Assembly (NCBI GenBank): GCA_037441365.1 | Contig: JBBISG010000003.1 | Span: forward strand, 14,624 to 78,623 | Length of the DNA stretch: 64,000 nucleotides | Origin: Nitrospirota bacterium | GTDB taxonomy: Bacteria; Nitrospirota; Thermodesulfovibrionia; Thermodesulfovibrionales; UBA9159 | Reading direction: 5' to 3' | Part shown: positions 1 to 64,000 of the stretch, piece by piece | Layout: every line of letters begins with the position of its first letter | Numbering within the stretch: position 1 is the stretch's first letter | Program-made: the position numbers and the translations under genes | The notes under the pieces: generated by a model | Databases searched by the model: none | What the model was told of the DNA's origin: nothing | Seen by the model: the letters and a program-made list of their open reading frames with translations, nothing else

Positions 1-82
1 TCTGATTGTATGGTTAGTTCTGCAGTTTGTTGTATTCCCCAGGCTGGGGATACCCACCTGAGGTGTTAACCCAAAGGGGTCG

Positions 83-101
83 GGGACCCCAAAAAAGAAG
101 T
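83..101. repeat. partial copy (one arm) of the GGCACCCCAAAAAGTC palindromic element
   Basis: ggggaccccaaaaaagaag matches one arm of the palindrome seen at 27271, 41000, 41354 and 42905; no second arm. Confidence 0.4.
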
Positions 102-109
102 GTTAAATC

Positions 110-1630
110 CTACTGATTTCGAATAAGTCCATATTTTGCGATCTTATAGCCTATCTGTCTTGTTGTAATACCGAGGAGTCTTGCAGCCCTTGCCTGTATC
201 CACCCGGTCTTATTGAGGGCATCGAGAATCCTCAATCTCTCTATCTCCTCGAGGGTAGACCTGAGTGGTCCGTTTTCTGGCAGGTCCTTTATATCCTGCA
301 TTATCATGGTTGCTGGAAGGTCAGATACCTTAACCTCATTTCCCTTTGACATGACAACAAGCCTCTCAATCGTGTTTTCGAGCTCACGGACATTGCCAGG
401 CCAGTGGTAGTCTAAAAGGGTCTTGAGGGCCTCTGGTGATATAGAGATATTCTTTCTGTTCTCTCTGTTAAACTGTCTGAGGAAGAACTCTATCAGGATG
501 GGTATATCCTCCTTCCTTTCTCTGAGGGGAGGGAGGAGGATAGGCACCACATTTAACCTGTAGTAAAGGTCTTCCCTGAACCTGCCCGCCCTCACAAGTT
601 CCTCAAGATTCCTGCTCGTTGCAGCGATGAGACGGATGTCCACCTTTATTGTCCTTTCGCCGCCAACACGCTCGAATTCCCTTTCCTGCAAGACGCGAAG
701 TATCTTGGGCTGGAGATTTATTGGAAGGTCGCCGATCTCATCGAGGAAGATGGTCCCTCTATCAGCGAGCTCAAATTTACCCTTTCGTGATGAGACCGCA
801 CCTGTGAAGGCGCCCTTCTCATGACCGAATAGCTCAGACTCGAGAAGACCCTCGGGTACCGATGCGCAGTTAAGCCGTATAAAAGGTTCCTTTGCCCTCT
901 GGCTCATGTAATGAATTGCCTTTGCTATGAGTTCCTTGCCTGTGCCACTCTCACCCCTCAGGAGGACTGTTGCCCTCGATGCCGAGACCCTGTGAACGGC
1001 CTCAAAGACCTCCTGCATCCTGTCAGACTGGCCTATCACGTTTTCTATCTTATAGCGACTCTTGAGCCTTCGCTTCAGCTCCTCGGCCTCCTCGATGAGA
1101 GCCTCTTTTTCGTGTTTGACCTCCAGGCTGAGCCTTATTGATTGGGCAATAAGGGATGCGATGATCTTGAGGAGTCTGAGGTCCTCCTCGAATGAGACAC
1201 GAGCCGAGCCGAATAGCCTGTCAACGCTCAATACACCGAGCACCTCGGACTTGAACTTTATAGGGACGCAGAGGAAGGCTATATTGTCTTTTTTTATCTC
1301 TTTGCGGGCACCGGTCTTATTGAGGAATAGCGGTTCATCACCAACATTAGGGATGACCATTGGAGAGCCGAGCTTTGCGACCCTTCCTATAATGCCCTCT
1401 CCAAGCTTATAGCGGCCCCTCTTGATTTCCTCCTCTGTAAGCCCATGGGCAACGGCTATCACGATCTCATCGTTTTCCTTGATCGCTACTGTTGCACGCT
1501 TCATGTCCATAAATTCAGACAGTATCTTCATGGCACTTTTGAGGTTTGCCTTGAGATTCAGGGAAGAACCCAGTATCTTGCTTATCTCATAAAGTGCCGA
1601 TATCTCGATCTTCTTGGAATCCTTGGCCAT
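110..1630 (-). CDS. sigma-54-dependent transcriptional activator, GAF - AAA+ - Fis-type HTH (NifA/NtrC-like bEBP)
   Basis: 506-aa ORF; Walker A GESGTGKE; sigma-54 contact motif GAFTGA; C-terminal HTH AARLLGITTRQIGYKIAKYGL; N-terminal GAF-like region. Confidence 0.9.
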   Translation of the reverse strand: MAKDSKKIEISALYEISKILGSSLNLKANLKSAMKILSEFMDMKRATVAIKENDEIVIAVAHGLTEEEIKRGRYKLGEGIIGRVAKLGSPMVIPNVGDEPLFLNKTGARKEIKKDNIAFLCVPIKFKSEVLGVLSVDRLFGSARVSFEEDLRLLKIIASLIAQSIRLSLEVKHEKEALIEEAEELKRRLKSRYKIENVIGQSDRMQEVFEAVHRVSASRATVLLRGESGTGKELIAKAIHYMSQRAKEPFIRLNCASVPEGLLESELFGHEKGAFTGAVSSRKGKFELADRGTIFLDEIGDLPINLQPKILRVLQEREFERVGGERTIKVDIRLIAATSRNLEELVRAGRFREDLYYRLNVVPILLPPLRERKEDIPILIEFFLRQFNRENRKNISISPEALKTLLDYHWPGNVRELENTIERLVVMSKGNEVKVSDLPATMIMQDIKDLPENGPLRSTLEEIERLRILDALNKTGWIQARAARLLGITTRQIGYKIAKYGLIRNQ

Positions 1631-1702
1631 AGTGTAATTTAATAGAACTGGGTGGGGAAAAGCAACTATCAGACAGCATCTTGCATATTATTTAACCATA
1701 TA

Positions 1703-1721
1703 GTGCCTGAAAACCAGGCAC
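1703..1721. promoter_or_regulatory. 7-bp inverted repeat GTGCCTG-aaaac-CAGGCAC in the divergent intergenic region (candidate activator site)
   Basis: perfect 7/7 inverted repeat read directly; about 50 nt upstream of the TGGCAT element at 1771. Confidence 0.3.
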
Positions 1722-1770
1722 AATTACAATTGGCTGACAGAAGAACCCTTATTTTCCAACATGCGGTTGC

Positions 1771-1786
1771 TGGCATGGTTATTGAT
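1771..1786 (+). promoter_or_regulatory. weak sigma-54-like -24/-12 element (TGGCAT-N5-TTGAT)
   Basis: GG-N10-GA instead of GG-N10-GC; lies 16 nt upstream of the GATase ATG; fits the nitrogen-assimilation context but the -12 is imperfect and the leader very short. Confidence 0.25.
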
Positions 1787-1801
1787 ATTTAATGATATAT
1801 C

Positions 1802-2491
1802 ATGTCTGTCCTGATACTCAAGAACATACCCTCTGAGGGGCCTGGAACGATAGGGGATTTCCTCTCCGAAAATCATATTCACTGGAGGGTTGTTGAGCTC
1901 GACAAGGAGGAGATACCTGACACCATGGACTTCGATACCCTTGTGATGCTGGGAGGTCCGATGAGCGTTAATGACGACATCTCATATATACGGACAGAGG
2001 AGGGGCTTGTCAGGGAATTCATCACTAAAGGCAGGAGGATACTCGGCATCTGTCTCGGTGCCCAGATAATGGCAAAAGCACTCGGCGCAAGGGTCTATGT
2101 CGGTCCTCAAAAGGAGATAGGCTGGTACGATATAGAGCTCACAGAGGATGGCATAAGGGACCCTCTGATGAAGACCCTCGCCACGCATCCCATGGTGGGT
2201 GAGTTCTGGAGAAGGTTCAAGGTGTTCCACTGGCATGGTGAGACCTTTGATATCCCTGAAGGTGGCGTGAGGATTGCCATGTCTGAGATATACCCGAATC
2301 AGGCATTCAGATATGGCAACAATGCCTATGCCTTTCAGTTTCACATAGAGGTCAGTAAGGGGATGATATACGAGTGGTTGCAGAATGAGCCTGTTGATAT
2401 GGCTGTGATAAGGAAACAGACAGAGGCATTGTACGAGGACTATCATGGCCGTGCAGTGAACTTTTATAAGGCATTCTTTTTAAAAGGCTAA
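1802..2491 (+). CDS. class-I glutamine amidotransferase (GuaA-like GATase1 domain protein)
   Basis: 229-aa ORF; GATase1 nucleophile-elbow context ILGICLGAQ and FQFHIE His/Glu region. Confidence 0.8.
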   Translation: MSVLILKNIPSEGPGTIGDFLSENHIHWRVVELDKEEIPDTMDFDTLVMLGGPMSVNDDISYIRTEEGLVREFITKGRRILGICLGAQIMAKALGARVYVGPQKEIGWYDIELTEDGIRDPLMKTLATHPMVGEFWRRFKVFHWHGETFDIPEGGVRIAMSEIYPNQAFRYGNNAYAFQFHIEVSKGMIYEWLQNEPVDMAVIRKQTEALYEDYHGRAVNFYKAFFLKG

Positions 2492-2553
2492 AGGCAAACT
2501 GGCACTTTTCGCCCTATGCCCTTTGCCTTAGCCATCTTTTAACAGGGAGGTGA

Positions 2554-2895
<342 letters not shown>

Positions 2896-2903
2896 GCATT
2901 TGA

Positions 2904-2983
2904 ATGGAGCGATGGAGTATTGGAGTAATGGGCAATATTAAAAACTGAAATCCCATCACTCCAGCACTCCAATACTCCAATAC
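2904..2983. repeat. octamer-word inverted array (ATGGAGCG ATGGAGTA TTGGAGTA ... CTCCAGCA CTCCAATA CTCCAATA) forming an imperfect long hairpin
   Basis: read directly in the glnB-glnA spacer; left and right arms are tandem 8-mers that are reverse complements of each other. Confidence 0.7.
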
Positions 2984-3014
2984 AACAAACCTAACATAAT
3001 TTTAAGGAGGGAAC

Positions 3015-4427
3015 ATGACACCTAAGGATGTAATCAAGATGGCACAGGAGAACAAGGCCCAGATGGTCGACTTCAAGTTCCTTGATTTTCCTGGCATCTG
3101 GCAGCACTTTTCAGTTCCGATCGATGAACTCAAGGAGGAGATATTCGAGGAAGGCCTTGGCTTTGACGGGTCATCCATAAGGGGATGGCAGGCAATCCAC
3201 ACATCTGATATGCTGATAATCCCTGACCCAGAAACGGCATTTATGGACCCATTCAGGGAATATCCAACCCTGAGCCTTATCTGCAACATAGTGGATCCGA
3301 TAACAAAGGAGTATTATTCGAGGGATCCTCGTTATATTGCACAGAAGGCTGAGAATTATATGAAGTCTGTAAAGATTGCTGATACCGCCTATTTTGGCCC
3401 CGAGCCAGAGTTCTTCATCCTCGATGATGTCAGGTTCGACCAGACTGCCAATAGCGGGTATTATTTTATTGATTCAAAAGAGGGCATATGGAACTCAGGC
3501 AGACAGGAGAATCCGAATCTCGGATACAAGCCGAGGCATAAGGAAGGTTATTTCCCGGTACCGCCAACGGACAGCCAGGAAGATATAAGGACAGAAACGG
3601 TTATCGAGATGCAGAAATGCGGCATATATGTTGAAAAGCAGCACCACGAGGTTGCAACAGCCGGTCAGGGAGAGATCGATATGAGATATGCCCCCCTTGT
3701 GAAGATGGCTGACCAGCTTATGATATTCAAATATATCATCAAGAATGTTGCGAGGAGGCATGGTAAGACAGCGACGTTCATGCCAAAGCCTATATTCGGG
3801 GATAACGGCTCTGGTATGCACACGCACCAGAGCCTCTGGAAGAATGGTAAGCCCCTGTTTGCAGGCAATGGCTATGCAGGCCTGAGTGAGCTTGCCCTAT
3901 ACTACATAGGTGGAATTCTCAAACACGCACCTGCCCTTGCTGCCATTACAAGTCCGACCACAAATTCCTACAAACGCCTCACCCCTGGATTTGAGGCGCC
4001 AGTGAATCTTGCTTATTCCGGCCGCAACCGCTCAGCCAGCATCAGGATTCCCATGTACTCTGCAAGCCCGAAGGCGAAGAGAATAGAGGTGAGATTTCCT
4101 GACCCGTCATGCAATCCCTATCTTGCATTTGCTGCGATGCTCATGGCAGGCCTGGACGGCATAGAGAACAAGATACACCCTGGCGAACCTCTCGATAAGG
4201 ACATCTATGAGCTTGGGCCTGAAGAGCTCGCTGCAGTGCCAAGTATGCCAGCAAGCCTTGAAGATGCACTTAATAACCTCGAGGCTGACAATGAGTTTCT
4301 CAGAAAGGGTGATGTCTTTACAGAGGATGCCATAGAGACATGGATTAACTATAAGAGGACGAAAGAGGTGGATGCCCTGAGGCTCAGGCCCCACCCATAT
4401 GAGTTCTTCCTGTATTTCGATATTTAG
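3015..4427 (+). CDS. glnA: glutamine synthetase type I
   Basis: 470 aa; GS-I motifs [40 protein letters not shown]; AAGGAGGG SD. Confidence 0.95.
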
Positions 4428-4435
4428 ATGGAAAC

Positions 4436-4475
4436 GGATATAGGTCCTATAGGACTACTTATAAGACCTATATCC
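4436..4475. repeat. REP-like element copy 1 (GGATATAGGTCCTATAGGACTaCTTATAAGACCTATATCC)
   Basis: 11-bp terminal inverted repeat GGATATAGGTC/GACCTATATCC with nested palindromes; 9 nt after the glnA stop; 4 copies in the window. Confidence 0.8.
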
Positions 4476-4611
4476 TGACAATCTATTCGTCTCAAGTGTT
4501 ATAATAGTAAAGTGCTGATTTCTGCTACTACAGGGATGGCTGTTGCCTTTTATCCTGCCCCGAGGTGTAGCAGGATGGAACCCTATGAGGCCATAAGGAA
4601 AGGAGAATGAG

Positions 4612-5286
4612 ATGATAGAGGTCAGAAATGCGACAAAGAGGTATCGGGCAGGTGGTCAGGAGATTATTGCTGTCGATAATGTCTCTTTTAGATGTGAAAA
4701 GGGAGAATATATCTCTATTATAGGCCATTCAGGAAGTGGGAAGACGACATTCCTCAGTCTCATCGGAGGTTTGACAAGACCTGATGATGGAGATATAATG
4801 ATTGATGGAACGAGCATACTCTCTCTTGATGACGACAGGCTCTCTGAATTCAGGAATAAAAAGCTAAACTTTGTCTTCCAGTTTTCGAGCCTGATACCCA
4901 CACTTACTTCACTCGAAAATGTAATGCTCCCTGTCGTCTTCAGCCCTGCAAAGATAAATGGCAGGGTAGTGAAAGAAGAGGCAATAAGACTACTTGAGGC
5001 GATGGGTCTTGGTGATAAGATCAACTCCTATCCATCACAACTCTCAGGTGGACAGCAGAGAAGGGTAGCCATTGCAAGGGCATTCATAAATAACCCTGAG
5101 ATAATACTTGCTGACGAGCCCACAGGTGACCTCGATGAAGAGACAGAGGCGGATGTTATAGGATTCTTCAAGAGATTGAACGAGGACAAGGGGATCACCT
5201 TTATTGTCGTAACTCACAGCACCACGATAGCAAGTGAGGCAAAGAGGGTGCTGCGGATGCACAATGGAAGGCTCATAGGCAACTAA
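4612..5286 (+). CDS. ABC transporter ATP-binding protein (LolD/MacB/FtsE-like), no adjacent permease
   Basis: 224 aa; Walker A GHSGSGKTT, signature LSGGQQQR-like LSGGQQRRVAIARA, Walker B ILADEPTGDLD. Confidence 0.9.
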   Translation: MIEVRNATKRYRAGGQEIIAVDNVSFRCEKGEYISIIGHSGSGKTTFLSLIGGLTRPDDGDIMIDGTSILSLDDDRLSEFRNKKLNFVFQFSSLIPTLTSLENVMLPVVFSPAKINGRVVKEEAIRLLEAMGLGDKINSYPSQLSGGQQRRVAIARAFINNPEIILADEPTGDLDEETEADVIGFFKRLNEDKGITFIVVTHSTTIASEAKRVLRMHNGRLIGN

Positions 5287-5377
5287 TCAGAAGATGGCGC
5301 CCGGTACAGACTATCTGCTTTCTGTCATCTGGCGGGCCTGTCCTATCAGGCAGTTTTAGTCACTACCAGAATTTTTC

Positions 5378-5406
5378 TTGACAAAAATTCGAAAATAAGA
5401 TATAAT
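5378..5406 (+). promoter_or_regulatory. consensus sigma-70 promoter (TTGACA-17 nt-TATAAT) for the Rrf2 gene
   Basis: exact consensus hexamers with 17-nt spacer; -10 ends 11 nt before ATG 5418, implying a very short leader. Confidence 0.6.
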
Positions 5407-5417
5407 TACTCTTAATT

Positions 5418-5837
5418 ATGCAGATAACGCGAGAGGCCGACTATGCAATAAGGTGTGTGCTTCATCTCTCAGAATCTGAGGGTGAGATTGTTATGGTGAA
5501 TGAGATCGCAAAGGCAAGAAAGATACCGCGAAGCTTTCTTGCCAAGATACTCCAGAGACTTGCAAAGGCAGGGATTATTAAATCCTTCAGGGGTGTAAAT
5601 GGCGGTTACCAGCTTGCAAAGAGTCCTGAAAAGATCAATCTCCTTGATGTTATCGAGGCCATAGATGGGCCTGTTGCTATGAACAGGTGCGCTATAGACA
5701 GGAGGATGTGCAGTCTGAGTGATGAATGTGTTGTCCATCCTGTGTGGGTTGAACTCAGAAAAGAGACAGAAAGGCGTCTGAGGAAGATAGACTTCAGGCG
5801 TCTAATGGTGTTGCAGGTAGGGGTCGTGAAGGGATAA
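5418..5837 (+). CDS. Rrf2 family transcriptional regulator (IscR/NsrR-like, Cys-containing)
   Basis: 139 aa; MQITREADYAIRCVLHL start, wHTH, C-terminal Cys cluster C-x6-C-x5-C (NRCAIDRRMCSLSDEC). Confidence 0.9.
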   Translation: MQITREADYAIRCVLHLSESEGEIVMVNEIAKARKIPRSFLAKILQRLAKAGIIKSFRGVNGGYQLAKSPEKINLLDVIEAIDGPVAMNRCAIDRRMCSLSDECVVHPVWVELRKETERRLRKIDFRRLMVLQVGVVKG

Positions 5838-5866
5838 TCCATCTGTTACATAGATGTTTCATCATA

Positions 5867-5882
5867 TGTTTCATTTGAAACA
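5867..5882. promoter_or_regulatory. TGT-N10-ACA palindrome (TGTTTCAttTGAAACA), NifA-type UAS consensus
   Basis: perfect 7-bp inverted repeat; centre about 65 nt upstream of the -24 element at 5934. Confidence 0.4.
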
Positions 5883-5933
5883 AAGTCAGACAGGGGCAGG
5901 GGTAAGATTGCTGATATATCGTGCAGATATAAC

Positions 5934-5949
5934 TGGCATGAGTATTGCA
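5934..5949 (+). promoter_or_regulatory. sigma-54 promoter (TGGCAT-gagta-TTGCA)
   Basis: GG-N10-GC spacing exact; near-consensus TGGCAC-N5-TTGCA; upstream of the cox operon. Confidence 0.55.
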
Positions 5950-6018
5950 CTTTAATAAAAATATATTTTAAAGAGAAGAGAAGAGTTTTGTGATTAAAGA
6001 GGATAATTTAAGTCCTGA

Positions 6019-6051
6019 ATATAGGTCCTATAGGACTTATAAGACCTATAT
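6019..6051. repeat. REP-like element copy 2
   Basis: ATATAGGTCCTATAGGACTTATAAGACCTATAT between the sigma-54 promoter and coxIII. Confidence 0.8.
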
Positions 6052-6129
6052 AGGAAGTGAGGGAGTTTCTTATTTAGTTCCTATTTAACTATTTGTTTGT
6101 TAATTGACAAACCAAGGGAGGAGGATGAG

Positions 6130-6912
6130 ATGCAAGAGAAGGCTGTTTATCACGGAGTCGAACACCACGAGCCTGAGCTCAGCGCATGGCCCTTTGTGGT
6201 GGGGATGTCGGGATTGGTCGTAATGATCGGTTTTATGACCGCATTTCAGTGGAAGCTGCCGATCGCTGGTATGGTGCTTGGAGGGGCAGGTGTTGTGGGC
6301 ATATTGATCGGGCTGTTTGGTTGGGTCTCGGAGGTCTATGCAGGAAAGTTAGAGGAGGGATTAAGCAAGATAGCCGTATTGATATTTATCCTCTCAGAGG
6401 CAGCCCTGTTCGGAGGTTTGTTCGGAGGTTATCTCTATAACATGTTTCCTGCGCCTGTCTGGCCGCCTTCAAATACCCCTGCTGGTGTCCCGCCTGTGAG
6501 CGTTGCCCTTATACTGAGTGTTTTTCTTCTTTCATCAAGTGCCACGATACAGATGGCAGAGACGAAACTCGAAAGGGGTGAGATGGGCGGTTTTAAGGGA
6601 TGGCTCCTTTTTACCATGATACTCGGGGCCCTCTTCCTTGCAGGGCAGGCAAGTGAATGGTCTAAACTCATTGGCGAGGGCTTCACTGTCTCAACCAATG
6701 CCTATGGGACATTCTTTTACACCATAACAGGCTTTCACGGTTCACATGTCCTGGTCGGCATTATTCTCCAGTTCTTTATCCTTCTGTTAGCCATCAGGAA
6801 TAAGATAGGCATGAAGCGGCAGACGATAGTAAGGGCATGCGGCTACTACTGGCATTTTGTTGATGGTATATGGCTGCTTGTTCTTTCGCTGATCTACATA
6901 CTTCCGTCCTGA
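6130..6912 (+). CDS. heme-copper oxidase subunit III
   Basis: polytopic; C-terminal FHGSHVLVG and YWHFVDGIWL motifs typical of subunit III; ATG 6130 has a GGGAGGAGG SD (track start 6097 is TTG). Confidence 0.8.
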   Translation: MQEKAVYHGVEHHEPELSAWPFVVGMSGLVVMIGFMTAFQWKLPIAGMVLGGAGVVGILIGLFGWVSEVYAGKLEEGLSKIAVLIFILSEAALFGGLFGGYLYNMFPAPVWPPSNTPAGVPPVSVALILSVFLLSSSATIQMAETKLERGEMGGFKGWLLFTMILGALFLAGQASEWSKLIGEGFTVSTNAYGTFFYTITGFHGSHVLVGIILQFFILLLAIRNKIGMKRQTIVRACGYYWHFVDGIWLLVLSLIYILPS

Positions 6913-6922
6913 TGGAGAGGGG

Positions 6923-7753
6923 ATGCTTAAGTTTTTTACAATGGTTGTTTCCCTGGCATTATTCATCACCCCTCAGTCTTTCGCCAGGACGCAGTTCACA
7001 AAATCCGACTTCAACCCGGCGGTTATGAAGATCAAGGAGGACGACTATCTCGGCAAGACGGCGCCAGATATAAAGATGCTCGATGATACAGGCAGGGCAT
7101 TGACCCTCGGCAGCCTTACAAGCAGGCCCTTAATACTGCTGCTCATCTATTACAACTGCCCTAACATATGCCCCCTTCTTGGCGAGGGATTGGCGAATTC
7201 CCTCAATTATATTGGCGATCTCAAATTGGGCACTGATTACAATGTCCTTGTGCTCAGTTTTGATAGGGGTGACACCCCAGAGAAGGCAGCGGAGTTTCAT
7301 AGAAAACTCCAGAGGCAGGTAGGGCTGCAGGACATAGACAGGTGGGTCTTTGCAACCGCTGCGGAAGATGATATCAAGACCCTCACCGAGGCAGTGGGGT
7401 ATCGCTTCTTCTATTCGTCTGAGGATAACATGTTTGTCCATCCCAGTGTCTATATCTTTCTCTCTCCAGGCAGAAAGATAACGAGGTATATCTTCGGGAT
7501 AAAACCAGACCCATTCAGCATCAGGCTGGCGATCCTCGAATCAGTCAGGGGCGTTATAGGAAAGGTTCCGATATCGAGCTTAGCCACACTTGCCTGTTAC
7601 AGGTATGACGCTGAAAGCAGAGGGTATGTCTTGAATCTGCCATTTCTATTTGCATCGGTAGGGGTCGTCATGGCAGTCATGACGGCTATTTTGACTATTG
7701 TTGTTTACAGGAAAAGGAAGTGCTTAAAAACGGATCAAGGAGGTAAGATATGA
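6923..7753 (+). CDS. SCO1/SenC copper chaperone, membrane anchored
   Basis: 276 aa; signal/anchor; CxxxC motif YYNCPNICP; C-terminal TM. Confidence 0.8.
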   Translation: MLKFFTMVVSLALFITPQSFARTQFTKSDFNPAVMKIKEDDYLGKTAPDIKMLDDTGRALTLGSLTSRPLILLLIYYNCPNICPLLGEGLANSLNYIGDLKLGTDYNVLVLSFDRGDTPEKAAEFHRKLQRQVGLQDIDRWVFATAAEDDIKTLTEAVGYRFFYSSEDNMFVHPSVYIFLSPGRKITRYIFGIKPDPFSIRLAILESVRGVIGKVPISSLATLACYRYDAESRGYVLNLPFLFASVGVVMAVMTAILTIVVYRKRKCLKTDQGGKI

Positions 7754-8727
7754 AAAAGGGTTTCTGGATTCTTGTTTCTGTGGTATTGCTCTTCTGCCTG
7801 TTTTCTCTTGCTATTGCTGGAGATAGAGCGGTCGATCCTGCTAAAAGCTGGGACAACCACTACAATCTATATTTCATACTTGTTGCAGGCATCTGGCTTT
7901 TAGTGACCGTTCTCCTCGTATACTTCAGCCTCAGATACAGGAGGAAAAAGGGGCAGGGAGACGGCGCCTACATCCCGGGTAATACCCTTCTTGAGATAAT
8001 CTGGACGGTAGTGCCGCTCATTATAGTTACCCTTCTTGGTGTCCAGACATGGGCGGTGTATAAAGAATACCGGCATGTTCCGAAGGATGCCTATGAGGTC
8101 AATGTTGAGGGGTTCATGTGGGGATGGAATGTGACATATCCTGAAGGGATCAAGACTATCAATGAATTGAGGGTTCCTGCTGGCAGACCCGTAAAAGTCA
8201 ATCTCACAAGTAAAGATGTTCTTCACGCCTTTTTTATACCGGAATATCGTGTGCAGGAAGAGGCTATCCCTGAAAGGACAACCTTCTTCTGGTTCAAACC
8301 TTCAAGGGCCGGGGAATATAGGGCATACTGCACAGAATTCTGCGGCAATGGCCATTCCCTCATGCTCGCGAAGGTTGTAGCAATGGAAAAAGACGGCTTT
8401 GATGCGTGGGTCGCCCAGCAAAAAGGCGCTGTGGCGAAGCTTTTACCTGTAGATAGAGGGAAGAAGCTTGTAGAGGACCTCGGTTGCCTTGGCTGTCACA
8501 CACTCACAGGCGAGAAGTCAGCAGGCCCGTCATTGAAAGGTGTGTATGGAAGGGAGACTATGCTTGCTGACGGCAGAAAGGTTGTGGCGGATGATGAATA
8601 TATAGAACATGCGCTGGAGACACCCAATAGAGATGTTGTTAAGGGGTATACCCCGACAATGCCGCCCTATAAATTGCCCATTGAAGATGAGCATGCAATA
8701 GTTGAATATCTAAAGACCTTAAAATAA
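7750..8727 (+). CDS. cytochrome c oxidase subunit II with C-terminal cytochrome c domain
   Basis: CuA motif HAFFIPE...CTEFCGNGHSLM; heme-c CLGCH; 2 N-terminal TMs. Confidence 0.9.
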   Translation: MKKGFWILVSVVLLFCLFSLAIAGDRAVDPAKSWDNHYNLYFILVAGIWLLVTVLLVYFSLRYRRKKGQGDGAYIPGNTLLEIIWTVVPLIIVTLLGVQTWAVYKEYRHVPKDAYEVNVEGFMWGWNVTYPEGIKTINELRVPAGRPVKVNLTSKDVLHAFFIPEYRVQEEAIPERTTFFWFKPSRAGEYRAYCTEFCGNGHSLMLAKVVAMEKDGFDAWVAQQKGAVAKLLPVDRGKKLVEDLGCLGCHTLTGEKSAGPSLKGVYGRETMLADGRKVVADDEYIEHALETPNRDVVKGYTPTMPPYKLPIEDEHAIVEYLKTLK

Positions 8728-8746
8728 AAAGGAGGAGGTAATATCA

Positions 8747-10360
8747 ATGAATCAGGAAACAGTTAAGGGGTCAGGGTTAAAGGGATGGATATTCACCACT
8801 GACCATAAGAGGATTGCGGTTTTATACCTCATTACGAGCCTGGTTGTCTTTACCCTCGGGCTTCTCCTCGCCCTTGTTATGAAGGCCGAGCAGTGGTCAC
8901 CTGGCAAAGACATCATAGACGCAAAGCTCTACAATGTCTTTTTCACAATCCACGGTGCAGGGATGATACTCTGGTGGATGATACCTGTCTATACAGGCTT
9001 TTTTGCAAATCTCCTTGTGCCATTGATGATAGGGGCAAGGGATGTGGCATTTCCGAGGCTTAATGCCCTGAGTTTCTGGTTCTTTGCAGGGGCAACTGTC
9101 ATGGCTGTTTTAGCCCTTGTTACCCCAGGGCGTCTCGATATTGGATGGACGGGCTATCCACCATACTCTATAAAGTCGGATGCAAACACATCCCTCTATG
9201 TCTTTGCTGTCCATCTCCTCGGTGCCTCAGCGCTCGCATCGGCGGTAAATTTTTTAACCACCATCATCACAATGAGGGCGCCAGGTATGACATGGGGGAG
9301 GCTCAACCTTGCTGTATGGGGAATCCTTGGCGCCTTTATCATCCAGCTCTTCGGGATCCCTGTCCTTGCAGGGGCGGTGACACTGCTTCTGTTTGATAAA
9401 TATCTCGGCACAAACTTTTACAACGCTGCCATGGGCGGCTCGTCCATGCTTTATCAGCATCTGTTCTGGTTCTATGCCCATCCTGCCGTCTATGTTATAG
9501 CACTTCCTGCCTTTGGTATCGTATCTGAAATAATCTCCACCTTTTCGAGGAAAAAGATATACGGGTACACAAGCATGGTAATAGCCATAATGGCAATAAC
9601 ATTCCTCGGTTTTGATGTCTGGATTCACCATCTCTTTACAAAAGGTGTTGAGGATTGGGCCAGGATTGTCCAGTCATTACTGACAATACTTATAGGCGTG
9701 CCTACAGGCATAAAGGTCTTCAACTGGCTTGCAACGATGCATAAGGGTTCGATAGAGTTCAAGGCCCCGATGCTCTATGCCGTAGGCTTTATAACGCTGT
9801 TTGTGATCGGAGGGGCGACAGGTATCGCGAATGGCCTTCTGGCGATAGACCTCCATGTGCATGACACACTCTGGGTTGTAGCCCATTTCCATAATGTCCT
9901 TTCAATGGCCATGACCCTCGTTGCATTTGCAGGTATATATTTCTGGTACCCGAAGTTTACAGGCCGCATGTACAGCGAAGGGCTTGCGAAGGTAGCCTTC
10001 TGGATAATCCTCGTGGGCTCGCTGCTTGCATTCGTTCCATTTTATAAACTCGGTCTCCTCGGAATGCCAAGGAGGTACTGGAGCTACCCTGCTGAGTTTA
10101 CGGACACCTACAGGTTAACTGTAATAGGCGGCTATATACTCGTGCTCGGCTTTTTGCTGACACTGGTAAATATAATTCGTTCTGCCTTTGCAGGCGAGAA
10201 GGCTGCTGCAAATCCATGGGGAGCAAAATCCCTCGAATGGACGCTGCCATCCCCTGTGCCTGTATATAACTTTGAGAAGATTCCTGTTATAACAGCAGGC
10301 CCATACGAATATGGAAGGCCTGAGGAGAAGGCCGTCCCTGAGGGCGCCCAGGCTGTTTAA
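8747..10360 (+). CDS. cytochrome c oxidase subunit I (A-type)
   Basis: 537 aa; FFTIHG, WFYAHPAVY, WIHHLFT, VAHFHNV heme/CuB ligand motifs. Confidence 0.95.
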   Translation: MNQETVKGSGLKGWIFTTDHKRIAVLYLITSLVVFTLGLLLALVMKAEQWSPGKDIIDAKLYNVFFTIHGAGMILWWMIPVYTGFFANLLVPLMIGARDVAFPRLNALSFWFFAGATVMAVLALVTPGRLDIGWTGYPPYSIKSDANTSLYVFAVHLLGASALASAVNFLTTIITMRAPGMTWGRLNLAVWGILGAFIIQLFGIPVLAGAVTLLLFDKYLGTNFYNAAMGGSSMLYQHLFWFYAHPAVYVIALPAFGIVSEIISTFSRKKIYGYTSMVIAIMAITFLGFDVWIHHLFTKGVEDWARIVQSLLTILIGVPTGIKVFNWLATMHKGSIEFKAPMLYAVGFITLFVIGGATGIANGLLAIDLHVHDTLWVVAHFHNVLSMAMTLVAFAGIYFWYPKFTGRMYSEGLAKVAFWIILVGSLLAFVPFYKLGLLGMPRRYWSYPAEFTDTYRLTVIGGYILVLGFLLTLVNIIRSAFAGEKAAANPWGAKSLEWTLPSPVPVYNFEKIPVITAGPYEYGRPEEKAVPEGAQAV

Positions 10361-11211
10361 TGCGATTTATAGAGTATATTAAGTTAACATCCCCTGGTAT
10401 AACCCTGTTAGTGGCACTGACAGGCTTTACAGGGATGTGGATTGCCTCCAGAGGAACGGCTGAACCCTTGCTGTTCCTCTGGTGCCTTTTAGGGATTGCC
10501 CTGTCCTCTGCAGGGTCTTCTGTTTTTAACAATTACTATGACAGAGATATTGACCGGTTAATGAAGAGGACATCTAAAAGACCTCTCCCATCAGGGAAGG
10601 TAAATCCGGCAGGTGCGTTTATATTCGGAATCTCTCTCTCTTTAGCGTCCTTCCTGGTTTTAAACTTTTTTGTAAATACTCTATCCGCTGTTTTAGCAGC
10701 ACTTGCCATATTGGTGTATGCCTTCCTTTATACGGTGATACTTAAGAGAAAAACACCCCATGCAACTGAGATAGGTGGGATATCAGGCGCACTTCCTCCT
10801 GTTATTGGATGGGTAGCGGTTAAAGGCAGTGTCGGCATAGAGGCCCTGCTGCTCTTTGCGATAATGTTCCTCTGGCAGCCCCCACACTTCTGGTCACTCG
10901 CATCGAGGTATAGAGAGGATTATAAAAATGCTGGCATTCCAACCATGCCTCTGATAGTCTCTGAAGATGAAACAAACATGCGCTCACTTATATATATTGC
11001 CTCATTGCTTGTGGTGAGTTTTTTGCCTTACCTTACTGGAATGTTTGGTAAGCTTTACCTCTCTGTATCCCTGACCCTCGGAATTATTTATCTTTTGCTT
11101 TATCTCGTGACTCTTTTCTCAAAAAGGGATTTGAACAGGTCCCTCTTTTTTTATTCCATTATATACCTTTCATTGATTTTTTTATGCATGGTCATCGACA
11201 TTCAGGGGTAA
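10360..11211 (+). CDS. ctaB: protoheme IX farnesyltransferase (heme O synthase)
   Basis: 283 aa UbiA-family; NNYYDRDIDRLMKRTSKRPLPSG motif. Confidence 0.9.
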   Translation: MRFIEYIKLTSPGITLLVALTGFTGMWIASRGTAEPLLFLWCLLGIALSSAGSSVFNNYYDRDIDRLMKRTSKRPLPSGKVNPAGAFIFGISLSLASFLVLNFFVNTLSAVLAALAILVYAFLYTVILKRKTPHATEIGGISGALPPVIGWVAVKGSVGIEALLLFAIMFLWQPPHFWSLASRYREDYKNAGIPTMPLIVSEDETNMRSLIYIASLLVVSFLPYLTGMFGKLYLSVSLTLGIIYLLLYLVTLFSKRDLNRSLFFYSIIYLSLIFLCMVIDIQG

Positions 11212-11258
11212 TTCTCTGGAATTCTTTCATATTCTTATAATGGAAAGGATGGATAGAA

Positions 11259-12035
11259 ATGGCAACAGTACTCTTTGATAATGGTGTTCATAAATGTATC
11301 GTCTTTGATGATATTTTAAGCGGAGATGTTAGAGGGACGGACATCCAGGCAAACCAGTTCCTTATAATACACAATGGTGAAGGATTACTGTATGACCCTG
11401 GGGGGAGTAAGGTTTTTGATCCCCTTTATAAAAGGGTTTCAGAATTTATTAAACCTTCGAGGATAAAGACCATCGTGCTTTCCCATCAGGACCCTGACAC
11501 AGGGGCTGCTATAAACTGGTGGATGCTGTTTTCAGCATCTAAGGTCTTTGTGCCGAGTCTCTGGATAAGGTTTATACCACATTTTACCAGATTAGACGTT
11601 GAAGCGGGTTACTATGTCCCCATACCTGAACAGGGGATGCGATATGATTTTCATGGCTCAGAGATAATTATGCTGCCAGCACATTTTCTACATTCCCCTG
11701 GTAATGTCCAGCTTTATGATACAGCCTCGAAGATACTCTTTTCGGGCGACCTGGGGACATCTATTGTTCCCGATGCAAAGTGGTTTACAGAGGTGATAGA
11801 TTTTGAAGAGCATGTGAGATATATGGAAGGCTTTCACAAGAGATATATAGCCTCTCAGAAGGCGTGCAGGCTATGGGCTAATATGGTGAGGAGATTGGAT
11901 ATTGAGGCAATAGTTCCCCAGCATGGACATAGATACTTTAAGGGTAAAGCTATGGTCAACAGATTTATTGACTGGATAAGTGATCTACAGTGTGGCGTGG
12001 ACTTACTCGATGGGGAAAACTACAAAATTCCATAG
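11259..12035 (+). CDS. MBL-fold metallo-protein (variant HQDPD motif; diiron/ODP-like possible)
   Basis: 258 aa; LSHQDPDTGAAINWW in place of HxHxDH; later His/Asp ligand contexts HFLHSPG, FSGDLG, PQHG. Confidence 0.65.
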   Translation: MATVLFDNGVHKCIVFDDILSGDVRGTDIQANQFLIIHNGEGLLYDPGGSKVFDPLYKRVSEFIKPSRIKTIVLSHQDPDTGAAINWWMLFSASKVFVPSLWIRFIPHFTRLDVEAGYYVPIPEQGMRYDFHGSEIIMLPAHFLHSPGNVQLYDTASKILFSGDLGTSIVPDAKWFTEVIDFEEHVRYMEGFHKRYIASQKACRLWANMVRRLDIEAIVPQHGHRYFKGKAMVNRFIDWISDLQCGVDLLDGENYKIP

Positions 12036-12122
12036 TATCCATAATGAATCTACCGCAGCAATGACAAACCTACAACCTGTCATTCCTTCGCTATGTTCAG
12101 GACGGCGGCTGAATCCTTCGAG

Positions 12123-12156
12123 GGATATAGGTCCTATAGGACTTATAAGACCTCTA
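12123..12156. repeat. REP-like element copy 3
   Basis: GGATATAGGTCCTATAGGACTTATAAGACCTCTA; translated spuriously as EGYRSYRTYKTSK in the track ORF 12093. Confidence 0.8.
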
Positions 12157-12161
12157 AAATT

Positions 12162-13541
12162 ATGAGTCTACTCAAAGGGAAAGAGATGGCTTCTGATATT
12201 CTTTTTCCAATCCCAGATCGGGAGTCACGCCGCCTTGCTGCCGGCTGGCTGATACTCAGCATAGCATCCCTTGTCGCTGCCGGATTATTTTCGATAGTCC
12301 TTGTGCTGTCGCGAACACCCTATGTGCAGAACATCTTCCCATGGGTGGATTTTTTTCATTCAGCCCTGGTTGTGCATGTGGACCTTTCGATCCTGATATG
12401 GTTTCTCTGCTTTGGAGGTGTGTTGTGGAGTATAAACTCTCTCCCGAGGTGGTCGGGTCTGGGCTGGCTGTCCCTTTTCCTTTCAGCTTCAGGAGGTTTA
12501 ATAATAGCTATTTCGCCATTTCTCGGAGCAGGTCGCCCTCTCATGAACAACTACGTGCCTGTCCTTCAGGACCCTATGTTTTTTGCCGGACTTGCAGTAT
12601 TTGCAGTAGGAATCCTCCTGATGCTGGCGCGAAGTTTAGCAGCTCATACCCCTCTGGGGAGTCTGATGGATATTGCGAGTGGATTAAGATTCGGGATTTA
12701 TGCCTCGTCGATGACTGCATCTATCGGAGCGGTTGCGATTGTCTGGTCGTATCTGACTATCCCCGATGCCATTCAGGGCACGGTGTATTATGAGGTTCTC
12801 TTCTGGGGAGGGGGGCATATCCTTCAGTTTGTATATCTCATACTCATGCTTGTTGCATGGCTGTGGTTGGCCTATGTTTCTGGTATACCCTTTCGCATGA
12901 GTCCACTGATAGTTATCCTTCTATTTGGGCTCCTCCTTGCGGTGGTTCTTCTTACCCCGGTGATTTATCTATCCTTTGATACAGGCTCATTTGGGCATCG
13001 GCAGTCATTCACCCTGTTGATGAAATACGGCATGGGGCTGCCGCCACTCTTGATCGGCATGGTTTTGCTGAAGGGGATTTTGCAGAGAAAGGCCACTGAA
13101 AATATGCGCCATATCCGTGCAGCCCTTACCACCTCTATGGTGCTTTTTGGATCTGGTGGGGTTATCGGTTTCTTAATCAATGGCATTAATGTCACTATAC
13201 CATCCCATTATCATGGCGCTATTGTAGGAGTGACCCTGTCATTCATGGGATTGACTTACTATCTATTGCCCCATCTCGGTTTCCGCAATCCCACACCCCG
13301 CCTCTCCATCATCCAGCCCTATATTTATGGTATTGGCCAGCTTTTGCACATCCTCGGCCTCGCCTGGGCAGGCGGCTATGGTGTCCAGCGCAAGGTGGCA
13401 GGCAGCGCTCAGGGCCTGGATAGCTTCAAGAAGATGTTGAGCATGGGGATCATGGGCATTGGTGGATTTATAGCCGTTATCGGAGGCTTCCTGTTTTTAG
13501 TGGTGGTTATTCATGCCTTGTGGCCTACCCGTGAACAGTGA
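12162..13541 (+). CDS. heme-copper-oxidase-subunit-I-like 12-TM membrane protein (divergent)
   Basis: start moved to ATG 12162 (alt 12186) past the REP copy; LFWGGGHILQF and GGVIGF...IPSHYHGAIVG parallel helix VI and X motifs of the coxI in this window. Confidence 0.5.
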   Translation: MSLLKGKEMASDILFPIPDRESRRLAAGWLILSIASLVAAGLFSIVLVLSRTPYVQNIFPWVDFFHSALVVHVDLSILIWFLCFGGVLWSINSLPRWSGLGWLSLFLSASGGLIIAISPFLGAGRPLMNNYVPVLQDPMFFAGLAVFAVGILLMLARSLAAHTPLGSLMDIASGLRFGIYASSMTASIGAVAIVWSYLTIPDAIQGTVYYEVLFWGGGHILQFVYLILMLVAWLWLAYVSGIPFRMSPLIVILLFGLLLAVVLLTPVIYLSFDTGSFGHRQSFTLLMKYGMGLPPLLIGMVLLKGILQRKATENMRHIRAALTTSMVLFGSGGVIGFLINGINVTIPSHYHGAIVGVTLSFMGLTYYLLPHLGFRNPTPRLSIIQPYIYGIGQLLHILGLAWAGGYGVQRKVAGSAQGLDSFKKMLSMGIMGIGGFIAVIGGFLFLVVVIHALWPTREQ

Positions 13542-13661
13542 GCAATATTTTCCTATTTCCTATTTCCCAGCTTCATCAATGCGGTAGTGCGATAGTCTGA
13601 CTGTCACTCAGCTGCCCCTCAGTATTCAATTTTGAATTATAAAGTTACCTAAAATTATAAC

Positions 13662-13691
13662 TTGACAATTTTAAGAATTCAGGATTAAAAT
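13662..13691 (+). promoter_or_regulatory. sigma-70-like promoter (TTGACA-18 nt-TAAAAT)
   Basis: read directly upstream of the 13870 operon. Confidence 0.4.
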
Positions 13692-13744
13692 AATCTTGAT
13701 TATGATTTACCGAAAAAACCGAGAAATGCTTTTTATGGTCAAAA

Positions 13745-13767
13745 AGGACGGTTTCCGTCCTGTTTTT
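13745..13767 (+). terminator. intrinsic-terminator-like hairpin in the 5' leader (AGGACGG-ttt-CCGTCCT + GTTTTT)
   Basis: 7-bp GC-rich stem, 3-nt loop, T-run; sits between the promoter at 13662 and the ATG at 13870. Confidence 0.4.
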
Positions 13768-13869
13768 AAATACCAAGAGGAGGGTTTAAGATGGCAGAAG
13801 AAGCAGTAGGTATGAATGGAAACCTGTAAAGGGTTTCGCTCATTAAAAACTAAAAAGGAGGAAATTGAT

Positions 13870-15207
13870 ATGTATCCTATCTGGGAAGTGCCAAATTTAA
13901 GTGCGGGGATTATACTGGCACTGATTGCAGCATTTCATATCCTGCCCTCACATCTCTCGACAAGTGCCATGTGGTTTAATGTCTTTGTAGAGACAAAGGC
14001 ATACAGGGAAAACAGGCCTGAATATCTTGAATTCATTAAAAAATACACTCTGCTTTTGCTTGTATTCGCCTATGTCCTCGGTTCCTTGAGCGGAATTGGC
14101 ATCTGGTATTCTGCCACTGTGGCAAACCCGAGGGGTATTTCAGGTCTGATCCACAACTATGTCTGGGGATGGGCAACAGAATGGGTCTTTTTCATAATCG
14201 AGGTGACAGGGATATTCATCTATTACTATACCCTCGGCAAGGTGGATAGAAAGACCCATCTGAAGATCGGCTGGATATTTGCCATTGGCTCATGGACGAC
14301 CATGGTAATTATTGTCGGCATTTTAGCCTTTATGCTTTCGCCAGGCAAATGGCCTGAGACAGGAAATTTCTTTGACGGCTTCTTCAACCAGACATACTGG
14401 TCTCAGCTTTTGATGAGGACTACATTGATGTTTGGCATTGCAGCAGCCTATGCCATTGCAGTGGCAACGAGGATAAAAAATGCGGATGTGAGGTCATTCA
14501 TTACGAAGACAGCATCAAAGTGGGGAGTAGCAGGTTTAATACTCGGCTGTGTTTTGTTCTTATGGTACCTGAAGACCCTTCCTGATGCAAACCGTATGTT
14601 GATTACAGCGCTTGTGCCGCAGGGACTTAAGACAGGGATAATTGTTTCGTTAGGGTTGTTGGTTCTCTATTTCATCTATGCAAATGTAAAACCTCTCGGC
14701 ATCAGACTTTTTCCTGCTATTCTGGCAATCGCTGTGCTTTTTGGAGGCATCTGGTCAACCGAGAGAATCAGGGAAATGATAAGGAAGCCATATATCATTC
14801 CTCAATATATGTATTCCAACCAGATAATAGGAAAGGACATTCCAGCAAAGGGTGTAAGCGCTGAGGCAAAAATTATAAACGAAAAGGGGATACTCAAGGT
14901 TGCACCCTTTGTGCCTGATGGTTTAAGGGAGATAAACGAAGGCAATCAGGTGCAGGCAGGAAAGATGATAGCCCTGATTGAATGCTCATCCTGTCATGTC
15001 CTAAATGAAAAGGGTTTAAGGGCAATGCCGCAGATGGTGAGGAGGCTTGAGTTTAAACCCCATGCAGAGGCTGCTGATGAGATCAAAGAGGTTGAGGGCT
15101 TTATTGATGCGCTTGGTGGATACCCTTATATGCCGCCTTTTGTTGGTTCAGTAGCAGAGAAAAAGGCATTAGCAACATATCTGCATTCAATTTCACGCAT
15201 CAAATAA
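13870..15207 (+). CDS. cytochrome bd subunit-I-like membrane domain fused to a C-terminal mono-heme cytochrome c
   Basis: ATG 13870 has an AAAGGAGGA SD; N-terminal helices recall CydA (AFHILPSHLS, ATEWVFFIIEVTG); C-terminal CSSCH with downstream Met. Confidence 0.5.
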   Translation: MYPIWEVPNLSAGIILALIAAFHILPSHLSTSAMWFNVFVETKAYRENRPEYLEFIKKYTLLLLVFAYVLGSLSGIGIWYSATVANPRGISGLIHNYVWGWATEWVFFIIEVTGIFIYYYTLGKVDRKTHLKIGWIFAIGSWTTMVIIVGILAFMLSPGKWPETGNFFDGFFNQTYWSQLLMRTTLMFGIAAAYAIAVATRIKNADVRSFITKTASKWGVAGLILGCVLFLWYLKTLPDANRMLITALVPQGLKTGIIVSLGLLVLYFIYANVKPLGIRLFPAILAIAVLFGGIWSTERIREMIRKPYIIPQYMYSNQIIGKDIPAKGVSAEAKIINEKGILKVAPFVPDGLREINEGNQVQAGKMIALIECSSCHVLNEKGLRAMPQMVRRLEFKPHAEAADEIKEVEGFIDALGGYPYMPPFVGSVAEKKALATYLHSISRIK

Positions 15208-15217
15208 GGAGGATAAC

Positions 15218-16429
15218 ATGGAAATAAATACAATGTTAAAGGCCTTGCAGGATCCGATGGGGGTACCATTTTATCCGGTTGTGTTTCAGGTTTTGATGGT
15301 GCTCACTTTTGCACTTCATATAATGTTCGTGAATTTTACCCTCGGGACATCATTCTTATCCGTATATGGATATCTAAAGGGAGGAGAAAACTGGGGAAGG
15401 CTTTCTAGATCACTTGCGAAGGCAACCACAGCCAATATCTCCATGGCAATGCTTTTAGGGGTAGCGCCGCTTCTCTTTGTTCAGGTTGTGTATGACCCGT
15501 TCTGGTATGCATCCAATACCCTTTCTGCCGCATGGGTTATAGGTTTTATATTCATAATGATGCTCGGCTACAGCCTGACATATGTCTTCTACCTGAAGAG
15601 GGATTCAAGGGGAGGAGGCTTTGCTATATTCGGGGTTATAGCCTTAGCCCTCTTTCTGCTTTCAGGCATCATCATGCATGCCCTCGGGTATCAACTGCTT
15701 CAACCTGAAAAGTGGCTTCAATGGTATGTGAGGGGAAATTCTGTTGATACATCCGGGACATCCCTACATGCCTTCCAGCTTCCGAGGTTTCTGCATTTCA
15801 TTATCCCGTCCTTTGCCATGACAGGCATATTCCTGATGCTTTATGCATGGTATTTCAAAAACAGGACAGATTCCGATAAAGGCTATCTTGAATGGGTTGG
15901 CAGAACCGGCGCAAAGATGGCATTCACTTTTACAGCCATACAGGCCATTGTCGGCTTCTGGTGGTTGTTCAGTCTGCCTGGTGAGTTCAATTTCTTCACA
16001 AGCCCGTTCTTTCTAATAGGCGCAGCGCTTGGAATCGCATTGCTGTTTTTTCTCTATAATGCGCAGAAGGATCCCGTTAAATACGCAGTGCCGGGCATAC
16101 TGGGGGCTTTCCTGACAATCCTTGGAATGTCCTATGCGAGGGAAGCTTTGAGGATGAAATATCTCAGCCGCTTTGATTATTCCATCTTTAACTACAAGCT
16201 GAATATTGACTGGGGCAGCACAGCCTTATTCCTAACAACATTTGTGATGGGCCTGTCCATCATAGGCTATCTTATATCCGTTGCATATAAGTCCGGCAGG
16301 GTCGCGGGTGAATTTACTGCCACGCCTTCCATGAACAAATGGGGAAGGATCAGCATTGCCTTGCTTTTGGCCTGGATAGTTGTGGTGGCAGGGTTGGGGG
16401 TTATAATATCTCTCAAAAACTACTTATGA
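15218..16429 (+). CDS. polytopic membrane protein, operon partner of the bd-like subunit (function unknown)
   Basis: 403 aa, about 9-10 hydrophobic helices; AAGGAGGA SD; 10-nt gap from the upstream gene. Confidence 0.5.
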   Translation: MEINTMLKALQDPMGVPFYPVVFQVLMVLTFALHIMFVNFTLGTSFLSVYGYLKGGENWGRLSRSLAKATTANISMAMLLGVAPLLFVQVVYDPFWYASNTLSAAWVIGFIFIMMLGYSLTYVFYLKRDSRGGGFAIFGVIALALFLLSGIIMHALGYQLLQPEKWLQWYVRGNSVDTSGTSLHAFQLPRFLHFIIPSFAMTGIFLMLYAWYFKNRTDSDKGYLEWVGRTGAKMAFTFTAIQAIVGFWWLFSLPGEFNFFTSPFFLIGAALGIALLFFLYNAQKDPVKYAVPGILGAFLTILGMSYAREALRMKYLSRFDYSIFNYKLNIDWGSTALFLTTFVMGLSIIGYLISVAYKSGRVAGEFTATPSMNKWGRISIALLLAWIVVVAGLGVIISLKNYL

Positions 16430-16435
16430 GTAAAA

Positions 16436-16467
16436 AGTCCGCAAAAGGTCTGACCCTTTGCGGACTT
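16436..16467. terminator. bidirectional terminator hairpin (AGTCCGCAAA...TTTGCGGACT)
   Basis: 10-bp perfect stem plus extra pairs between convergent gene ends 16429 (+) and 16472 (-). Confidence 0.6.
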
Positions 16468-16471
16468 CCTC

Positions 16472-16648
16472 TTAATTTGTGAGCCTTTCATTTTTGAAGA
16501 CCCTGTAGCCGCAGAAGTGGCATACCGTCTCCTCTTCATCCGACCAGAGCTCAACATCCTCCCCACATTCCGGACAGGTGATGAGATCAGGGAAAGGTGA
16601 GTATTTTTCAGCACAGGCAGGTTTTTCCTTAAACCCCGACTTTTTCAT
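16472..16648 (-). CDS. 58-aa zinc-ribbon protein (CPEC-x15-CHFC), below the track cutoff
   Basis: hand translation MKKSGFKEKPACAEKYSPFPDLITCPECGEDVELWSDEEETVCHFCGYRVFKNERLTN*; ATG overlaps the end of the upstream gene by 20 nt. Confidence 0.45.
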   Translation of the reverse strand: MKKSGFKEKPACAEKYSPFPDLITCPECGEDVELWSDEEETVCHFCGYRVFKNERLTN

Positions 16649-17078
16649 TTGCCTTCCTCCAGCCTTCCCTCGACAGTCTCTCCATCCTTGTGGTGGCCCA
16701 TTCCTTGAGCTCCTCGAGATATCTCCGGGGATTTATCTTTGCAAGCTTCATTATCTCTGTTCTTTCCACTACGCTGTCCAGATGGTCTGTGGGATAAATT
16801 CCTCGCCATGTACAGTAACCCTCATCAAAGATAAAATCAGGGGTTATATTGTGGACACCTGTCTTTATCTTCTGTGCCTGAAATCTTGCAATGTCCATAT
16901 CGTATTCAATAATCCAGCCGTTGTCGGCCACCATCGTCTCTGGATTGAATTTGATACTACTCGAACACTGCGGACAGTACAGCCTGCTTATGACCTCACC
17001 TGACATTATCTCGTCTTTGAAGTTGAAGCCTGCCAGGCCGTTTCCACAACTACAGTTTATTTCATATGCCATGCACAT
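16629..17078 (-). CDS. hypothetical Cys-motif protein (CSCGNG ... CPQCSS)
   Basis: 149 aa from ATG 17078 (AAGGAGGA SD 7 nt upstream); no family recognised. Confidence 0.6.
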   Translation of the reverse strand: MCMAYEINCSCGNGLAGFNFKDEIMSGEVISRLYCPQCSSSIKFNPETMVADNGWIIEYDMDIARFQAQKIKTGVHNITPDFIFDEGYCTWRGIYPTDHLDSVVERTEIMKLAKINPRRYLEELKEWATTRMERLSREGWRKANEKVGV

Positions 17079-17100
17079 CTCCAAATCCTCCTTAGGTTTT

Positions 17101-17160
17101 TGTCATTCTGAGGCGAAGAATCTCTATAATAAGAGATGCTTCACTTCATTCAGCATGACA
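17101..17160. repeat. imperfect 25-29-nt inverted repeat (TGTCATTCTGAGGCGAAGAATCTCT-ataata-AGAGATGCTTCACTTCATTCAGCATGACA)
   Basis: read directly in the spacer downstream of the rubrerythrin-like gene stop (17202) and upstream of the 17078 gene start. Confidence 0.5.
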
Positions 17161-17201
17161 GATTGATGGATCAAGTCCTCTGTTGACAGGCCCTTACATG
17201 G

Positions 17202-17627
17202 TTAATGGCTCATAAAGAACCTGTCGAGAATACCCCTTAGCATCCTTGCGTGTCTTGCCTCATCTCTCGATGACTCATCAAAGAAGTCATGGGCAGGATC
17301 ACAGTTGCACTCCCTTGCCTTTTTTGCAGCCTCTTTCTTGCCCTTATTTGCGCCGATCTCTCCCTGAAGCATCTTCTCAAGGTTTTCCTTTGTGCTCTTC
17401 GAGATGAGGCCATTCATTTCTGCGAACTGGGCTGCATGTTCTGCCTCTTCCCATGCAATTGTCTTTAGCGTCTCGGCCACCTCTGGATAGCCGTCCCTTT
17501 GTGCCTGCCTTGCCATTGCAAGGTAGAGACCCACCTCTGTGCATTCCCCCTTAAAGTTTCCCATTACAGCATCCTCTACCTCGGTGCCTTTTGCTACGCC
17601 AATTTCATGTTCATTGATAAGCTCCAT
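17202..17627 (-). CDS. rubrerythrin-like diiron (ferritin-like) protein lacking the rubredoxin domain
   Basis: 141 aa; ExxH motifs EEAEHAAQF and DEARHARML. Confidence 0.85.
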
Positions 17628-17772
17628 TTTAAACCTCCAGATAATCTCTTAAATGGGAGTCAAAGACTCCTTTTAATTGTTGTTAAACCGGCGATACCCT
17701 TTCTGGGGTCGCCCCACCTGATTCTCTATTCGAGCCACGGAGGCATATCCATCCCTGGTATGCCTGCTAATT

Positions 17773-18384
17773 CTATTTCAGTGCCTCATATACCTTTCCA
17801 ACCAGCTTTGCGGATGGTTTAAGTGTCCTGTCACCTTCATCCTTCCATTTTGATGGGCAGCCTTCATCCGTATGTTTTGCAAGATGGAGATTAGCCTTAA
17901 ACTTTCTCATTAATTCATCAATATTTCTGCCCATATTGTAGTAGTTTACCTCTGAATTAAGGAGTTTCCCCTCAGGGCTGATTATAAATGTCCCTCTCAA
18001 TGCAAGGCCTGTTGCATCATCATATACGCCAAACATCCTTGAGACCTTCCCTGTAGGGTCTGCAGCCATCGGATATTTCACATCGGCGAGCATTTTCTCT
18101 TCCCTCTGCCATGCAAGATGGACAAACTTTGTGTCTGTGCTGACTGTGATGACCTCAGCTCCCATTTTTTTGAATCTCTCATACTGCTCTGCCAGAGCAG
18201 CAAATTCTGTAGCTCAAACAAATGTAAAGTCCGCAGGATAGAAAACAAGTATCGTCCATTTCTTGTTCGCCTTTAGCGTTTCAAGACTGACCTCACCAAA
18301 ATCACCCTTTGACGGCTCGAAGGTCTCGAGCTTAAAATCCGGGACCATCTGTCCCACCATTAAACCACAGCAATTCTCACTCAT
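17773..18384 (-). CDS. 2-Cys peroxiredoxin with selenocysteine (UGA codon 57) at the peroxidatic position
   Basis: ATG 18384 with AAGGAGGT SD; MSENCCGLMVGQMVPDFKLETFEPSKGDFGEVSLETLKANKKWTILVFYPADFTFV-TGA(18216..18214)-ATEFAALAEQYERFKK then the 130-aa track ORF in the same frame; resolving-Cys motif EGCPSKW. Confidence 0.75.
18182..18202 (-). other. candidate bacterial SECIS hairpin (UGCUGCUCU-GGC-AGAGCAGUA)
   Basis: 9-bp stem starting 11 nt 3' of the UGA. Confidence 0.5.
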
Positions 18385-18412
18385 TTTTAATACCTCCTTA
18401 CTTTATTTTTCC

Positions 18413-18517
18413 CTACTGTTTCTGCATCATGCCCTTTTCTCCGCATTTGGGGCACTTCTGAGGTTTGCACCTCCCTTCAACCTTTGCACCGCACTTGCTG
18501 CATTTAAATACTGCCAT
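18413..18517 (-). CDS. 34-aa rubredoxin-knuckle mini-protein (CxxCG ... CPxCG), below the track cutoff
   Basis: MAVFKCSKCGAKVEGRCKPQKCPKCGEKGMMQKQ*; GGAGGAGGTG SD; ATG directly follows the Fur-family stop codon. Confidence 0.5.
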   Translation of the reverse strand: MAVFKCSKCGAKVEGRCKPQKCPKCGEKGMMQKQ

Positions 18518-18934
18518 TTATATCACCTCCTCCTTTTGCTCATGGTTCTGGCAATCAGGGCATATTCCATAAAACTCGATATGGTTGCCGATTATCTTGA
18601 ATCCGCCCTGTGATTCCTTTTTAACAGTAACTGAGAATTTATTGTGAATATCCATGATCTTCCTGCATCTGATACAGATCAGGTGGTGATGTGGTTCGGT
18701 GTTAGGGTCGAATCTCTTTTTATCAGGGTCTATTGTGAGTTCGATTATGTTTCCCCTTTTCCTCAGCGCATCAAGGGTGTTATAGACAGTTGCAAAGGAC
18801 ATGGTAGGGAATCTCTTTGATACCTTCCTGTAAATCTCTTCTGCAGAGGGATGATTCTTGTTACCATCAAGGTAATCAAGAATCGCCAGCCTCTGCGGTG
18901 TTAGTTTGAACCCTATGTTTTTATATTTTTCCAT
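18518..18934 (-). CDS. Fur family regulator (PerR-like by context)
   Basis: 138 aa; wHTH; HHHLICIRCRKIMD and CPDC zinc motifs. Confidence 0.9.
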   Translation of the reverse strand: MEKYKNIGFKLTPQRLAILDYLDGNKNHPSAEEIYRKVSKRFPTMSFATVYNTLDALRKRGNIIELTIDPDKKRFDPNTEPHHHLICIRCRKIMDIHNKFSVTVKKESQGGFKIIGNHIEFYGICPDCQNHEQKEEVI

Positions 18935-18941
18935 TTTTTCC

Positions 18942-18956
18942 TTAGAATTATTCTTA
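18942..18956. promoter_or_regulatory. Fur/PerR-box-like 7-1-7 inverted repeat TTAGAATtATTCTTA
   Basis: 1 mismatch from a perfect 7-1-7; lies between the predicted minus-strand promoter and the Fur-family ATG. Confidence 0.4.
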
Positions 18957-18964
18957 TTAAGTAT

Positions 18965-18994
18965 TTTATATCATATTAAAATCATTCTTGTCAA
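18965..18994 (-). promoter_or_regulatory. sigma-70-like promoter for the PerR operon (TTGACA-18-TATAAA on the minus strand)
   Basis: read on the reverse complement. Confidence 0.45.
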
Positions 18995-19011
18995 GAGAAA
19001 AATGAGCAGGG

Positions 19012-19040
19012 TTGACAATGCCATTTAAATGGGGTATAAA
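19012..19040 (+). promoter_or_regulatory. sigma-70 promoter (TTGACA-17 nt-TATAAA) for the GYD gene
   Basis: exact -35, 17-nt spacer; lies inside the longer track ORF, supporting the 19072 start. Confidence 0.5.
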
Positions 19041-19071
19041 GAAGGAAAAAGAGAAGACAAAGGAGGATGCG

Positions 19072-19356
19072 ATGCCGTACTATGTTGTTTTGAGTAACCT
19101 GACCGATGAGGGGCGTAAGACTATCAAGCAGAGGCCCGAAAGGATCCTCGAGGTGAATAAGGAGGTCGAGGCCATGGGTGTGAAGATTCATAAGCAGTAT
19201 GCAGTTCTTGGGCCGTATGACTTTGTTAATATCGTTGAGGCGCCAGACAATGAGACGGTTATGAGGATGTCAGTTGAGATCGGTTCGAGAGGCTCTGTGC
19301 ATCTCCTGACACTTGCCGCTATTCCTGTTGAGGAGTTTATAAAAAGGCTGAGGTAA
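19072..19356 (+). CDS. GYD domain protein
   Basis: 94 aa from MPYYVVLSNLTDEG; GPYDFV motif; AAGGAGGA SD. Confidence 0.75.
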   Translation: MPYYVVLSNLTDEGRKTIKQRPERILEVNKEVEAMGVKIHKQYAVLGPYDFVNIVEAPDNETVMRMSVEIGSRGSVHLLTLAAIPVEEFIKRLR

Positions 19357-19380
19357 GGGGTAAAAATCTTCGCTGAATTG

Positions 19381-20103
19381 ATGGTTGAACTAAGAAAGGC
19401 CCTCTATCTTTTCCCGATCTTAATACTCCTGTCTGCAGTCTCTGCCCCTTCTGAAGACATATACGGAAAAAGGCGTCAGGCCATGCTGGAGCAGGATATA
19501 AAGGCCAGGGGGATAAAGGACGGTAAGGTGATCTGGGTGATGGGGAGGGTGCCGAGACACCTCTTTGTTGATGAGCACCTGAGGGCAAAGGCATATGAGG
19601 ATTATCCCCTTCCAATAGGCGAGGGCCAGACAATATCCCAGCCCTATGTAGTCGCCCTGATGACAGAGGCGCTGAGACTGAGGCCGACTGATAGGGTCTT
19701 AGAGATAGGCGCTGGTTCAGGTTATCAGGCAGCAGTCCTTGCAGAGATTGTAAAAGAGGTCTATACAATAGAGATCAGGAAGGGGCTTGCTGAGAAGGCC
19801 GAGAGAAGACTTAAAGATCTGGGTTACAAAAATGTAAAGGTTAAGTATGGTGATGGATATTTTGGTTGGGAAGAATATGCGCCCTTCGATGCCATAATCA
19901 TAACCGCCTCAGCAAATTACATCCCACCGCCGCTCATAAGGCAGCTAAAGGAAGGCGGCAGGTTGATCATCCCCCTTGGGAGCACTGTATATTACCAGAC
20001 CCTGACACTGGCAACAAAAGAGAGAGGGGAGCTAAATTTAGAGCAGATAGCGCCTGTTGCTTTTGTGCCTATGATTGGAGAGGTCCAGATGAAGGGAAGG
20101 TAA
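19381..20103 (+). CDS. pcm: protein-L-isoaspartate O-methyltransferase
   Basis: [35 protein letters not shown] motif; N-terminal signal-like segment. Confidence 0.9.
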
Positions 20104-22432
20104 AAAATGCCAGCAGATATGTCCCGCTGCCTATCCAGAGAACCGTCTTAAAGCCTACAGCCATTGCGAGCATTATGGCAGCAATTGGCGCCAGTATCGA
20201 GAGGCAGCCATTTATTGCCCACGCCCATGGTATAAGGTCAGGGCATCTCTCTCCGAGGGCCTTCAATCCGGTGGGGAATGGGATCCCCATCAACATGCTA
20301 AGAGGGATGAGGAATGTAAATGTTAACAGAATCTTAAGCGGCAGTGAATATTGTGAGACGGTCCCTGAGAGTGGTGGTATAAGAAGGCTGTAGACAATGA
20401 TCAGGAAAGAGAGGGCGATAAGCATATAGGGGCGCCTCAATCCCGGAAACCTGTGACTCAGCAGACTCCCCATGCCAGAGCCGATGAGTATAGAGGTGAG
20501 GACAGCTGCGGCAGCATAAAATGGAATTTCGAGGGTGAGGATCATTTTCTGGATCAGGGAGACCTCTACAAACATGAATCCGAGGCCGATGGATGCAAAG
20601 TAGAGGAACAGATTCAGATCAAGGTTAAGACCCCTTCCCTTAATTCTGGTCTTAATTGCCATAGCGGGCATAATTGTAAGTGCAATGCTCAGCAAAAGCA
20701 CCTGTATAAATACAGCAGGGAGGAGATAGCCTTCTTCTATGAAGAACTGCCACTTCCGGCCCATCAGGTCGTAGATTTTTTTAAGGTTTTTGAGCCTCAG
20801 GAAATAATGGAAGAAGGGGTTTTCATCGCGCACAGGTCGGATATCGAAGATGTAGCTGCGCTGAAATCTCTGGCGCGTCTCGGGACTGAGTATCTCCTTA
20901 AATGCCATAGGGTATTCGTCTGAAGGCATCTTCACATAAACATTCGTCTCTTCCCTCTTTATCCCCGGCAGATAAACGAGATCGAATCTCCTTTCCTTCG
21001 AGAATCTCCTGATGGCATTGATCTCTTGAGGTTCAAACACGGACCTCTTGGCGAGGATGCATAGCGTCCCCCAGCTCCTGATGGCAGCAATCCTTTTCTC
21101 TACATCCTCTATGCCCATCTCTTCCATCGATTGGGCGATTGTGCTCAGGAGCCTCAATTCTATCCTCGGGGGCGGAAGAATAAAGAGGTTTATGCTAAGG
21201 ATACCGTTATTATTTAGATGTCTCAGATATTCTTTGAATGCCTCCACAGTAAACCTGTAGTCCTCGGCTATCCCGAATGAGCTTGATGGCGAGGCCCCGA
21301 TCAATGGCATATCTATAATGTCGAATCTCCTGTCATTCCTTTTCAGCCATGACCTGCCCATGCCCGACCATGTTTTTTCTTTATAAATGCCCCCCGAGAA
21401 GTCATCGAGCGCATCCCTGATGACCTTTATTACATAGGGATTGGAGTCCACCTTATGGATGTTTTCTGAACCGCTCATTATGGCCAGCAGGACCTCCAGC
21501 CCTCCCCTCGGCTCGACGATCAAGACATTATCCCTTCTGCCTATTTCGTAAGGAAGCGATGATGGCAGATATTTGAGAAATCCGAGGGATTCCTTCTTTT
21601 CTGCATTTGTGATGCTGTTTATATCACCTCCATCGATGGAAATCCCTATCTGCTCAGGAAGCCCTTCAAGGTATTTGAGGCTTAACCCGGGCGCAAATCT
21701 CGCAGCAGGGCTTTTAAATATATCTATGCGCGAAAATGGGGTGTTATAGGTCTTTATACGTTCTGCATCAGGATATCTCAGGGCGAGCTGGAGTCCTTTG
21801 TATGGCGACATCCTCGGCTCAAGGACGGGCATGGAGATGATAAACAGGTTTAATAAGATGAGGGATGCAGATGCAATCCCTGTCTTCAATCCGCCGGTAA
21901 TTAACGAGCCTGTTAATGCTATGGATGAAATGATTATGACTGCCTTTTCAGGACCGACGACGCTCAGGAAAAACAGAAGAAAGATAGAACCTGCACCAGC
22001 GCCGAGAAGGTCAGACCCATAGAGGATTCCAGCCCTCTCGCTTGTTGTTGAAAAGGCGGTTGAGATGCATAATCCGAAGAAGAAGAAGGGTACGGCGAGG
22101 ACCATATAGTAGAGGCTGATATAGATTAGCTGTATCCTGTCCCAGGAAAGCCTGACAGGATCGAATGGTATCTGGTTCGATATGATATAGCTCAGGGAGA
22201 TGCCTGCACCTAAAAACACTCCGTAGAGACCGATCCTCGAAGGCGCTTTAAGCCCCGGGTACAGGGAGAGTGCTGTGCCGCTTGCAGCGATGCCGAGCAT
22301 GGCTATGCTTATCACCATGAAGGCAAAGTGATACCAGAGGGAGATCGAAAAGAGCCTTGTTAGAATTATCTCATATGAAAGGGCAGAGAATGAGAAGAAG
22401 AATATCCCCGTATATAATCGTGCCTTGGCCAC
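20069..22432 (-). CDS. polytopic membrane protein with central spermidine-synthase-like domain
   Basis: 787 aa; N- and C-terminal multi-TM blocks flanking [15 protein letters not shown]...KVDSNPYV Rossmann-type segment; 35-nt convergent overlap with pcm. Confidence 0.7.
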
Positions 22433-22449
22433 ATCTTCTATCCTCAGGC

Positions 22450-23058
22450 CTATCTCTTTTCAGGAGGCGAGGGTTTCCTGACAGGAGGCTCATACCAGCG
22501 TGGATGCGGCGGATGGTATCTCCACCACGGCTCATCCCACCAGTATGGATAAGGATAATACCAGTAAAGGTAATACCATGATGGATAAGGCGGGGGTGAG
22601 ACGAGATAGAATCTCCTCTCTTCCCAGAGGTAGAGGTCCTTAATCTCGAAGACCGGATAGGTATACTCCATCTCGTCGATCCTGCCTGTCTCTATACCGA
22701 CAAACTCTCCAGCGAGGGTTATCTCCCTGCCCTGGCGATAAATTAGCGGGTCAAGAAACCCCTTATCACGGGGCAGTATTGCCAGGAACCTCCCGTCTGA
22801 GGGTTCGGTTCCTTTCAGATAACCTCTCGAATCTACCAGGACATAGACCGCCTCGATCTCAGAGCCTCTCTCGGTGAGTCTTGTATTGACAATTAAACCA
22901 CCGAGGATAAAGAGTTTTCCCTTATAAAGATCAGGATTCCTTCTCATATCAGAAAGGGAGAAGTCTGTCGAGGCTGCATTCATCAATTCCTCTCTCAGGA
23001 CAGGCGCACAGGAAATGAGCATTGCCATCATAAGGATTATCAGAAAAATTCTCTTCAT
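22450..23058 (-). CDS. Slp-like outer-membrane lipoprotein with a W/Y/P-rich C-terminal tail
   Basis: lipobox LISC; YKGKLFILGGLIVN core; tail PPPYPSWYYLYWYYPYPYWWDEPWWRYHPPHPRWYEPP. Confidence 0.6.
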   Translation of the reverse strand: MKRIFLIILMMAMLISCAPVLREELMNAASTDFSLSDMRRNPDLYKGKLFILGGLIVNTRLTERGSEIEAVYVLVDSRGYLKGTEPSDGRFLAILPRDKGFLDPLIYRQGREITLAGEFVGIETGRIDEMEYTYPVFEIKDLYLWEERRFYLVSPPPYPSWYYLYWYYPYPYWWDEPWWRYHPPHPRWYEPPVRKPSPPEKR

Positions 23059-23136
23059 AATTATCTTTTACACCTTAATCCATCTATTGTCAAGTCTTGC
23101 ACTTTCGCCCTCACCTCTGATAGGATTCAGGACGGT

Positions 23137-24153
23137 ATGGGACCTCTGGAGTTTTTATACTATTCAGGCTATTGCATCAAGAAATCTAATGACCACAGGA
23201 AGCAGAAAAGGCTCCCCCGGAGAGTTATAAGCGTTGGCAACCTGACATATGGTGGGACAGGGAAGACGCCTGCTGTCATTGCCGTAGCTGAAGAGGCGAA
23301 GAGAACGGGCTATCAACCATGTATCCTCACAAGGGGATATAAGGGCAGGGCAAGTGGCCCCTGCTTTATAAGCAGGGGGGCTGGGGCATTGCTCGGGGTG
23401 GAGGAGGCAGGGGATGAGGCGGTGTTAATGGCCGAGAGGCTCAGTGGTGTCCCTATTGTAAAGTGTGCGGATAGATATAAGGGTGGGATGTTTGCAATCA
23501 GTGAATTATCCTTTCAGCAGTCAGTCTTCAGCCTCCCATTGTTATTCATCCTTGATGACGGCTTTCAACACTGGCGGCTTTACAGGGATGTAGACATCCT
23601 TCTGATTGATGGAACAAACCCCTTTGGAAACAGGAGGCTCATTCCCTCAGGTACACTCAGGGAGCCCATGAGAGAGATGAAGAGGGCTGATGTGATTGTA
23701 ATAACAAAGGCGTCTGCCTTGGGGGAGGCCATTCAGGCCCTGATCGGTGAGATCAGGGGATACAATCCTGACAAACCAATATTCCTGGCTGAACATAGGC
23801 CTGCAGGTCTTCGAACTATGTCAGGTGAAACATTACCACCTGATTTTATCTCCAACAGGGCGGTGTTAGGATTCTGTGCAATAGGCAATCCTGTTTCATT
23901 CAGGGATACGCTATTGAGAATCGGGGCAGAGCTAAAGGGGTTCATGTCCTTCAGAGACCATTTCGGATATGGCCAGCAGGATATTTTTATGATTGATGAG
24001 GCAGCACGGAGGTGCAAGGCAGACTGGATTGTCACAACAGAAAAGGATATAATAAAGCTCAAGGGCATTGAGCTGCCTGATAATCTGCTTTCATTGTGTA
24101 TTGAGTTTGATGTTGACAGGAGATTTTATGAGGAGATATTACAGGAGGGATAG
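23137..24153 (+). CDS. lpxK: tetraacyldisaccharide 4'-kinase
   Basis: P-loop GNLTYGGTGKTP; 338 aa. Confidence 0.9.
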   Translation: MGPLEFLYYSGYCIKKSNDHRKQKRLPRRVISVGNLTYGGTGKTPAVIAVAEEAKRTGYQPCILTRGYKGRASGPCFISRGAGALLGVEEAGDEAVLMAERLSGVPIVKCADRYKGGMFAISELSFQQSVFSLPLLFILDDGFQHWRLYRDVDILLIDGTNPFGNRRLIPSGTLREPMREMKRADVIVITKASALGEAIQALIGEIRGYNPDKPIFLAEHRPAGLRTMSGETLPPDFISNRAVLGFCAIGNPVSFRDTLLRIGAELKGFMSFRDHFGYGQQDIFMIDEAARRCKADWIVTTEKDIIKLKGIELPDNLLSLCIEFDVDRRFYEEILQEG

Positions 24154-24552
24154 ATGGTCAGATATATAAATGTAAGGAGTCGGATGCGAACCGAGTTTAT
24201 TGACATAACCGAAAAGGTCCAGGAGATTATAAAAGAGGAAGGTGTAAACAACGGGATATGCTACATCTATACGCCTCATACAACGGCTGGCATAACCATC
24301 AATGAGGGCGCTGACCCCTCTGTGCAGCGTGACATACAGAACACGCTATCGAGACTGGTACCATTTGAGGCTGACTATCAGCACAGAGAGGGTAATGCCG
24401 ATGCCCATATAAAGTCGACTCTGGTAGGTGTGTCCAAATCCCTCTTTATTGATGAGGGAAAACTTCTTCTGGGGACGTGGCAGGCGATATACTTCTGTGA
24501 ATTCGACGGTCCAAGGCACAGAAGGGTGTTAGTCAAGATCATAAAGTCGTAG
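24154..24552 (+). CDS. YjbQ/UPF0047 family (secondary thiamine-phosphate synthase) protein
   Basis: 132 aa; HTTAGITINE, GNADAHIKS motifs. Confidence 0.85.
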   Translation: MVRYINVRSRMRTEFIDITEKVQEIIKEEGVNNGICYIYTPHTTAGITINEGADPSVQRDIQNTLSRLVPFEADYQHREGNADAHIKSTLVGVSKSLFIDEGKLLLGTWQAIYFCEFDGPRHRRVLVKIIKS

Positions 24553-24564
24553 GATTCCTGACTT

Positions 24565-24598
24565 TATAGGTTTTATAAGTCCTATAGGACCTATATCC
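24565..24598. repeat. REP-like element copy 4 (inverted orientation)
   Basis: TATAGGTTTTATAAGTCCTATAGGACCTATATCC, 12 nt after the yjbQ-like stop. Confidence 0.8.
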
Positions 24599-24795
24599 TT
24601 TGTGCCTCTTCATTATTTCATCTTCTTGGTAAGGTTATGCACGCTTTTTGTTAGCCCGTCTTTGCCTTCAGGGCAAAGGCTTCTTGCCGCGATCCGTGAA
24701 TTTTGCCTCAATCCAGCCTCTCCCTTTCTCTGCGGGTTATGGTCTTGACATCGCTCAAAAATTGGACTACCCTTAGTCTAAGGGGGTGATTTATA

Positions 24796-25362
24796 ATGAA
24801 GGAGATATTTATAGACATCGAGAGGTGCACTGCCTGTAAATCCTGCGAGATTGCCTGTTCTGTGCAACATTCAAAATCAAAGGACCTTTTTACTGCTATC
24901 TCTGAATTCCCACCACCGATAAGAAGGATACATGTGGAAAAGGCCCTCTCTTATTCTTATCCCTCAAAGTGTATGCATTGCGCAGAGGCACCGTGCATGA
25001 TGGCCTGTCCTGTTGGGGCAATATACAGGGATACCGATCTGGGCAGCGTCCATGTCAATAAAGACAGATGCATGGGATGCTGGATGTGCGCCATGGTCTG
25101 CCCCTTCGGGGCGATCACTGCAGACCCTTATATGAAGGTTGCGAGGAAGTGTGATTTCTGCAGGAAAAGGGTAAAGGAGGGCAAGAAGCCTGCGTGTGTG
25201 GAGGCGTGCCCGACCCATGCCCTCAGTTACGGCGAGGTAGATGACCTTTCCAAGGCACAGAGGTTGTCCGCTGCAGAGCGTGTTGCAAGGGCAGTGAGTG
25301 CGGCAGGGGAAGAAAGGAAGATAACACCGTTAAAGATGTTGAGAGATATGGGAGGTGTGTGA
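24796..25362 (+). CDS. cooF: CooF-like 4Fe-4S ferredoxin-type iron-sulfur protein
   Basis: 188 aa with 4 CxxCxxCxxxCP-type clusters; overlaps cooS start. Confidence 0.85.
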   Translation: MKEIFIDIERCTACKSCEIACSVQHSKSKDLFTAISEFPPPIRRIHVEKALSYSYPSKCMHCAEAPCMMACPVGAIYRDTDLGSVHVNKDRCMGCWMCAMVCPFGAITADPYMKVARKCDFCRKRVKEGKKPACVEACPTHALSYGEVDDLSKAQRLSAAERVARAVSAAGEERKITPLKMLRDMGGV

Positions 25363-27263
25363 TGGCGATAAAGACCTTTGACAGGGCCACTCAGGTCTTG
25401 ATAGACAGGGCAGAGGCGTTGGGGATAGAGACAGGGATTCACAGGCTTGAATCCCAACAACCCCAGTGCGGATTCGGTCAGCTTGGAACATGCTGCCGCA
25501 TGTGTTATATGGGGCCATGCAGAATAGATCCCTTTGGAGAAGGGGCTACAATGGGGGTCTGCGGTGCATCGGCTGATACAATTGTCTGCAGAAACCTCTT
25601 GAGGGAAGAGGTGGGAGGCGCATCATCCCATGTGGGGCATGCAAGGCATGTTGTGCTTGCCTTCAAGAAGATGCTCAATGGGGAGGCCCCAGGATATAGA
25701 ATCTCTGACAGGGATAAATTGATGGAGGTGGCCAGGGGGCTTGGAATAGAGATCGATGGGAAATCCGATATGGAGATTGCGGGTGATGTTGCGGACAAGG
25801 CGCTGGAGGATTTATCGAGACAGAACGGAGAGCCCATGAACTGGCTCAGATTGAGAGCGCCTAAGAGGGAATTCGAGATGTGGAGGGCACTCGGTCTCCT
25901 CGTCTCCAACGCGCACAATGAGATCGAGGAGGCGATGCACAGGACATCAATGGGCAATGATGCCGATCCTGTAAATCTCCTTTTTGCCTGTCTGAAGATC
26001 GGCCTTGTGGATGGCTATGCGGGGCTGCATTTGGCTACAGATTTTCAGGATATCATGTTCGGCACACCACGTGTGAGGACTGTTGATGCGAATATGGCTG
26101 TTCTTGAGAAGGATAAGGTTAATATTGCCATACACGGCCATAATCCTGTCCTTTCAGAAAAGGTCCTTGAATTTGCCTCTAAGCTTGAAGATGAGGCACG
26201 GCAGGCTGGTGCGCAGGGCATAAATGTGGTTGGTGTTTGCTGCACAGGCAACGAGCTGACCATGAGACACGGGGTCCCTATGGCAGCTCATAATCTCCAG
26301 TCCGAAATAATACTGCTTACAGGTGCGGTCGATGCAATGGTTGTAGATATGCAGTGCATATGGCCATCCACAACAAAGATATCAGAGTGTTTCCATACCA
26401 AGGTCATTACAACAGAACCCTTTGTAAAGATACCAGGCGCGAGCCATGTTAGTTTTGAGCCCGAACATGCCGATGAAGAGGCAGAGAAGATCGTGAGGAT
26501 GGCTATAGATGCCTATAGGGCGAGGAAGGGTGAAGATGTTGTTATCCCAAAAGAGAAGTCTGTGGGATTTGCAGGCTTCTCTATAGAGGCGATTCTGGAT
26601 GTGCTTGGCAAGATAGACCCCTCAGATCCGCTGAAACCCGTTGTTGATAATATCGTAAATGGAAACATCTATGGCGCTGTGGGATTTGCGGGCTGTCCGA
26701 GTATAAAGCTCAGGGATACATCCATGACAGAGAGGATGGCGAGAGAACTTTTGAAAAATAATGTGCTAATAGTCACCACAGGGTGCACAGCCCATATCTG
26801 TGCCCAGGCAGGGCTGATGGATTCCTCTGCCACTGATAAATACTGCGGTGAGGGACTAAAGGCTGTGCTTCATGTCATAGGAAAGGCTGCGGGCCTTGAT
26901 GTGCCACTGCCTCCTGTATGGCATATGGGTGCCTGTGTGGACAATTCGAGAATTGCTTCACTTCTCGGTGCGCTGGCGGAAAGGCTTGGTGTGAAGATCA
27001 GCCAGCTTCCTGTGGCTGGCTCGGCCCCTGAGCTTGTCCAGGAAAAGGCGATATCGATAGGGACATGGCTCCTTGCCCTTGGACTTCTCGTCCATGTTGC
27101 GCCGAGTCCAAGGATTCTGGGCAGCCCTGTTGCTACAAAGGTGTTGACGCAGGAACTTGAAGGTATTACCGGCGGTAAGGCATATGTAGAGCTCGACCCC
27201 GAGAAGGCAGTAGAAGGGATAATGGCTCATATTGGACAGAAGAGGAAGGCACTGGGGATTTAG
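25359..27263 (+). CDS. cooS: anaerobic Ni-Fe carbon monoxide dehydrogenase catalytic subunit
   Basis: 634 aa; N-terminal CGFGQLGTCCRMCYMGPCRI cluster B/D motif; GVCCTGNE; GCTAH. Confidence 0.9.
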   Translation: MMAIKTFDRATQVLIDRAEALGIETGIHRLESQQPQCGFGQLGTCCRMCYMGPCRIDPFGEGATMGVCGASADTIVCRNLLREEVGGASSHVGHARHVVLAFKKMLNGEAPGYRISDRDKLMEVARGLGIEIDGKSDMEIAGDVADKALEDLSRQNGEPMNWLRLRAPKREFEMWRALGLLVSNAHNEIEEAMHRTSMGNDADPVNLLFACLKIGLVDGYAGLHLATDFQDIMFGTPRVRTVDANMAVLEKDKVNIAIHGHNPVLSEKVLEFASKLEDEARQAGAQGINVVGVCCTGNELTMRHGVPMAAHNLQSEIILLTGAVDAMVVDMQCIWPSTTKISECFHTKVITTEPFVKIPGASHVSFEPEHADEEAEKIVRMAIDAYRARKGEDVVIPKEKSVGFAGFSIEAILDVLGKIDPSDPLKPVVDNIVNGNIYGAVGFAGCPSIKLRDTSMTERMARELLKNNVLIVTTGCTAHICAQAGLMDSSATDKYCGEGLKAVLHVIGKAAGLDVPLPPVWHMGACVDNSRIASLLGALAERLGVKISQLPVAGSAPELVQEKAISIGTWLLALGLLVHVAPSPRILGSPVATKVLTQELEGITGGKAYVELDPEKAVEGIMAHIGQKRKALGI

Positions 27264-27270
27264 CATTACC

Positions 27271-27307
27271 GGGCACCCCAAAAAGTCTGCGACTTTTTGG
27301 GGTGCCC
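27271..27307. repeat. palindromic element, full copy (17-bp perfect stem, loop TGC)
   Basis: GGGCACCCCAAAAAGTC-TGC-GACTTTTTGGGGTGCCC, 8 nt after the cooS stop. Confidence 0.9.
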
Positions 27308-27345
27308 CTTTCATGGTCTTCGTCTGAAGGGTTGATGGTATTTCG

Positions 27346-28560
27346 ATGAGAATTATAATCATAGGCAATGGCGCTGCTGCCATAAGCGCAGTAGAGGCGA
27401 TACGGAGATGGAATAGAGATTGTGTGGTCACAATAGTGTCAAAGGAAAGAGAACCTGTGTATACCCCCTGTTTTCTCAGTAACTATCTGAGTGGAGAGAT
27501 CGATAAGGGTAGACTCTATATAAGAGACAGCCGTTTTTACGATGAAAATAAGATAGAAACGATATTTGGAAATGCTGCCCTTGAGGTCAGGGATAAATGG
27601 ATAAGGCTCTCGGATGGAAGAGAGCTGCCCTATGACAGGCTCTTGATAGCTGCTGGGTCAAGCCCTGTTGTCCCACAATTGCCTGATATGGAGGGGGAAG
27701 GTGTCTTTTCTTTCAAGACCATTGCAGATGCTGATGGTATTAGATCCGCCATTGCAGATGCAGGTGAAGCAGTGGTGATGGGAGCAGGCTTTATCGGTCT
27801 GGAGGTGGCAGAGGCCCTCAAGAAAAGGGGGGTTAAGGTTACTGTAATAGAGAGGGAAGACAGGATTCTCCCCAGAATGTTAGACAACGAGATGTCAGGG
27901 ATTGTGAGGGAACATTTAGAAAACAACGGGATAAGGATAATTACTGGGAAGGAAATAAGACTTATTCGGAGGGTCAGAGGGCGGCTTTCAGGTCTTGATA
28001 TCGGGGGAGAGACTGTCCCATGTAGATTGTTAATTTTAGCAGCAGGTGTTAGGCCGAATCTTGAGATGATCAGGGATGGATTTGTGAAGGTTCGAGATGG
28101 GATCCTGGTGGATGGCCGTATGAAAACAAATATCGACAATATCTATGCTGCAGGCGATATAGCTGAGATGGAGACCATAGGGATCAGGAAGATTAATCCC
28201 ATATGGTTCAATGCTGTAAAGGGTGGCGAAGTGGCAGGATTGAATATGATCGGCATCGAAAAGAGATACGACATCCCTCTGGTCGATATGAATGTGGTTA
28301 CTCTTTTTGGACTGTCTATCCTTTCCGCTGGTATTCAAGAAGGTGCCAAGACAATAAAGGTTCATGACTCTAAAGGCATCAGAAAGATTTATCTGGACGA
28401 GGACGGGCTTGTAGCAGGAGTGCAGTTGATAGGTAATGTTACAAAGGGCGGTCTTTATCTGTCACTCATTAATAAACGTCTTCCTGTAAAGGATGAGATG
28501 GGGATTCTATCCTATAGATTTAATTATGGCGTTATGTTAAAGCAGCAGGCCCACAGATGA
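27346..28560 (+). CDS. FAD-dependent pyridine-nucleotide-disulfide oxidoreductase (CODH-associated)
   Basis: 404 aa; two GxGxxA/G dinucleotide folds (IIIIGNGAAA, VVMGAGFIGLE), YAAGD motif. Confidence 0.85.
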   Translation: MRIIIIGNGAAAISAVEAIRRWNRDCVVTIVSKEREPVYTPCFLSNYLSGEIDKGRLYIRDSRFYDENKIETIFGNAALEVRDKWIRLSDGRELPYDRLLIAAGSSPVVPQLPDMEGEGVFSFKTIADADGIRSAIADAGEAVVMGAGFIGLEVAEALKKRGVKVTVIEREDRILPRMLDNEMSGIVREHLENNGIRIITGKEIRLIRRVRGRLSGLDIGGETVPCRLLILAAGVRPNLEMIRDGFVKVRDGILVDGRMKTNIDNIYAAGDIAEMETIGIRKINPIWFNAVKGGEVAGLNMIGIEKRYDIPLVDMNVVTLFGLSILSAGIQEGAKTIKVHDSKGIRKIYLDEDGLVAGVQLIGNVTKGGLYLSLINKRLPVKDEMGILSYRFNYGVMLKQQAHR

Positions 28561-28632
28561 CAATATGGTAATCGGTATGTCCGTATCTGGTCCTTAAAAT
28601 AAAACTTGACCTTTGGTTTAAAAATCAATAAA

Positions 28633-28642
28633 ATATGCATAT
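28633..28642. promoter_or_regulatory. ATATGCATAT palindrome overlapping the first ArsR start (candidate operator)
   Basis: same 10-mer recurs at 29010..29019; preceded by TTGACC-17-TAAAAT. Confidence 0.4.
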
Positions 28643-28973
28643 GCGAAAGGATAAGACACTCTTTGAGTTGCAATCCGATGTCTGTAAAACCCTTGCAAGC
28701 CCGAAGAGGATCGAGATACTCGATGCCCTGAAGAGCGGAGAGAAGACTGTTAGCGAGCTCGTGGAGATACTTGGTGTGCCAAAGGCAAATGTATCGCAAC
28801 ATCTTGCAGTGATGCGGTATAAGGGTATACTTAAATCGAGAAGGGAAGGGATAAACATATATTACAGCGTTTCGAATCCAAAGGTAATAGAGGCATGCAT
28901 TCTGATGAAAGAGGTCCTTATGGAGCAAATGAGAGAGAAGGGCAAGTTGGCAGAGATGGCATCAAGGGCATAA
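28635..28973 (+). CDS. ArsR/SmtB family transcriptional regulator
   Basis: 112 aa; LASPKRIEILDAL...VSELVEILGVPKANVSQHLAVMR wHTH; start may be ATG 28641 (leaderless). Confidence 0.85.
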   Translation: MHMRKDKTLFELQSDVCKTLASPKRIEILDALKSGEKTVSELVEILGVPKANVSQHLAVMRYKGILKSRREGINIYYSVSNPKVIEACILMKEVLMEQMREKGKLAEMASRA

Positions 28974-29009
28974 TTTTTTTCTTGGCAAAATATATTCAAA
29001 TATTATTAT

Positions 29010-29019
29010 ATATGCATAT
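29010..29019. promoter_or_regulatory. ATATGCATAT palindrome in the second ArsR promoter (candidate operator)
   Basis: embedded in TATATGCATATA, 6 nt upstream of ATG 29025. Confidence 0.4.
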
Positions 29020-29024
29020 AAGAT

Positions 29025-29369
29025 ATGCGTTCTATAGGTAGGAGAATAGAGGTCCTTCGGGTTATCGCCCATCCAACGAGGATCAGGATACTCGAGGAAC
29101 TTACAAAGGGTGTAAAGTGTGTGAGCGACCTTGAGGAGTTTCTCGAGATAAGTCAGCCGAATGTCTCACAGCATCTCGGCCTTTTAAGGCAGTATGGTTT
29201 GATTGACTATTACATGGATGGCAGGCTCAGGTGCTATTTTCTCAGGGACCCGATAATCCCTGATATCATAGAGATTCTGAAGAAGGATTACATCAGGGAG
29301 CTTCCAGCCCCTGCATGCTGTCCTGTAACAAAGAAGGGTAAATACCCGGGTAGGAGGGCATCAAAGTGA
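29025..29369 (+). CDS. ArsR/SmtB family transcriptional regulator (C-terminal CC motif)
   Basis: 114 aa; AHPTRIRILEEL...VSDLEEFLEISQPNVSQHLGLLR; PAPACCPV tail. Confidence 0.85.
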   Translation: MRSIGRRIEVLRVIAHPTRIRILEELTKGVKCVSDLEEFLEISQPNVSQHLGLLRQYGLIDYYMDGRLRCYFLRDPIIPDIIEILKKDYIRELPAPACCPVTKKGKYPGRRASK

Positions 29370-29396
29370 AAACAAGGGTGTCAGTAAGGAGGTAAG

Positions 29397-29753
29397 ATGG
29401 CAAAGAGATTTACATTGTTCCTGTCCACATCGCCTTATTCTTACGAGAACACGCTGACCACCATAAGGATCGCTGAGTCTGCTTTGAACAAAGGACATGT
29501 GGTGAATCTAATTGCATCAGGCGATGGGGTGTATTGTTTTTTGAAAGGTCAAAAGGCAAAGGGGGTACCTAATGCCGAAGAGAGATTCTCTGAACTTATC
29601 CAAAAGGGTTTAAGGGTCTATCTCTGAGGAGGCTGCATGAACTTTCGCCGTGCAGCGAAGGAAGACTATATTGACGGTGCAGAGGTGGGTTCTCTCAAGG
29701 GCCTCTTCAGGACCATGGGTGAGACGGATGTGTGGCTGAATATCGGTGTGTAA
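29397..29753 (+). CDS. DsrE/TusD-like sulfur-relay subunit with selenocysteine (UGA codon 77) at the active-site Cys position
   Basis: AAGGAGGT SD; 76-aa track ORF ...KGLRVYL-TGA(29625..29627)-GGCMNFRRAAKEDYIDGAEVGSLKGLFRTMGETDVWLNIGV-TAA; total 118 aa, normal DsrE length. Confidence 0.7.
29632..29656 (+). other. candidate bacterial SECIS hairpin (GCUGCAU-11 nt-GUGCAGC)
   Basis: 7-bp stem (one G-U) starting 5 nt 3' of the UGA. Confidence 0.4.
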
Positions 29754-29765
29754 CAGGAGGGCAAG

Positions 29766-30119
29766 ATGGGCAGGATTGCGATGATTCTCAGAAGGTCGCC
29801 ATATGGTGACATCAGTGCAGCAGAGGCTGTCAGGCATGCGATGGGAGGTGCTGCCGATGACCTCAGCATTAGCCTGATATTGGTTGACAGCGGGGTTTTC
29901 CTTGCGAAGAAAGGACAGGACGATGCAGGCACAGGGTATACAAATCTTGGAACTGCGTTAAAGGACTGTATCGATATGGGTGTGGAGGTTTATGCGGATA
30001 AGGCCTCTGTAAGGGAGAGGGATCTTGAAGCCGTAGATATTATAGATGGTGTGAGAATAGTTAATGGCTCTGAAATAGCGGAGATGCTGAAAGAAGCAGA
30101 GACAACAATGATCTTTTAG
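29766..30119 (+). CDS. DsrF/TusC-like protein
   Basis: 117 aa; ILRRSPYGDISAAEAVRHAMGGAA...LILVDSGVFLAKKGQD pattern. Confidence 0.75.
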   Translation: MGRIAMILRRSPYGDISAAEAVRHAMGGAADDLSISLILVDSGVFLAKKGQDDAGTGYTNLGTALKDCIDMGVEVYADKASVRERDLEAVDIIDGVRIVNGSEIAEMLKEAETTMIF

Positions 30120-30129
30120 GGAGGGCAAT

Positions 30130-30411
30130 ATGCTTGTAATAGTGAAGAACTCGCCTGACACCTTAGATGGTAGAAGGGGTATAAAACTTGCGCGTGATAT
30201 GGCTGCGGATCTGGTTCTTATACAGAATGGTGTTTATTTTGCTCAAAAGGAAAGGCTTGAAGGTTTTTGCGGGACTGCCTATGTTCTTGGCGAGGACATC
30301 GGACTCAGGGGACTGAAGGATGAAGATATCGAGAAGGGAGTAAGGAAATTGGATTATAACGGCCTTGTTGATCTGATGGCTGAGGAAGATAAGGTAGTGG
30401 GGATGTTTTAA
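30130..30411 (+). CDS. DsrH/TusB-like protein
   Basis: 93 aa; MLVIVKNSP...DLVLIQNGVYFA pattern. Confidence 0.7.
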   Translation: MLVIVKNSPDTLDGRRGIKLARDMAADLVLIQNGVYFAQKERLEGFCGTAYVLGEDIGLRGLKDEDIEKGVRKLDYNGLVDLMAEEDKVVGMF

Positions 30412-30438
30412 CACACACTCTGTATGAGGGGGGTAGCG

Positions 30439-31626
30439 ATGGCAAGGATACTAATTTTAGGTGGGTCATTTGGCGGGCTTACTGTAGCCTTTGAACTGAG
30501 AAGACTGCTGGGTAAGGATACAGATATAACCCTTCTGTGCGACATGGACAGGTTTGTGTTTATCCCATCCCTTCCATGGCTTGCAATGGGATGGAGGAGG
30601 GCGGAGGAAATAAGCCTTCCGCTGAAAGGGATTCTTGCCTCAAAAGGGATTCATTTTATCCATTCTGCGGCTATGTCTGTTGACCCTGAAAGGTCGATTG
30701 TAAAGACAGGGGATAGGGAATTCCCTTACGACTACCTTGTAGTTTCGACAGGCCCCTATCTCGCATTTGAAGAGGTTCCAGGTCTTGGACCTGAAAATGG
30801 CTATACAGAATGTATCTTCACACTTGAGCAGGCAGAAAGGGCAAACAGGGCATGGAATAGACTTCTTGAAAATCCAGGACCTGTTGTTATTGGCTCTGTA
30901 CAGGGTGTGAGTTGTTTTGGCCCTCCTTACGAATACGCCTTTGAGGTCGATACAGAGCTTAGAAGAATGAAGATGAGACACCGAGTGCCTATCTTCTTTG
31001 TCACCTCAGAACCATATATTGGCCATTTTGGAATTGGTGGATTAGGCAAATCAAGGAGAATCATGGAGGATGAGTTTGCCGAGAGGGATATCAGGGTTAT
31101 GGTAAATCAGGCGGTTGAGGAGATTACCCCTGAAGATGTGAGGCTAAAAGATGGGACAAGATTGCCCTTCAGGCTTGCCATGTTTGCACCCGCATTCAAG
31201 GGTGTTCCTGCTGTTGCACCCATCGGAAATCCGAGGGGTTTTATACCTGTGGATAAAAACTACAGACACACAAAGTATAAGAATATTTTCGCTGTTGGCG
31301 TTGCTATGGCGATTGCCCCTCCCGAGCCGACTCCTGTGCCCACCGGTGTGCCAAAGACAGGATATATGACAGTTAAGATGGCAAGGGCTGCAGCCTCTGC
31401 GATTGCTTCTGAAATCAGGGCTGAGACACCTCCCTCACCTGACGAACTGTCAGTTATCTGTCTCATGGATATGGGTAATACCGCTGCATATATGAAGGCG
31501 AAACCTGTTCTTCCGCCGAGACAGGAGTCTTTGCTTAAAAAGAGTATCTGGTTTAAGTCCCTAAAGGTCGGGTTCGAAAGGTATTTTCTCTGGAAGATGA
31601 AGCACGGATTGAGTAATTTACCATAA
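30439..31626 (+). CDS. sulfide:quinone oxidoreductase-like flavoprotein
   Basis: ILILGGSFGG FAD fold; conserved SQR cysteine contexts GVSCFGPPYEYAFE and VICLMDMGN; track start 30424 also possible. Confidence 0.8.
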   Translation: MARILILGGSFGGLTVAFELRRLLGKDTDITLLCDMDRFVFIPSLPWLAMGWRRAEEISLPLKGILASKGIHFIHSAAMSVDPERSIVKTGDREFPYDYLVVSTGPYLAFEEVPGLGPENGYTECIFTLEQAERANRAWNRLLENPGPVVIGSVQGVSCFGPPYEYAFEVDTELRRMKMRHRVPIFFVTSEPYIGHFGIGGLGKSRRIMEDEFAERDIRVMVNQAVEEITPEDVRLKDGTRLPFRLAMFAPAFKGVPAVAPIGNPRGFIPVDKNYRHTKYKNIFAVGVAMAIAPPEPTPVPTGVPKTGYMTVKMARAAASAIASEIRAETPPSPDELSVICLMDMGNTAAYMKAKPVLPPRQESLLKKSIWFKSLKVGFERYFLWKMKHGLSNLP

Positions 31627-31647
31627 TCTGAGATCTCAGGAGGGGAG

Positions 31648-34023
31648 ATGAAGAAACAATGGCTTGTTGAGTTTTCTGTTGACCATCCAAAAACCGTTGT
31701 CCTGCTCACAATAATTATCACTATTATCTTTATGACCCAGTTTCCAAAGATAAAGACAGACACAAATCCCAAAAACATGCTTCCTGCCACATCAGATGTA
31801 AGGGTATGGAATGATGAAGTTGACAGGATATTCGGACTTTATGAGGACACAATAGTAATCGGCATAAGAAATGAAAATGGAGTCCTGAATAAGGAGACCC
31901 TTGGAAAGATAAAGAGGATAACAGATGAGATACTGAAGATCAAGGGAGTTGCATCCAGTGATGTAAATAGCTTTCCTACAATTACAAATGTAACTGCTGA
32001 AAAGGGGACTTTAAGGGTAGCGCCTCTCATGACCGAAGTCCCAGAAACAGAAAGAAATATAAAGGCGCTTCAAAAGAACCTTTTTGAAAATCCCATACTC
32101 CTTGATCGCATTATCTCAAAGGATGGAAAGACGACAGCCATATATGTTCCCCTTGAAAAGGGAGCAAACGGTAAAGAGATTGCAGACAGGATCAGGGAGA
32201 TACTGAAGAATGAAAAAGGGGAGAAGGGCACCCAAAAAAGTCAAAGACTTTTTGGGGACCGCGGCGATGAGTTTTACATCGCAGGAGACCCTGTTGCAAG
32301 GGATACCTTTGGTGTTGAGATGTTCAAATTAATGGCGATCTTTGCTCCCCTTGCAGGTCTGATAATGCTTGTTGTGAGGTATCTCATGTTCAGGGATCTA
32401 TTCCTTTCAGTCACATTGATGATGGATGCAATGGTGAGCATTATCTGGAGCATGGGTCTTTTGATAGGGACAGGAATCCCTGTTCACATCATGAGTTCAA
32501 TGGCCCCTGTATTCCTTATGGCTATTGCAACAGACAGCATCCATATATTCAATGAATTCTACTTCCGTTTCAGAGAGAGCAAGGATAAGAGACTTGCAAT
32601 AGTAGAGACGATGAGGGCTGTTGGAAGGCCTGTCCGTTACACAGCAGCAGCAACTGCAGCAGGCTTTGCAGTCCTCCTCTTTATGCATATCATCCCTGTA
32701 AAGGTCTTTGGAGGTGTTGTCGCCTTTGGAACGATTGCCCTGAGGCTTCTGAGTTTCAGTTTCATCCCTGCTATGTTCATGTTTGTGAGCGAAAAGAAAC
32801 TTGAGGAGGCATCAAAGAGGGAGGATATAGAGGCAGGTGCATCGAGGCTTCTCAAAGGGCTTGCAAGGATAGGTGCAGAAAACCCTGTGAAGACAGCTAT
32901 TACAGGTCTTATCCTCTTTTTTGTAGCAATAGTCGGGATAACAAAGATAAATGTTAATAACAACATGGTGGACTGGTTCAAGAAGAAAAGCGAGATCCAC
33001 ATTGCTGACTCTGTTTTAAATAATGCCCTTGGCGGCACATCCCTCGGTTACATCGTGGCTATATCCTCAAAGGATGAGCATATCAAGACCCCTGAGGCAT
33101 TGAGATATATAGAAGGGCTCCAGAGGCACCTCGAAAAACTCCCTGTGGTTGGAAAGACCAGCTCAATAGCAGACCTCATAAAGAGGATAAACAGGGTGAT
33201 ACATGATAATGACCCTACTTACGACAGGGTTCCAGATTCAAAGGAGGTGATAGCCCAGTATCTATTCTTATTCAGCATGTCTGCAAGGCCCTCTGATATT
33301 GACAGCTTTATAGATTATCCAGCAAGAAGGGCAAACATGTGGGTCCAGTTAAAGACATGGGATGCAGAGGCAATGAGGGATGTGATAAAGGCTGTTGATG
33401 AGTATAAGAAGAAATCTCCTGCAGGAGACATAGAATTCAGACCTGCTGGCATTGCCTATTTCAATCTCGTCTGGAACGATGAGGTCCTCTGGGACATGGT
33501 AAAGGGCTTTGTCCTCGCAATCATAGCAGTCTTTGTGATATTGAGCCTTGACTTCCGCTCAATGAAATGGGCTTTCATTGCCTATATGCCGCTCCTGTTC
33601 ACGATTGTCCTCATCTACGGTGTAATCGGATATGTCGGCAAGGACTTTGATATGCCCATCTCCGTGCTTTCATGTCTCTCACTCGGTATGGCAGTGGACT
33701 TTGCCATTCATTTCATAAGCAGATTTAAACAGAGATTAAGAGAGAGTCAGGAGTCAGAAGTCAGGACTCAAAAGTTAAATCCTGAACTCCTTCGTGAAGC
33801 CTTGATCTGGACTGCTGCAAGGCCTGGAAAGGGAATCCTTCGTAATGCAGTTTTATTTGCATCGGCATTTTCAGTAATGCTCTTTGCACCACTTACACCC
33901 TATATAACCGTTGGTGCATTCATCGTAAGCATGATGATACTGAGTGCGATAATGACGATTATCTATCTGCCAGCCCTGATTACTTTAATGCAGGGGTGGT
34001 TATTCAAGGGAGGCACTAAATGA
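31648..34023 (+). CDS. RND-superfamily (MMPL/HpnN-like) exporter
   Basis: 791 aa; two 6-TM bundles with large loops; carries an in-frame palindromic element (32227..32260) and a heptamer-word segment (33744..33790). Confidence 0.85.
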   Translation: MKKQWLVEFSVDHPKTVVLLTIIITIIFMTQFPKIKTDTNPKNMLPATSDVRVWNDEVDRIFGLYEDTIVIGIRNENGVLNKETLGKIKRITDEILKIKGVASSDVNSFPTITNVTAEKGTLRVAPLMTEVPETERNIKALQKNLFENPILLDRIISKDGKTTAIYVPLEKGANGKEIADRIREILKNEKGEKGTQKSQRLFGDRGDEFYIAGDPVARDTFGVEMFKLMAIFAPLAGLIMLVVRYLMFRDLFLSVTLMMDAMVSIIWSMGLLIGTGIPVHIMSSMAPVFLMAIATDSIHIFNEFYFRFRESKDKRLAIVETMRAVGRPVRYTAAATAAGFAVLLFMHIIPVKVFGGVVAFGTIALRLLSFSFIPAMFMFVSEKKLEEASKREDIEAGASRLLKGLARIGAENPVKTAITGLILFFVAIVGITKINVNNNMVDWFKKKSEIHIADSVLNNALGGTSLGYIVAISSKDEHIKTPEALRYIEGLQRHLEKLPVVGKTSSIADLIKRINRVIHDNDPTYDRVPDSKEVIAQYLFLFSMSARPSDIDSFIDYPARRANMWVQLKTWDAEAMRDVIKAVDEYKKKSPAGDIEFRPAGIAYFNLVWNDEVLWDMVKGFVLAIIAVFVILSLDFRSMKWAFIAYMPLLFTIVLIYGVIGYVGKDFDMPISVLSCLSLGMAVDFAIHFISRFKQRLRESQESEVRTQKLNPELLREALIWTAARPGKGILRNAVLFASAFSVMLFAPLTPYITVGAFIVSMMILSAIMTIIYLPALITLMQGWLFKGGTK
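32227..32260. repeat. palindromic element, slightly degenerate copy inside the RND CDS
   Basis: GGCACCCAAAAAAGTC-AAA-GACTTTTTGGGGACC, translated in frame as GTQKSQRLFGD. Confidence 0.85.
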
Positions 34024-34826
34024 GAAAATCCAAGATTCTATCTATCTGTCTTCTGTTGTCTGTCCTCTGTCTTCTAACCTCTAAGGCCATTGCCATTACA
34101 CCAGAGGATGTAATGAAGAAATCACAGGCTGCGTTTCTGTATCAGGGAAAGGACTTCAAGGCACGGGTAATAATGAAACTCATAAGCAGGGGTGGTCAGG
34201 AAAGGATAAGGGAGCTCACCATGCTGAGGAAGAACTATGGTGAGCCTGGCGGCAATCAGAAATATTTTATCTATTTCTTCCAGCCTGCTGATGTAAAGGA
34301 TATGACATTTATGGTCTACAAATATCCTGCAAGAGACGATGACAGATGGCTCTTTGTGCCTGCCATAAATATGGTCAGGAGGATTGCTGCTCAGGATAAG
34401 CGCTCAAGCTTTGTTGGTTCTGATTTTACATATGAGGATGTCTCTGGAAGGGATATTGATGATGACACCCATACAATTCTGAAGGAAGAAAAACTTGGAG
34501 AAAGGGCCTGCTATGTGATAAAGAGCACACCAAAGGCAGGAGATATGGATTATAGCTACAAACTATCATGGATTGATAAGGCAAACTTTCTGCCTTTAAA
34601 AGAAGAATACTACGACAGAAAAGGTGAACTCTATAAGGTCTTCACTGCTGATGAAATAAGGGAGATAAAGGGATTTCCTACGGTGACGAAGAGGACGATG
34701 AAAAATCTCCAGAGCGGGCACAGGACAGAGGTTACATTCATAAAGGCTGATTACAACATCGGCATTGAGGATAGCCTATTTTCAGAACGTTTTTTAAAAC
34801 AACCACCAAAAAGGTGGATTGATTAA
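34020..34826 (+). CDS. LolA-like outer-membrane lipoprotein-sorting family protein
   Basis: 268 aa with signal peptide; ATGA overlap with the RND gene; typical RND-MMPL neighbour. Confidence 0.65.
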   Translation: MRKSKILSICLLLSVLCLLTSKAIAITPEDVMKKSQAAFLYQGKDFKARVIMKLISRGGQERIRELTMLRKNYGEPGGNQKYFIYFFQPADVKDMTFMVYKYPARDDDRWLFVPAINMVRRIAAQDKRSSFVGSDFTYEDVSGRDIDDDTHTILKEEKLGERACYVIKSTPKAGDMDYSYKLSWIDKANFLPLKEEYYDRKGELYKVFTADEIREIKGFPTVTKRTMKNLQSGHRTEVTFIKADYNIGIEDSLFSERFLKQPPKRWID

Positions 34827-35125
34827 AAGAAGAATCCTTTTATCAGAAATGCCACAATGCCTATGAGGTTTAAGATTACAATTATATATAATCTGTCAAA
34901 GCGTTTGTTAATGTTATCAAAGCGTTCGTTGACATCAAGCATGAAGGTGTCAAAGCGTTTGTTGGTTTCGTCAATTCGCTTATTGATATTAGCAAATTCT
35001 TCTTTTATTTCTGATTTAAAATCCCTTATCTCAGCCCGTATTAAGTCCAATTCCCTGAAGATAAAAGTTAGGGGGTCTGCCTTATACAGAATATCTTCTT
35101 TCTTTTCTTCTGTTTGCGGTGCCAT
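34823..35125 (-). CDS. coiled-coil protein with C-terminal TM anchor (XhlA-like architecture), nested antisense in an operon gap
   Basis: MAPQTEEKKED...INKRIDETNKRFDTFMLDVNERFDNINKRFDRLYIIVILNLIGIVAFLIKGFFF; NKRFD repeats mirrored by TCAAAGCGTTTGTT nucleotide repeats. Confidence 0.35.
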   Translation of the reverse strand: MAPQTEEKKEDILYKADPLTFIFRELDLIRAEIRDFKSEIKEEFANINKRIDETNKRFDTFMLDVNERFDNINKRFDRLYIIVILNLIGIVAFLIKGFFF

Positions 35126-36350
35126 GTCTTTTATTATATTGATTCTAACAGCAATGTCAAGCATTACTTATGCTCAGGACATCTCTATTCACGGTTTCTT
35201 TCAGGGGAACTATTCCTTCAGCACGAGGGCAAATCCTGATGGAGGCGATTTCAAATGGGGAGATGTGAGAGCACAATTAAGGCTCGAGGCATCAAAAGAG
35301 CCCTTCAGGTTATTTCTAAAAACTGATGGATTCCTTGACCACATCAATCAAAAGGGAGACTTAGATCTGAGGGAAGGCTATATAGACTATACAGCAAAGA
35401 ATTGGGATTTGAGAGTCGGTAGACAGATCATCACGTGGGGGCTTGGTGATTTGATTTTTATAAATGATGTATTCCCAAAAGACTATGAGTCATTCTTCTC
35501 TGGAAGGCCAATGGAATACCTTAAAAAAGGTGTTGATGGTGCAAAGCTTGGTATCTATCCAGGTTTTGCATCTTTTGAACTTGTTGCTGTTCCTTTTTTC
35601 GAACCAAATAATTTCCCTGATCCAAAAAGGTTCCATATGTTTGACCCTATGCCAAATATCACAAACAGGGAGGAAAGAGAACCGACCACAAGTTTTAAAA
35701 ATACCGAGTTTGCCATGCGAATATATCGTGATGTTGCAGGCCTTGATGCATCGCTGTATTTTTATCGTGGTTTCTTCAGGCAGCCATGGATGATGCCTGA
35801 TAACCCAATGATGCCAACAAGGCTCACGCTCTTTTATCCTAAGTTGTCTGTTTATGGTGCAAGCCTCCAGGGAAGGGCACTGGATGGAGTTTTAAGCCTT
35901 GAGGCAGGATATTATGATTCAAGGCAGGACAGCGGTGGCACAGACCCTATGATTCCAAACTCCCAGACGAGGTTTTTGATTGGTTATCAGAGGCAGTTGT
36001 GGGAGGACTTTACAATCGGGCTTCAATATTATGTTGAATACATGCACGATTATTCAGAATACAGAAAGAGCCTTCCTCAAGGATTTCCAGAGGAAAAGAG
36101 ACTCTATCAGCTCATGACTGTAAGGCTCACACAACTACTTGTGCAGCAGACATTGAGATTATCTTTCTTTGCCTTTTACAGTCCTTCGGACAGGGACTAT
36201 ATGTTAAATCCAGAGGGCAGATACAGCGTGACCGACCGCATATGGGTGGCGGTTGGAGCCCATATCTTCGGTGGTGGCAAAAACTGGACACAGTTCGGGC
36301 AGTTAGACAGGAATGACAATGTTTATTTACAATTGAGATACGAATTTTAG
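35124..36350 (+). CDS. outer-membrane beta-barrel protein
   Basis: signal peptide MSFIILILTAMSSITYA-QD; alternating beta pattern; C-terminal LQLRYEF; the 89 codons upstream in the track are low-complexity and rejected. Confidence 0.6.
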   Translation: MSFIILILTAMSSITYAQDISIHGFFQGNYSFSTRANPDGGDFKWGDVRAQLRLEASKEPFRLFLKTDGFLDHINQKGDLDLREGYIDYTAKNWDLRVGRQIITWGLGDLIFINDVFPKDYESFFSGRPMEYLKKGVDGAKLGIYPGFASFELVAVPFFEPNNFPDPKRFHMFDPMPNITNREEREPTTSFKNTEFAMRIYRDVAGLDASLYFYRGFFRQPWMMPDNPMMPTRLTLFYPKLSVYGASLQGRALDGVLSLEAGYYDSRQDSGGTDPMIPNSQTRFLIGYQRQLWEDFTIGLQYYVEYMHDYSEYRKSLPQGFPEEKRLYQLMTVRLTQLLVQQTLRLSFFAFYSPSDRDYMLNPEGRYSVTDRIWVAVGAHIFGGGKNWTQFGQLDRNDNVYLQLRYEF

Positions 36351-36352
36351 CC

Positions 36353-38473
36353 CTACATGCTTACCCTCACCTTCCATGTGGTTCCGTCCTTTTTATCCTC
36401 AAGGATTATCCCCTGTTCCTCCAGCTCCTTTCTTACGGCGTCTGCCGTTGCCCAGTCCTTCCTCTGTCTCGCCTCCTGCCTCTGCTTTATCCTGTCGAGA
36501 ATATCTTCCCTTGTGAGGGGGATATTCTTTGTCTTCATGAGGGAGTCATACCACTCATCAGGACTTTTATTGAAGATATTAAGCACGTTGCCAGCCTGAT
36601 GCAGCAGTTCCTTTGTTTTTGATACGAGGTCCCCTGCCTTCCGACCTGATGGCCTGGTGTCGAGAAACCTGTTAACCTCCCTTATCAGCTCAAAGATATA
36701 CCCCAGTGCCTGGGCAGTATTGAAGTCGTCATCCATAGCCTCTTTAAACTTATCCAGAAATGTAGAGACCGCATCTTCAAGGGTCTTCCCCTGCAGAGAC
36801 GGCCATGACGAACCTCCCTCTCCCTTAAATTCTTCCATCCTTATCAGGGTAGTGTAATATCTATCAAGGGATGCCTCTGCTTCTCTGAGCAATGCGTCAG
36901 AAAATTCTATAGGGCTTCTGTAGTGGGTCGAAAGGAGGAAGAATCTCACAACCTCAGAGTCGAACTTATCGAGTATCTCCCTGATGGTAAAGAAGTTACC
37001 GAGGGACTTTGACATCTTCTCCTTATCGATGGTGATAAAGCCGTTGTGCAGCCAGTATTTAACAAAGGGCTTGCCGGTATATGCCTCTGACTGGGCCAAT
37101 TCATTTTCATGGTGAGGGAATATCAGGTCTGCGCCGCCACCGTGGATATCAAAGCTCTCGCCAAGGTGTTTTATGGACATGGCAGTGCATTCGATATGCC
37201 AGCCTGGCCTCCCAGGACCCCACGGGCTCTCCCATGATGGCTCACCTTCTTTCGATGACTTCCAGAGGGCAAAATCCATTGGATTCCTCTTTCTCTCGTC
37301 TACCTCAACTCTGGCACCTGCAAGCATCTCCTCAATATCCCTCTTTGAGAGCTTTCCGTAATCAGGGAATCTGTTCACCTCAAAATACACATCTCCATCT
37401 ACAACATATGCATATCCCTTATCTATCAACACCCTGACTATCTCTATTATCTCCTGTATATGTTCTGTCGCCTTCGGCTCAACATCAGCCCTTCCGACAC
37501 CGAGCCTGTCCATGTCTTTGTAGTACTCCTCTGTGTATTTCCTTGCAACCTCATCCCACTGGATTCCTTCCTGCCTTGCCCTGTTAATTATCTTGTCGTC
37601 GATGTCGGTGAAGTTCCTTATGTATCTCACATCAAAACCTCTGAATCTCAGGTATCTCCTTATGACATCAAAGACGACGGCGCTCCTTGCATGGCCGATG
37701 TGGCATAGGTCATAGACTGTGACTCCACATGCGTACATGCCAATCTTATTAGGGGTCAGAGGGATCAGATCCTCTTTTTTACCTGTTAGGGTATTGAAGA
37801 CCCTTACCACTCCTCCTTTCCCCTCAAGCCTCTCTATCCTTTTTTCGAGTTCTGATATATGCTTTTCCATCTCGCTGAATTTCTCCTCCACCGGGTCGGG
37901 CATCTGGACGCGTGCAAGGCTCTCCACAGGTCCTTCTTCCATCATCCTGAGGACCCTCTTCTTGATGACCTTTCCAGGGACACCAACGACAATGGAGTAT
38001 TCAGGCACAGAACTGAGCACCACCGCATTGGCACCTATCCTTGCATAATCGCCTATGGTGATTGCGCCCAGTACCTTGGCCCCGGCCCCCACCACTACAT
38101 GATTCCCCAGTGTTGGATGGCGCTTCCCCTTTTCCTTTCCTGTCCCGCCGAGGGTTACACCCTGATAGAGAAGGCAGTCCTCTCCGATCTCTGTGGTCTC
38201 TCCTATCACAACACCCATGCCGTGGTCTATGAAAAAGCCCGGCCCTATCCTTGCTGCAGGGTGTATCTCGATACCTGTTAAGAACCTTGCGATATGCGAG
38301 ATAAGGCGGGGGATTACAGGTATCCCGAGCCTCCAGAGGAAATGATTTATCCTGTGAATGAATATGGCATGAAATCCTGGATAGGCGAGGATTACCTCAA
38401 GGCCATTTCTCGCAGCAGGGTCTTTCTCAAAGACTGCCCTGTAGTCCCTCTTTATGTCGCTCCAGAAACCCAC
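36353..38473 (-). CDS. cysS: fused serine O-acetyltransferase / cysteinyl-tRNA synthetase
   Basis: single 706-aa ORF, GTG start; aa 1-220 CysE (hexapeptide repeats, [16 protein letters not shown]-type tail); aa 222-706 CysRS ([13 protein letters not shown]). Confidence 0.85.
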
Positions 38474-40015
38474 CTACCTCTTTTCGCTCTTTGAAGGCTC
38501 TCCTGCCTCCTTTTTTATACCCCCGATCTCCATCTTTATCATGAACCTATCGGCATTCATCCTCGCATCCCTGAATGTTGGAGATGCAAACTCGGCCTTT
38601 CTGAAGTATTTCGATGCCTCTAATTTCGGTATAAGCTCTGTAGCGGAGCTTGCATAGCCTTCTATCTCCACAGTCGTCTCGGTGACCCTCACCCTCGTGA
38701 GCCATGCAGTCTTTGGAAGTACAGATGTGAGTTCCTTGAGGATATTAAGGGCCATTGGTTTATTCTCTTTAAAGTTTCTTATCGTAGATATCTCACTGCT
38801 TATTGCCTCTATCTCTTTCTTTATATTCTCGACCTTCCTGACCGCATCCTTCCTCATTATTATCTGTTTATCGATCTCGCTGAGCCTTTTCTGTTCTATC
38901 TTCAGAGGTGTAACCATATAGAGGATGCCCATTGCGGCAATTGATAGCAGGAGGATCACTGTCAGGGCTATTGGCGTCTTTGGTCTCTCGTGGCGGCCTT
39001 TTTTCAGCAGGTCCAGCCTCTTTGCCCCAGGCCGCAATGATTCTAAAACACCTCCAATAGCAGCATAGGGCGTCCCCTCTCTCTGCGGCCCTGAGGCGAC
39101 TTTTATGTCTGTCTCATTCAGGAGGCCGAAAGGCCGGTTTATCCTCAGCTTCAGCATCTCCTTCAGTGCAGGGTTTTTGTCTTTAAATAACACCACGACC
39201 CTGGGTGACCCTCCATCTTTTTTGATGTCCTCAATTATAGGCCCTACATCCCTCATGATCGCATCGACCCTTGATTTATCATCCAGAGCCGATAGGCTGC
39301 CTGCGAAGGCTCCTGTTATTAAATCGCCTGAGAACACCGCCCCTTCATATCCCTGTTCATTTATTTCTACAAAGACCGAATCTGCTTGACCGTATACATA
39401 GCGGCATAGGGCGCCCATACCTGAGAGATTGATCGTTAGTCTGCTGACATTGAACCCCTTCTCTCTGAGGGCATTTATATAAGGCATTATAAGATCAGCC
39501 TTTGCAGCTACAATAAGGAGCGTAAGCCTTCCCTCCTTTTCCGCAAGGGTCCTGAAGTCATAGAGTGCTTCATCGGCGCTGAACGGAGTCAGCCTGTCCA
39601 TCTCGTATGAAACAACATCAGAGATATTTTCCTTTACCGTGACCGGGAACTCTGCAGTCCTGATGACGGCCCAAGCCTTCGGGATGCTCAGGGTTATGTC
39701 CGCCTTAACTGCCCTCAGATGGCTGATAGACAGGACAGCCGAAGATACAATGCCCTCTGGTTGCGGGTATCGGTCTTCATCGAGGGGATATGTTTTGAAC
39801 CCCTTTATCCTATACCGTGATAAGAACCGTGTACCGAAGGCCATTGTTATGCCTCCTTTTTCGATAGATACGCAGAGGTTCTTACCGGGATAGATCGCAT
39901 CATCAGCGAGGCTGAATGTAAGGAATCTCCATAGAGATTTCCATATGCCCTCAAGCCTTGTTGCTACTGAGGATGCAGATGTTATCAGCCGCCTTATACC
40001 CGCTGTAGCTGTCAC
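38474..40015 (-). CDS. PilM/PilN-like (GspL/M-like) assembly platform fusion protein
   Basis: 513 aa; actin-like N-domain, one TM (PIALTVILLLSIAAMGILYMV), coiled coil, PilN/GspM-like C-domain. Confidence 0.6.
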   Translation of the reverse strand: MTATAGIRRLITSASSVATRLEGIWKSLWRFLTFSLADDAIYPGKNLCVSIEKGGITMAFGTRFLSRYRIKGFKTYPLDEDRYPQPEGIVSSAVLSISHLRAVKADITLSIPKAWAVIRTAEFPVTVKENISDVVSYEMDRLTPFSADEALYDFRTLAEKEGRLTLLIVAAKADLIMPYINALREKGFNVSRLTINLSGMGALCRYVYGQADSVFVEINEQGYEGAVFSGDLITGAFAGSLSALDDKSRVDAIMRDVGPIIEDIKKDGGSPRVVVLFKDKNPALKEMLKLRINRPFGLLNETDIKVASGPQREGTPYAAIGGVLESLRPGAKRLDLLKKGRHERPKTPIALTVILLLSIAAMGILYMVTPLKIEQKRLSEIDKQIIMRKDAVRKVENIKKEIEAISSEISTIRNFKENKPMALNILKELTSVLPKTAWLTRVRVTETTVEIEGYASSATELIPKLEASKYFRKAEFASPTFRDARMNADRFMIKMEIGGIKKEAGEPSKSEKR

Positions 40016-40992
40016 TGTGTTATCGTTGACGGGCTCTTGTAGTAGACATACTGGTAGTTGCTGCCGATTAGAGCAACAACTGCCCTGATTGCATAACCCC
40101 TCTTACTGTTGCCCTTATAGCCCACGGCATCAATGGTGAATTTGTTGCTCTCTGCAATGTTTATAAATTTCATGCTCTCTGCAGGGATCCCAACCTCCTG
40201 CTGCGGATTTGTTATCCTCCTGTCAGTCCTGTAACTTATTACCCTGTCAACTATTTCGGGGGTCATGCCTGGAACTGCCATCAGGACCTCCTTCGGTGCA
40301 GCATTTACATTGATTATATTCCATCCAGAGGTGACTGTTATAAAATCATTGATGCCCTTTTTTTCAGCACTTCCATATAGTATCTCAGGCGTCATTCCTT
40401 TAACAAGCAAGAGCTCCTCCAGCGTATCGAAGTTGGCATTCTTTGCCCTGTACGGGTTTGGCAGAGACATATAATAATCGCTTTCCGCGCCGTGCAGCCT
40501 GCGGAGGTCATCTGCGTCCTTCCAGTCAAGGATAGAATCCACGATCGTATCTGCCACATCCTCCTTAACACCAGAGCTCATAAGGAGATTCTTGAGTATT
40601 ATACCAGAAGCATCTGTTAATGTGTTTATATCGAGCTTTCCGGCCTCATCCATGATCCTTACGGTGTAATATCCGTCACCGAGATGCCCTGTATAGGGCG
40701 TGCCATCTGCCCTCCAGACCTCTCTGCCCTCGGTTGTTATCATTTGATTTTTAAACATATTCCAGTAGAATGCCTCCATTATCCCCCTTTCTATCCCTGC
40801 CTCAGCAATGAATTTCTCCTCGACCCTTTCCTTAAAGGACAATGTGGAATGGGTCTCTGTCCTCGCAACAAATGAAAAGGACAGGGCAATGATCATGAGG
40901 ATTGTCAATACCCATAATACCATGAGCAGGGCGATGCCCTCCCTTTGGGAATTCAGGATTGAAGATTTGAGATTTAAATCTTTTGAGTTCAT
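40012..40992 (-). CDS. GspK-like minor pseudopilin
   Basis: start moved to MNSKDLNLKSSILNSQREG-IALLMVLWVL; INVNAAPKEVLMAVPGMTPEIVDRVISYR helix-hairpin-helix motif. Confidence 0.75.
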   Translation of the reverse strand: MNSKDLNLKSSILNSQREGIALLMVLWVLTILMIIALSFSFVARTETHSTLSFKERVEEKFIAEAGIERGIMEAFYWNMFKNQMITTEGREVWRADGTPYTGHLGDGYYTVRIMDEAGKLDINTLTDASGIILKNLLMSSGVKEDVADTIVDSILDWKDADDLRRLHGAESDYYMSLPNPYRAKNANFDTLEELLLVKGMTPEILYGSAEKKGINDFITVTSGWNIINVNAAPKEVLMAVPGMTPEIVDRVISYRTDRRITNPQQEVGIPAESMKFINIAESNKFTIDAVGYKGNSKRGYAIRAVVALIGSNYQYVYYKSPSTITQ

Positions 40993-40999
40993 CAGTACC

Positions 41000-41036
41000 G
41001 GGGTCCCCAAAAAGTCGAAGACTTTTTGGGGTGCCC
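41000..41036. repeat. palindromic element, full copy (loop GAAG)
   Basis: GGGGTCCCCAAAAAGTC-GAAG-ACTTTTTGGGGTGCCC between the gspJ-like stop and the gspK-like start. Confidence 0.9.
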
Positions 41037-41065
41037 TTTTCGTTCTGGACCCTGCATTACTATTA

Positions 41066-41794
41066 CTATCGCATTCCAACTGGCCTGTTGCCGGTTAAGG
41101 CTGTTTGCGCCATCAACCCCCTTGCCCTCATCGGGATGATCATAGAGAAATCCATTCTCCCCTTAACAAGATGGAGTCTTATCTTTTCTGGGATGCTTGT
41201 GGCATCTGTCCATTGCTCGATCCACCTTCCCTGTTGCTCTGTCGGGTCCCTGTAGAAATACTCAAAATAAATCCGGTCAAAGGTGTCCAGGAGTTTTGTC
41301 TCTCTATTGTCATTTGTGCCGATGTTGCTTTCGGATGCATATAAAACCTGACCGGGGCCCCCAAAAAGTCGAAGACTTTTTGGGGTGCCCTGCTTCCCAT
41401 AGTTAGCTGATTCTACCCTGTAAGTGACAATGACATAACCCCTCTGTCCGCTCCAGATAGAGTAGTTTGTTGAAAATTGCATTGAGTCCATGCCACCTTT
41501 AAAGTAATACTTCTTAACACCATCTTCATCATATGTAAGCGGGACCTCTGACTGAATCTGGGAATCTATGATATTTAGCGATGCCCTGATTCTCTCAAGG
41601 TATTCTATCTTTCTCTCTCCTGACTCTACAGAGCGGGCTCCGAGCCTCAAGGCGCCTCCTATGATCAGGATAATAACCCCGAGTATGGCAATAGAGATCA
41701 GCAGATCAAGAAGGGTAAAGCCCCCCTCATGGGAATTCAAGATTAAAAATTTAAAATTTAAGATTTTTGAGTTCTTTAATGTTTTATTTTTCAT
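41066..41794 (-). CDS. GspJ-like minor pseudopilin with a long leader and an in-frame palindromic element
   Basis: prepilin motif HEGG-FTLLDLLISIAILG; internal GTPKSLRLFGGPG encoded by the repeat at 41354..41390. Confidence 0.65.
   Translation of the reverse strand: MKNKTLKNSKILNFKFLILNSHEGGFTLLDLLISIAILGVIILIIGGALRLGARSVESGERKIEYLERIRASLNIIDSQIQSEVPLTYDEDGVKKYYFKGGMDSMQFSTNYSIWSGQRGYVIVTYRVESANYGKQGTPKSLRLFGGPGQVLYASESNIGTNDNRETKLLDTFDRIYFEYFYRDPTEQQGRWIEQWTDATSIPEKIRLHLVKGRMDFSMIIPMRARGLMAQTALTGNRPVGMR
41354..41390. repeat. palindromic element, full copy inside the gspJ-like CDS
   Basis: GGGGCCCCCAAAAAGTC-GAAG-ACTTTTTGGGGTGCCC. Confidence 0.9.
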
Positions 41795-41810
41795 TTTGAA
41801 TCCTGAATTA

Positions 41811-42194
41811 TCATATCTGTTTATTTGCCACCTTCAGCGTCCTCAGGGTCAGCGACCTCTCCTTTGTCCCCTTTGTCCAGCGGAGCGTCATGTCTATCTT
41901 CAGGAGTCTTACCTGAAGATTTTCTGTCCTCTCTTTCGATGTGTCGGAAACTGATACATCTATCCTGTAGCCGTCATCCGTTGCCTCACTCCACGACCTC
42001 TCTGTGAGTTTTTCATCATCGAGTATCTCCCTCATCCTTGCCTCTGCCTTCATGACAGCAGAGACATAATCGTCTGAGCTTGATACGGCCCTCAGATTGG
42101 CTGAAAAAAGCTGCAGGACCACTGTTATTGCGATGCCCAGTATCGCAATAGCCACAAGGACCTCGAGGAGGGTGAAACCCTCCATGTCCGTCAT
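41811..42194 (-). CDS. GspI-like minor pseudopilin
   Basis: 127 aa from MTDMEG-FTLLEVLVAIAILG; the 63 upstream codons in the track are translated word repeats. Confidence 0.7.
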   Translation of the reverse strand: MTDMEGFTLLEVLVAIAILGIAITVVLQLFSANLRAVSSSDDYVSAVMKAEARMREILDDEKLTERSWSEATDDGYRIDVSVSDTSKERTENLQVRLLKIDMTLRWTKGTKERSLTLRTLKVANKQI

Positions 42195-42382
42195 ACGTGT
42201 CCGTCTATCAGGGTGAGGAAGCCTGTTAGTTCGTAAGTTCGAAAGCACGGAAGGACGGAAGCAGTGAACTCCGTTGTCCGTAGTCCGTGTCCGTGTTCTA
42301 TAAACGGATAACGGAGAACGGACACGAATCACGAACTTTGCTTCTGCACTTCTGCTCTTCTGCTCTATGTTGTGCTTCTGCA
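42195..42382. repeat. heptamer-word spacer (TGTCCGT AGTCCGT GTCCGTG ... AACGGAT AACGGAG AACGGAC ... TGCTTCT GCACTTC TGCTCTT)
   Basis: 7-nt periodic degenerate arrays with inverted arms, read directly. Confidence 0.7.
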
Positions 42383-42904
42383 CTATTTTATTACAACCGA
42401 TCCAACTACAGGGTCTAACTGTATGCTCACTGACCTTCTGTTGTCAGACAGGACAATGGTTCCGCCCTCAATACCGCCTGTTGCATGAAACACAATGGAG
42501 TATTTACCACTATGAACCTCCCCTGAAAAGGGATCGATTATCCTGATATTTATACCTGATGGGATGTTTTTATCGCCCTGTCCCGCTATGCCGTAGGACA
42601 TTGAGTCAAGGTTTATCAAGACAACCTGTGTCTCACTATTAGTCCGGGCTATTGATTTAGCATGCCTGATGGTTGCTGACATCTCCCTAACGACTCCATT
42701 GAGCCTGCTTGACAGCAGGGTGTTGGCAAAAAATACGGTCGATAGACCGAGTATGAGTGTAATGAGAAAGATAACCATTATAAGCTCCAAAAGGGTGAAA
42801 CCCCTCCCATTAGAGCGATAGTGTGATAGAGCGATAGAGCGATAGTCAAATTTCCGTGAACAGTGATCCGTGAAACGTGAAACGGAACACGGAAAACGGA
42901 ACAC
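42383..42904 (-). CDS. GspH-like minor pseudopilin, start codon uncertain
   Basis: prepilin motif NGRG-FTLLELIMVIFLITLILG; no in-frame ATG near the motif; nearest in-frame start is GTG 42904 inside the repeat field (35-aa leader). Confidence 0.5.
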   Translation of the reverse strand: MFRFPCSVSRFTDHCSRKFDYRSIALSHYRSNGRGFTLLELIMVIFLITLILGLSTVFFANTLLSSRLNGVVREMSATIRHAKSIARTNSETQVVLINLDSMSYGIAGQGDKNIPSGINIRIIDPFSGEVHSGKYSIVFHATGGIEGGTIVLSDNRRSVSIQLDPVVGSVVIK

Positions 42905-42940
42905 GGCACCCCAAAAAGTCTTCGACTTTTTGGGGACCCC
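42905..42940. repeat. palindromic element, full copy in inverted orientation (loop TTCG)
   Basis: GGCACCCCAAAAAGTC-TTCG-ACTTTTTGGGGACCCC. Confidence 0.9.
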
Positions 42941-43120
42941 GGTCACGGAAAACGGATCAATAATTGGAATATCTCCCCTAACCCCGCTTTTCCAAAGAGG
43001 GAAAATCCCTCCCTTTAGCAAATGGAGGTCAGGTGGGATTTTATAAAAACATGTCGTTTCCTTATAAAAACTGTCGCTCTGTCGCTCTGCCGCACCATTA
43101 ATCCGCTGACCCATAACCCC

Positions 43121-44314
43121 TCAGAACGGCAGCTCTGTTATGCTGAATATGGCCATGAGCATCGAGACGACGATAAACCCGATTACAAGGCCCATCCCGA
43201 GAATCATTGCAGGTTCGAGGAGGCTGACAAACCTCTTTATGGATGTATTCAGGCTCTTTTCGTATGTAGAGGCTATCTTCATAAGCATGTCGTCAAGCTG
43301 ACCTGTCTCCTCACCGACCTTGATCATAGACAGCGCAAGTGGCGGAAAGACATTTGCATCGGACAGCGGAGCTGCTATGCCCTTGCCCTCTTTGACCCCC
43401 TTTGAAACTGTATCGATACAAGAGGCTATGGCCTGATTGTTTATGACATCCCTTGCATTGTTTAATGCCTGCAGCAGCGGCACTCCGCTTTTGAGGAGAG
43501 TGCCCAGCGTTCGGCAGAAACGTGCTGTCTCGAGTTTCCTTATAATATCGCCGAAGACCTTCAATTTAATAGAGTCCCATCTGTATCTGTTAGGAGCGGA
43601 TTTTATGTAATTCTTAAAGATGACCCAGCCACCGATTATTGCTGACAACACAACCCACCAGTAAGATTTCAGTGTATTGCTGAAGGTGAGAACAATCTGT
43701 GTTGGAAGGGGCAGTGAGGTCCCAAGCTCTGCAAATATTACGGAGAATTTTGGAAGGACATAGGTCAAAAGGACAATGATGGACAGACCACCTGTTACAA
43801 CAAGTATGGTTGGATATATCATTGCTGAGACCACATGGTCTTTTAATTCCTTTGAGGATTCGAGGAATTCGTTAAGTTTTTCCAGTACCACATCCAGAAC
43901 GCCACCCGCCTCACCTGCCCTTATCATGTTCACATAGATCCTCGGGAATATCCTCGAATGCCGCTGGAGTGCATCCGAAAAAGAGCTGCCCTCTCTGATG
44001 GATTTCATTACGGACTGGATTATCTCCTTCATCTCTCTGCCTTCAGTTATTTCAGAGAGGATGTTGAGGCTTCTGTCAAGGGGCATGCCTGCGCCTAAAA
44101 GAGCTGAGAGCTCTGATGTGAAGGTGAGGAGGTCTCCCCTTGCTGACCTCGACAGAAGCCTTCTTTTTATGCCCTCCTTCGGGGCGGCTATCATCAATGG
44201 AATGACGCCTGAATTCTTCAGCCTTTCGACAGCAGCCCTCTGGTCTGCTGCCTCGATAACCCCTTCCACAATCGCACCCTCCATAGTGGTTGCCCTGTAA
44301 GAGAAGTGAGCCAA
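43121..44314 (-). CDS. gspF: type II secretion / type IV pilus platform protein GspF/PilC
   Basis: 397 aa; duplicated T2SF domains, 3 TMs. Confidence 0.9.
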   Translation of the reverse strand: MAHFSYRATTMEGAIVEGVIEAADQRAAVERLKNSGVIPLMIAAPKEGIKRRLLSRSARGDLLTFTSELSALLGAGMPLDRSLNILSEITEGREMKEIIQSVMKSIREGSSFSDALQRHSRIFPRIYVNMIRAGEAGGVLDVVLEKLNEFLESSKELKDHVVSAMIYPTILVVTGGLSIIVLLTYVLPKFSVIFAELGTSLPLPTQIVLTFSNTLKSYWWVVLSAIIGGWVIFKNYIKSAPNRYRWDSIKLKVFGDIIRKLETARFCRTLGTLLKSGVPLLQALNNARDVINNQAIASCIDTVSKGVKEGKGIAAPLSDANVFPPLALSMIKVGEETGQLDDMLMKIASTYEKSLNTSIKRFVSLLEPAMILGMGLVIGFIVVSMLMAIFSITELPF

Positions 44315-45850
44315 CTACGCCTCCTGTGTCACCCTGAGAACCTCGCTGAGGGTCGTCATGCCCGCCCTTATCTTCTCAGCCCCATCCTCAAGCAGGGTTC
44401 TCATGCCCTGCTGCCTTGCCACTTCCCTTATCTGGTTGGAATCAGCATTTTTTAGTATAAGCCTTCTTATATCATCATCGACCACGAGGAGCTCGAATAT
44501 CCCTGTCCTGCCATAGTAACCTGTGAAGGCGCATTTCTCGCATCCCTTTCCCTTATAAAGGGCGATATCATGGTTAAGTCCGAGGATGCTGAGCTCTTCC
44601 CTGTCGGCGATTGATCGATCAACCTCTCTACAGTCAGGGCATATAACCCTTACGAGCCTCTGTGCAAGAATTCCCCTTATGGTGGATGACAGCAGGAAGT
44701 TTTCAACGCCCATGTCAAGGAGTCTTGTTATCGAGCTTGGCGCGTCATTGGTATGGAGGGTTGAAAAGACGAGGTGTCCTGTGAGGGCAGACTGAATAGC
44801 TATTTCTGCAGTCTCGAGGTCTCTGATCTCACCTATCATGATGATGTCGGGGTCCTGCCTGACAATGTGCCTCAGTGCACTGGCAAAGTTCAGGCCTATC
44901 TTTGGTTTGACCTGTATCTGGTTTACCCCTTTTAGCTGATACTCGACAGGGTCCTCAACAGTGATAATCTTTTTGTCAGGGGAGTTTATCTTATCGAGCG
45001 CTCCGTAAAGAGTTGTTGTCTTTCCGCTTCCTGTGGGTCCTGTAACGAGTATAATGCCATTAGGCTTCTTAATGAGGCTGTTAAAGGCAGAGAGGGTTTG
45101 GGGTGGAAATCCGAGCAGGTCAAGGTCTATCACTATGCCTTCCTTGCGGAGTATCCTCATCACAACGCTTTCGCCATAAAGAACGGGGATTGTTGATACC
45201 CTCAGGTCTATCTCCCTTTCATTAATTCTCAGTCTTATGCGGCCATCCTGCGGCAGCCTCCTCTCTGCGATATTCAGTTTTGCCATTATCTTTATCCTCG
45301 AGACGATTGCTGCCTGCAGTCTCTTTGGGGTGGACTCTATGTCGTGCAGCACACCATCTATCCTGAATCTCACCTTCAATTCATCCTCAAACGGTTCTAT
45401 ATGGATGTCTGAAGCCCTGCTCTCAACAGCCCTCGTTATAAGCAGGTTAACGAGCTTTATTATCGGGGCCTCTGAGGCAAGATCCTTCAGGTGCCCTATG
45501 TCTTCTTCCTCTTCCCTGAGAAACTCTATGCCGCTGTCGCCTATATCCTCGATTATCCTGTTTATATTCTGGGACTCCTGGCCGAAGAATCTGGATATGT
45601 AGTCATCTATCGCCTTGATGTCGCTTGTATAAATTGAGACATCGGCTCCGGTTGCCACCCTGAGTGCATCTATAGTCGCCCTGTCTTCAGGATCGGCCAT
45701 CACTACGACGAGTGCATTGTCTTTGAGATCCAGAGGGATTACCCTGTTTTCACGGATAAAGCGTGATGATATCCCATCGAGGACAAATGGAACCTTCGGA
45801 AGCCCGTCGGGGTTTAGATAGGGAATGTCTTTAATCCTCTGGTGGTTCAC
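44315..45850 (-). CDS. gspE: type II secretion / type IV pilus ATPase GspE
   Basis: 511 aa; Walker A GPTGSGKTTT, Asp/His boxes, tetracysteine CPDC...CEKC. Confidence 0.9.
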   Translation of the reverse strand: MNHQRIKDIPYLNPDGLPKVPFVLDGISSRFIRENRVIPLDLKDNALVVVMADPEDRATIDALRVATGADVSIYTSDIKAIDDYISRFFGQESQNINRIIEDIGDSGIEFLREEEEDIGHLKDLASEAPIIKLVNLLITRAVESRASDIHIEPFEDELKVRFRIDGVLHDIESTPKRLQAAIVSRIKIMAKLNIAERRLPQDGRIRLRINEREIDLRVSTIPVLYGESVVMRILRKEGIVIDLDLLGFPPQTLSAFNSLIKKPNGIILVTGPTGSGKTTTLYGALDKINSPDKKIITVEDPVEYQLKGVNQIQVKPKIGLNFASALRHIVRQDPDIIMIGEIRDLETAEIAIQSALTGHLVFSTLHTNDAPSSITRLLDMGVENFLLSSTIRGILAQRLVRVICPDCREVDRSIADREELSILGLNHDIALYKGKGCEKCAFTGYYGRTGIFELLVVDDDIRRLILKNADSNQIREVARQQGMRTLLEDGAEKIRAGMTTLSEVLRVTQEA

Positions 45851-45897
45851 TCTCCGATCTCCTTCGAATTAATGGATAATTATAGCACAAATATTGT

Positions 45898-47342
45898 TTA
45901 ATACGCCCCCTCCATCCTGACAACTACCTTGAGCGTCTTAAACAGTATCACTATGTCAAGCCACAGAGACCAGTTCATGACATACCATGTATCTAACTTC
46001 ATCCTGTACTCATAGCCTGTATTGCTCCTTCCACTCACCTGCCACAGACCTGTTATGCCCGGCTTTGCGCTGCAGATAACCCCGAGGTCGCTCTCGATCT
46101 CCGCCCTCTCCCTCGGCAGATAAGGCCTCGGACCTACGAGGCTCATCTCACCCTTTAGGACATTGAATACCTGCGGCAGTTCATCCAGTGATGTCCTTCT
46201 CAGAAATCTGCCGATCCTTGTGACCCTCGGGTCGTCCTTCAGCTTCCACTTTTTGTCCCATTCCTCACGGGCAGTCTCATTGCTTTCGAGGATCTCCCTG
46301 AGTCTCTCCTCCGCATCCTTATGCATCGTCCTGAACTTGTAGCACCTGAAGGTTTTCCCGTTCTTGCCGATCCTGTCGTGGGTGTAGATTGCAGGCCCTG
46401 GTGTCTCTAATCTTATCACCAACCCGATTGCTCCGATGATGGGCAGAAGCAGCGGCATCGAGATTATGCCTGCCGCAATATCGAAGAGTCTCTTTATAAG
46501 CCTGTTCAGTGCGGATTTCAGGTTATTTCTTATGTTCATCAGGAATATCTCCTCGTAGAAGAGGTGGAGGAGTTCTGTGTTTAGAAGGGCAATGCCCTTA
46601 AGGTCTGGTATTACTATGGTGTTTATGGCGTGGTTCTGGACATTTGCAGTGATAGCGGAAAGCCTTTCAGGATGGAGCGATGGCATGGCGATTATGATCG
46701 TCCTGATGCCCAGTTCCTTCACAAACCTCGGGAAGTGCCTTACACTGCCAAAAACCTTTTTGCCGCCAATGACCTCACCTTTTTTGAGTTCGTCGTCATC
46801 AAGGAATCCGATAACTTCATATCCCATATGCCTTTCCCTTTGCAGGCCGTCCATCACCAGTCTTCCTGCCCGACCCGCACCGAGGATCAGCACCCTCTCT
46901 TTCCATATCCCTGTGGTATAGAGGATCTTTTTGCCCCAGAGCCTGAAGAGGGGAAATGTAAATATCGATGCGCCCCAGAATCCCATCAGGACGATGCGGG
47001 ATACCTCGCCGTGCAGCTTCCCCAGTGTGACGATGGCCATGGCGGTTAATGCTGCGAGGGAGGTGGCCTTTATGTTGACCATGGCCTCATCCCAGAATGG
47101 CATATTGCTACTGTAGAGACCCTCATAGGATATAAAGAATATAACGATGGCAGGTATCCACCACAATGACAGAAAATATGCGTATGAGAAATCAAAGACC
47201 GGCAGGTCTGACAGCAATAACGGTATGACCTCTGCCCTTATTGCCCATGCAATGAACATGCATGTATAAAATGCGAGAAGGTCGATGGTAACAAGGCAAA
47301 AGACCTGGAGGAGCCGTCTGAGCAGGTTATTGATGGTCTCTC

Positions 47343-47346
<4 letters not shown>
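45898..47346 (-). CDS. polyprenyl-phosphate glycosyl-1-phosphate transferase (WbaP/EpsB-like)
   Basis: start at MRETINNLL (ATGA overlap with the upstream GT2 stop); C-terminal DELPQVFNVLKGEMSLVGPRP. Confidence 0.85.
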
Positions 47347-49220
<1,874 letters not shown>

Positions 49221-49243
49221 AAGCGAGTTGGTGAGGAGGTTTT

Positions 49244-50902
49244 GTGAAGAATAAGGTCTCGGGTTTGATCTTTCTTATCGTGACATTGTTTGCTTGTGCC
49301 GCTTTAGCGCAGGACCCGCTCGGTCATCTCAGGGATGAAACGCTATCCTACTTCAAACCGTTGAAGGGCAAGGTCTTATCTGTGGATGGTGGTGCAATTA
49401 CTGCTGACCTGGGGGTGAAGTCGGCTATAAAGAAGGGTATGAGATTCTCTATCCTCAAAAAGGGTGTTCCATTTTTACACCCTGTGACAAAGGAGCCTAT
49501 AGGGAGAATAGAGACACCTGTTGGAAAGGCCGTGGTGAAGGAAATAGGCGCTGAGGGCTCAGTCATGGAAATATTGAGCGGCAGTGCCAGTGCTGGCGAT
49601 ATATTAAGGACTTCGGGGATGAAGATCAGGATGCTCTTTTATCAGGATAGAACTGTTGATTGGAATCTGGGGGAGTCTTACTATCGCCTGCTGAAGGAGA
49701 GCGGCAGGTTCGAACTGCTTGACACACCCATCGATTCAGGGGATGATTCGGTGGTAATGGCTGAGGCCAAGAGGCTCAATGCAGAGGTAGCCCTTATACT
49801 AAGGGCCGGGGCCTCTGAAAAGGATACCCTCTTGAGTCAGAGGCTTCTGTGGGTTGAGGATTCCTCCATGCTTGCTGATAGCAAGGTGAGGGTGGATGCC
49901 GCCTATGTGAAGGAGCTGAGATCTGGAGAGGGTCTGGCCGCCATTCAGTCTTCGGAAGATGCTCTGCTCTTCTTTGACCTGCCTTTTACTGCGCGGCTGA
50001 TCACCACAGGGGATGTTAATGGTGATGGAAAGCAGGAATTGATAATCAGCACGGGCAGCGATATAAGGGTCTGTGTGATAGGTGTCAACCTCCAGACCCT
50101 CTATGAGATGAAGGGGGTCGGTGGTGATTTTCTCTGGATGGATACGCTGGACATAAATTCTGATGGAAGGGATGAGATTATAGTCACCTCCATGAAGGAC
50201 GATGAGGTGGTCTCCTATATATACGAACTCAGGGGTTCTGAATTCTCCCTGCTCTATAAGGACAGGCTATTTTTGAGGAGATTGGGCGATGGCCTGATTG
50301 CCCAGGGGTATGACAGGGCAGAGGGTTTTGACGGCCCTGTCTTTCATCTCACTTACCAGTCGGGCGTATTCAGAAGGGGGAGCGCCCTCAAACTTCCACC
50401 GGGTGTGAATATATACGATTTTGCACTGATTGAGGCCCCTAACAGTGAGGGTTATATCCTCGCCTATGATGATGCAGGATACCTCAATCTATACAATACC
50501 GCGGGTCTAAGGGTCTGGAGAAGCAGCGAAGGATATGGAGGGTTCCTCACCACCTTTAAGAGGGCGGCCCCGACAATAATGGTTGACAGAGGGGAATGGG
50601 CGGTAAAGGACAGGATATTTCTGAGGAACAGGGAGTCTATTGTTGCGAAAAGGATACCCTTTGCAAATATGGCAAAGGGGATCGGCTATAAGAGATCTCA
50701 GATAAGGGTCCTGTGGTGGACAGGGCTTTCCATGGAGGAGAGGACCATTATAGATAATATATCAGGCGGCATACAGGATTATACCCTTGCTGGCGACAGG
50801 CTAGTCGTCATCAGCAGGCCCCTGTTTGGCATAAAGCCAAAGAACATCCTTAAGGGTGAAAGTCCATTTGGGTCTATGTTATACGTCTACTCCCTTAAGT
50901 GA
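49244..50902 (+). CDS. secreted FG-GAP/VCBS-repeat protein
   Basis: GTG start, signal peptide; GDVNGDGKQELII and DINSDGRDEIIV repeats. Confidence 0.6.
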   Translation: MKNKVSGLIFLIVTLFACAALAQDPLGHLRDETLSYFKPLKGKVLSVDGGAITADLGVKSAIKKGMRFSILKKGVPFLHPVTKEPIGRIETPVGKAVVKEIGAEGSVMEILSGSASAGDILRTSGMKIRMLFYQDRTVDWNLGESYYRLLKESGRFELLDTPIDSGDDSVVMAEAKRLNAEVALILRAGASEKDTLLSQRLLWVEDSSMLADSKVRVDAAYVKELRSGEGLAAIQSSEDALLFFDLPFTARLITTGDVNGDGKQELIISTGSDIRVCVIGVNLQTLYEMKGVGGDFLWMDTLDINSDGRDEIIVTSMKDDEVVSYIYELRGSEFSLLYKDRLFLRRLGDGLIAQGYDRAEGFDGPVFHLTYQSGVFRRGSALKLPPGVNIYDFALIEAPNSEGYILAYDDAGYLNLYNTAGLRVWRSSEGYGGFLTTFKRAAPTIMVDRGEWAVKDRIFLRNRESIVAKRIPFANMAKGIGYKRSQIRVLWWTGLSMEERTIIDNISGGIQDYTLAGDRLVVISRPLFGIKPKNILKGESPFGSMLYVYSLK

Positions 50903-50963
50903 AAAGGTAGAGCAGTTCGGAAGCACAGTAGTCTGGAAGTGCTGAAGCTGGAAAGGAGGAGAG

Positions 50964-51692
50964 TTGTTATTATCCGGCAGGATACCCGAGCATGTGGCAA
51001 TAATAATGGACGGCAATGGAAGATGGGCAGAGATGCGCGGCTTGCCGAGGATAGAGGGGCATAAGAGGGGCGCTGAGAGGGCAAGGGAGATCATAGCAGC
51101 AGCCATGGAGATCGGCGTTAATACCCTTACCCTGTATGCCTTCTCCAAAGAGAACTGGCAGAGGCCGGGTGATGAGGTATCGACATTAATGAAACTCCTC
51201 GAGCTTTACCTGAGAAGGGAATTTGATGAATTGATAAGGAAGGGGATTGTCTTCAGGACTATAGGGGAGATATGGAGATTACCCGAGGACATACAGGTGC
51301 TTCTGAGGAAGGTGGAGGAGGGCTCAAGCGGCAACATTGGTATGAGCCTTGTCCTTGCCCTGAGTTATGGGGGAAGGGATGAGATCATGCGTGCAATAAA
51401 AAAGGCGATCATCTCTGGCGTAAGACCAGAGGAGGTTACAGAGGAGTATTTTGAATCGCTCCTTGATACAGCAGGCATTCCTGACCCTGACCTTATCATC
51501 AGAACCAGCGGAGAGAAACGGATAAGTAATTTTCTGCTGTGGCAGGCAGCCTATTCTGAGCTTTACTTTACAGAGACCCTCTGGCCCGACTTCACGAAGG
51601 ATGAGCTCTTTCTTGCCCTGCACGACTACCAGATGAGGGAGAGGAGGTTCGGTGCGGTTCCTAAAGGGGGTGTAACCCCCTTTACATCTTGA
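50964..51692 (+). CDS. uppS: undecaprenyl diphosphate synthase
   Basis: HVAIIMDGNGRWA, RTSGEKRISNFLLWQ. Confidence 0.9.
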   Translation: MLLSGRIPEHVAIIMDGNGRWAEMRGLPRIEGHKRGAERAREIIAAAMEIGVNTLTLYAFSKENWQRPGDEVSTLMKLLELYLRREFDELIRKGIVFRTIGEIWRLPEDIQVLLRKVEEGSSGNIGMSLVLALSYGGRDEIMRAIKKAIISGVRPEEVTEEYFESLLDTAGIPDPDLIIRTSGEKRISNFLLWQAAYSELYFTETLWPDFTKDELFLALHDYQMRERRFGAVPKGGVTPFTS

Positions 51693-51721
51693 TTAATTAT
51701 GGTATTTATTCCTTATCGGGG

Positions 51722-51745
51722 TTTGGGGTGCTTCTGCACCCCAAA
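51722..51745. repeat. short hairpin related to the palindromic element core (TTTGGGGTGC-ttct-GCACCCCAAA)
   Basis: 10-bp perfect stem 30 nt after the uppS stop; shares the GCACCCCAAA core. Confidence 0.6.
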
Positions 51746-51759
51746 GTCAGAACAGTGAG

Positions 51760-52548
51760 ATGCATATCAAGAGACTTGCAGCTGCTGTAATACTGCTGCC
51801 AATTTTTTACTTCTATGTGATGAAGCTCCCGCAGGTGTATTTCTTTATGCTCCTGCTCGCTGCATCTATCATTGCGCAATGGGAGTTTTATTCCATGTAC
51901 CGCATTTCAGGCATTATGAGGGTCTCGGGTATATTTCTCGGCACAGCCCTGCTGACGGCGGTGCATCTTTCAGGGGATATGACGAATATGCTGATGCTTT
52001 CAATTATGGCTATCTCTTCCCTCAGGCTGTTGAGCAAAAGGGACCCTTCATCATCCCTGCGCGACATATCGCCTGTTATACTATCATTGCTGTATATTCC
52101 CTGTTTGCTCGGGGTTCAGCTATCCATCAGGGGTGCAGGGCCCGTGTGGATAATATTCCTTTACGGCTGTGTATGGGCATCTGACAGCCTTGCCTATTAT
52201 GCAGGAAAGGGCCTCGGCAGGAGGAGGTTATACAGAGAGGTGAGTCCGAATAAGACCATTGCCGGGGCCTTCGGCTCATTGGTCGGCGGCGCCCTATCTG
52301 GATTGCTGTTGGACCTCATATTAATACATACCATGAACTTATGGAAGTCCGTCATTATCGGTCTGATCATAGGTGCAACTACGATATTGGGTGATCTTGT
52401 TGAGTCTATGTTCAAGCGGGACGCGGGTGTTAAGGATTCGGGTGTGGTGATCCCGGGCCATGGAGGCATACTCGACAAGATAGATGGCGTCCTCTTTGCA
52501 GGCCCTGCACTTTACTGGATGGCCGGTGCGCTGGATATAATCAAATGA
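51760..52548 (+). CDS. cdsA: phosphatidate cytidylyltransferase
   Basis: 262 aa polytopic; SxxKRxxxxKD-type motif SMFKRDAGVKDSG...GHGGILDKID. Confidence 0.85.
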   Translation: MHIKRLAAAVILLPIFYFYVMKLPQVYFFMLLLAASIIAQWEFYSMYRISGIMRVSGIFLGTALLTAVHLSGDMTNMLMLSIMAISSLRLLSKRDPSSSLRDISPVILSLLYIPCLLGVQLSIRGAGPVWIIFLYGCVWASDSLAYYAGKGLGRRRLYREVSPNKTIAGAFGSLVGGALSGLLLDLILIHTMNLWKSVIIGLIIGATTILGDLVESMFKRDAGVKDSGVVIPGHGGILDKIDGVLFAGPALYWMAGALDIIK

Positions 52549-53723
52549 GAGAGACGAAGCGGATAGTCATCCTGGGTTCGACAGGCTCTATAGGCCGTAG
52601 CGCCCTCGATGTTATATCAAGATTTCCTGACAGATTCAGGGTCGTTGGATTAACAGCAGGCAGGAACATCTCGCTCCTCGTAGAACAGATAAGACAATTC
52701 CAGCCAGGGGTTGTTGCAGTATTTGATGAGGATACATACAGAGGCCTCAAAGACGCACTGCTCTATACCAGGCATCCTGATTTTCCCTCTCCTGAGGTAT
52801 TTTACGGAGCAGAGGGTATCTGCACTGTGGCTGAAATGCCAGGCGCTGATACAGTCATATCAGCCATAGTCGGTTCTGCAGGACTTCTGCCGACCCTGAT
52901 GGCGATCAGGGCAGGAAAGACAGTGGCCCTTGCTAATAAAGAGGCGCTTGTGATGGCAGGCAATATCCTGATGTCTGAGGTCAGGCGGTGTGGTGCAGTG
53001 CTCCTGCCTGTTGACAGCGAGCACAGTGCAATATTGCAGTGCATGAGGGGACATGACAGGGGCTCGGTAAAGAGGATAATACTCACTGCATCGGGCGGTC
53101 CATTTGTTGGCAAGACCCTCGATGAATTGATGAATGTCTCTCCGGAAGATGCCCTGAAACACCCCAACTGGAGTATGGGTACAAAGATAACCATAGATTC
53201 AGCAACCCTCATGAATAAAGGTCTCGAGGTGATAGAGGCCCACCATTTGTTTGGCATCCCTCCTGAGAGGATAGATGTCCTCATCCACCCGCAGAGCATA
53301 ATTCACTCTATCGTAGAATTCAATGATGAAAGTTACATGGCCCAGCTCTCGATGCCTGACATGAAGGGCCCTATCGCATATGTCCTTTCTTACCCTGAGA
53401 GACTCAACAACATAATGGAGCCGATAGACTGGGAGAGGCTTTCCATGCTCACATTCATGAGGCCTGACAACAGGACATTCCCCTGTCTCTCCCTCGCATA
53501 TTCTGCGGTAAAGGAAGGCGGGACAATGCCTGCTGTCCTTAATGCAGCGAACGAGGTCAGCGTAAATGCCTTTCTCGGAAAAAGGATAACTTTTAATGAC
53601 ATACCTGTTATAATAAAGAGAACTATGGATTCCCACAGGACGATGGATGCATCAGGCCTTGATGCAGTTATCGAGGCTGACAGGTGGGCGCGAAAAAAGG
53701 CAGAAGAATATGTGGCAGGTTGA
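52545..53723 (+). CDS. dxr: 1-deoxy-D-xylulose-5-phosphate reductoisomerase
   Basis: ILGSTGSIGRS, LANKEAL, PVDSEHSA, HPNWSMG motifs. Confidence 0.95.
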   Translation: MRETKRIVILGSTGSIGRSALDVISRFPDRFRVVGLTAGRNISLLVEQIRQFQPGVVAVFDEDTYRGLKDALLYTRHPDFPSPEVFYGAEGICTVAEMPGADTVISAIVGSAGLLPTLMAIRAGKTVALANKEALVMAGNILMSEVRRCGAVLLPVDSEHSAILQCMRGHDRGSVKRIILTASGGPFVGKTLDELMNVSPEDALKHPNWSMGTKITIDSATLMNKGLEVIEAHHLFGIPPERIDVLIHPQSIIHSIVEFNDESYMAQLSMPDMKGPIAYVLSYPERLNNIMEPIDWERLSMLTFMRPDNRTFPCLSLAYSAVKEGGTMPAVLNAANEVSVNAFLGKRITFNDIPVIIKRTMDSHRTMDASGLDAVIEADRWARKKAEEYVAG

Positions 53724-53738
53724 CGAATTAAAGGAGAG

Positions 53739-54815
53739 GTGATGACAGTTTTATCCGCAATCATACTTCTGGGCATACTCATCTTTGTGCATGAGCTCGG
53801 TCATTTCATCTTTGCGAAGCTCACGAATGTGAAGGTCCTCAAGTTTTCCCTCGGATTCGGCCCGAAGATCATAGGTAAAAGATATGGAGAAACCGAATAT
53901 CTCGTATCCTCCGTCCCTCTCGGCGGATATGTGAAGATGCTTGGTGAGGAGCCAGGCATTGAGATCAGGGATGAAGACAGGGCAAGGGCATACAGCTTTC
54001 AGCCTGTGTGGAAGAGGCTTCTCATCGTCCTTTCAGGCCCGCTGTTTAATATCTTCTTTGCTGCTGTGATATTTATTCTTGTATTCCTGTCGGGGGTGCC
54101 GGTACTTCTGCCCGAGGTTGGAGAGGTCCTTGCAGATTCGCCAGCGGCTGCAGCAGGTCTCAGGAAGGGTGACACCATTCAGGAGATTAATAATATCCCT
54201 ATAAGGCGGTGGGATGAGATGACAGGGTTTATACATAAGAGCCCTGGAAGACAGCTCGACTTCAAGATAAAAAGGGGTGGCGAGTTGATAGAGATCACCA
54301 TAACGCCTGAGAGGAAGACAGTGCCAGATATATTCGGTGAGAAGAAGGAGGTCGGCCTTATAGGCATAAAACCCTCAGGGGCCACATTCACAGAAAAGGG
54401 GACATTGTCTGGCGCAGTAACCCAGGGTTTATCGAGGACATGGGATATATCGGTCCTCACCGTGCTGTCAATAATAAAGCTCATCCAGCGCATTGTCCCT
54501 GCAGAGACGATAGGGGGGCCAATACTCATATTCCAGATGGCAGGGGAACAGGCAGCCCACGGACCATTGAGCTTTTTTACATTCATGGCAGTTATCAGCA
54601 TCAACCTCGGTATACTCAACCTCCTTCCGATACCGATACTCGATGGTGGGCACATCCTCTTCCTCGGTATCGAGGCCGTAAGAAGGAAACCAGTGAATGA
54701 AAAGGTGGTAATAATAGCTCAGAGGATCGGTCTGGCTATAATCGTAACCCTCATGGTATTTGCCTTCTATAACGATATAATGAGATTAATCACAGGGAAA
54801 ATGATACCGCAATGA
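53739..54815 (+). CDS. rseP: RIP site-2 zinc metalloprotease
   Basis: HELGHF, PDZ segment, NLLPIPILDGG. Confidence 0.9.
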   Translation: MMTVLSAIILLGILIFVHELGHFIFAKLTNVKVLKFSLGFGPKIIGKRYGETEYLVSSVPLGGYVKMLGEEPGIEIRDEDRARAYSFQPVWKRLLIVLSGPLFNIFFAAVIFILVFLSGVPVLLPEVGEVLADSPAAAAGLRKGDTIQEINNIPIRRWDEMTGFIHKSPGRQLDFKIKRGGELIEITITPERKTVPDIFGEKKEVGLIGIKPSGATFTEKGTLSGAVTQGLSRTWDISVLTVLSIIKLIQRIVPAETIGGPILIFQMAGEQAAHGPLSFFTFMAVISINLGILNLLPIPILDGGHILFLGIEAVRRKPVNEKVVIIAQRIGLAIIVTLMVFAFYNDIMRLITGKMIPQ

Positions 54816-55291
54816 AACCTGCTGCTATCAAGACGCAGGTTTCTGCAGGGGGTGTCATATTCAGGAAGGCCGATAAAAACAATGTGGAGATAGCCCTTGT
54901 CTCTGTAAAGGGGGGCGAGGTCTGGACACTGCCGAAGGGTCTTGTTGAGAAATGGGAGAGACCCGAGGAGGCGGCAGTCAGGGAGGTTGAGGAGGAGACA
55001 GGGCTTTCAGGCAGGGTACTGACGAAGATCGGCGACAGCTCCTACTGGTATTATATTAAGGATGACAATATAAAATGCAGGAAGACCGTCCACTTCTACC
55101 TATTGGAGTATGTAAGTGGTAGCACATCTGACCACAACTGGGAGGTAGACAGTGCCGAATGGTTTGCCCTTGATGAGGCTTTAAAGAGGCTGAGTTACAG
55201 AGGGGACAGGGACATAGTCCAGAAGGCAAAGGAGATCCTCGCTAAAAGAAGGCAGATAAGTGACGATGGGCAGGATACTGAACTGGGATGA
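54812..55291 (+). CDS. NUDIX hydrolase
   Basis: Nudix box GLVEKWERPEEAAVREVEEETGL. Confidence 0.8.
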   Translation: MKPAAIKTQVSAGGVIFRKADKNNVEIALVSVKGGEVWTLPKGLVEKWERPEEAAVREVEEETGLSGRVLTKIGDSSYWYYIKDDNIKCRKTVHFYLLEYVSGSTSDHNWEVDSAEWFALDEALKRLSYRGDRDIVQKAKEILAKRRQISDDGQDTELG

Positions 55292-55766
55292 TTTGAAGAT
55301 GGAAGTGGATCGTGCAAAGGCAGAGGGGAAAAGGGTCGTCTTTACCAATGGCTGCTTCGATATCCTTCATGTAGGCCATGTGAGGTATCTGAGGGAGGCA
55401 AGGGGCTTTGGCGATCTCCTTGTTGTTGCCATTAATACAGACCGTTCTGTTTCGAAGATAAAGAAAGGAAGGCCAATAATCCCCGAGGCGCAGAGGGCAG
55501 AGGTGATCGCCAGTCTTGAGATGGTCGATCTTGTTACCCTCTTTGATGAGGATACACCTTACGAATTGATAAGTTTCCTCAGGCCTGATGTGCTTGTGAA
55601 GGGCGGTGACTGGAGGGTGGAGGAGATCGTTGGCTCTGACATCGTTGCAGAAACCCACAGCCTTCCGTATATCAGGGGAGTATCGACAACAGAGATAATA
55701 GAGAAGATTAAGAGGGCTTCAGAAGTTAAAAGTCGAAGGTTGAAAGTCAAAAGTCCTCGACTTTAA
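55260..55766 (+). CDS. D-beta-D-heptose-1-phosphate adenylyltransferase (RfaE domain II type cytidylyltransferase)
   Basis: FTNGCFDILHVGHVRYL; C-terminal 14 aa EVKSRRLKVKSPRL encoded by the left arm of a word hairpin. Confidence 0.8.
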   Translation: MTMGRILNWDDLKMEVDRAKAEGKRVVFTNGCFDILHVGHVRYLREARGFGDLLVVAINTDRSVSKIKKGRPIIPEAQRAEVIASLEMVDLVTLFDEDTPYELISFLRPDVLVKGGDWRVEEIVGSDIVAETHSLPYIRGVSTTEIIEKIKRASEVKSRRLKVKSPRL

Positions 55767-55792
55767 AACTTTTAACTTTAAACTTTCGACTT
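55723..55792. repeat. heptamer-word inverted array (AGTTAAA AGTCGAA GGTTGAA AGTCAAA AGTCCTC | GACTTTA AAACTTT TAACTTT AAACTTT CGACTTA)
   Basis: read directly; the rfaE-II stop codon (55764..55766) lies at the hairpin centre. Confidence 0.7.
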
Positions 55793-55801
55793 ACACTCAC
55801 A

Positions 55802-58800
55802 ATGGTATCTGAAAAGACCGCTATTTTTGAAAGGCTGCAGGATTTCTGGGCCTGTTTTTCATCCTTTAAAGGCGTGCCCCCAGACCAAACACGCATTTAC
55901 AACCTCTCCGGCTCGTCAGTGGCCTTATTTTTGAGCCTCCAGAATGAACCATTTATAGCTGTGCAGCAGACATCTGATGCAGCCATCAGGCTCTATGAAG
56001 ATATACAGTTTTTCAGGTCAGTAATGCGGGTTGACCTGTCATCCATCTTCTTCCTTCCAGAGGCAGACGACCCTGAGTCATCGGGCAGGAGGGCTGAGGT
56101 CATCTATAACCTTAGAGATGGTGATTCTATTGTTACATCCATCAACGGTATGAATGCACCACTGTGGTCGAGTGATGACTTGAAAAGCCACTCTATTATG
56201 CTTTTGACAGGTCAGGAGATAGACAGGGAATCTGTCGAACACCGTCTGGCAGACCTTGGATATAAGAGGGTCTCTCTCGTGATGGAAAGGGGGCAGTACA
56301 GCTCAAAGGGCTGGCTGCTTGACATCTTTCCATCAACCAGAGAGAACCCTGTCAGGGTCGAGTTCTTTGGTGATGAGATCGAACAGATAAGGTTATTCGA
56401 TGTAGAATCTCAGAGGTCTATTAATAGGGTTCATGGCCTCCTCCTCCTGCCTGCGTCAGGGCCAATAACAGGTCAGAAGGTAACATCGTTGGTCAGGGCA
56501 AGGTTGTTTTCTGTAGATTTCCCTCTGGAGGATGCTATTTTACTGTCCCGCTTTGATTTTAAGGGCGAGGGGTTTGATGCAGGCCTGCTTTCTATGAGGG
56601 GACACGGCATATATCCTGATGAAAGAGGGTCTCTTGATGATGTGGGCAGGGCAATAAAGGGGCTCAGCAGGGACAACACCATAATAATTGTATCGTCTTC
56701 AATGGGACAGGCCGAAAGGGTGAGGGACATACTTTTTGATGGCGGCGTGATTGCACCGATAATCGAGACGGATGCGGTATTGGATTATCAGGGTGATGTT
56801 GCAATCACTAAGGGGAGGCTTTCGAAGGGCCTTTTTATCCCCGGGCTTTTGATCCTGACTGAAAGGGAGATCTTTGGTGAAAGGCCTGTTAGCAGACCAT
56901 TAAGGAAATCGAGGGTATCAGGGTTGCTCAGCTCGATGGATGAGATCGCGCCTAACGATTTTGTGGTTCATACAGAGCACGGGATAGGCAGGTTTGTCAA
57001 TATCCAGAGGGAGAGGGTTGGAGATTCTGAGACAGACCTTATCGTCCTCGAATACTCATGCGGCGACAGGCTCTATATCCCGCTTTATAATATCGGCATG
57101 ATAAAGAGGTACAACGCCGAGGAGGGTGCATCGCCGCAGCTCGACAGACTTGGCGGTAAGACATGGCAGAGGAGGAAGGAGAGGGTGAGGCAGGCCGTGA
57201 AGGAGATGGCAGAAAAGCTCCTCAGGCTCTATGCAGAGAGGGAGGTGGTAAAGGGCTTTGCGTACAGCGAGGATACAGAGCTCCACAGGGAATTCTATGG
57301 GTTCTTTCCGTATGAGGAGACGCCTGACCAGATCAAGGCCATTGAGGAGATAATCGGGGATATGGAGTCGGACAGGCCGATGGACAGGCTGCTGTGCGGT
57401 GATGTTGGTTATGGAAAGACAGAGGTTGCCATGAGGGCTGCATTCAAGGCCGTCTATGACAGCAGGCAGGTTGCCGTCCTTGTGCCAACAACCATCCTCT
57501 GCGAGCAGCATTACCAGACCTTTAAGAGCAGGTTTTCAGCGTTCCCTGTCAGGGTCGACTACCTGAGCAGATTTAAGTCAAGGAGACAGCAGGCTGCCAC
57601 ATTGAAGGCCCTTGCCGAGGGTGAGATAGACATAATCATAGGCACCCACAGCCTCCTGAGAAAGGATGTATCGTTCTGCAATCTTGGCCTTCTCATAATC
57701 GATGAAGAGCACAGGTTCGGTGTCGGTCAGAAGGAGAGGATAAAGGAGCTTAAAAAGGGGGTCGATGTCCTGAGCATGACGGCAACACCTATACCGAGGA
57801 CGCTCCAGATGGCGGTCTCTGGCATCAGGGGGATGAGCCTCATAGAGACCCCGCCTGAGGAGAGGCTTGCTGTAAGGAGCACGGTGTCTGTATTTGATCC
57901 CAAATTGATAAAGGAGGCGATAGAAAGAGAGCTTGAGAGGGGTGGTCAGGTCCTCTTTGTTCACAATTCGGTATCCGACATCGACAGAATGGCCCTACTA
58001 ATAAACAGGCTTACACCTGGTGCAAAGATAGCTATTGCGCATGGTCAGATGCCTGACAGGGTGCTCGAGGATGTGATGCTGAGGTTTATAAGCGGAGAGG
58101 TAAACATCCTCGTCTGCACAACTATAATAGGCTCCGGGATGGATATCCCTACTGCAAACACAATAATCATTAACAGAGCTGATAAGATAGGCCTTGCTGA
58201 CCTTTATCAGCTCAAGGGCAGGGTCGGCAGGAGCAGCGTAAGGGCATATGCGTATTTTCTGATACCCCCTGAGGAGGTGATCGGCGAGGAGGCGAAAAAG
58301 AGGCTTCAGGCCATAAGGGAGATGAGTTTCCTGGGGGCTGGATTCAGGCTTGCGATGAAGGACCTCGAGATAAGGGGTGCCGGCAATCTCCTCGGCCCTG
58401 AACAGTCAGGTCATATCCATGCGGTCGGATTCGATATGTATGTTGAGATGCTGGGCAGGGCCGTGGCTGAACTGAGGGGGGTTGAGATTAAAGAAGAGGT
58501 AGAGCCGTCCATTAATCTGAGGATTCGGGCATTTATACCCGACACTTACATCGAGGACCTTACCCTCAGGTTGAGCCTTTACAGGAGGATTGCAAATGCA
58601 AAGAGTATCGGGCATCTGGAGGACCTGAGATCAGAGATGAAAGACCGCTTCGGTAACCTGCCAGGAGAGGTCGATAAGCTCTTCGATATCATGAGATTGA
58701 AGATAATGGCAAAGGGGTTGTTAATCACCAGCATCTCAGAGGACGACGGCAGGGTGAGGTTCACCTTTTCTGATAAGACACCTGTTAAGACCGAAAGGAT

Positions 58801-58933
58801 ATTCGGTCTCCATGAGACATTCCATGGTATACGTTTCAAAAAGGACGGCTTTGAACTTAATCTCAGAGGGCTTTCAGGGGATGAGACATGCCGGATGGTA
58901 AACAGGGCACTGCAGAGCATACTGGAGGTTTAA
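55802..58933 (+). CDS. mfd: transcription-repair coupling factor
   Basis: 1043 aa; SF2 helicase motifs GDVGYGKTEVA, DEEHRFG; TRG motif region. Confidence 0.95.
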   Translation: MVSEKTAIFERLQDFWACFSSFKGVPPDQTRIYNLSGSSVALFLSLQNEPFIAVQQTSDAAIRLYEDIQFFRSVMRVDLSSIFFLPEADDPESSGRRAEVIYNLRDGDSIVTSINGMNAPLWSSDDLKSHSIMLLTGQEIDRESVEHRLADLGYKRVSLVMERGQYSSKGWLLDIFPSTRENPVRVEFFGDEIEQIRLFDVESQRSINRVHGLLLLPASGPITGQKVTSLVRARLFSVDFPLEDAILLSRFDFKGEGFDAGLLSMRGHGIYPDERGSLDDVGRAIKGLSRDNTIIIVSSSMGQAERVRDILFDGGVIAPIIETDAVLDYQGDVAITKGRLSKGLFIPGLLILTEREIFGERPVSRPLRKSRVSGLLSSMDEIAPNDFVVHTEHGIGRFVNIQRERVGDSETDLIVLEYSCGDRLYIPLYNIGMIKRYNAEEGASPQLDRLGGKTWQRRKERVRQAVKEMAEKLLRLYAEREVVKGFAYSEDTELHREFYGFFPYEETPDQIKAIEEIIGDMESDRPMDRLLCGDVGYGKTEVAMRAAFKAVYDSRQVAVLVPTTILCEQHYQTFKSRFSAFPVRVDYLSRFKSRRQQAATLKALAEGEIDIIIGTHSLLRKDVSFCNLGLLIIDEEHRFGVGQKERIKELKKGVDVLSMTATPIPRTLQMAVSGIRGMSLIETPPEERLAVRSTVSVFDPKLIKEAIERELERGGQVLFVHNSVSDIDRMALLINRLTPGAKIAIAHGQMPDRVLEDVMLRFISGEVNILVCTTIIGSGMDIPTANTIIINRADKIGLADLYQLKGRVGRSSVRAYAYFLIPPEEVIGEEAKKRLQAIREMSFLGAGFRLAMKDLEIRGAGNLLGPEQSGHIHAVGFDMYVEMLGRAVAELRGVEIKEEVEPSINLRIRAFIPDTYIEDLTLRLSLYRRIANAKSIGHLEDLRSEMKDRFGNLPGEVDKLFDIMRLKIMAKGLLITSISEDDGRVRFTFSDKTPVKTERIFGLHETFHGIRFKKDGFELNLRGLSGDETCRMVNRALQSILEV

Positions 58934-58988
58934 AGTTTCCCTTTACTTGCTTGAAGGTTTTTGATACCTTAATAGTGCAGAGGATGCA

Positions 58989-59699
58989 GTGAGTGCAAGG
59001 GTTTTATTATATCTAATCGCAGCGCTTGTTGTTTCATGCGCAAGCACAGGCACAGATGAGAGGCTCCAGAAGGCGGCTGCCCATTACCAGTTGGGCGTCT
59101 CTTATTTGAATGACAATAACATCCAGCCTGCATTTGTGGAGTTTCAGAAGGCACTTGAACTCAACCCTAATGATAAAGAGGTGCTTAATGCCATAGGGGT
59201 GATATATCTTCTGAAGCTTGAGGACTATCCGAAGGCTGTAGATTATTTTCAGAGGGCATTAGGGATAGACAAAAACTTCTCAGAGGCATTTAATAACCTC
59301 GGTGTTGCCTATGAGAAGATGGGGAGGTTCAGCGACGCCATCGAGCAGTATAGAACAGCACTATCGAATCCGCTTTACAGGAATGCAGAGAAGGCATTCA
59401 ATAATCTCGGCAGGGCATATTACAGGTCTAAGAGATACAGCGATGCGGTGGATGCCTACAAAGAGGCGATAAAGAGGTATCCTGACTTTTACCTCCCGTA
59501 CTACGGCCTCGCCCTCTGTTACAATGCGATGGGGAGGTATGGCGATGCTGCCGCTGCCCTGAAAAGGGCAATTGGGCTTGACCCTGTATACAGGGGCGAC
59601 AGGGAAAAGGCCATTAACGGTATAAGAGAGAGAAGGTTGCTTGCAAGGGGAGACGATGAAAAAGACCTCGAAGACCTATTAGAGATAATGAATTATTGA
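58989..59699 (+). CDS. TPR-repeat lipoprotein (PilF/PilW-like)
   Basis: GTG start, lipobox VVSC; at least 5 TPR units. Confidence 0.7.
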   Translation: MSARVLLYLIAALVVSCASTGTDERLQKAAAHYQLGVSYLNDNNIQPAFVEFQKALELNPNDKEVLNAIGVIYLLKLEDYPKAVDYFQRALGIDKNFSEAFNNLGVAYEKMGRFSDAIEQYRTALSNPLYRNAEKAFNNLGRAYYRSKRYSDAVDAYKEAIKRYPDFYLPYYGLALCYNAMGRYGDAAAALKRAIGLDPVYRGDREKAINGIRERRLLARGDDEKDLEDLLEIMNY

Positions 59700-60088
59700 A
59701 CATGCTTCTGCAGGATATTGACAGGCTGATAAAAGAGGCAGAGGATGCAAAGGGGAATGCTATTGCACCCTATTCGGGATTTACGGTCGGCGCTGCCCTG
59801 ATGACCACCAATGGAAAGATATACAGGGGCTGTAACATCGAGAATCCCTCCCTGATGCTGAGTTTTTGTGCTGAGAGGGCTGCCCTGATAAAGGCATTGA
59901 CCGAGGGTGAGACTACCTTTAAGGCAATGGCCATAGTATCGGGCGGCCGGGGGTACTGCTTTCCATGCGGTGCCTGCAGACAGATGCTGTCTGAATTTGC
60001 ACCTGATATTGAGGTATATCTCGCATCTGATAAGGGCATCAAAAAGTTTACACCCTCAGAGTTATTACCATACCCATTCAGAAAATAG
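59696..60088 (+). CDS. cdd: cytidine deaminase
   Basis: CAERAAL and PCGACRQ zinc motifs; 130 aa. Confidence 0.9.
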   Translation: MNMLLQDIDRLIKEAEDAKGNAIAPYSGFTVGAALMTTNGKIYRGCNIENPSLMLSFCAERAALIKALTEGETTFKAMAIVSGGRGYCFPCGACRQMLSEFAPDIEVYLASDKGIKKFTPSELLPYPFRK

Positions 60089-60233
60089 TGGCACGGTCTT
60101 TAATAAAAACTCTAAGAAAATCGTAAAATTACTTGACAACAAAGAATTAATATGATTCAATTTAAGCTGAAACCGGGGTAGATGTCCGGGATAGAGGTTA
60201 GGTAAAAAAACCCTTTTTGAAAGGAGAGCATAT

Positions 60234-62030
60234 ATGAAACTGTGTGATGGGCTTGTTAGAGCAAGGATTATTTATCTTATTGTAGCACTGTTTTTGGTCT
60301 CCTGCGGGAGCGAGAGGGTTGCGGACATTTCCTCGACTGCCCCGAAGGAGACAAGCACCCAGAGGGTTGTTACAGTCCAATCCATCCTTGCCGAGATGGA
60401 AAAGGGCAGATACGTGGATGGCGAGGTCCTCGTCAAGTTCAGGTCTGGGGTTGTGGCATCTCAGTCCTTAAAGGTGCACCAGGGTATTGGTGCATCGGTG
60501 CTTAAGAGGCTTACCATAGTCCCGAACCTCGAGCGTGTCAAACTTCCTGATGGAGTATCTGTAAGGGATGCGGTGATAAAATATATGTCAGACCCTAATG
60601 TTGAGTATGCAGAGCCTAATTATATAAGACGCATTGCAAAAACCCCTAATGACACATACTTTGCCCAGCAGTGGGCACTCCATAATACAGGCAGCTTCGC
60701 AAATGGCACGCCTGATGCAGACATAGATGCGCCCGAGGCGTGGGACATAAAGACAGGAAGCAGCAGTATTGTTGTGGCCGTTATCGACACAGGGATAGAT
60801 TATAACCACGAGGACCTGATCGATAACATATGGAGGAATCAAGCAGAAAACTGCCTTGATGGGGTCGACAACGATGGAAACGGCTATGTTGATGACTGCC
60901 TCGGATGGGACTTTACGTCGCCTGACAACAATCCCATGGATGACAACGGGCATGGGACCCATGTGGCCGGTATTATTGGCGCCCGCGGCGATAATGGCAG
61001 GGGGGTGTCGGGTGTCATGTGGAATGTAAAATTGATGCCATTGAAGTTCCTGAATGCTGACGGCGAAGGGACCGGTGCGGATGAGATCGAGGCCATTCAG
61101 TATGCCATATCGAATGGTGCAAGGATAATAAATGCCAGTTTTAGCTTTCCATCCTATTCCCAGGCCGAATACGATGCAATAGCGTCGGCAAACAATGCAG
61201 GCGTCATTGTTGTTGCAGCAGCGGGTAATGAGGCGCTCAACAACGACAGCACGCCCTCTTATCCCGCAAGCTATAACCTGCCTAACATCATATCCGTTGC
61301 TGCCACTGACCAGAATGACAGGAGGGCGTCTTTCAGCAACTTTGGAACCAATACCGTCCATGTCGGCGCACCCGGCGTGTATATCCTGAGCACGGTGCCG
61401 AATAACGGGTATGAGCAGATGGAATTCTATATGGGCACATCGATGGCAGCACCCCATGTCTCTGGCCTTGTCGGGCTTCTTTATACATATTACACAAACT
61501 TTAACCATAACCAGATACGCAGCACGATCTTGAGGTATGTTGATATCAAAGACCCATCTTATGGACTGAATGGCTGGACAAAGACTGGTGGAAGGATTAA
61601 TGCATACAGGGCCATATCATCATTGCTGATTCCGTCCAACCTTACTGCGGCTGCAGCATCTTCAACCTCGATAACCCTGTCATGGACGGACAATGCCACA
61701 GGAGAGGACGGCTACAGGATAGAAAGGAAGGTATCAGGCGGCAGTTATGCAACGATAAAGACACTCGGACCGAATGCGACCTCTTATACCGATTCAGGTC
61801 TGAGTCCTTCTACCACTTACTTTTACAGGGTTATAGCTTATAACGACATTGGTGAGTCCCCTTCATACTCAAATGAGGCATCTGCTACAACACCCGCTGT
61901 AACTGAAAGCACTGGTGGAGGAGGCGGAGGCTGCTCAATAGCTGCAGGGAAGGATACAGTGTCGGATGTAATCTTGATCTTCGTCCCGATTCTAACAATC
62001 GTTATACTCATGCTGAGAAGGAAGATGTAG
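60234..62030 (+). CDS. S8 subtilisin-like protease lipoprotein with FN3 domain and a Gly6-Cys C-terminal anchor signal
   Basis: lipobox LVSC; triad contexts VAVIDTGID, HGTHVAG, GTSMAAPHVSG; DNDGNGYVDD insert; FN3 (LSWTDNATGEDGYRIER); tail GGGGGGCSIA + TM + RRKM. Confidence 0.9.
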   Translation: MKLCDGLVRARIIYLIVALFLVSCGSERVADISSTAPKETSTQRVVTVQSILAEMEKGRYVDGEVLVKFRSGVVASQSLKVHQGIGASVLKRLTIVPNLERVKLPDGVSVRDAVIKYMSDPNVEYAEPNYIRRIAKTPNDTYFAQQWALHNTGSFANGTPDADIDAPEAWDIKTGSSSIVVAVIDTGIDYNHEDLIDNIWRNQAENCLDGVDNDGNGYVDDCLGWDFTSPDNNPMDDNGHGTHVAGIIGARGDNGRGVSGVMWNVKLMPLKFLNADGEGTGADEIEAIQYAISNGARIINASFSFPSYSQAEYDAIASANNAGVIVVAAAGNEALNNDSTPSYPASYNLPNIISVAATDQNDRRASFSNFGTNTVHVGAPGVYILSTVPNNGYEQMEFYMGTSMAAPHVSGLVGLLYTYYTNFNHNQIRSTILRYVDIKDPSYGLNGWTKTGGRINAYRAISSLLIPSNLTAAAASSTSITLSWTDNATGEDGYRIERKVSGGSYATIKTLGPNATSYTDSGLSPSTTYFYRVIAYNDIGESPSYSNEASATTPAVTESTGGGGGGCSIAAGKDTVSDVILIFVPILTIVILMLRRKM

Positions 62031-62082
62031 GATGTCGATTTGTTCAAGGGCTGCAGGGGATCGGGGTTATCCCCCTGGTGCG

Positions 62083-64000
62083 ATGTGGTTTGTGGCCTGT
62101 CTTTTACTTCTGGTTATGTCTGTTGCTTCATGCGGCCCTGACAAAGGCGGCGGTGCTGGGGGCGCCCATCTCTCTGGAGATGCAGAAAAGGGCATTGCCG
62201 ATGTGGGGCCGCCCATCCAGAAGGTCTCACTCATGTCTATCCTTTCAGCTATGGAGAGGGGGAGATATGCTGAAGGTGAACTCCTGGTTAAATTCAGGCC
62301 TGGCGTCATGAAAACCACCGCCCTGAAGGCCCATCAGGTCCTGGGCGCCTCGGTCATCAAGGGGTTCTTTCTTGTCCATGGTCTTGACCACATTAAACTT
62401 CCTCCTGGCATTACTGTGAAAGAGGCTATTGTAAGATATATGTCTGATCAAGATGTCGAATATGCCCAGCCGAATTACATCAAAAAGGCTGTCCTGACTC
62501 CGAATGATGCCTATTTCACCCAGCAATGGGGGTTGCAGAAGATAAATGCCCCTCAGGCATGGGACATTACTACAGGCAATAGCAGTGTCACCGTTGCGGT
62601 CATTGATACAGGAATCGACTATAATCACCCTGACCTTGGGTCAAATATCTGGGCGAATGCTAAAGAGACGAATTGTTCTGATGGAGCCGACAACGATGGC
62701 AATGGCTATGTTGATGACTGCAGGGGATGGGACTTCACAAGGTGTGCAAGGTTCAATGCATCTGGCTACTGCACCTCTCCGAAGTCGCCTGACAACAATC
62801 CCATGGATGACAACGGACATGGAACCCATGTTGCAGGCATAATCGGAGCTGTGGGCAATAACGGGATCGGTGTTGCAGGGGTTGGGTGGGGTATAAGATT
62901 GATGCCATTGAAGTTCCTGAATGCTGACGGCGAAGGGACCGATGCGGACGAGATCGAGGCCATTCAGTATGCCATATCGAATGGTGCAAGGATAATAAAT
63001 GCCAGTTTTAGCGGTCCATCCTATTCCCAGGCCGAATACGATGCAATAGCGTCGGCAAACAATGCAGGCGTCATTGTTGTTGCAGCAGCAGGCAACGGAG
63101 GGGACGATGCAGTAGGGGATAACAATGATGTGACCCCGGAGTATCCTGCAAGCTATAATCTCCCGAACATCATATCCGTTGCTGCCACTGACCAGAATGA
63201 TGCGAGACCTGCATGGAGCAACTATGGCCAGAATTCAGTCCATGTAGCAGCACCTGGTTCAGCGATTCTCAGCACTTATCTATCAGGGTATGCAGCGCTG
63301 TCCGGCACATCCATGTCTACCCCATTCGTTTCGGGGCTTGCGGGGCTGCTCTACAGCTATTACCCAGATTTCACATATTCCCAGATTCGTTCCACAATCC
63401 TGCGGTATGTCGATACACTGCCTATGCTGAGCGGCTGGATAAAGACAGGTGGAAGGGTCAATGCATTCAAGGCAGTATCATCTTTATCGGCACCAACAAA
63501 TCTCACCGCTACGGCAATAACATCCTCTGCAATATCCCTCTCATGGACTGACAATGCCACAGGTGAGGACGGATATAAGCTTGAGCGGAAGATTGGCACA
63601 GGCCCTTATACCGAGATAACAACATTAAGTGCGAATGCCACGTCTTACACAAACAGCGGCCTCACTGACGGCACACTTTACACTTACAGGGTGAGGGCAT
63701 ACAATACCATACCTGCTGACTCGTCTTACTCCAACAGTGCGGTTACCGTAACACCCCTTAATTCACCGAGTGGGCTTACTGCGACGGCACTGTCAGGCTC
63801 TCAGGTGAAGCTCACATGGGCAGATAACTCGCAGTCAGAGGATGGTTATAAGATAGAGAGAAGGGGTTCGGATGGTAATTATAGCCAGATAGCTGTGATA
63901 GGGCCGAATACCGCAACCTATACTGATTCGGGGCTCAATCAAGCAACCACATACTGGTACAGGGTCAGGGCCTATAACGGTGCAGCCGGCGATTCTCTTT
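62083..64000 (+). CDS. S8 subtilisin-like protease paralog with at least 2 FN3 domains (3' partial, runs off the window)
   Basis: not in the track (no stop); frame read by hand: MWFVACLLLLVMSVASC lipobox (alt ATG 62032), VAVIDTGIDYNHPD, HGTHVAG, GTSMSTPFVSG, two FN3 units. Confidence 0.85.
   Translation, partial: MWFVACLLLLVMSVASCGPDKGGGAGGAHLSGDAEKGIADVGPPIQKVSLMSILSAMERGRYAEGELLVKFRPGVMKTTALKAHQVLGASVIKGFFLVHGLDHIKLPPGITVKEAIVRYMSDQDVEYAQPNYIKKAVLTPNDAYFTQQWGLQKINAPQAWDITTGNSSVTVAVIDTGIDYNHPDLGSNIWANAKETNCSDGADNDGNGYVDDCRGWDFTRCARFNASGYCTSPKSPDNNPMDDNGHGTHVAGIIGAVGNNGIGVAGVGWGIRLMPLKFLNADGEGTDADEIEAIQYAISNGARIINASFSGPSYSQAEYDAIASANNAGVIVVAAAGNGGDDAVGDNNDVTPEYPASYNLPNIISVAATDQNDARPAWSNYGQNSVHVAAPGSAILSTYLSGYAALSGTSMSTPFVSGLAGLLYSYYPDFTYSQIRSTILRYVDTLPMLSGWIKTGGRVNAFKAVSSLSAPTNLTATAITSSAISLSWTDNATGEDGYKLERKIGTGPYTEITTLSANATSYTNSGLTDGTLYTYRVRAYNTIPADSSYSNSAVTVTPLNSPSGLTATALSGSQVKLTWADNSQSEDGYKIERRGSDGNYSQIAVIGPNTATYTDSGLNQATTYWYRVRAYNGAAGDSL

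Follow-up and report, generated by a model that had tools for sequence, protein, structure and literature searches.

A subunit I paralogue of the heme-copper oxidases with conserved heme ligands and no histidine pair in helix VII, encoded beside an A-type oxidase operon in Nitrospirota

The CDS at 12162..13541 on the + strand of the window, the whole stretch of 64,000 nucleotides that was analysed, encodes a diverged paralogue of heme-copper oxidase (HCO) subunit I that is closest to the B-family/eNOR branch, an assignment that can be made with high confidence. With equally high confidence, alignment to its homologues indicates that the second-metal site is lost, H219 being the sole survivor of the three ligands and the others being replaced by Ile-Tyr. 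The open reading frame is intact (12093/12162..13541) and gives a product of 459 aa from 12162, with other starts at 12093 and 12186. Among the candidate starts, the Shine-Dalgarno-like context is best at the ATG at 12186 (GGGAAAGAG), which also agrees with the N-termini of the homologues; this makes it the most likely of them and the likely product 451-459 aa. Proteins of this kind are publicly annotated as 'cbb3-type cytochrome c oxidase subunit I' or coxI.

Membership of the HCO superfamily, proposed from motifs in the original prediction, is supported by Pfam, hhalign, family profiles, an AF2 model, and Foldseek alike. The protein matches PF00115 (COX1) with 42.8 bits against a cutoff of 34.8 bits (E=4.2e-11, profile positions 3-428 of 436), and hhalign against A-type plus eNOR subunit I gives a probability of 99.2%. 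An alignment of 85 sequences of the family matches 41 eNOR subunit I sequences over the full length with 26% identity (hhalign probability 99.96%, E=3.9e-38). A diverse family profile (A3) also aligns over the full length to subunit I of Thermus thermophilus ba3 oxidase (E=5e-18), which together with 7deg_A makes up the only solved structures that are matched by the family profile; searches of PDB sequences with the single sequence and with the close-family profile gave nothing relevant. The AF2 model has 12 TM helices (pLDDT 79.8, pTM 0.85), and its top Foldseek matches are ba3 and aa3 subunit I at TM 0.65-0.73. The relationship to the A-type enzymes is drawn from Pfam and from hhalign against the A-type plus eNOR set, there being no match when hhalign was run in global mode against a 6-sequence A-type alignment alone. 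The protein does not fall into an already characterised subfamily, as there is no equivalog for it in NCBIfam and the formal HCO classification records a replaced active-site His in gNOR only.

The ligands of both hemes appear to be present. The equivalent of the low-spin heme ligand of helix II (ba3 H72) is H72 (12375..12377, + strand), which is His in 337 of the 338 relatives aligned and is placed by profile alignments opposite the helix II His of COX1, eNOR, and ba3. Helix VI carries the motif W215-GGG-H219-IL-Q222-F223 (12804..12830, + strand), in which W215 and H219 are found in 338/338 relatives, Q222 in 337, and F223 in 301, with W215 at -4 from H219 as in canonical HCO enzymes. In helix X, H349-Y350-H351 (13206..13214, + strand) would supply the high-spin proximal ligand and the second low-spin ligand; these residues are conserved in 335, 333, and 334 of the 338 relatives and align to the GHFH of eNOR and ba3. 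The equivalent of the heme-propionate RR pair is R410-K411 (13389..13394, + strand), conserved in 335 and 334 relatives and aligned to the PRR of COX1, eNOR, and ba3. The heme ligands, H219, and the propionate pair are thus all 99-100% conserved, and the protein is read as keeping both heme pockets in canonical geometry (bis-His H72/H351, proximal H349, R410/K411, and W215). The pairings made by eye in the original prediction, for helix II, helix VI, and helix X, and of LGL..GGYGVQRK with the LGL segment of COX1, are all reproduced by the profile alignments.

In helix VII the positions of the CuB ligands (ba3 H282/H283) are occupied by I268-Y269 (12963..12968, + strand), at +49/+50 from H219, the canonical spacing of the pair. 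This register is supported by the HMMER alignment to ba3, which has net zero indels, by an ungapped offset scan against eNOR that is best at shift 0, and by a shared S-x-(K/R)-V at the start of helix VII. Position 268 is His in 0/338 relatives, and position 269 is Tyr in 269, Phe in 26, and His in 9. There is no His at all within helix VII (residues 248-271) in the 85 locus-derived relatives; HH doublets occur at 278-286 or elsewhere in 27 relatives, none of them at 268/269, and 48/338 have no His between residues 245 and 292. The absence of the helix VII His-His pair, first remarked in the original prediction, is a property of the family and does not reflect histidines that are displaced yet present. 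The lone SFGH noted at the same time is present as H279 (12996..12998, + strand), which maps to T293 of ba3 in the periplasmic VII-VIII loop, or to the start of helix VIII in the AF2 model, where the helix spans 277-289. It is His in 219/338 relatives (65%), with Phe, Tyr, or another residue in the remaining third, covaries with Y269 (the two occur together in 209 of 338), and frequently follows a Glu (E278 in 203/338). A single hhalign run set G278-H279 against the HH pair; this was rejected as an artefact of His matching, since it takes an insertion of 10 residues, whereas both the ba3 alignment and the offset scan back the ungapped register.

The position four residues after the helix VI His, which is the cross-linked Tyr in A- and B-family O2 reductases, is F223 (Phe in 301 and Tyr in 11 of 338). 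Y269 occupies a His-ligand position and not the Tyr position of the C family. The cross-link Tyr thus appears lost, although a migrated Tyr may exist elsewhere. The K-channel residues of ba3 (Y237, Y244, Y248, S309, T312, T315) have as equivalents F223, L230, L234, A/T/P295, and L/I298, a mapping that depends on the ungapped helix VII-VIII alignment to ba3; on this alignment the B-type K-channel residues are lost and their positions are hydrophobic. Classical heme-copper O2 reduction and heme-FeB NO reduction would be impossible for this protein, in which a bound second metal is presumably absent.

The best profile match of the family, eNOR subunit I (Murali et al. 2024, PMC11214002), shares with it a (T/N)xYVP(M/V) periplasmic loop, the helix VI GH-x-x-Q, and an RR/RK propionate pair, and likewise has no cross-link Tyr. 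It differs in retaining the helix VII His-His, as AHH in 41/41 partners; the protein described here is in addition about 110 residues shorter, has no cupredoxin subunit II of its own, and does not conserve the B-type K-channel positions. Compared with ba3 (PDB 1EHK/3S8F), there are conserved counterparts of H72, H233, H384, H386, and R449/R450, whereas H282/H283 have become I268/Y269, Y237 has become F223 or Q222, S309/T312 have become Ala/Pro and Leu, and there is no dedicated CuA subunit gene. All formally described HCO families keep a three-histidine metal site except gNOR, in which alone an active-site His is replaced, by Asp (PMC11214002). The two are alike in being B-family-related with a canonical active-site His replaced; gNOR, however, changes a single ligand and keeps a three-ligand metal site (His-His-Asp) and its cupredoxin subunit, whereas here two ligands are lost, to the non-ligating Ile and to Tyr, neither of them Asp. 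Literature searches, which covered PMC11214002 without its supplements, found no described HCO family without CuB.

In the window, the gene is the last of a unit headed by an Rrf2-family regulator (5418..5837, + strand), which has a perfect sigma-70 consensus ahead of it at 5378-5406. This is followed by an A-type cytochrome c oxidase operon (6097..11211, + strand) of COX3, Sco1, COX2::cyt c, COX1, and the heme O synthase gene ctaB, the COX1 having the canonical HPAVY and WIHH motifs, and by an ODP-family di-iron metallo-beta-lactamase-fold gene (11259..12035, + strand; PF19583, E=2.6e-69). The order ctaB, ODP gene, subunit I-like gene is the same in a close relative (L090). The only COX2 in the window belongs to the A-type operon, and there is no dedicated cupredoxin (CuA) subunit II for the paralogue. 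Rubrerythrin, peroxiredoxin, and Fur/PerR genes, with the Rrf2 gene, make up a surrounding O2-defence island. The window contains no tRNA genes. The bd-like gene given as the downstream neighbour in the original prediction does adjoin here, but only 4/65 loci share it; as a promoter-like site and a hairpin also lie between, the tie to the downstream bd-like genes is probably merely positional. A pairwise comparison of the bd-like gene with the 403-aa gene detected no homology.

Neighbourhoods were counted over 65 loci that extend 5 kb or more upstream. Sco1/SenC is present in 85%, ctaB in 69%, and the heme A synthase gene ctaA in 35%, in several loci as the divergent immediate neighbour. Another HCO subunit I is nearby in 74%, 41 of them eNOR-type, in the same operon, and 7 A-type; the eNOR-type partners are at least 60% identical to each other. 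A cyt b-2x[4Fe-4S]-FlpD gene is adjacent in 72%, and in Proteobacteria the cyt b-FeS gene, p168 (an upstream partner with no Pfam or NCBIfam match), and the subunit I-like gene recur consecutively; the gene is also found there beside nirS/NosR. Hemerythrin takes the adjacent slot in 20/65 loci, the slot held by ODP in the window. The cyt b-FeS and p168 partners are missing from other Nitrospirota loci as well as from the window, which also has no hemerythrin, so that none of these can be an obligatory partner. Some magnetotactic Nitrospirota carry the gene by itself, away from any oxidase genes. The proteobacterial partner is taken as eNOR and not as sNOR, the enzyme of the norSY-senC-orf1 cluster, because the Gallionellaceae enzyme is classified as eNOR.

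The family is found in at least 595 species genomes and forms 612 clusters at 50% identity (matches at E<=1e-30), with about 90 near-invariant columns and 33-55% identity across phyla. In the same genome pairs it is less conserved than eNOR I (57.5% against 71.2% identity), which it tracks (r=0.79). It occurs naturally fused to a bona fide heme O synthase (TIGR01473, 250 bits; cutoff 210), to cytochrome b (P0122), and, in 5/150 representatives, to a 13th TM helix and a periplasmic TPR domain resembling that of the cytochrome c biogenesis proteins CcmH/CycH. A sensor role was set aside, since fusions are limited to these three, with no signalling domain, and neither a kinase nor an anti-sigma gene is a recurrent neighbour.

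One 2026 preprint appears to have noticed the family before, informally, under the name 'eNOR scaffold protein of unknown function'. In Ferrigenium straubiae this protein (IMG 2878407321, KEGG label coxI, K02274) is named without a description of function or of missing ligands and is said to be 'very common' in eNOR operons, where the order is eNOR II, eNOR I, heme O synthase, Sco1, cyt b-FeS-FAD-NAD, hypothetical, scaffold protein, cyt b-FeS-FlpD (bioRxiv 10.64898/2026.01.22.701106). A Gallionellales locus (L079) reproduces this order, and members of the family hold the scaffold-protein slot in Gallionellales and other Proteobacteria, the copy in the window differing in that it lies with an A-type oxidase operon (Nitrospirota/Thermodesulfovibrionales-like) and not an eNOR operon. 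By synteny, the Ferrigenium protein is likely to be the orthologue. Its transcripts are about 7-fold below those of eNOR I, and the protein is detected in the proteome; a supercomplex is speculated on by the same authors (bioRxiv 10.64898/2026.01.22.701106).

The reading favoured here, tentatively and at somewhat under even chances, is that the protein is a two-heme accessory paralogue without the metal site, which handles heme or aids the assembly of the neighbouring oxidase. It would act as a heme-loaded accessory of the A-type caa3-like oxidase here and of eNOR in Proteobacteria, receiving heme O/A from the heme O/A synthases and holding or presenting it while the catalytic subunit matures, and meanwhile contacting periplasmic partners. 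Its role would be that of a catalytic-subunit paralogue serving as a cofactor scaffold. Consistent with this, heme ligands and propionate binders are conserved throughout the 338 relatives while the helix VII pair is lost, the Tyr and K-channel equivalents are Phe, Leu, or Ala (F223, L230, L234, A/P295, L298), and the genes for Sco1/SenC, HCO subunit I, ctaB, and ctaA recur nearby. That the gene accompanies both an O2-reducing A-type and the NO-reducing eNOR class argues for a generic role in HCO maturation and not for one substrate. The Rosetta-stone fusions to heme O synthase and to the periplasmic TPR domain point the same way, as does conservation that is lower than that of eNOR I and yet tracks it, and the likely Ferrigenium orthologue combines a low transcript level with detection as protein, a pattern to be expected of an accessory factor.

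Catalytic-subunit paralogues that scaffold cofactors, and membrane factors for heme a insertion, are exemplified by NifEN relative to NifDK and by Surf1/CbaX. By analogy, the present protein may be a paralogue or membrane factor encoded with its enzyme and the cofactor-synthesis genes, which would explain the heme O synthase fusion and the Sco1/ctaA/ctaB neighbourhood, although all of these are unrelated to it in sequence, and Surf1 and CbaX are small proteins that do not resemble HCOs. The weakest step of the favoured reading is the mechanism of assembly or heme handling. An inert scaffold has no obvious need for the invariant distal H219, Q222, and W215, nor for an identity of about 55% across phyla, and these features resemble a working ligand pocket; the cytochrome b fusion and the near-constant cyt b-FeS neighbour point to electron transfer. 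Furthermore, most A-type oxidases in nature mature without such a protein, the gene stands alone in some genomes, and the window has no ctaA homologue (tblastn, E<1e-5).

The main rival, a less probable one, is that the protein is a heme-only redox or gas-handling enzyme, in which the high-spin heme binds and transforms NO or O2 in a distal pocket of H219, Q222, and Y269 without a second metal. It might carry out NO dioxygenation or detoxification, or it might scavenge or buffer O2, with electrons entering at the low-spin heme from cytochrome c or the cyt b-FeS partner. Distal pockets of His, Gln, and Tyr are typical of the high-affinity globins that react with O2 or NO, such as flavohemoglobin and the truncated hemoglobins, and here H219, Q222, and W215 are invariant and position 269 is Tyr in 80%. 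Such an enzyme would also fit the cytochrome b fusion and neighbour, the two unrelated O2/NO-binding di-iron proteins in the adjacent slot, the nirS/NosR neighbours in Proteobacteria with the O2-defence island here, and conservation that is strong for a mere chaperone. Against this, the B-family K-channel positions show no conserved proton pathway, neither Y269 nor H279 is universal, 48/338 relatives have no His in residues 245-292, and the cyt b-FeS, p168, and hemerythrin partners are missing from the window. The heme O synthase and TPR fusions fit assembly better, and the transcript level is far under that of structural subunits. A bolder form, in which the family evolved from an NO-reductase scaffold into a heme-only enzyme with its own gas chemistry, is improbable. 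It could, for example, be a membrane NO dioxygenase, or else produce, buffer, or deliver the O2 that heme A synthase requires in anoxic denitrifiers and anaerobes, its O2-binding partner then being hemerythrin or ODP.

It is similarly doubtful that the protein is a structural or electron-relay subunit, its two hemes forming a wire within a supercomplex (for example from the cyt b-FeS protein through it to eNOR or the oxidase) with no chemistry or biogenesis role of its own. The conservation of both heme sites with loss of the catalytic metal would suit a relay, as would the consecutive cyt b-FeS, p168, and subunit I-like genes of Proteobacteria, the cytochrome b fusion, and the supercomplex speculation. 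A pure wire, however, needs no five-coordinate high-spin site with invariant distal His and Gln, the mRNA is sub-stoichiometric, and cyt b-FeS and p168 are missing from the window and from other Nitrospirota loci. Much less probable still is a normal catalytic HCO with displaced ligands, in which H219, H279, and E278/Y269 would form a new NOR- or oxidase-type metal site. The frequency of H279, its covariation with Y269, the Glu that often precedes it, the one hhalign placement, and the His kept at 269 in 9 relatives would favour this; against it stand the cost of that placement, the periplasmic-loop position of H279 in the ungapped register, its replacement in a third of relatives, the 48 with no regional His, and the lack of a dedicated CuA or heme c subunit II and of a conserved proton channel. 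A decaying, functionless duplicate would account for the missing catalytic residues and is effectively refuted already by the intact reading frame, the size and cross-phylum conservation of the family, its conserved synteny, and the detection of the likely Ferrigenium orthologue as protein.

The family is a large and strongly conserved branch of the HCO superfamily which appears to have kept both heme pockets and discarded the metal site, and it lies within operons for oxidases used by anaerobes and within those for eNOR, an N2O-producing enzyme of environmental importance. The 'cbb3-type' subunit I and coxI labels inflate counts of terminal oxidases and mislead metabolic reconstructions of anaerobes and denitrifiers. 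If the protein serves in assembly or heme handling, it would help to account for the maturation of heme-A-type NO reductases and oxidases at very low O2, which has been raised explicitly as a question for Ferrigenium (bioRxiv 10.64898/2026.01.22.701106). If instead it is an enzyme, it would represent a new, previously undescribed catalytic class within the HCO superfamily.

The open reading frame at 12162-13541 is real, lies on the forward strand and ends at 13541. It has candidate starts at 12093, 12162 and 12186, of which 12186, an ATG, lies in the most favourable ribosome-binding context and agrees with the N-termini of homologues; residue numbers here count from 12162, as in the original prediction. 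That prediction placed the protein in the heme-copper oxidase (HCO) superfamily from its sequence alone, which is borne out by the profile alignments described below and by three other analyses. The whole HCO-like protein matches COX1 (PF00115; Pfam, 42.8 bits against a cutoff of 34.8, E=4.2e-11, profile positions 3-428 of 436), an AlphaFold2 model with 29 homologues as input has twelve transmembrane helices (pLDDT 79.8, pTM 0.85), and the closest PDB folds found by Foldseek are Thermus thermophilus cytochrome ba3 subunit I (ba3) and A-type subunit I (TM 0.65-0.73). Only the N-terminus and the periplasmic loops 124-130, 343-348 and 407-416 fall below pLDDT 50, and in real oxidases the equivalent loops contact the heme propionates.

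The HCO-like family was aligned as a profile to a mixed set of A-type and eNOR (HCO-superfamily NO reductase) sequences (probability 99.2%) and to 41 eNOR-type subunit I sequences from the homologue loci (probability 99.96%, E=3.9e-38, 26% identity), and a more diverse family profile was aligned to ba3 (HMMER, E=5e-18). The residue equivalences are identical in all three. H72 is the helix II heme ligand, W215 and H219 correspond to the helix VI Trp and CuB ligand (ba3 W229 and H233), H349 and H351 to the helix X ligands (ba3 H384 and H386), and R410/K411 to the RR pair binding the propionates, the roles of the ba3 residues being taken as established from its structure. These are the pairings proposed originally for the motifs of helices II, VI and X, and together with Q222 (His+3) the residues are 99-100% conserved in 338 family sequences.

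In ba3, eNOR and the COX1 of the window, the helix VII pair follows the helix VI His at +49/+50, where the HCO-like protein has I268-Y269. This register is supported by the ba3 alignment, which has net zero indels in the helix VI-VII interval, by an offset scan against the eNOR profile, where the best ungapped offset is a shift of 0, and by the S-x-(K/R)-V with which helix VII starts in both families. Position 268 is His in none of the 338 sequences, and at position 269 there are 269 with Tyr, 26 with Phe and 9 with His, so the His-His pair suspected to be missing is indeed absent. The lone histidine noticed in SFGH is H279, present in 219 of 338 relatives and covarying with Y269; it maps to ba3 T293, in the loop ahead of helix VIII, and the alignments reveal no displaced CuB histidines, a possibility raised at the outset. 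The cross-link Tyr position is occupied by F223, and Leu, Ala or Pro stands where ba3 has its K-channel residues. Because of the ligand conservation and the I268-Y269 substitution, the heme-binding apparatus is predicted, from sequence and a cofactor-free model, to be intact and the three-histidine metal site to be gone across the whole family.

The initial database search with the HCO-like protein gave over 4,700 matches, usually labelled 'cbb3-type cytochrome c oxidase subunit I', with about 55% identity among members from Gammaproteobacteria, Methylomirabilis, Bacteroidota and Nitrospirota. When the representatives of clusters at 50% identity were searched exhaustively, 612 clusters matched at E<=1e-30 and 1,486 at E<=1e-3; at least 595 species genomes have a copy, the carriers among the matches listed including sulfur oxidisers, Gallionellaceae and magnetotactic Nitrospirota. 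The only solved structures matched by the family profile are B-family enzymes, and by profile comparison the best relative is eNOR; the family is most readily viewed as a side branch of the B-family/eNOR lineage. Across shared genome pairs, identity is 57.5% for the HCO-like protein versus 71.2% for eNOR I, with a correlation of r=0.79. Natural fusions among the representatives include one with a genuine heme O synthase (scoring above the TIGR01473 cutoff), an N-terminal cytochrome b fusion (P0122), and five with an extra C-terminal transmembrane helix and a TPR domain, which by topology would be periplasmic and bears a weak likeness to the TPR domain of the cytochrome c biogenesis proteins CcmH/CycH. 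Nine relatives (P0123, P0127, P0133, P0198 and five others) keep His269, which is the latter residue of the ancestral His-His pair, and lack H279; two of the nine, P0127 and P0198, belong to the five with a TPR fusion. These nine may mark a transitional stage in evolution or form a subfamily of their own.

In the window, the HCO-like gene is preceded by genes for an Rrf2-family regulator, COX3, Sco1, COX2::cytochrome c, a canonical COX1 (HPAVY and WIHH motifs), heme O synthase and, directly upstream, an ODP-family di-iron protein (11259-12035; PF19583, E=2.6e-69). The Rrf2 gene, at the head of the cox cluster, has a perfect TTGACA-17-TATAAT sigma-70 promoter sequence upstream (5378-5837 for promoter and gene together); in relative L004 an Rrf2 gene is directly 3' of the HCO-like gene. 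The position reported originally, after the cox-ctaB-MBL block (the MBL gene being the ODP gene) and before a bd-like::cytochrome c gene, holds, with a 275 bp gap before the latter. This gene, CydA-like with a C-terminal heme c domain (13816-15207), and its 403-aa multi-TM partner (15218-16429) have their own promoter-like site (13662-13691, 11/12 matches) and a hairpin (13745-13761), both within this gap, and fit the OR-C1a/OR-C1b family of cytochrome bd-like proteins as published (bioRxiv 10.1101/2021.01.16.426971). Co-occurrence with this pair, the 13870/15218 genes of the original prediction, is seen in 4 of 65 loci, all Nitrospirota, and not in the others.

Beside the oxidase cluster, on the minus strand, is an oxidative-stress block (16629-18934) of a 151-aa Cys-rich protein without assignment, rubrerythrin (17202-17627), a peroxiredoxin (17773-18384) and a Fur/PerR-family regulator (18518-18934). 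Taken with the cox and bd-like genes, the block resembles an island with which an anaerobe would defend itself against O2. The peroxiredoxin has an in-frame TGA (18216-18214) in the very place of the peroxidatic Cys (YPADFTFV-U-ATEF), a strong AAGGAGG Shine-Dalgarno ahead of the ATG at 18384 and a stable hairpin from about 14 nt past the TGA, and is probably a PrxU-like selenoprotein, of which mechanical ORF calling gives only the C-terminal 130 aa. Elsewhere on the minus strand, a 706-aa cysteinyl-tRNA synthetase ORF (36353-38473) has an N-terminal extension of about 230 aa bearing a hexapeptide-repeat, acetyltransferase-like segment, which could be a serine acetyltransferase-like fusion or a start called too far upstream, and a 787-aa ORF (20069-22432) has no Pfam match at E<=0.001.

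In close Nitrospirota relatives the HCO-like gene likewise comes after cox and ctaB, and ODP is either present or replaced by an Rrf2 gene on the far side of the HCO-like gene. In some magnetotactic Nitrospirota the HCO-like gene is solitary. In Proteobacteria and Methylomirabilis the order is small protein, eNOR II, eNOR I, (ctaB), SenC/Sco1, cytochrome b-2x[4Fe-4S]-FlpD, (hemerythrin), a single-TM protein of 168 aa and the HCO-like gene last, often with NosR/nirS downstream and a divergent ctaA at the front. Among the 65 loci that extend 5 kb or more upstream, Sco1/SenC is found in 85%, a bona fide subunit I in 74% (41 eNOR-type, 7 A-type), the cytochrome b-FeS protein in 72%, ctaB in 69%, the 168-aa protein in 68%, ctaA in 35% and hemerythrin in 31%. 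The HCO-like protein occurs alongside two enzyme classes of differing substrates. Hemerythrin takes the slot equivalent to ODP in 20 of the 65 loci (proteobacterial or NC10, as at 6768-7160 in locus L001), so that two unrelated O2/NO-binding di-iron proteins occupy one slot in different lineages. The 168-aa protein, directly upstream of the HCO-like gene (L001 7491-7997; equivalents in 44 of 65 loci, Proteobacteria) and absent from the window, combines a TM helix at its N-terminus with a domain that is probably periplasmic, carries two conserved Cys (ECR ... CPRERSP), and matches nothing in Pfam or NCBIfam. In eNOR clusters the HCO-like gene lies between two unusual proteins in which cytochrome b is fused to other domains (L079 5498-7438 and 9779-11356; L001 5186-6790), one carrying [2Fe-2S], FAD and NAD-binding domains, the other 2x[4Fe-4S] and an FlpD/MvhD-like domain.

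With high confidence, the HCO-like protein is a B-family/eNOR-type subunit I paralogue, predicted to be competent for two hemes and to lack a CuB/FeB site, so that catalysis of the classical heme-copper or heme-FeB kind would be beyond it. Tentatively, it is given an accessory part in maturing the oxidase or NO reductase encoded nearby. That reading accounts best for the neighbouring Sco1, ctaB and ctaA genes, the fusions to heme O synthase and TPR, the occurrence with either enzyme class and the lost proton-channel residues; the protein would accept heme O/A from the synthases and hold or present it while touching periplasmic partners. The main rival, somewhat doubtful, is a heme-only gas or redox enzyme whose distal pocket has an invariant His and Gln and usually also a Tyr. 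In its favour are how strongly this pocket is conserved, the fusion to cytochrome b, the cytochrome b-FeS neighbour, and the di-iron neighbours ODP and hemerythrin. An electron-relay subunit is unlikely, and a metal site rebuilt with H279 very improbable; in 48 of the 338 relatives there is no His at all in residues 245-292. Family conservation rules out a decaying pseudogene.

The protein matches no NCBIfam model, and the family does not appear in the text of the 2024 HCO classification, which covers eNOR, sNOR, gNOR, nNOR, NOD and a putative N2O reductase and names gNOR, where Asp stands in for one His, as the sole family with an exchanged active-site His (Murali et al. 2024, PMC11214002). 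Membership of an already characterised subfamily, which the original prediction had considered, is not seen there, and a probable informal notice is that of an 'eNOR scaffold protein' gene of Ferrigenium straubiae (IMG 2878407321; 'hypothetical' in IMG, KEGG K02274 coxI), reported as 'very common' in eNOR operons, transcribed several-fold below eNOR I and detected as protein in the proteome (bioRxiv 10.64898/2026.01.22.701106). Since the Gallionellales locus L079 repeats the Ferrigenium gene order with a family member in that slot, the two very probably belong to one family, which had been noticed without ever being described or characterised. The original prediction was correct on its facts and in its essential interpretation; the gene is not unique to this genome and, having been noticed informally, is not categorically new. 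Still, it represents an undescribed and uncharacterised form of the HCO scaffold that is of real biochemical interest, and annotations widely mistake it for a subunit of a terminal oxidase.

Follow-up and report, generated by a model that had tools for sequence, protein, structure and literature searches.

A CydA-like protein with a predicted haem c domain and its divergent paralogue, an OR-C-type gene pair in the oxygen island of a Nitrospirota genome

Two adjacent genes, A and B, in a 64,000-nucleotide stretch of Nitrospirota DNA (the whole stretch that was analysed, called the window below) match the OR-C1a/OR-C1b pair of the cytochrome bd superfamily, as judged from their sequences and from the available sections of the 2021 survey in which such pairs were catalogued. 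We consider it probable that the two products are the subunits of an OR-C-type enzyme, which would reduce O2 with periplasmic cytochrome c as electron donor. Both the haem content and the O2 reduction are predicted from conserved residues only. The pair stands in the genome of an anaerobe-type Nitrospirota (Thermodesulfovibrionales), within an oxygen island.

The OR-C family, made of OR-C1a and OR-C1b, was defined by phylogenomics, and 532 were found across 24,706 GTDB genomes (Murali, Gennis & Hemp 2021, bioRxiv 10.1101/2021.01.16.426971; ISME J 15:3534). In the excerpts of this preprint, the OR-C1a list includes an entry of Thermodesulfovibrio aggregans, and the OR-C1b list includes haem-c-free ‘hypothetical proteins’ of Thermodesulfovibrio yellowstonii, T. 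thiophilus and Thermodesulfovibrio sp. N1. The pair is not new as a kind, on the evidence of these excerpts, although it is no known characterised complex in the biochemical sense: no purification, assay or other characterisation of any OR-C member was found in the literature searched.

Both open reading frames are present on the + strand, as are all features given below. Gene A (13870..15207) encodes an OR-C1a-type CydA homologue of 445 aa, in which 8 TM helices are followed by a linker and then a cytochrome c domain. We take 13870 as the correct start, because a strong Shine-Dalgarno sequence (AAGGAGG, 13855..13861) lies 8 nt upstream and because A homologues are 436-445 aa long. A longer form starting at ATG 13816 was rejected, since it has no Shine-Dalgarno site. 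Gene B (15218..16429, 403 aa) starts 10 nt past the stop of A and has its own AAGGAGG. The 330-nt gap 5' of A contains a promoter-like site (TTGACA, 18-nt spacer, TAAAAT; 13662..13691) with 11 of 12 matches to the consensus, and also a hairpin followed by a T-run. By consensus match alone, this site may be a promoter of the pair's own; the region has just as many promoter-like sites as expected from shuffling, and no conservation of the leader was found across the closest loci.

The first-pass annotation had described A as a CydA-like membrane domain fused to cytochrome c, and this description was borne out. Against the Pfam profile Cyt_bd_oxida_I (PF01654), A scores 32 bits for a gathering cut-off of 26.2, the match spanning profile positions 6-216 of 418 only, that is TM1 to TM5. 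The AF2 model (mean pLDDT 79) has 8 TM helices, and a Foldseek search with it gave 11 matches at E≤1e-3, all of them bd-oxidase subunits (best 7oy2_C, E 5.5e-6). When the Q-loop was removed from CydA, hhalign aligned A collinearly with CydA TM1-8 (E 7.8e-4). Less sensitive searches gave little: PDB searches with single sequences and narrow profiles returned no bd oxidase for A or B, weak cytochrome c matches for A and nothing for B, and hhalign of narrow A or B profiles against the single E. coli CydA or CydB sequence gave probabilities below 5%. For hhalign to show the relationships, an alignment of CydA, a deeper alignment of B and removal of the Q-loop were needed.

In the membrane domain of A (residues 1-304, 13870..14781, N-terminus predicted outside), the TM1-4 bundle that forms the O2-reducing haem site of CydA is kept. 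Two alignments proposed in the first-pass annotation hold against the real E. coli sequence: H23 (codon 13936-13938) corresponds to the haem ligand H19, and E104, E111 (14179-14202) and H130 (14257-14259) correspond to E99, E107 and H126 of the proton pathway. The two glutamates have the spacing E-x6-E (E-WVFFII-E). Among 73 homologues, down to 46% identity, H23, E104, E111 and R301 are invariant or absent in one gapped sequence only, and E302, R305 and P307 are invariant (73/73). The haem b558 ligands are gone from A. As first noted from the segment QLLMRTT, the histidine is changed: the position of CydA H186 is M182, which varies as T/M/A/L across the family, hence our conclusion that this histidine is missing; there is no Met at the M393 position either. 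A also has no Q-loop, only 13 residues separating TM6 from TM7, and no other recognisable quinol site.

At the end of the membrane domain begins the motif E298-R-I-R-E-M-I-R-K-P-Y308 (14761-14793), in which E302-x-x-R305-x-P307-Y308 aligns on CydA E445-x-x-R448-x-P450-W451. The alignment is weak (prob 25%; E 0.1 for the 9-residue motif alone), and this mapping contradicts the ‘-’ given for E445 of OR-C1a in the excerpts of Table S6 of Murali et al. The putative equivalence with E445/R448 goes beyond what those sections of the preprint contain. With it, A offers a candidate complete ligand set, H23, E104 and E302.

Beyond TM8, a linker (residues 305-330, 14782..14859) modelled with low confidence (AF2 pLDDT below 50 over residues 306-331) leads to the class-I cytochrome c domain (residues 331-445, 14860..15204). 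It contains the haem c motif C372-S-S-C-H376 (14983-14997), kept in 72 of 73 homologues, and the ‘MPPF’ stretch (15130-15141) with the distal Met M421, kept in 71 of 73. Pfam matches in this region stay under their cut-offs (Cytochrome_CBB3 22.7 bits, Cytochrom_C 18.6 bits). Weak profile matches to CcoP, c6, c551 and c552 span CxxCH and the Met region, and many homologues are recorded with this domain. As for its side, K+R residues average 10.7 over the family for the four loops predicted inside, versus 3.1 for the four outer segments that precede TM8. By this positive-inside count the N-terminus is outside, as in CydA, and 8 TM helices then place the C-terminal domain outside as well. The prediction for A is thus a periplasmic class-I haem c domain with His/Met ligation, which follows TM8. 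Entry of electrons from cytochrome c and not from quinol, proposed in the first-pass annotation, would be the natural reading of such a protein, and the same donor was deduced for OR-C in the sections available of Murali et al. (2021).

These features correspond to what the excerpts of the preprint report for OR-C1a: a CxxCH domain at the periplasmic C-terminus after 8 TM helices, neither Q-loop nor quinol site, equivalents of H19, E99 and E107 with six residues between the glutamates (Table S6 row), a nearby Tyr pair (Y118/Y120 in A), and loss of H186 and M393. A discrepancy is E445/R448, marked absent in Table S6, where E302/R305 of A align. For OR-C1b, the likeness with B lies in an adjacent paralogous ‘b’ subunit without channel glutamates; the preprint states 8 TM helices, in contrast to 10 predicted in B.

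B had been described as a partner not obviously resembling CydB. This is correct in that no sequence match was found in Pfam, NCBIfam or PDB; it nevertheless belongs to the bd family, as a very divergent, OR-C1b-type paralogue of A and CydA. Its AF2 model (mean pLDDT 78) has as its best three Foldseek matches 9r2g_A (TM 0.57-0.60), 6rx4_A and 9r2g_D, all bd subunits. With hhalign, B relatives match the A family at prob 96% (E 2.1e-9, 278 columns) and CydA at E 4.3e-4 (213 columns), A and B being homologous along the whole 8-TM core. One relative of B (P0510) passes the Pfam Cyt_bd_oxida_I profile, at 38.4 bits. The two extra helices of B (residues 332-402) come after the shared core, and B relatives of about 360 aa match profile positions 12-360 only, without the last helices; we treat helices 9-10 as a probable clade-specific extension.

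B has no Cys and no haem c, and its TM3 has no Glu, so that the two channel glutamates are absent. By alignment, H34 (15317-15319) is the equivalent of CydA H19, and H193, at the end of the segment R190 to H193 (15785-15796), would be the equivalent of H186, although the alignments behind this second mapping are weak. Further features placed on B are H154 (15677-15679) and the segment M304 to Y315 (16127-16162). The apparent retention of H19 and H186 equivalents goes beyond the sections of the preprint available, the Table S6 excerpts showing no OR-C1b row. The conserved histidines suggest that the second subunit is not redox-inert.

The fold of B bears on another reading, in which the pair is not a terminal reductase but a bd-fold quinol:cytochrome c oxidoreductase, or the reverse, with B as the quinone side and the haem c of A as the periplasmic outlet. 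Besides bd subunits, the B model matches the NrfD-like ActF/ActC of alternative complex III (Foldseek E 0.014-0.036, prob 1.0), some B relatives have their own C-terminal dihaem cytochrome c (P0362), and E. coli CydB holds a structural quinone. However, bd subunits outscore ActF for B, and by far for A. In addition A offers no Q-loop or recognisable quinol site, and the invariance of E104, E111 and H130, together with H23 and E302, is difficult to account for unless chemistry takes place at a buried haem site. Even with the induction of an OR-C1a protein in the absence of O2 (PMC6242987, see below) counted in its favour, we regard this reading as quite unlikely.

Comparison with other members of the superfamily helps to situate the pair. 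CydAB (E. coli bd-I/bd-II, Geobacillus, mycobacteria; qOR1-3) shares with it both subunit folds, the two-gene operon with subunit I first and, in A, the TM1-4 haem-site residues, the proton channel and the outside N-terminus. In contrast to CydA, A has no Q-loop, haem b558 ligands or TM9, and its donor would be the fused haem c instead of quinol; B is a CydA paralogue with conserved His and not a CydB, and no CydX-like small ORF is evident at the locus. In CydAA' (qOR4a/qOR4b; Caldivirga and other archaea), subunit II is likewise a duplicate of CydA which keeps the H19 equivalent and has lost the proton-channel glutamates. Its CydA differs from A in that it oxidises quinol, keeps H186 and M393 and has no haem c, and, unlike for OR-C, O2 reductase activity was measured. 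The first-pass annotation had likened A to the ‘bd-like’ oxidases of Nitrospira. Those are OR-N (Nitrospira, Ca. Manganitrophus), also CydA-like, without a quinol site, presumed to use cytochrome c or other donors, and as uncharacterised as OR-C. They form a separate clade with 10-14 TM helices, H186 kept and no fused haem c, in operon contexts with petABD or separate cytochromes c. Membership of A in OR-N is ruled out by its 8 TM helices, the absence of an H186 equivalent and the fused haem c; the pair belongs with OR-C.

A and B each have more than 800 homologues, and B lies directly 3' of A in 79 of 80 loci, an association far beyond chance. A scan of genomes gave 239 encoded relatives of A, and a search with the B profile gave 1,349 clusters at 50% identity. 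The pairs span Nitrospirota, Thermodesulfobacteriota, Elusimicrobiota, Acidobacteriota and Aquificota, in hosts that are mostly strict anaerobes. A conserved third gene was sought by clustering the flanks of the 80 loci, and none was found above 12/80. The commonest clusters (histidine kinase, Rrf2, glucan phosphorylase, sigma-54 activator, PEP synthase) are each confined to particular lineages. Copper/cbb3 assembly genes (YtkA, DsbD_2, CcoI, CcoS), which lie 5' of the pair in Dissulfurispira, were rejected as a general feature, because they occur in 3 of 80 loci only and are absent from the window.

In the window, the pair is preceded by a caa3 oxidase operon plus ODP (Cox3, SCO1, CoxB-cyt c, CoxA, haem O synthase, ODP), and followed by genes for rubrerythrin, peroxiredoxin and a Fur-family regulator. 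As no neighbour besides B is conserved, this oxygen-island context is lineage-specific. The first-pass annotation had grouped A and B with the divergent haem-copper-oxidase-like protein encoded at 12162-13541 in a three-gene block, which would mean a three-subunit non-canonical respiratory complex. The three genes are indeed contiguous on the same strand, both here and in a close relative (L009). Distribution already contradicts the idea: of 80 loci, only 2 have the haem-copper-oxidase-like gene within 8 kb of the pair, and in one of these (L006) it lies on the opposite side, downstream of the pair and past a convergent gene; in Elusimicrobiota and Desulfobacterota, A and B stand alone as a pair. 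The 330-nt gap, with its promoter-like site, hairpin and T-run, also speaks against it, and we hold such a complex to be highly improbable.

A gene for an Rrf2-family regulator with a three-Cys motif (5418..5837) heads the same-strand cox / ODP / haem-copper-oxidase-like / A-B cluster. Its product shares 61% identity with the Rrf2 encoded directly 5' of A in related loci, and Rrf2 is the sole recurring functional neighbour of the pair (11 of 80 loci plus L004). Typing as NsrR, IscR or another equivalog was attempted, and no NCBIfam equivalog threshold was reached.

Canonical bd oxidases have side activities on NO, H2O2 and peroxynitrite, and the substrate of the A/B complex might be one of these instead of O2, making it a cytochrome c-dependent reductase or detoxifier. 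An Rrf2-family Fe-S regulator as the only recurring neighbour would suit such a role, as would the nearby rubrerythrin, peroxiredoxin, Fur-family regulator and ODP (a family of di-iron proteins that bind O2/NO), the strictly anaerobic life of most hosts, and the rise of SMUL_0150 under anoxic fermentation (PMC6242987). However, the conserved residues belong to the site of O2 reduction and the proton channel that serves it, the Rrf2 protein matches none of the NCBIfam equivalogs, NsrR included, and the sequence does not separate NO, H2O2 or peroxynitrite from O2 as substrate. On balance we think a non-O2 substrate unlikely.

SMUL_0150, the OR-C1a protein of Sulfurospirillum multivorans, was the only one found when the literature was searched by OR-C1a locus tags. 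By proteomics, it is 39.5-fold up once the cells have adapted to fermentation of pyruvate, and fermenting cells contain 8-fold more of it than respiring ones (PMC6242987). This sole proteomic datum found for OR-C1a does not point to an aerobic role. Together with the prevalence of OR-C in strict anaerobes, it would fit a pair that is a bd-fold redox module and not an O2 reductase, linking periplasmic cytochromes c to the quinone pool or another acceptor under anoxia; the H19/H186-equivalent histidines and NrfD/ActF-like fold of B would then imply a haem b and/or quinone site. We give this last proposal little credence, slightly less than we give the oxidoreductase discussed above.

For the O2 reductase that we favour, the following course can be proposed. 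Like CydA and CydB, A and B would most likely associate in the cytoplasmic membrane as a pseudo-symmetric heterodimer. Electrons from a periplasmic c-type cytochrome would enter through the haem c of A, may then cross a haem b bound in B by H193, perhaps together with H154, and would arrive at the high-spin haem site that A forms with H23, E104 and probably E302. At this site O2 would be reduced to water, with protons drawn from the cytoplasm through E111/E104/H130, and charge separation would build membrane potential without pumping. In this host, the enzyme could serve micro-oxic respiration or O2 scavenging, beside the caa3 oxidase and the peroxide defence encoded nearby.

By itself the A/B locus adds little new; it is a compact representative of its kind, with a single haem c. 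OR-C is widespread, with sulfate reducers, sulfur disproportionators, Elusimicrobiota and Aquificota as its main hosts. If these enzymes do reduce O2 with periplasmic cytochrome c, they would make up a third route of cytochrome c oxidation besides the haem-copper oxidases, and OR-C would be a likely explanation for the tolerance or use of O2 traces by “strict” anaerobes.

The CydA-like gene with a fused cytochrome c domain, here called A (13870-15207, + strand), encodes 445 residues, and its co-directional downstream partner B (15218-16429, + strand) encodes 403. The ATG at 13870 was preferred to a longer frame of A starting at 13816, since a perfect AAGGAGG precedes it by 8 nt and homologues have 436-445 residues. 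B starts 10 nt past the stop codon of A. It too is preceded by an AAGGAGG, and co-translation of the pair from a single mRNA is therefore probable. In the 330-nt gap to the upstream gene (13542-13869), a promoter-like site, TTGACA-18-TAAAAT (13662-13691), is followed by a GC-rich hairpin with a T-run behind it (13745-13770) and by a 12-codon ORF (13792-13830) whose Shine-Dalgarno sequence is strong. In the nearest loci this leader is not conserved.

In the HMM search proposed by the first-pass annotation, A scored above the Pfam Cyt_bd_oxida_I threshold (32 bits versus a gathering score of 26.2), over the first half of the profile only (positions 6-216 of 418), and sub-threshold cytochrome c matches covered residues 360-441 of the 445-aa protein (378-459 in the 463-aa reading). 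Using the actual E. coli cydA and cydB sequences as reference, with standard numbering confirmed, residues were mapped by aligning an HMM of the A family to CydA and by profile-profile alignment. H23, E104, E111 and H130 of A are the equivalents of CydA H19, E99, E107 and H126, the spacing between the two glutamates being one residue shorter in A, and the H186 position falls on M182, within QLLMRTT. In a set of 73 homologues taken from other genomes (46-95% identity), these four residues show little or no variation, and the same holds for C372, C375, H376 and M421; position 182 varies freely. The CydA-like/cytochrome c pair is thus real and was accurately described at first pass, including the CydA parallels and the changed region of the b558 histidine.

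In the AlphaFold2 model of A, 8 TM helices are followed by a disordered linker (306-331) and then by a small helical domain. If the N-terminus is placed outside, as it is in CydA, lysines plus arginines average 10.7 across the family on the four loops predicted to be cytoplasmic, against 3.1 on the four segments that lie outside ahead of TM8, a distribution that puts the predicted C-terminal haem c domain in the periplasm. Haem attachment to CxxCH takes place in this compartment only. The sole positively charged outer segment is an invariant motif at the end of TM8, E298-R-x-R301-E302-x-x-R305-[KR]-P307-Y.

B had been presented as an unknown partner, and indeed no match was found in Pfam, NCBIfam or PDB sequences. 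It is not, however, unrelated to A. The best fold matches of its AlphaFold model (pLDDT 78, 10 TM helices) are bd-oxidase subunits, namely 9r2g_A (M. smegmatis bd-II CydA, TM 0.57-0.60), E. coli CydA 6rx4_A and the CydB-type 9r2g_D, followed by NrfD-like ActF and ActC of alternative complex III. Narrow profiles of A and B are collinear over 280 columns (E 2.3e-4). A B-profile search of 1.84 billion representative proteins (E<=1e-3) gave 1,349 matches (clusters at 50% identity), and a deeper alignment built from 90 of these matched A with a probability of 96% (E 2.1e-9, 278 columns) and canonical CydA with E 4.3e-4 (213 columns). H34 of B, the H19 equivalent, is invariant in 90/90 sequences, and both channel glutamates are absent; H193 (PRFLHF) stands opposite H186 (VKFVHT) in three independent alignments, all weak. 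The B superfamily is large, and includes dihaem cytochrome c fusions (C-terminal in P0362, 588 aa) and shorter forms; one distant relative, P0510, passes the Cyt_bd_oxida_I threshold by itself. The shorter relatives P0402-P0510 (about 350-385 aa) are without the last two helices of B.

Murali, Gennis and Hemp (bioRxiv 10.1101/2021.01.16.426971; ISME J 2021) split the bd superfamily three ways, into qOR, OR-C and OR-N. By their definition, OR-C has lost the quinol site, and its 8-TM CydA (OR-C1a) bears a periplasmic haem c at the C-terminus and is accompanied by an adjacent paralogue (OR-C1b); H19, E99 and E107 are kept, and cytochrome c is the presumed donor. Their supplementary lists place a Thermodesulfovibrio aggregans entry in OR-C1a, 'hypothetical proteins' without haem from T. 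yellowstonii, T. thiophilus and Thermodesulfovibrio sp. N1 in OR-C1b, and a Desulfovibrio vulgaris DP4 pair in both. Every feature given there fits A/B except the predicted helix count of B. A/B is a further member of this already catalogued family, not a new system. The Nitrospira 'bd-like' oxidases to which it had been likened belong to another family, OR-N. Electron entry from cytochrome c, also proposed at first pass, is the accepted reading for OR-C. Our literature search found no biochemical work on OR-C, the later papers that it covered just citing the classification. It turned up one experimental result, from proteomics: SMUL_0150, an OR-C1a of Sulfurospirillum multivorans, was up 39.5-fold in fermentation-adapted cells (PMC6242987). 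The protein is therefore made, and its induction there is a caution against taking its role to be purely aerobic. Judged from sequence, A/B is moderately likely to be a cytochrome c:O2 oxidoreductase; that it is a non-terminal electron-transfer module seems quite unlikely.

Scanning one genome per GTDB species yielded 239 encoded relatives, and 80 loci were kept. B lies directly 3' of A in 79 of them, separated from it by 6-457 nt, in almost all cases by fewer than 150; the exception, L014, has unrelated DNA past A. Hosts are Nitrospirota/Thermodesulfovibrionales, Thermodesulfobacteriota, Syntrophales, Elusimicrobiota, Acidobacteriota, Aquificota, Deferribacteres and Lentisphaerota, the closest relatives (up to 95% identical) being Nitrospirae/Thermodesulfovibrionales MAGs. 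When all flanking ORFs were clustered, none besides B occurred in more than 12 of the 80 loci. One recurring neighbour alone is functionally suggestive: a regulator of the Rrf2 family that has a three-Cys motif and lies immediately upstream of the pair in 11/80 loci and in L004; no equivalog model matched it at threshold. In Dissulfurispira-type genomes, genes of cbb3-oxidase assembly (YtkA, DsbD_2, a CcoI-type copper ATPase, CcoS) precede A/B (L003 6708-9892; L014 563-4211, with an Rrf2 gene in between; also L016 and L017). Such genes are near A/B in 3/80 loci and D. thermophila only, and absent from the window.

In the window, an Rrf2-family gene (5418-5837, + strand) heads a same-strand cluster in the order Rrf2, Cox3, SCO1, CoxB-cytochrome c, CoxA, haem O synthase, ODP, HCO-like, A, B. 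Its position and its 61% identity to the Rrf2 that immediately precedes A in 11 related loci suggest that one regulator serves all the oxygen-related genes of the window. Past B, genes of rubrerythrin, peroxiredoxin and a regulator of the Fur family follow in convergent orientation, and the whole looks like an oxygen-handling island. In this setting, NO or peroxide detoxification by A/B is conceivable, if unlikely. The ODP-family di-iron metallo-beta-lactamase-fold protein (11259-12035, + strand, Pfam 233 bits) is of a type usually described as O2/NO-sensing, and its place between the haem O synthase and HCO-like genes is unusual. The peroxiredoxin ORF (17773-18165, - strand, in a stretch to about 18400) covers AhpC-TSA profile positions 59-121 only, and in the independent assembly L002 a separate 56-aa AhpC-TSA piece lies beside it; both assemblies appear to have the gene split or frameshifted. 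Converging on B is a conserved Cys-rich, zinc-ribbon-like protein of 151 aa (16629-17084, - strand; CxxC ... CPQC), with no family match, which also adjoins the pair in L006 and L007.

The HCO-like protein (12093/12162-13541, + strand) is a very divergent COX1-family member (42 bits in Pfam, with almost all of the profile covered), and phmmer found no match to it in the PDB. BLASTP against the CoxA of the window sets IPSHYHGAI opposite the helix-X haem ligands (VAHFHNVL) and GSFGHR opposite the CuB pair (WIHH), so that one CuB histidine appears replaced. The first-pass annotation had joined this gene to A and B as a three-gene block. It is near the pair in 2/80 loci only, the two closest relatives, and the block is therefore local synteny, not a unit; a complex of the three proteins is very improbable.

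When the Q-loop was cut out of the CydA alignment before re-aligning A, the two were collinear through TM1-TM8 (283 columns, E 7.8e-4), with E302-M-I-R305-K-P307-Y308 of A opposite E445-Y-G-R448-Q-P450-W451 of CydA. Matched alone, the 9-residue motif is not significant (E 0.1); it is the best local match in that region, at the equivalent helix end, and its residues are invariant in 73/73 homologues. Its counterpart in B is R308-E309-x-x-R312-x-x-Y315. Table S6 of the Murali et al. preprint has '-' for E445 in OR-C1a (bioRxiv 10.1101/2021.01.16.426971). If the mapping of E302 to E445 is right, A would have equivalents of H19, E99 and E445, all the ligands of the di-haem site at which O2 is reduced, and would lack haem b558 alone; haem c would then take over the part of haem b558 as electron entry point.

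Follow-up and report, generated by a model that had tools for sequence, protein, structure and literature searches.

The locus at 17773..18384 on the minus strand of this Nitrospirota sequence raises the question of whether a TGA codon, placed where a peroxiredoxin gene (hereafter prx) should encode its catalytic residue, ends translation or is read as selenocysteine (Sec). In the window, by which we mean the whole 64-kb stretch of DNA that was analyzed, a mechanical ORF list cuts the prx frame in two, into a 56-aa ORF (18214..18384) and a 130-aa ORF (17773..18165). The latter had been noted in the original prediction as a partial peroxiredoxin, and the ORF list contains it together with the 56-aa ORF.

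The reading frame and the predicted protein

Direct reading of the minus strand gave a complete frame of 203 codons from an ATG at 18384..18382 to a TAG at 17775..17773, in which codon 57 (18216..18214) is the only in-frame TGA. The TGA is preceded by 56 sense codons, the last ones being ...ILVFYPADFTFV, and followed by 146 more, ATEFAALAEQYERFKKMGAEV...EGCPSKW...YEALK. A Shine-Dalgarno sequence (AAGGAGGT, 18399..18392, minus strand) was read 7 nt 5' of the ATG. The start codon with its ribosome-binding site, the position of the TGA and the 203-aa length had all been proposed beforehand, and coordinates and translation match them exactly.

Profile and structure comparisons were run with Cys in place of the TGA. 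The 203-aa product matched the Pfam AhpC-TSA domain (PF00578) with an E-value of 1.6e-38 and 131.8 bits, against a cutoff of 26, and as the match covers residues 10-141 the domain spans the TGA. Solved AhpC structures among the PDB chains matched over the full length at about 1e-47 (best 9.6e-48). These structure alignments place the TGA at the peroxidatic Cys (CP; FYPADFTFV-C-PTE) and Cys176, within EGCPSKW, at the resolving Cys (CR; EVCPAKW of AhpC), in agreement with the proposal that the TGA replaces the peroxidatic Cys and that the context of the resolving Cys is kept. The accompanying motif claim was right in placing the TGA at the Cys position and wrong in taking FTFVCPTE as universal, for this clade has FTFV[C/U]ATE and not the commoner FVCPTE.

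The PxxxTxxU motif is present as P50-A-D-F-T54-F-V-U57, and the Prx active site is completed by Pro50, Thr54 and Arg130 (LALRGTFI). Cys176 is kept in 75/76 Sec-type genes and the Arg located at +73 from the site (R130) in 74/76. As CP, CR, Pro50, Thr54 and Arg130 are all aligned, the gene product is a predicted typical 2-Cys peroxiredoxin of the AhpC/Prx1 subfamily. The score reached with the AhpC equivalog model TIGR03137 was 206 bits, under its cutoff of 272, and that with the PrxU equivalog model NF040737 was 188.3 bits, under its cutoff of 270. Judged by these scores, the protein belongs to a separate peroxiredoxin lineage within the AhpC/Prx1 subfamily, being neither a PrxU nor an AhpC equivalog. 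Like AhpC of Salmonella, E. coli and Amphibacillus (PDB 1we0, 1yf1 and 4ma9), it has CP, CR and Arg aligned and the same predicted CP-CR intersubunit chemistry; unlike AhpC, it would carry Sec at CP and it is encoded in a cluster with PerR and rubrerythrin genes, no AhpF-like gene being found with Pfam or NCBIfam among the annotated ORFs of the 64-kb window.

Conservation of the TGA and of the hairpin that follows it

The relatives analyzed were 80 loci from species-representative genomes with 69-96% protein identity, of which 79 had an identifiable site. The codon at this site was TGA in 75/79 and TGT or TGC in 4/79. TGA carriers were found in the Thermodesulfovibrionales/Nitrospirota, Acidobacteriota, NC10/Rokubacteria/Methylomirabilota, Planctomycetota, Gemmatimonadota, Binatia and Desulfobacterota, and tblastn alignments cross the TGA in a single frame. 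Between codons -44 and +120, zero further stops were detected across 74 TGA-bearing genes, the window included, and in these genes the entropies by codon position were 0.57/0.47/1.43 upstream and 0.52/0.27/1.36 downstream of the TGA. Both halves of prx thus show coding-type variation and are stop-free, so a pseudogene or a truly split gene is excluded.

A SECIS-like hairpin lies inside the CDS at 18182..18202 (minus strand), covering codons +4 to +11. A 9-bp hairpin in this place, beginning 11 nt after the UGA, had been claimed from the letters, and the predicted fold agrees, having UGCUGCUCU-GGC-AGAGCAGUA as its core. The conserved element GCTGCTCTGGCAGAGCAG comprises 18 nt, begins 12 nt 3' of the UGA and contains the GGC loop. 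The consensus of 24 diverse loci consists likewise of an 8-bp stem (18201..18194 with 18190..18183 in the window) and a GGC apical loop (18193..18191), 12 nt past the UGA; the window's hairpin has a ninth pair, U-A, beyond this conserved stem. RNA folding, which the original prediction had put forward as a check, gave a dG of -12.1 kcal/mol for the hairpin, compared to -5.1 +/- 1.8 for 5000 synonymous recodings that kept the peptide and followed the codon usage of this genome, only 25/5000 of which reached -12.1. Dinucleotide shuffling of a 76-nt segment gave no significant result (z = -0.74) and was set aside as a null, being unsuited to short hairpins within coding sequence.

Synonymous sites carry a trace of this element as well. 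Counting the window, there are 76 TGA genes, and in these third-position entropy is 0-0.2 bits at codons +5 to +10 (GCT GCT CTG GCA GAG CAG) and 1.5-1.9 bits at flanking four-fold codons whose amino acids are equally conserved; GCT, which is among the rarer Ala codons of the genome, occurs twice in the hairpin. Variation of the stem in the 24 loci was limited to a G-U to G-C change at the basal pair and rare single mismatches, and no compensatory substitutions were detected in it. As the stem is invariant, support for the structure comes from conservation and energy and not from covariation. The dG of the hairpin averaged -12.3 kcal/mol in 80 Sec-type genes and ranged from -2.7 to -6.9 in the Cys-type genes L017, L018, L027, L035, L085 and L092, where the encoded peptide is identical or almost so and the synonymous codons are scrambled; GCAGCCCTTGCAGAACAG is a Cys-type sequence of this kind, with a stem altered by synonymous changes. 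As judged from these codons, the hairpin is under selection only in TGA genes, with two very recent Cys forms as the exception. By itself it is no proof of current Sec decoding, because the close Cys-codon homologs P0001 and P0004 (TGC) have all of its 18 nt identical.

Bacterial SECIS elements have been described as stable stem-loops located just 3' of the UGA, with a guanosine in a small apical loop (PMC1088965). The hairpin fits this description and is a putative SECIS to which SelB would bind. Its loop is GGC (3 nt), and opening of the closing U-A pair would widen it to 5 nt. Like the fdhF/fdnG-type SECIS of E. coli, it is an in-ORF stem-loop right after the UGA and has a small apical loop that contains G; unlike the fdhF SECIS, it has an unrelated sequence and no bulged U in the predicted fold. 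Searches against Rfam, carried out with the whole window at the gathering threshold and with the locus at E<=10, gave no SECIS or other meaningful match, only chance snoRNA-like ones.

Decoding of the UGA

If the TGA were a true stop, prx would be a pseudogene or a split gene derived from a TGC/TGT to TGA nonsense mutation. TGC and TGA indeed differ by one base, gene callers split prx, and the best 120 protein matches in the database carry Cys at the site nearly always (117, with 'W' in 2), including one Cys form at 90% identity. However, this excess of Cys is a sampling artifact, as TGA-bearing genes are stored in the database as fragments, and a nonsense mutation is hard to reconcile with a TGA shared by 75/79 species-level relatives across phyla, with 74 genes that remain in frame in both halves with coding-type substitutions and without any other stop, or with an adjoining hairpin that, two very recent Cys forms excepted, appears to be selected only together with the TGA. 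The best 120 proteins are also single chains of 189-220 aa in 120/120 cases, with the N-terminal part joined to the C-terminal part, so that the separation of the first 56 aa that would have spoken for two genes was not found. Termination at codon 57 is hardly credible on this evidence. The chance that the TGA arose from a sequencing or assembly error in the window is negligible: besides its occurrence in 75 other genomes, the same TGA was found in 3/3 contigs assembled from separate runs (SRR17771277, SRR11582146 and SRR11582170) with 99-99.97% nucleotide identity, which are likewise called as 56-aa and 130-aa ORFs. The original prediction had named an error, a true stop, a split gene and a pseudogene as outcomes to look for, and these results speak against each of them.

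The two proteins with W at the site could be taken as a sign that UGA is reassigned genome-wide to Trp or Gly, as in genetic codes 4/25, with no involvement of Sec. Against this, one of these 'W' proteins, P0103 (locus L084), was checked and its codon is TGA followed by the same hairpin, so this W reflects gene calling with code 4 and not a real Trp; homologs without TGA have Cys, never Trp or Gly; and TGA is the terminator at the expected length for 9/33 family-assigned genes of the window, by which genome-wide reassignment is excluded, leaving this reading with practically no weight. A subtler reading is that UGA is recoded by a SECIS/SelB-type route with Cys, always or at low selenium, through a selC* tRNA-Cys, a mimic of tRNA-Sec. 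Such tRNAs occur in Thermodesulfovibrio and in probable Nitrospirae contigs, a deltaproteobacterial selC* tRNA suppresses opal codons with Cys in E. coli (PMC5389517), and Cys works at the site, where natural Cys forms exist. On the other hand, selC*, selB* and cysS* are all absent from the window, the CysS of the window, a fusion with CysE, matches the canonical full-length model, the combination of a UCA-anticodon selC* with cysS* has been reported only for a Desulfobacterales subgroup, and no feature links such a tRNA to this organism. We consider this reading quite improbable.

Selenocysteine at the catalytic site, within a 203-aa selenoprotein peroxiredoxin, is in our estimation the correct reading of the prx UGA with a probability of about 0.93. 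The Sec interpretation draws on the conserved TGA and its alignment with Cys, the selection on the hairpin, the coding character of both halves and the independent assemblies. According to the mechanism that we propose, the UGA at codon 57 would be recoded with the hairpin 12 nt 3' of it (GCUGCUCU-GGC-AGAGCAGU) acting as a bacterial SECIS; SelB.GTP.Sec-tRNASec would bind the hairpin and, competing with RF2, bring Sec to the A site. In the enzyme, Thr54 and Arg130 would activate the selenolate of Sec57 for its attack on the peroxide, and the resulting selenenic acid would condense with Cys176 of the partner subunit to give a selenenylsulfide, which a thioredoxin-like reductant would then reduce.

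Pfam and NCBIfam searches, covering about 55 ORFs, detected no selA, selB or selD in the 64-kb window, in the ~6.5 kb past one of its edges or in the fetched loci, and ARAGORN found no tRNA-Sec in the window or in 45 fetched loci. A 634-aa ORF considered as SelB was rejected, as it is CODH, and a 338-aa ORF considered as SelD was rejected as LpxK. As no selA/B/C/D was found in the window, the assumption of a Sec machinery rests on the literature on this lineage: Mukai et al. report a complete selABCD apparatus in the genomes of their study that carry selC*, Thermodesulfovibrio among them (PMC5389517), and a selB-selC overlap has been described in a Nitrospirae lineage (PMC8124441).

The window was also scanned for other in-frame TGA candidates. 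From 90 raw matches only prx and a DsrE-like gene were credible, the rest being out-of-frame noise or adjacent genes sharing a frame. The predicted DsrE-like selenoprotein (UxxC) belongs to a listed family of predicted selenoproteins, according to the available part of the catalog (PMC13188914). Its gene (29397..29753, plus strand; Pfam DsrE, PF02635, 6.6e-18) contains a TGA at 29625..29627 in the context VYL-U-GGC, and is followed on the same strand by a TusC/DsrF-like gene (29766..30119) and a TusB/DsrH-like gene (30130..30411), assigned from NCBIfam TusC and TusB matches, respectively. The original prediction had pointed to this TGA as a second active-site case. This proposal held up: wherever the site could be identified in metagenomic relatives the codon is TGA (76/76), and a 7-bp hairpin (29642..29661, plus strand) is formed by codons +5 to +10, whose synonymous sites are again frozen. 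By these conservation data the gene passes the test applied to prx and is the putative second selenoprotein gene of the window, which gives indirect support to Sec decoding in this organism.

Relation to known selenoperoxiredoxins and gene context

A Sec-containing peroxiredoxin, PrxU, was reportedly shown in Eubacterium acidaminophilum by Sohling et al. in 2001. The prx product resembles PrxU in its AhpC-TSA fold, in a peroxidatic Sec within TxxU, in coming from a strict anaerobe and in the presumed thioredoxin-dependent reduction of peroxide. Unlike PrxU, which is from Firmicutes, prx belongs to a Nitrospirota; its match to NF040737 begins at model position 36 of 233, its motif is FVUATE, and a short N-terminus rich in Cys (such as CCGL) occurs in many members of its group. 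A 2026 review, in its accessible portion, counts Sec-Prx with PxxxTxxU among the experimentally established families and enters it as Prx, PF00578, TxxU (PMC13188914). The gene shares with the Sec-Prx cataloged there and in an earlier survey, as far as the accessible portions of both extend, the PF00578 domain, the T/SxxU/C motif, a UGA at the Cys position, a SECIS 3' of it and enrichment in anaerobes; the carriers named in those portions are Deltaproteobacteria, Clostridia and Symbiobacterium, Nitrospirota being unnamed there for Prx (PMC1794560, PMC13188914). prx is an unannotated new gene of this established Sec-peroxiredoxin family and not a new kind of selenoprotein, and the known workings of Sec-peroxiredoxin genes are unchanged by the finding.

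In a rough NJ tree, computed without support values, Cys-codon forms appeared in several clusters nested within a Sec backbone. Decay of the hairpin scaled with divergence, as the closest Cys forms, P0001 and P0004, keep all 18 nt and deeper Cys forms have 3-5 mismatches. This pattern suggests repeated Sec-to-Cys conversion with progressive decay of the SECIS. It differs from the picture given in the available part of the 2006 survey of Zhang et al., in which only Cys-to-Sec events were inferred for 12 Sec-Prx genes (PMC1794560), as the Cys forms here look nested in a Sec backbone with decaying hairpins. A bolder scenario can be drawn in which these genes form a distinct Sec-Prx lineage, neither PrxU nor AhpC, that has spread with a nearly invariant SECIS over at least six phyla and has repeatedly reverted to Cys, leaving fossil SECIS elements, and in which selC*-bearing Thermodesulfovibrionia might decode the UGA as Sec or Cys depending on selenium supply. 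We regard this scenario as speculative and improbable; if decoding did follow selenium supply, nature would offer here a conditionally ambiguous codon for a catalytic residue.

As gene callers split prx in every assembly examined, a predicted and probably highly active peroxide-detoxifying selenoenzyme has been missed in Thermodesulfovibrionia and in many uncultured lineages, and its recognition amends what has been inferred about the oxidative-stress repertoire of these anaerobes. With two putative selenoprotein genes within 64 kb, the organism is marked as a selenium user. The related genes also provide a clean natural case of a SECIS seen purely as frozen synonymous sites, and the possible Sec-to-Cys conversions with SECIS decay may interest researchers of selenoprotein evolution. 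That the lineage seems very widespread, with a putative SECIS essentially invariant across phyla, may be of minor specialist interest.

The prx gene of this member of the Thermodesulfovibrionia lies in an oxidative-stress cluster of the PerR type, all on the minus strand. The first gene of the cluster encodes a PerR-like regulator of the Fur family (18518..18934; Pfam FUR, 5.6e-31), whose top NCBIfam match is PerR with 134 bits, under the equivalog cutoff of 180. Between perR and prx, the ORF list contains a 34-aa zinc-ribbon/rubredoxin-like ORF with a CxxC...CxxC pattern (18413..18517); it matches the rubredoxin-like domain of rubrerythrin weakly (PF21349, 8e-5, under the cutoff), and its counterpart is called as a 36-aa gene in one relative (L089). 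On the 3' side of prx follows a gene for a 141-aa rubrerythrin-like diiron protein without a rubredoxin domain (17202..17627; Pfam Rubrerythrin, 7.2e-17). This gene order recurs in the relatives L088-L090 and L005. Upstream of perR, a candidate promoter was read on the minus strand, TTGACA (18994..18989) separated by N18 from TATAAA (18970..18965), for which a consensus promoter scanner made no call. On the 3' side of this candidate promoter lies a 7-1-7 inverted repeat, TAAGAAT-A-ATTCTAA (18956..18942, minus strand), which resembles a Fur/PerR box and may serve as one. Peroxide would probably derepress prx expression through PerR.

Elsewhere the window consists of ordinary chromosomal sequence, with genes for GlnA, a CysE-CysS fusion, Mfd, Dxr, UppS, RseP, GspE/F, an aa3-type oxidase, CODH and LpxK, and a ribosomal protein/SecY/RpoA cluster is found past one of its edges.

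Probable conversion of selenocysteine and the state of the SECIS hairpin

Homologs of the peroxiredoxin (Prx) with cysteine in place of the inferred Sec57 were found both close to and further from the window protein. The closest, from loci L081-L083 (protein P0001) and L091 (P0004), share 87-90% identity with it and carry TGC as the peroxidatic codon, and their genes retain the complete 18-nt sequence of the SECIS hairpin (18182..18202, minus strand, in the window). In the more diverged Cys forms (L017, L018, L027, L035, L085 and L092) the same 18 nt show 3-5 mismatches. In a rough neighbor-joining tree, the Cys-type proteins formed several clusters within a Sec-type backbone. Judging from these sequences, the TGC genes with a whole hairpin look like products of a recent Sec-to-Cys conversion, with the SECIS left behind as a fossil. 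At strain level, the hairpin of the nearly identical contig L089 carries one synonymous G-to-A change (GAG to GAA), which disrupts a C-G pair.

The prx cluster and its variation

A short Cys-rich N-terminal extension was detected in many, not all, members of the Prx lineage (window and L001-L080), unlike AhpC structures, which lack it. In the window it lies within residues 1-12 (18384..18349, minus strand) and reads MSENCCGL; other variants are CCCL and CxCLxC, as in MSEACACLACNV. This region perhaps serves in metal binding or as an additional redox site.

On the same strand, a 141-aa protein consisting only of a diiron domain is encoded downstream of prx (17202..17627), and a 34-aa CxxC...CxxC ORF (MAVFKCSKCGAKVEGRCKPQKCPKCGEKGMMQKQ; 18413..18517) begins immediately past the stop codon of the perR-like gene. 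Rubrerythrin appears to be split between these two ORFs, the smaller of which gave a weak match, below the cutoff (8e-5), to the rubredoxin-like domain of rubrerythrin (PF21349). Directly upstream of the perR start (18942..18994, minus strand) lie a candidate sigma-70 promoter, TTGACA-N18-TATAAA, and, downstream of it, an inverted repeat of 7-1-7 form (TAAGAAT-A-ATTCTAA) that resembles a Fur/PerR box; the perR-prx cluster could be an autoregulated oxidative-stress operon.

Strain-level indels flank prx on both sides, at about 17757 and 18401..18409, among contigs otherwise 99% identical (L088 and L089). At 17757, L088 holds about 1 kb of additional sequence between prx and rubrerythrin, comprising a Lactamase_B/ODP flavodiiron-like gene and a 97-aa ORF, and L089 holds 246 additional nt. 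In both contigs, the small ORF and prx also stand further apart than in the window.

A second selenoprotein gene and other genes of the window

The second selenoprotein gene, DsrE-like (29397..29753, plus strand), has its TGA at 29625..29627 within a U-G-G-C motif, followed by a hairpin at 29642..29661 on the same strand. This TGA is kept in 76/76 metagenomic relatives, among which synonymous sites in the hairpin region are frozen. The gene is the first of a DsrE/DsrF/DsrH-like trio (the others at 29766..30119 and 30130..30411), preceded by two ArsR-family regulator genes and followed by an SQR-like flavoprotein gene (30424..31626).

A 706-aa protein (36353..38473, minus strand) joins serine O-acetyltransferase (CysE, residues 7-168) to a full-length cysteine--tRNA ligase (CysS, 224-701), which is an unusual arrangement. 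CysRS variants have been tied to tRNA-Sec mimics in the literature; the CysS part of this fusion looks canonical.

Two plus-strand regions (6097..16429 and 24796..27263) together encode a heme-copper (aa3-type) oxidase cluster (CoxC, CoxB, CoxA and heme o synthase), additional ORFs of COX1-like and of cytochrome bd-like/cytochrome c type, and a ferredoxin and Prismane/CODH-family gene pair. The lineage is generally considered anaerobic, and oxidase genes alongside a Prx/rubrerythrin cluster fit oxygen defence or microaerobic respiration. Two large conserved ORFs with no Pfam match (20069..22432, minus strand, 787 aa; 15218..16429, plus strand, 403 aa) are present in the independent assemblies L088-L090 as well.

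Follow-up and report, generated by a model that had tools for sequence, protein, structure and literature searches.

A selenocysteine-containing DsrEFH-like trio, a sulfide:quinone oxidoreductase and two ArsR repressors form a conserved operon in Nitrospirota

The window, a 64-kb stretch of DNA from a Nitrospirota bacterium, carries the following genes and features (coordinates are those of the window).

28606..28634, plus strand: arsR1 promoter, TTGACC-17-TAAAAT (promoter scan)
28635..28973, plus strand: arsR1, ArsR/SmtB repressor (HTH_5 E 1e-14; alternative start 28641)
28982-29009 (element 28982..29022), plus strand: arsR2/dsrE promoter, TTGGCA-16-TATTAT (promoter scan)
28994-29017: predicted operator ATTCAAATAT-TATT-ATATATGCAT, a 24-bp 10-4-10 inverted repeat overlapping the arsR2/dsrE promoter
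29025..29369, plus strand: arsR2, ArsR/SmtB repressor (HTH_5 E 1e-14)
29397..29753, plus strand: dsrE-like selenoprotein gene, 118 codons (PF02635 E 7e-18 for the 118-aa read-through)
29632..29656, plus strand: SECIS-like hairpin with an 8-bp stem and loop AACUUUCGC, beginning 5 nt after the UGA (predicted fold)
29766..30119, plus strand: dsrF/tusC-like subunit (PF02635 E 3e-16)
30130..30411, plus strand: dsrH/tusB-like subunit (PF04077 E 6e-12)
30424..31626, plus strand: sqr, type I-like sulfide:quinone oxidoreductase (SQR), 400 aa (E 7e-102 to Aquifex 3hyv)
31648..34023, plus strand: MMPL/HAE3-family RND transporter (PF03176, TIGR00921), 21 nt past sqr
34020..34826, plus strand: LolA-like (TP_0789/DUF1329-like) periplasmic protein (PF17131 E 5e-66)
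34826-35125, minus strand relative to the module: small antisense gene inserted within the block
35124..36350, plus strand: outer-membrane beta-barrel protein (DUF1302/Wzi-like; mechanical ORF from 34857)

The original prediction listed seven co-directional genes ending at 31626. These genes are present where they were placed; however, they number six, since seven ORF pieces had been listed because an in-frame TGA splits dsrE. The block does not end with sqr either but continues through the MMPL, LolA-like and outer-membrane barrel genes to 36350. From arsR2 to the LolA-like gene, neighboring genes are separated by 10-27 nt or overlap, and the start of the LolA-like gene overlaps the MMPL stop codon. 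The module is preceded by cooF, cooS and a gene for an FAD oxidoreductase, and followed by cysS and pilus/T2SS genes. As had been noted before, dsrAB, dsrC, tusA, PDO or rhodanese genes are not found within ~8 kb on either side, and tblastn across all 64 kb of the window detected no match to selD, nifS, tauE, yeeE or DrsE_2.

The dsrE open reading frame (29397-29627) ends in a TGA and continues in frame up to a TAA at 29753. The UGA at 29625-29627 was proposed to encode selenocysteine (Sec77 in the motif L-U-G-G-C), and comparison with relatives bears this out. The codon is TGA in 84/84 Sec-type loci, never another stop and never a sense codon, and the ~41 in-frame codons past it are conserved and under amino-acid constraint. 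Cysteine homologues align LCG[GT]C with the site, giving a family motif L-[C/U]-G-x-C in which Sec takes the position of the invariant Cys; the closest solved relative, YchN (1jx7), to which the protein is nearer than to Allochromatium vinosum DsrE, aligns LCKTC there. In the hairpin 78.7% of alignment cells are paired, and shifting the partner columns lowers this to 21-49%. Third-position entropy drops to 0.42 bit at codons +5 to +10 versus 1.35 elsewhere, and the Arg+7 codon is CGC in 82/82 sequences. Such frozen synonymous sites around the hairpin are as expected for a SECIS element; no compensatory base changes were seen in the hairpin in the alignment of Sec-type loci. Taken together, it is nearly certain that the in-frame TGA of dsrE encodes selenocysteine.

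The two partner subunits are detectably homologous to those of A. vinosum: DsrF matches 2hy5_B (E 2.5e-10) and DsrH matches 2hy5_C (E 4e-6). None of the three proteins reaches its NCBIfam equivalog cutoff (TusD, TusC and TusB, respectively): DsrE/TusD is far below, DsrF has 48 bits against 94 (TIGR03010) and DsrH has 48.5 bits against 49.2 (TIGR03011). SQR resembles the type I enzymes of Aquifex aeolicus (3hyv) and Acidithiobacillus ferrooxidans (3t31) at E ~1e-100. Both redox-cysteine contexts reported earlier (GVSCFGPPYE and VICLMDMGN) are present and a third cysteine (TECIF) is as well, so that the alignment retains Aquifex Cys124, Cys156 and Cys347. Ile346 and Phe385, which we take to be the quinone-stacking residues of Aquifex SQR, are also conserved. 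Unlike these type I enzymes, the protein lacks roughly the last 34 residues throughout its clade, where the end ...GLSNLP is kept; the missing part is presumably the region of the second C-terminal amphipathic helix.

Both regulators are ArsR proteins (NF033788: 83 bits for arsR1 and 78 for arsR2, cutoff 55). They had been assigned BigR/SqrR-type control, which the sequences contradict: both defining cysteine positions are missing in ArsR1 and ArsR2, and they reach 51 and 44 bits with the BigR equivalog model, whose cutoff is 155. Other conserved cysteines are found in place of this pair. ArsR1 has Cys17 and Cys88 (retained in 26/31 orthologues), and ArsR2 has Cys32, Cys70, Cys98 and Cys99 (retained in 44-45 of 48), the last two in the C-terminal motif PAPACCPVTKKGxYPG, whose CC could bind metalloids.

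An operator shared by both arsR genes had been seen in the palindrome ATATGCATAT, of which exact copies lie at 28633, 29010 and, inside cysS, 37406; with one mismatch allowed, 9 matches compare to 3.5 expected, a number reached in 1/100 shuffles. The first copy is simply the -10 box plus start codon of arsR1. Since this -10 box abuts the start codon, the arsR1 mRNA is probably leaderless; orthologous upstream arsR1 genes retain TTGACC...TA[AG]AAT-ATG without the palindrome. The second copy is the right half of the inverted repeat at 28994-29017, and it is the only one that is part of a conserved operator. A consensus, ATGCAAATAT-N4-ATATTTGCAT, gave 55 matches in 1.2 Mb of related loci versus 2 in the reversed sequence, and nearly all matches had a spacer of 4 nt although 1-9 nt were permitted. 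In relatives these matches are located at the arsR2/dsrE promoters and again 5' of MMPL. Judged by this conservation, the 10-4-10 inverted repeat is the true operator.

One scan of GTDB species genomes yielded 80 loci. In the related Nitrospirota loci the order arsR2–dsrE(U)–dsrF–dsrH–sqr is conserved: arsR2 sits 5' of dsrE in 54/69 loci, and SQR follows dsrH in 58/66 loci with enough flank, which supports the module of the original prediction. The E-F-H trio is contiguous in the window, in 71/77 Sec-type loci and in loci of a Cys type, which stem from records labelled Chloroflexi, Moorella and Spirochaetota. Across these phyla the trio is accompanied by the ArsR1-type regulator, which is 56% identical to ArsR1 and retains both cysteines. 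In 18 of ~34 Cys-type loci, from other lineages, the trio is flanked by a type III-like SQR that is not orthologous to that of the window; the link between SQR and trio therefore appears functional rather than inherited, and the case for a functional link of SQR with the DsrEFH-like carrier is a strong one. Accessory genes in relatives (TauE, YeeE/YedE, DrsE_2, NifS) belong to sulfur-trafficking families. The family is narrow: 1.84 billion representatives yield 58 clusters at E<=1e-10. The operon is real and widely conserved in sulfate-reducing Nitrospirota, its hosts being anaerobic Nitrospirota of the Thermodesulfovibrionia type.

MMPL comes after the module in 38/53 loci, the LolA-like gene is present in 26/51 and the barrel gene in 30/49. 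The barrel gene probably starts at 35124, which gives a signal peptide MSFIILILTAMSSITYA, and its product terminates in ...RYEF. Some homologues of the barrel protein match PF06980 or PF14052, and its AF2 model (pLDDT 59) is all-beta and resembles porins at TM ~0.42.

In the literature searched we found no paper describing this module, in agreement with its designation as undescribed. DsrEFH of A. vinosum (2hy5) and TusBCD of Escherichia coli likewise consist of three adjacent DsrE, DsrE and DsrH Pfam genes. In the window, however, the nucleophile is a Sec in U-G-G-C with a second cysteine (by residue number only, Sec77 is close to Cys78, the active residue in A. vinosum DsrE), the E subunit is nearer YchN, and the linked genes are sqr, arsR and the RND set instead of dsrAB/dsrC or tusA/tusE. 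We take ArsR/CsoR sulfide-detoxification operons to include S. aureus cst (cstR-tauE-cstA-cstB-sqr) and the BigR and SqrR regulons, which presumably share with the window a thiol-bearing repressor beside an operon for SQR and a sulfurtransferase. In relatives of the window, the presence of a TauE or YeeE membrane protein adds to the likeness. The window differs in lacking a persulfide dioxygenase or rhodanese, in using a Sec-containing DsrEFH-like complex as carrier, in the positions of the repressor cysteines and in the attached RND/LolA-like/outer-membrane-barrel set.

A Sec-containing DsrE-like protein is not new in itself: selenoprotein catalogues have listed a UxxC "DsrE-like protein" family (PF02635), from the Sargasso Sea and Desulfovibrio vulgaris, since 2005-2006 (PMC1088965, PMC1794560, PMC13188914). 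The window protein shares PF02635 and the UxxC motif (likeness to the reference WP_014524487.1 is by catalogue description only), whereas the catalogues give no function, F/H partners or operon. DsrEFH type II (PMC13293266) is also non-canonical, occurs in organisms, Nitrospirota among them, that have a reductive DsrAB, and has been proposed to act downstream of SQR. It differs in being missed by sequence-based annotation tools, whereas the window trio is recognized by Pfam, in having Cys67 versus Sec77, and in its synteny with tusA and yeeE versus sqr and arsR. A screen for cysteine conservation would miss or truncate the DsrE(U) of the window. YedF, with a SirA-like and a DsrE-like CGXC domain, belongs to a SelD-linked selenium-metabolism gene set (PMC5322559, PMC2432076). 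Here too a DsrE-fold protein carries a C/U-G-x-C motif, and in relatives it adjoins selD, a NifS-like gene, a selenium-type LysR and YedE/YeeE; unlike YedF, the window DsrE has no SirA/TusA domain and is part of a three-subunit system whose dominant partner is SQR, and selD is missing from the window.

With moderate confidence we propose that the module is an ArsR-repressed operon that oxidizes a chalcogenide, most likely sulfide, and relays the product. The type I-like membrane SQR would oxidize HS-, pass electrons to quinone and build zero-valent sulfur on its cysteines. A cytoplasmic DsrE-DsrF-DsrH complex would accept the sulfane sulfur at the Sec77/Cys80 (U-G-G-C) site of DsrE, conceivably as persulfide directly from SQR, and DsrE would hand it to a downstream acceptor encoded outside the window. 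The two Cys-bearing ArsR repressors would keep the promoter shut via the 24-bp inverted repeat; modification of their thiols by the putative inducer, a reactive species of sulfur or selenium, would release it. The RND pump, LolA-like protein and outer-membrane barrel would be co-transcribed here and co-regulated via the same operator in relatives, and may serve to carry a lipid or a hydrophobic product as far as the outer membrane or through it. The role of such a pathway may be detoxification, assimilation or reverse-Dsr energy metabolism. This sulfide relay is suggested by the close homology of SQR to solved type I enzymes with all three cysteines conserved, the match of DsrF and DsrH to the A. 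vinosum subunits in a contiguous E-F-H trio, Sec at the family's invariant Cys position, the recurrence of an SQR partner in Nitrospirota and its non-orthologous replacement elsewhere, and the ArsR1-type regulator, operator overlap, tight gaps and sulfur-trafficking accessory genes. Also in line with it, most Thermodesulfovibrionia were reported to have dsrFH while dsrE is missing (PMC11033732), exactly the result that truncation by gene callers at the Sec codon would give; the Sec-split dsrE is the likely explanation for dsrF and dsrH without dsrE in these genomes. Against it stand the missed equivalog cutoffs with a DsrE nearer YchN, the BigR/SqrR cysteines missing from both ArsR proteins, and the lack of dsrC/tusE, tusA, rhodanese or PDO near the module. 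In addition, the usual view is that type I SQRs face the periplasm, and from there SQR could not hand sulfur directly to a cytoplasmic carrier.

The original prediction had mentioned selenium in brackets beside sulfur. While the unit it described is conserved, the module is bigger, with its RND exporter set and with selD, tauE and yeeE(Sec) in relatives, and these genes give selenium much more weight. As a tentative alternative, SQR may oxidize hydrogen selenide, with the [U/C]GxC site of DsrE carrying zero-valent selenium (Se-Se or S-Se) to SelD for selenophosphate or to disposal, and the ArsR proteins sensing selenium availability or toxicity. In 10/81 Nitrospirota relatives selD is located in or beside the module, mostly paired with tauE: between arsR2 and dsrE(U) in four loci (L038, L056, L039, L088), directly 3' of dsrH in one (L045) and adjoining the module in another five. 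In Moorella (L089, where NifS is also upstream) and Roseilinea (L092) a Sec-containing selD immediately precedes the Cys-type trio, and both have a divergent LysR whose top match is the selenium-metabolism LysR NF040786. Modules of relatives contain further in-frame-TGA genes (YeeE, a Trx-like ORF), and SAM methyltransferases flank several Cys-type loci. SelD is fused to SQR-like COG1252 flavoproteins in some bacteria (PMC2432076), and TIGR03169 is the second-best NCBIfam match of the window SQR; mammalian SQOR oxidizes H2Se (bioRxiv 10.1101/2023.04.13.535674). Nevertheless, selD is missing from the window, from 71/81 Sec-type and from ~32/34 Cys-type loci, and beside selenoprotein genes it can simply reflect Sec co-supply. 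TauE, YeeE and NifS belong just as much to sulfur metabolism, the dominant partner SQR is a canonical sulfide enzyme, and where habitats are sulfidic, selenide would lose out to sulfide by orders of magnitude.

It is doubtful that the sulfur made by SQR passes through DsrE(U)FH and DsrC to a reductive-type DsrAB working in reverse, in which case "sulfate reducers" would grow by oxidizing sulfide or disproportionating sulfur. The hosts do belong to a class in which dsrAB was reported to be pervasive (PMC11033732), and DsrF and DsrH are similar to the A. vinosum subunits. For cable bacteria a role of DsrEFH type II in sulfide oxidation/disproportionation was proposed, and DsrEFH was argued to enable pathway reversal with reductive DsrAB (Plum-Jensen et al., 2026, PMC13293266); YeeE adjoins dsrE in 5/53 relatives, echoing the SQR -> YeeE -> carrier -> DsrEFH scheme of that work. 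However, no dsr gene is linked in any of ~115 loci, DsrE scores far under the TusD equivalog cutoff, and repressor control with an efflux set resembles a stress or homeostasis operon. Furthermore, Cys-type versions occur in lineages, Moorella and Roseilinea among them, from which we know of no dissimilatory sulfur oxidation.

A TusBCD-type relay for tRNA wobble 2-thiouridine, with SelD providing for 2-selenouridine and SQR adjacency reflecting ambient sulfide as source, is very unlikely: automatic annotations use the label TusD, and some Cys-type loci have NifS and selD next to the trio, which fits an s2U/se2U pathway, but the TusD, TusC and TusB cutoffs are missed, no tusA, tusE, mnmA or selU was recognized among the identified genes of any locus (the dedicated check covering tusA near the window), and neither repressor control with an RND exporter nor so narrow a family suits a housekeeping tRNA pathway.

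A reading of the TGA as a true stop, or of the gene as a pseudogene, with its adjacency to the others a lineage accident, is effectively refuted: gene callers terminate the DsrE protein at 76 aa in all database entries (>100 homologues), but the invariant TGA with conserved codons beyond it, the Cys homologues, the synonymous-site constraint and hairpin just 3' of it, the retention of the module while flanks vary among loci, and the non-orthologous swap of the SQR partner in other phyla all speak against it.

The block in the window is a run of co-directional genes in which the spacing from arsR2 to the LolA-like gene is 10-27 nt or an overlap. Its features are as follows.

Features of the block (coordinates in the window, strand, description)
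28635-28973, +, arsR1
28994-29017, copy of the predicted operator, inside the promoter TTGGCA-16-TATTAT
29025-29369, +, arsR2
29397-29624, +, DsrE-family ORF of 76 codons; TGA at 29625-29627, then 41 in-frame codons to a TAA at 29753
29632-29656, +, candidate SECIS hairpin, beginning 5 nt after the UGA
29766-30119, +, DsrF/TusC-like gene
30130-30411, +, DsrH/TusB-like gene
30424-31626, +, flavoprotein of 400 aa (SQR)
31648-34023, +, MMPL/HAE3 RND transporter
34020-34826, +, LolA-like protein
3' end at 36350, +, beta-barrel protein gene

As an observation the original prediction was confirmed: the genes that it listed up to position 31626 are correct, but they number six and not seven, and the block runs about 4.7 kb farther than proposed. 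It is flanked in the window by an unrelated cooF-cooS-FAD oxidoreductase cluster upstream and by a convergent cysS gene downstream.

To judge from its relatives, the TGA within dsrE is a selenocysteine codon (Sec77). A protein search with the read-through DsrE yielded more than 100 clusters. Nearly all of these carry a Nitrospirota or Thermodesulfovibrionales label and have a length of exactly 76 aa; the search also gave a few full-length homologues. In the latter, cysteine replaces the TGA (L-C-G-G/T-C versus L-U-G-G-C); these LCGGC/LCGTC proteins come from records labelled Chloroflexi, Moorella and Spirochaetota. The Sec-type sample comprised 80 loci, obtained by scanning GTDB with a single genome for each species, and four metagenome contigs. 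All 84 have TGA at this codon, and the frame 3' of it is kept (GGC[LMV]NFRRAAK.DY..G.E.GSLKGLF.TM.E.D.W.N.GA). Together with the aligned Cys homologues, this upholds the proposal that the TGA is read as Sec and is not a stop, and leaves little weight for dsrE being a pseudogene.

At the RNA level, the strongest signal for Sec decoding is the constraint on synonymous sites: third-position entropy averages 0.42 bit in codons +5 to +10 against 1.35 bit outside them, and codon use after Sec is Arg+7 CGC in 82/82, Arg+8 CGU in 76/80 and Ala+10 GCG in 78/79 sequences. We relied on this signal since the post-UGA hairpin shows no compensatory changes among 81 distinct sequences, because its sequence barely varies. 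In the same set 78.7% of the cells of the 29632-29656 hairpin are paired, compared with 21-49% in slid controls, and RNAalifold on 81 post-UGA sequences gave a weak 5-bp consensus and preferred a smaller alternative hairpin. The fold of the whole segment was not significant (z-score 0.2), and an Rfam scan of 28000-32500 and 34700-35300 returned chance matches only and no bacterial SECIS, which is uninformative. Neither a tRNA nor selD was found in the 64-kb window; Nitrospirae have been reported with selB/selC (review, PMC13188914). Selenoprotein catalogues already list a DsrE-like family (UxxC, PF02635; PMC1088965; PMC1794560, Desulfovibrio vulgaris; PMC13188914), so that a Sec-containing DsrE as such is not new; the family, without an assigned function for two decades, here gains context and partners.

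Synteny among the Nitrospirota Sec-type loci was counted by searching their six-frame ORFs with the window proteins in phmmer, using only loci with enough flank.

Genes of the module in Sec-type loci
dsrF and dsrH after dsrE, 71/77 loci
sqr after dsrH, 58/66 loci
arsR2 upstream, 54/69 loci
MMPL, 38/53 loci
LolA-like, 26/51 loci
outer-membrane barrel, 30/49 loci
DrsE_2-family protein, 27/53 loci
arsR1-type gene, 19/53 loci
TauE, 13/53 loci
small Trx-like ORF, 9/53 loci
YeeE/YedE, 5/53 loci

The association on which the original prediction was built, above all sqr following dsrH, is thus conserved in relatives. Since the flanking genes differ from locus to locus (ExoVII/URO-D/peptidase in L001-L004 versus CODH in the window), the block is kept as a unit. 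In relatives the arsR1-type gene often lies between sqr and MMPL and overlaps the sqr stop codon. All six YeeE/YedE (PF04143) copies within the module contain a conserved in-frame TGA (L015; L017, two copies; L018, 8778-9966, TGA at 9717; L022; L029) in the context …TGG-U-AAGMLWRSAEGY…, with about 80 conserved codons after it, and in these loci the gene is predicted to encode a second selenoprotein of the same operon. YeeE/YedE is a known Sec family (GUxSG; PMC13188914). A small ORF in L049 (8898-9173), MKKNTITMYVNDPMGKR-TGA-LSNMEAAGRAEKEF…LPCPSV, has homologues in about 9/53 loci and sits between arsR2 and tauE/dsrE; it may be a third, thioredoxin-like selenoprotein, and with C for U it gave no Pfam match. 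L017 and L018 carry, about 7-9 kb downstream of dsrE and after the outer-membrane barrel gene, a second unit of arsR2-(yeeE with TGA)-type III-like SQR, with the operator motif of the module in front of it.

The flavoprotein is, by alignment, a genuine SQR, of the type I-like kind. It matches the Aquifex aeolicus enzyme (3hyv, E 7e-102) and that of A. ferrooxidans (1e-99), and Aquifex C124, C156 and C347 are all aligned, among them the two redox-cysteine contexts recognized at the outset. An Ile and a Phe that we take to be quinone-stacking are also kept in the 3hyv alignment. In the C-terminal region the first amphipathic helix and the Phe385 equivalent are present, and the chain stops about 34 residues short of the Aquifex enzyme; as the ending ...GLSNLP is kept in relatives, the shorter C-terminus characterises the clade and is no artefact of truncation.

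Cys-type relatives from other lineages were collected by protein search and metagenome scan (about 34 loci). E-F-H are always contiguous in them, and their ArsR is 56% identical to the window ArsR1 and keeps both of its cysteines. In 18 of the roughly 34 loci the SQR is of a different type: the type III model NF049943 scores 222-260 bits on these proteins versus about 100 on the window SQR. For joint action of SQR and the trio this non-orthologous replacement is the best evidence at hand; the trio emerges as a protein partner that is genetically linked to SQR and conserved across phyla. NifS-type cysteine desulfurases recur in seven Cys-type loci. SAM-dependent methyltransferases (UbiE/Methyltransf_11/25/31 type) adjoin the Cys-type arsR-sqr-dsrEFH in nine (L090, L092, L095, L098, L100, L101, L104, L106, L108) and may methylate sulfide or selenide.

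The known kinds nearest to the module are sulfide-responsive SQR operons and DsrEFH relays, and with moderate confidence we read it as an ArsR-repressed SQR and Sec-DsrEFH chalcogen relay whose substrates are most likely sulfide and sulfane sulfur. The fate of SQR-bound zero-valent sulfur in anaerobes, a long-open question, becomes testable with a U77C construct.

That the module handles selenium is a serious rival, to which we give a limited chance. In Moorella naiadis (L089) nifS and a Sec-containing selD (3837-4883; SPGSG-U-ACKVGP) immediately precede the Cys-type trio; in Roseilinea (L092) the gene immediately preceding it is a Sec-containing selD (about 4936-5970; HGAG-U-ACKIGP). In both, the best match of a divergent LysR is the selenium-metabolism LysR model, at 228-231 bits versus a cutoff of 250. 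By tblastn with that SelD, selD occurs in 10 of 81 Sec-type loci: between arsR2 and dsrE in L038, L056, L039 and L088, right after dsrH in L045, and beside the module in L047, L068, L023, L054 and L051. It adjoins the trio in 2 of about 34 Cys-type loci and is missing from the 64-kb window itself. In the Sec-type loci it is usually followed by tauE, an arsR-selD-tauE unit being frequent, and at about 20 genes per locus adjacency by chance would be below 1%. The DsrE-like domain of the SelD-linked YedF has a CGXC motif, as in the trio's invariant U/C-G-x-C (PMC5322559); unlike the YedF-type set, the window DsrE has no SirA domain. SelD is fused to SQR-like flavoproteins in some bacteria (PMC2432076), and mammalian SQOR oxidises H2Se (bioRxiv 10.1101/2023.04.13.535674). 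The co-location of selD could reflect mere Sec supply for an induced selenoprotein; it could equally reflect selenium as substrate. The recurrent selD, the Sec-YeeE and the selenium-type LysR raise the possibility of an SQR-coupled selenium route.

In its specific form, which we consider unlikely, the trio would be a dedicated selenium carrier: SQR would oxidise trace hydrogen selenide, the Sec of DsrE would selectively retain Se(0) as a diselenide-type adduct despite a vast sulfide excess, and the Cys-rich ArsR2 would sense selenium. The loaded complex would then feed SelD, or the co-regulated RND/LolA-like/outer-membrane-barrel set would export the surplus. If true, the system would be without precedent, both as a defined bacterial path leading from environmental selenide to selenophosphate and as a selenium-selective relay.

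A further variant, in which the trio feeds a reverse Dsr pathway, is quite improbable. The trio (PF02635, PF02635, PF04077, with gaps of 10-12 nt) has the E/D, F/C and H/B subunit genes side by side. DsrF matches A. vinosum 2hy5_B (2.5e-10) and DsrH 2hy5_C (4e-6); for the E subunit the nearest relative is E. coli YchN (1jx7), whose LCKTC aligns to L-U-GGC. No link to DsrC/TusE, dsrAB or mnmA was found in the window or recognized in about 115 related loci. A role in tRNA thiolation as TusBCD likewise receives little weight, all three subunits falling below the NCBIfam TusD/TusC/TusB cutoffs (TIGR03012, 15.9 versus 89 bits; TIGR03010, 48.2 versus 94; TIGR03011, 48.5 versus 49.2). The family is narrow: a search of 1.84 billion representatives gave 58 clusters at E<=1e-10.

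The trio does not match the published traits of DsrEFH type II, a form reported only recently. This type is described with Cys67 as active site and synteny with tusA and yeeE, and as missed by sequence-based annotation tools (PMC13293266), whereas the present trio has Sec77 and is recognized by Pfam, and is accompanied by no tusA and by yeeE in only 5/53 relatives. Since the functional cysteine is kept in 99.3% of the sequences of that survey, Sec-type genes were probably uncaptured or truncated there, and screens demanding the active-site Cys would overlook Sec-type DsrE. Most Thermodesulfovibrionia have been scored with dsrFH and without dsrE (PMC11033732), which the Sec codon likely explains. 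As dsrEFH serves as a sulfur-oxidation marker, an annotation artefact with ecological consequences is thereby corrected.

The interpretation originally offered, a Sec-dependent SQR-DsrEFH system under BigR/SqrR-type control, received partial support. The regulators do not belong to the BigR/SqrR family. The defining cysteine pair is missing, with Asp and Glu at the SqrR C41/BigR C42 position of the two ArsRs, and the BigR equivalog scores 50.6 and 43.6 bits versus a cutoff of 155. In a manual alignment, Cys88 of ArsR1 lies about 8 residues before the BigR C108 position. ArsR2 orthologues keep Cys32, Cys70 and Cys98-Cys99 (44-45/48; motif PAPACCPVTKKGxYPG), and those of ArsR1 keep Cys17 and Cys88 (26/31). 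The best structural relative of ArsR2 is PDB 8QKF, and ArsR2 may sense metalloids through its CC motif. A metal-resistance reading (ArsR plus RND) was weighed and rejected: the pump is MMPL/HAE3 and not heavy-metal HME, and metal-binding genes are absent.

Alignment of the conserved promoter upstream of arsR2 predicts an operator, a 10-4-10 inverted repeat ATGCAAATAT-N4-ATATTTGCAT that overlaps the -35 and -10 boxes in front of arsR2-dsrEFH-sqr. The motif has 55 matches in 1.2 Mb of loci versus 2 in reversed sequence; the matches are located at arsR2/dsrE promoters and, in at least 11 loci, also in front of MMPL. Through this shared operator dsrEFH-sqr and the RND set would form a single regulon; in the window, with a 21-nt gap, the two are probably co-transcribed. 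The organization resembles BigR/SqrR-type autoregulated operons, which combine sulfide-oxidation genes with an inverted-repeat operator, and two new Cys-signature ArsR subfamilies and a 24-bp operator are hereby putatively defined. A palindrome had been proposed as an operator shared by both arsR genes. This was rejected once orthologous upstream regions had been compared: the copy at 29010 is the right half-site of the 28994-29017 operator, and the copy at 28633 combines the last bases of a -10 box (TAAAAT) with the arsR1 start codon that follows. A third copy lies within cysS. The arsR1 promoter is kept in orthologues and the palindrome is not; the -10 box meeting the start codon is consistent with a leaderless arsR1 mRNA.

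The MMPL HAE3-type pump, the LolA-like protein and the barrel together look like an envelope-spanning exporter of hydrophobic cargo, for which lipid and zero-valent sulfur or zero-valent selenium are speculative candidates. The protein of the last gene has a likely signal peptide and the C-terminus ...RYEF, and some homologues contain DUF1302 or Wzi domains. Its AF2 model is all-beta and porin-like at low confidence (pLDDT 59), and the fold search supports only a porin-like beta-barrel. In L049 (12914-13690) and L075 a gene of the fatty-acid hydroxylase/sterol desaturase family occupies the usual MMPL position, a hint that the downstream part of the regulon may have to do with membrane lipids.

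Antisense between the LolA-like and barrel genes, the window encodes a 100-aa coiled-coil protein (34826-35125, -) with NKRFD repeats, a C-terminal hydrophobic helix and only a weak CCDC90-like match. Closely preceding it is a promoter (35160-35133) that agrees perfectly, at 12/12 positions, with the sigma-70 consensus; in the one relative inspected, L018, this gap is only about 75 nt. A 787-aa ORF at 20069-22432 (-) had no Pfam match. The cluster at 24796-28560 encodes a cooF-like ferredoxin, a CooS anaerobic CO dehydrogenase (TIGR01702, 695 bits) and an FAD/NAD(P) oxidoreductase, genes that are not kept beside the module in relatives. The cysteinyl-tRNA synthetase at 36353-38473 (-; 706 aa) has an N-terminal hexapeptide-repeat extension resembling serine acetyltransferase, and the same fusion adjoins the module in L018 (6226-8355).
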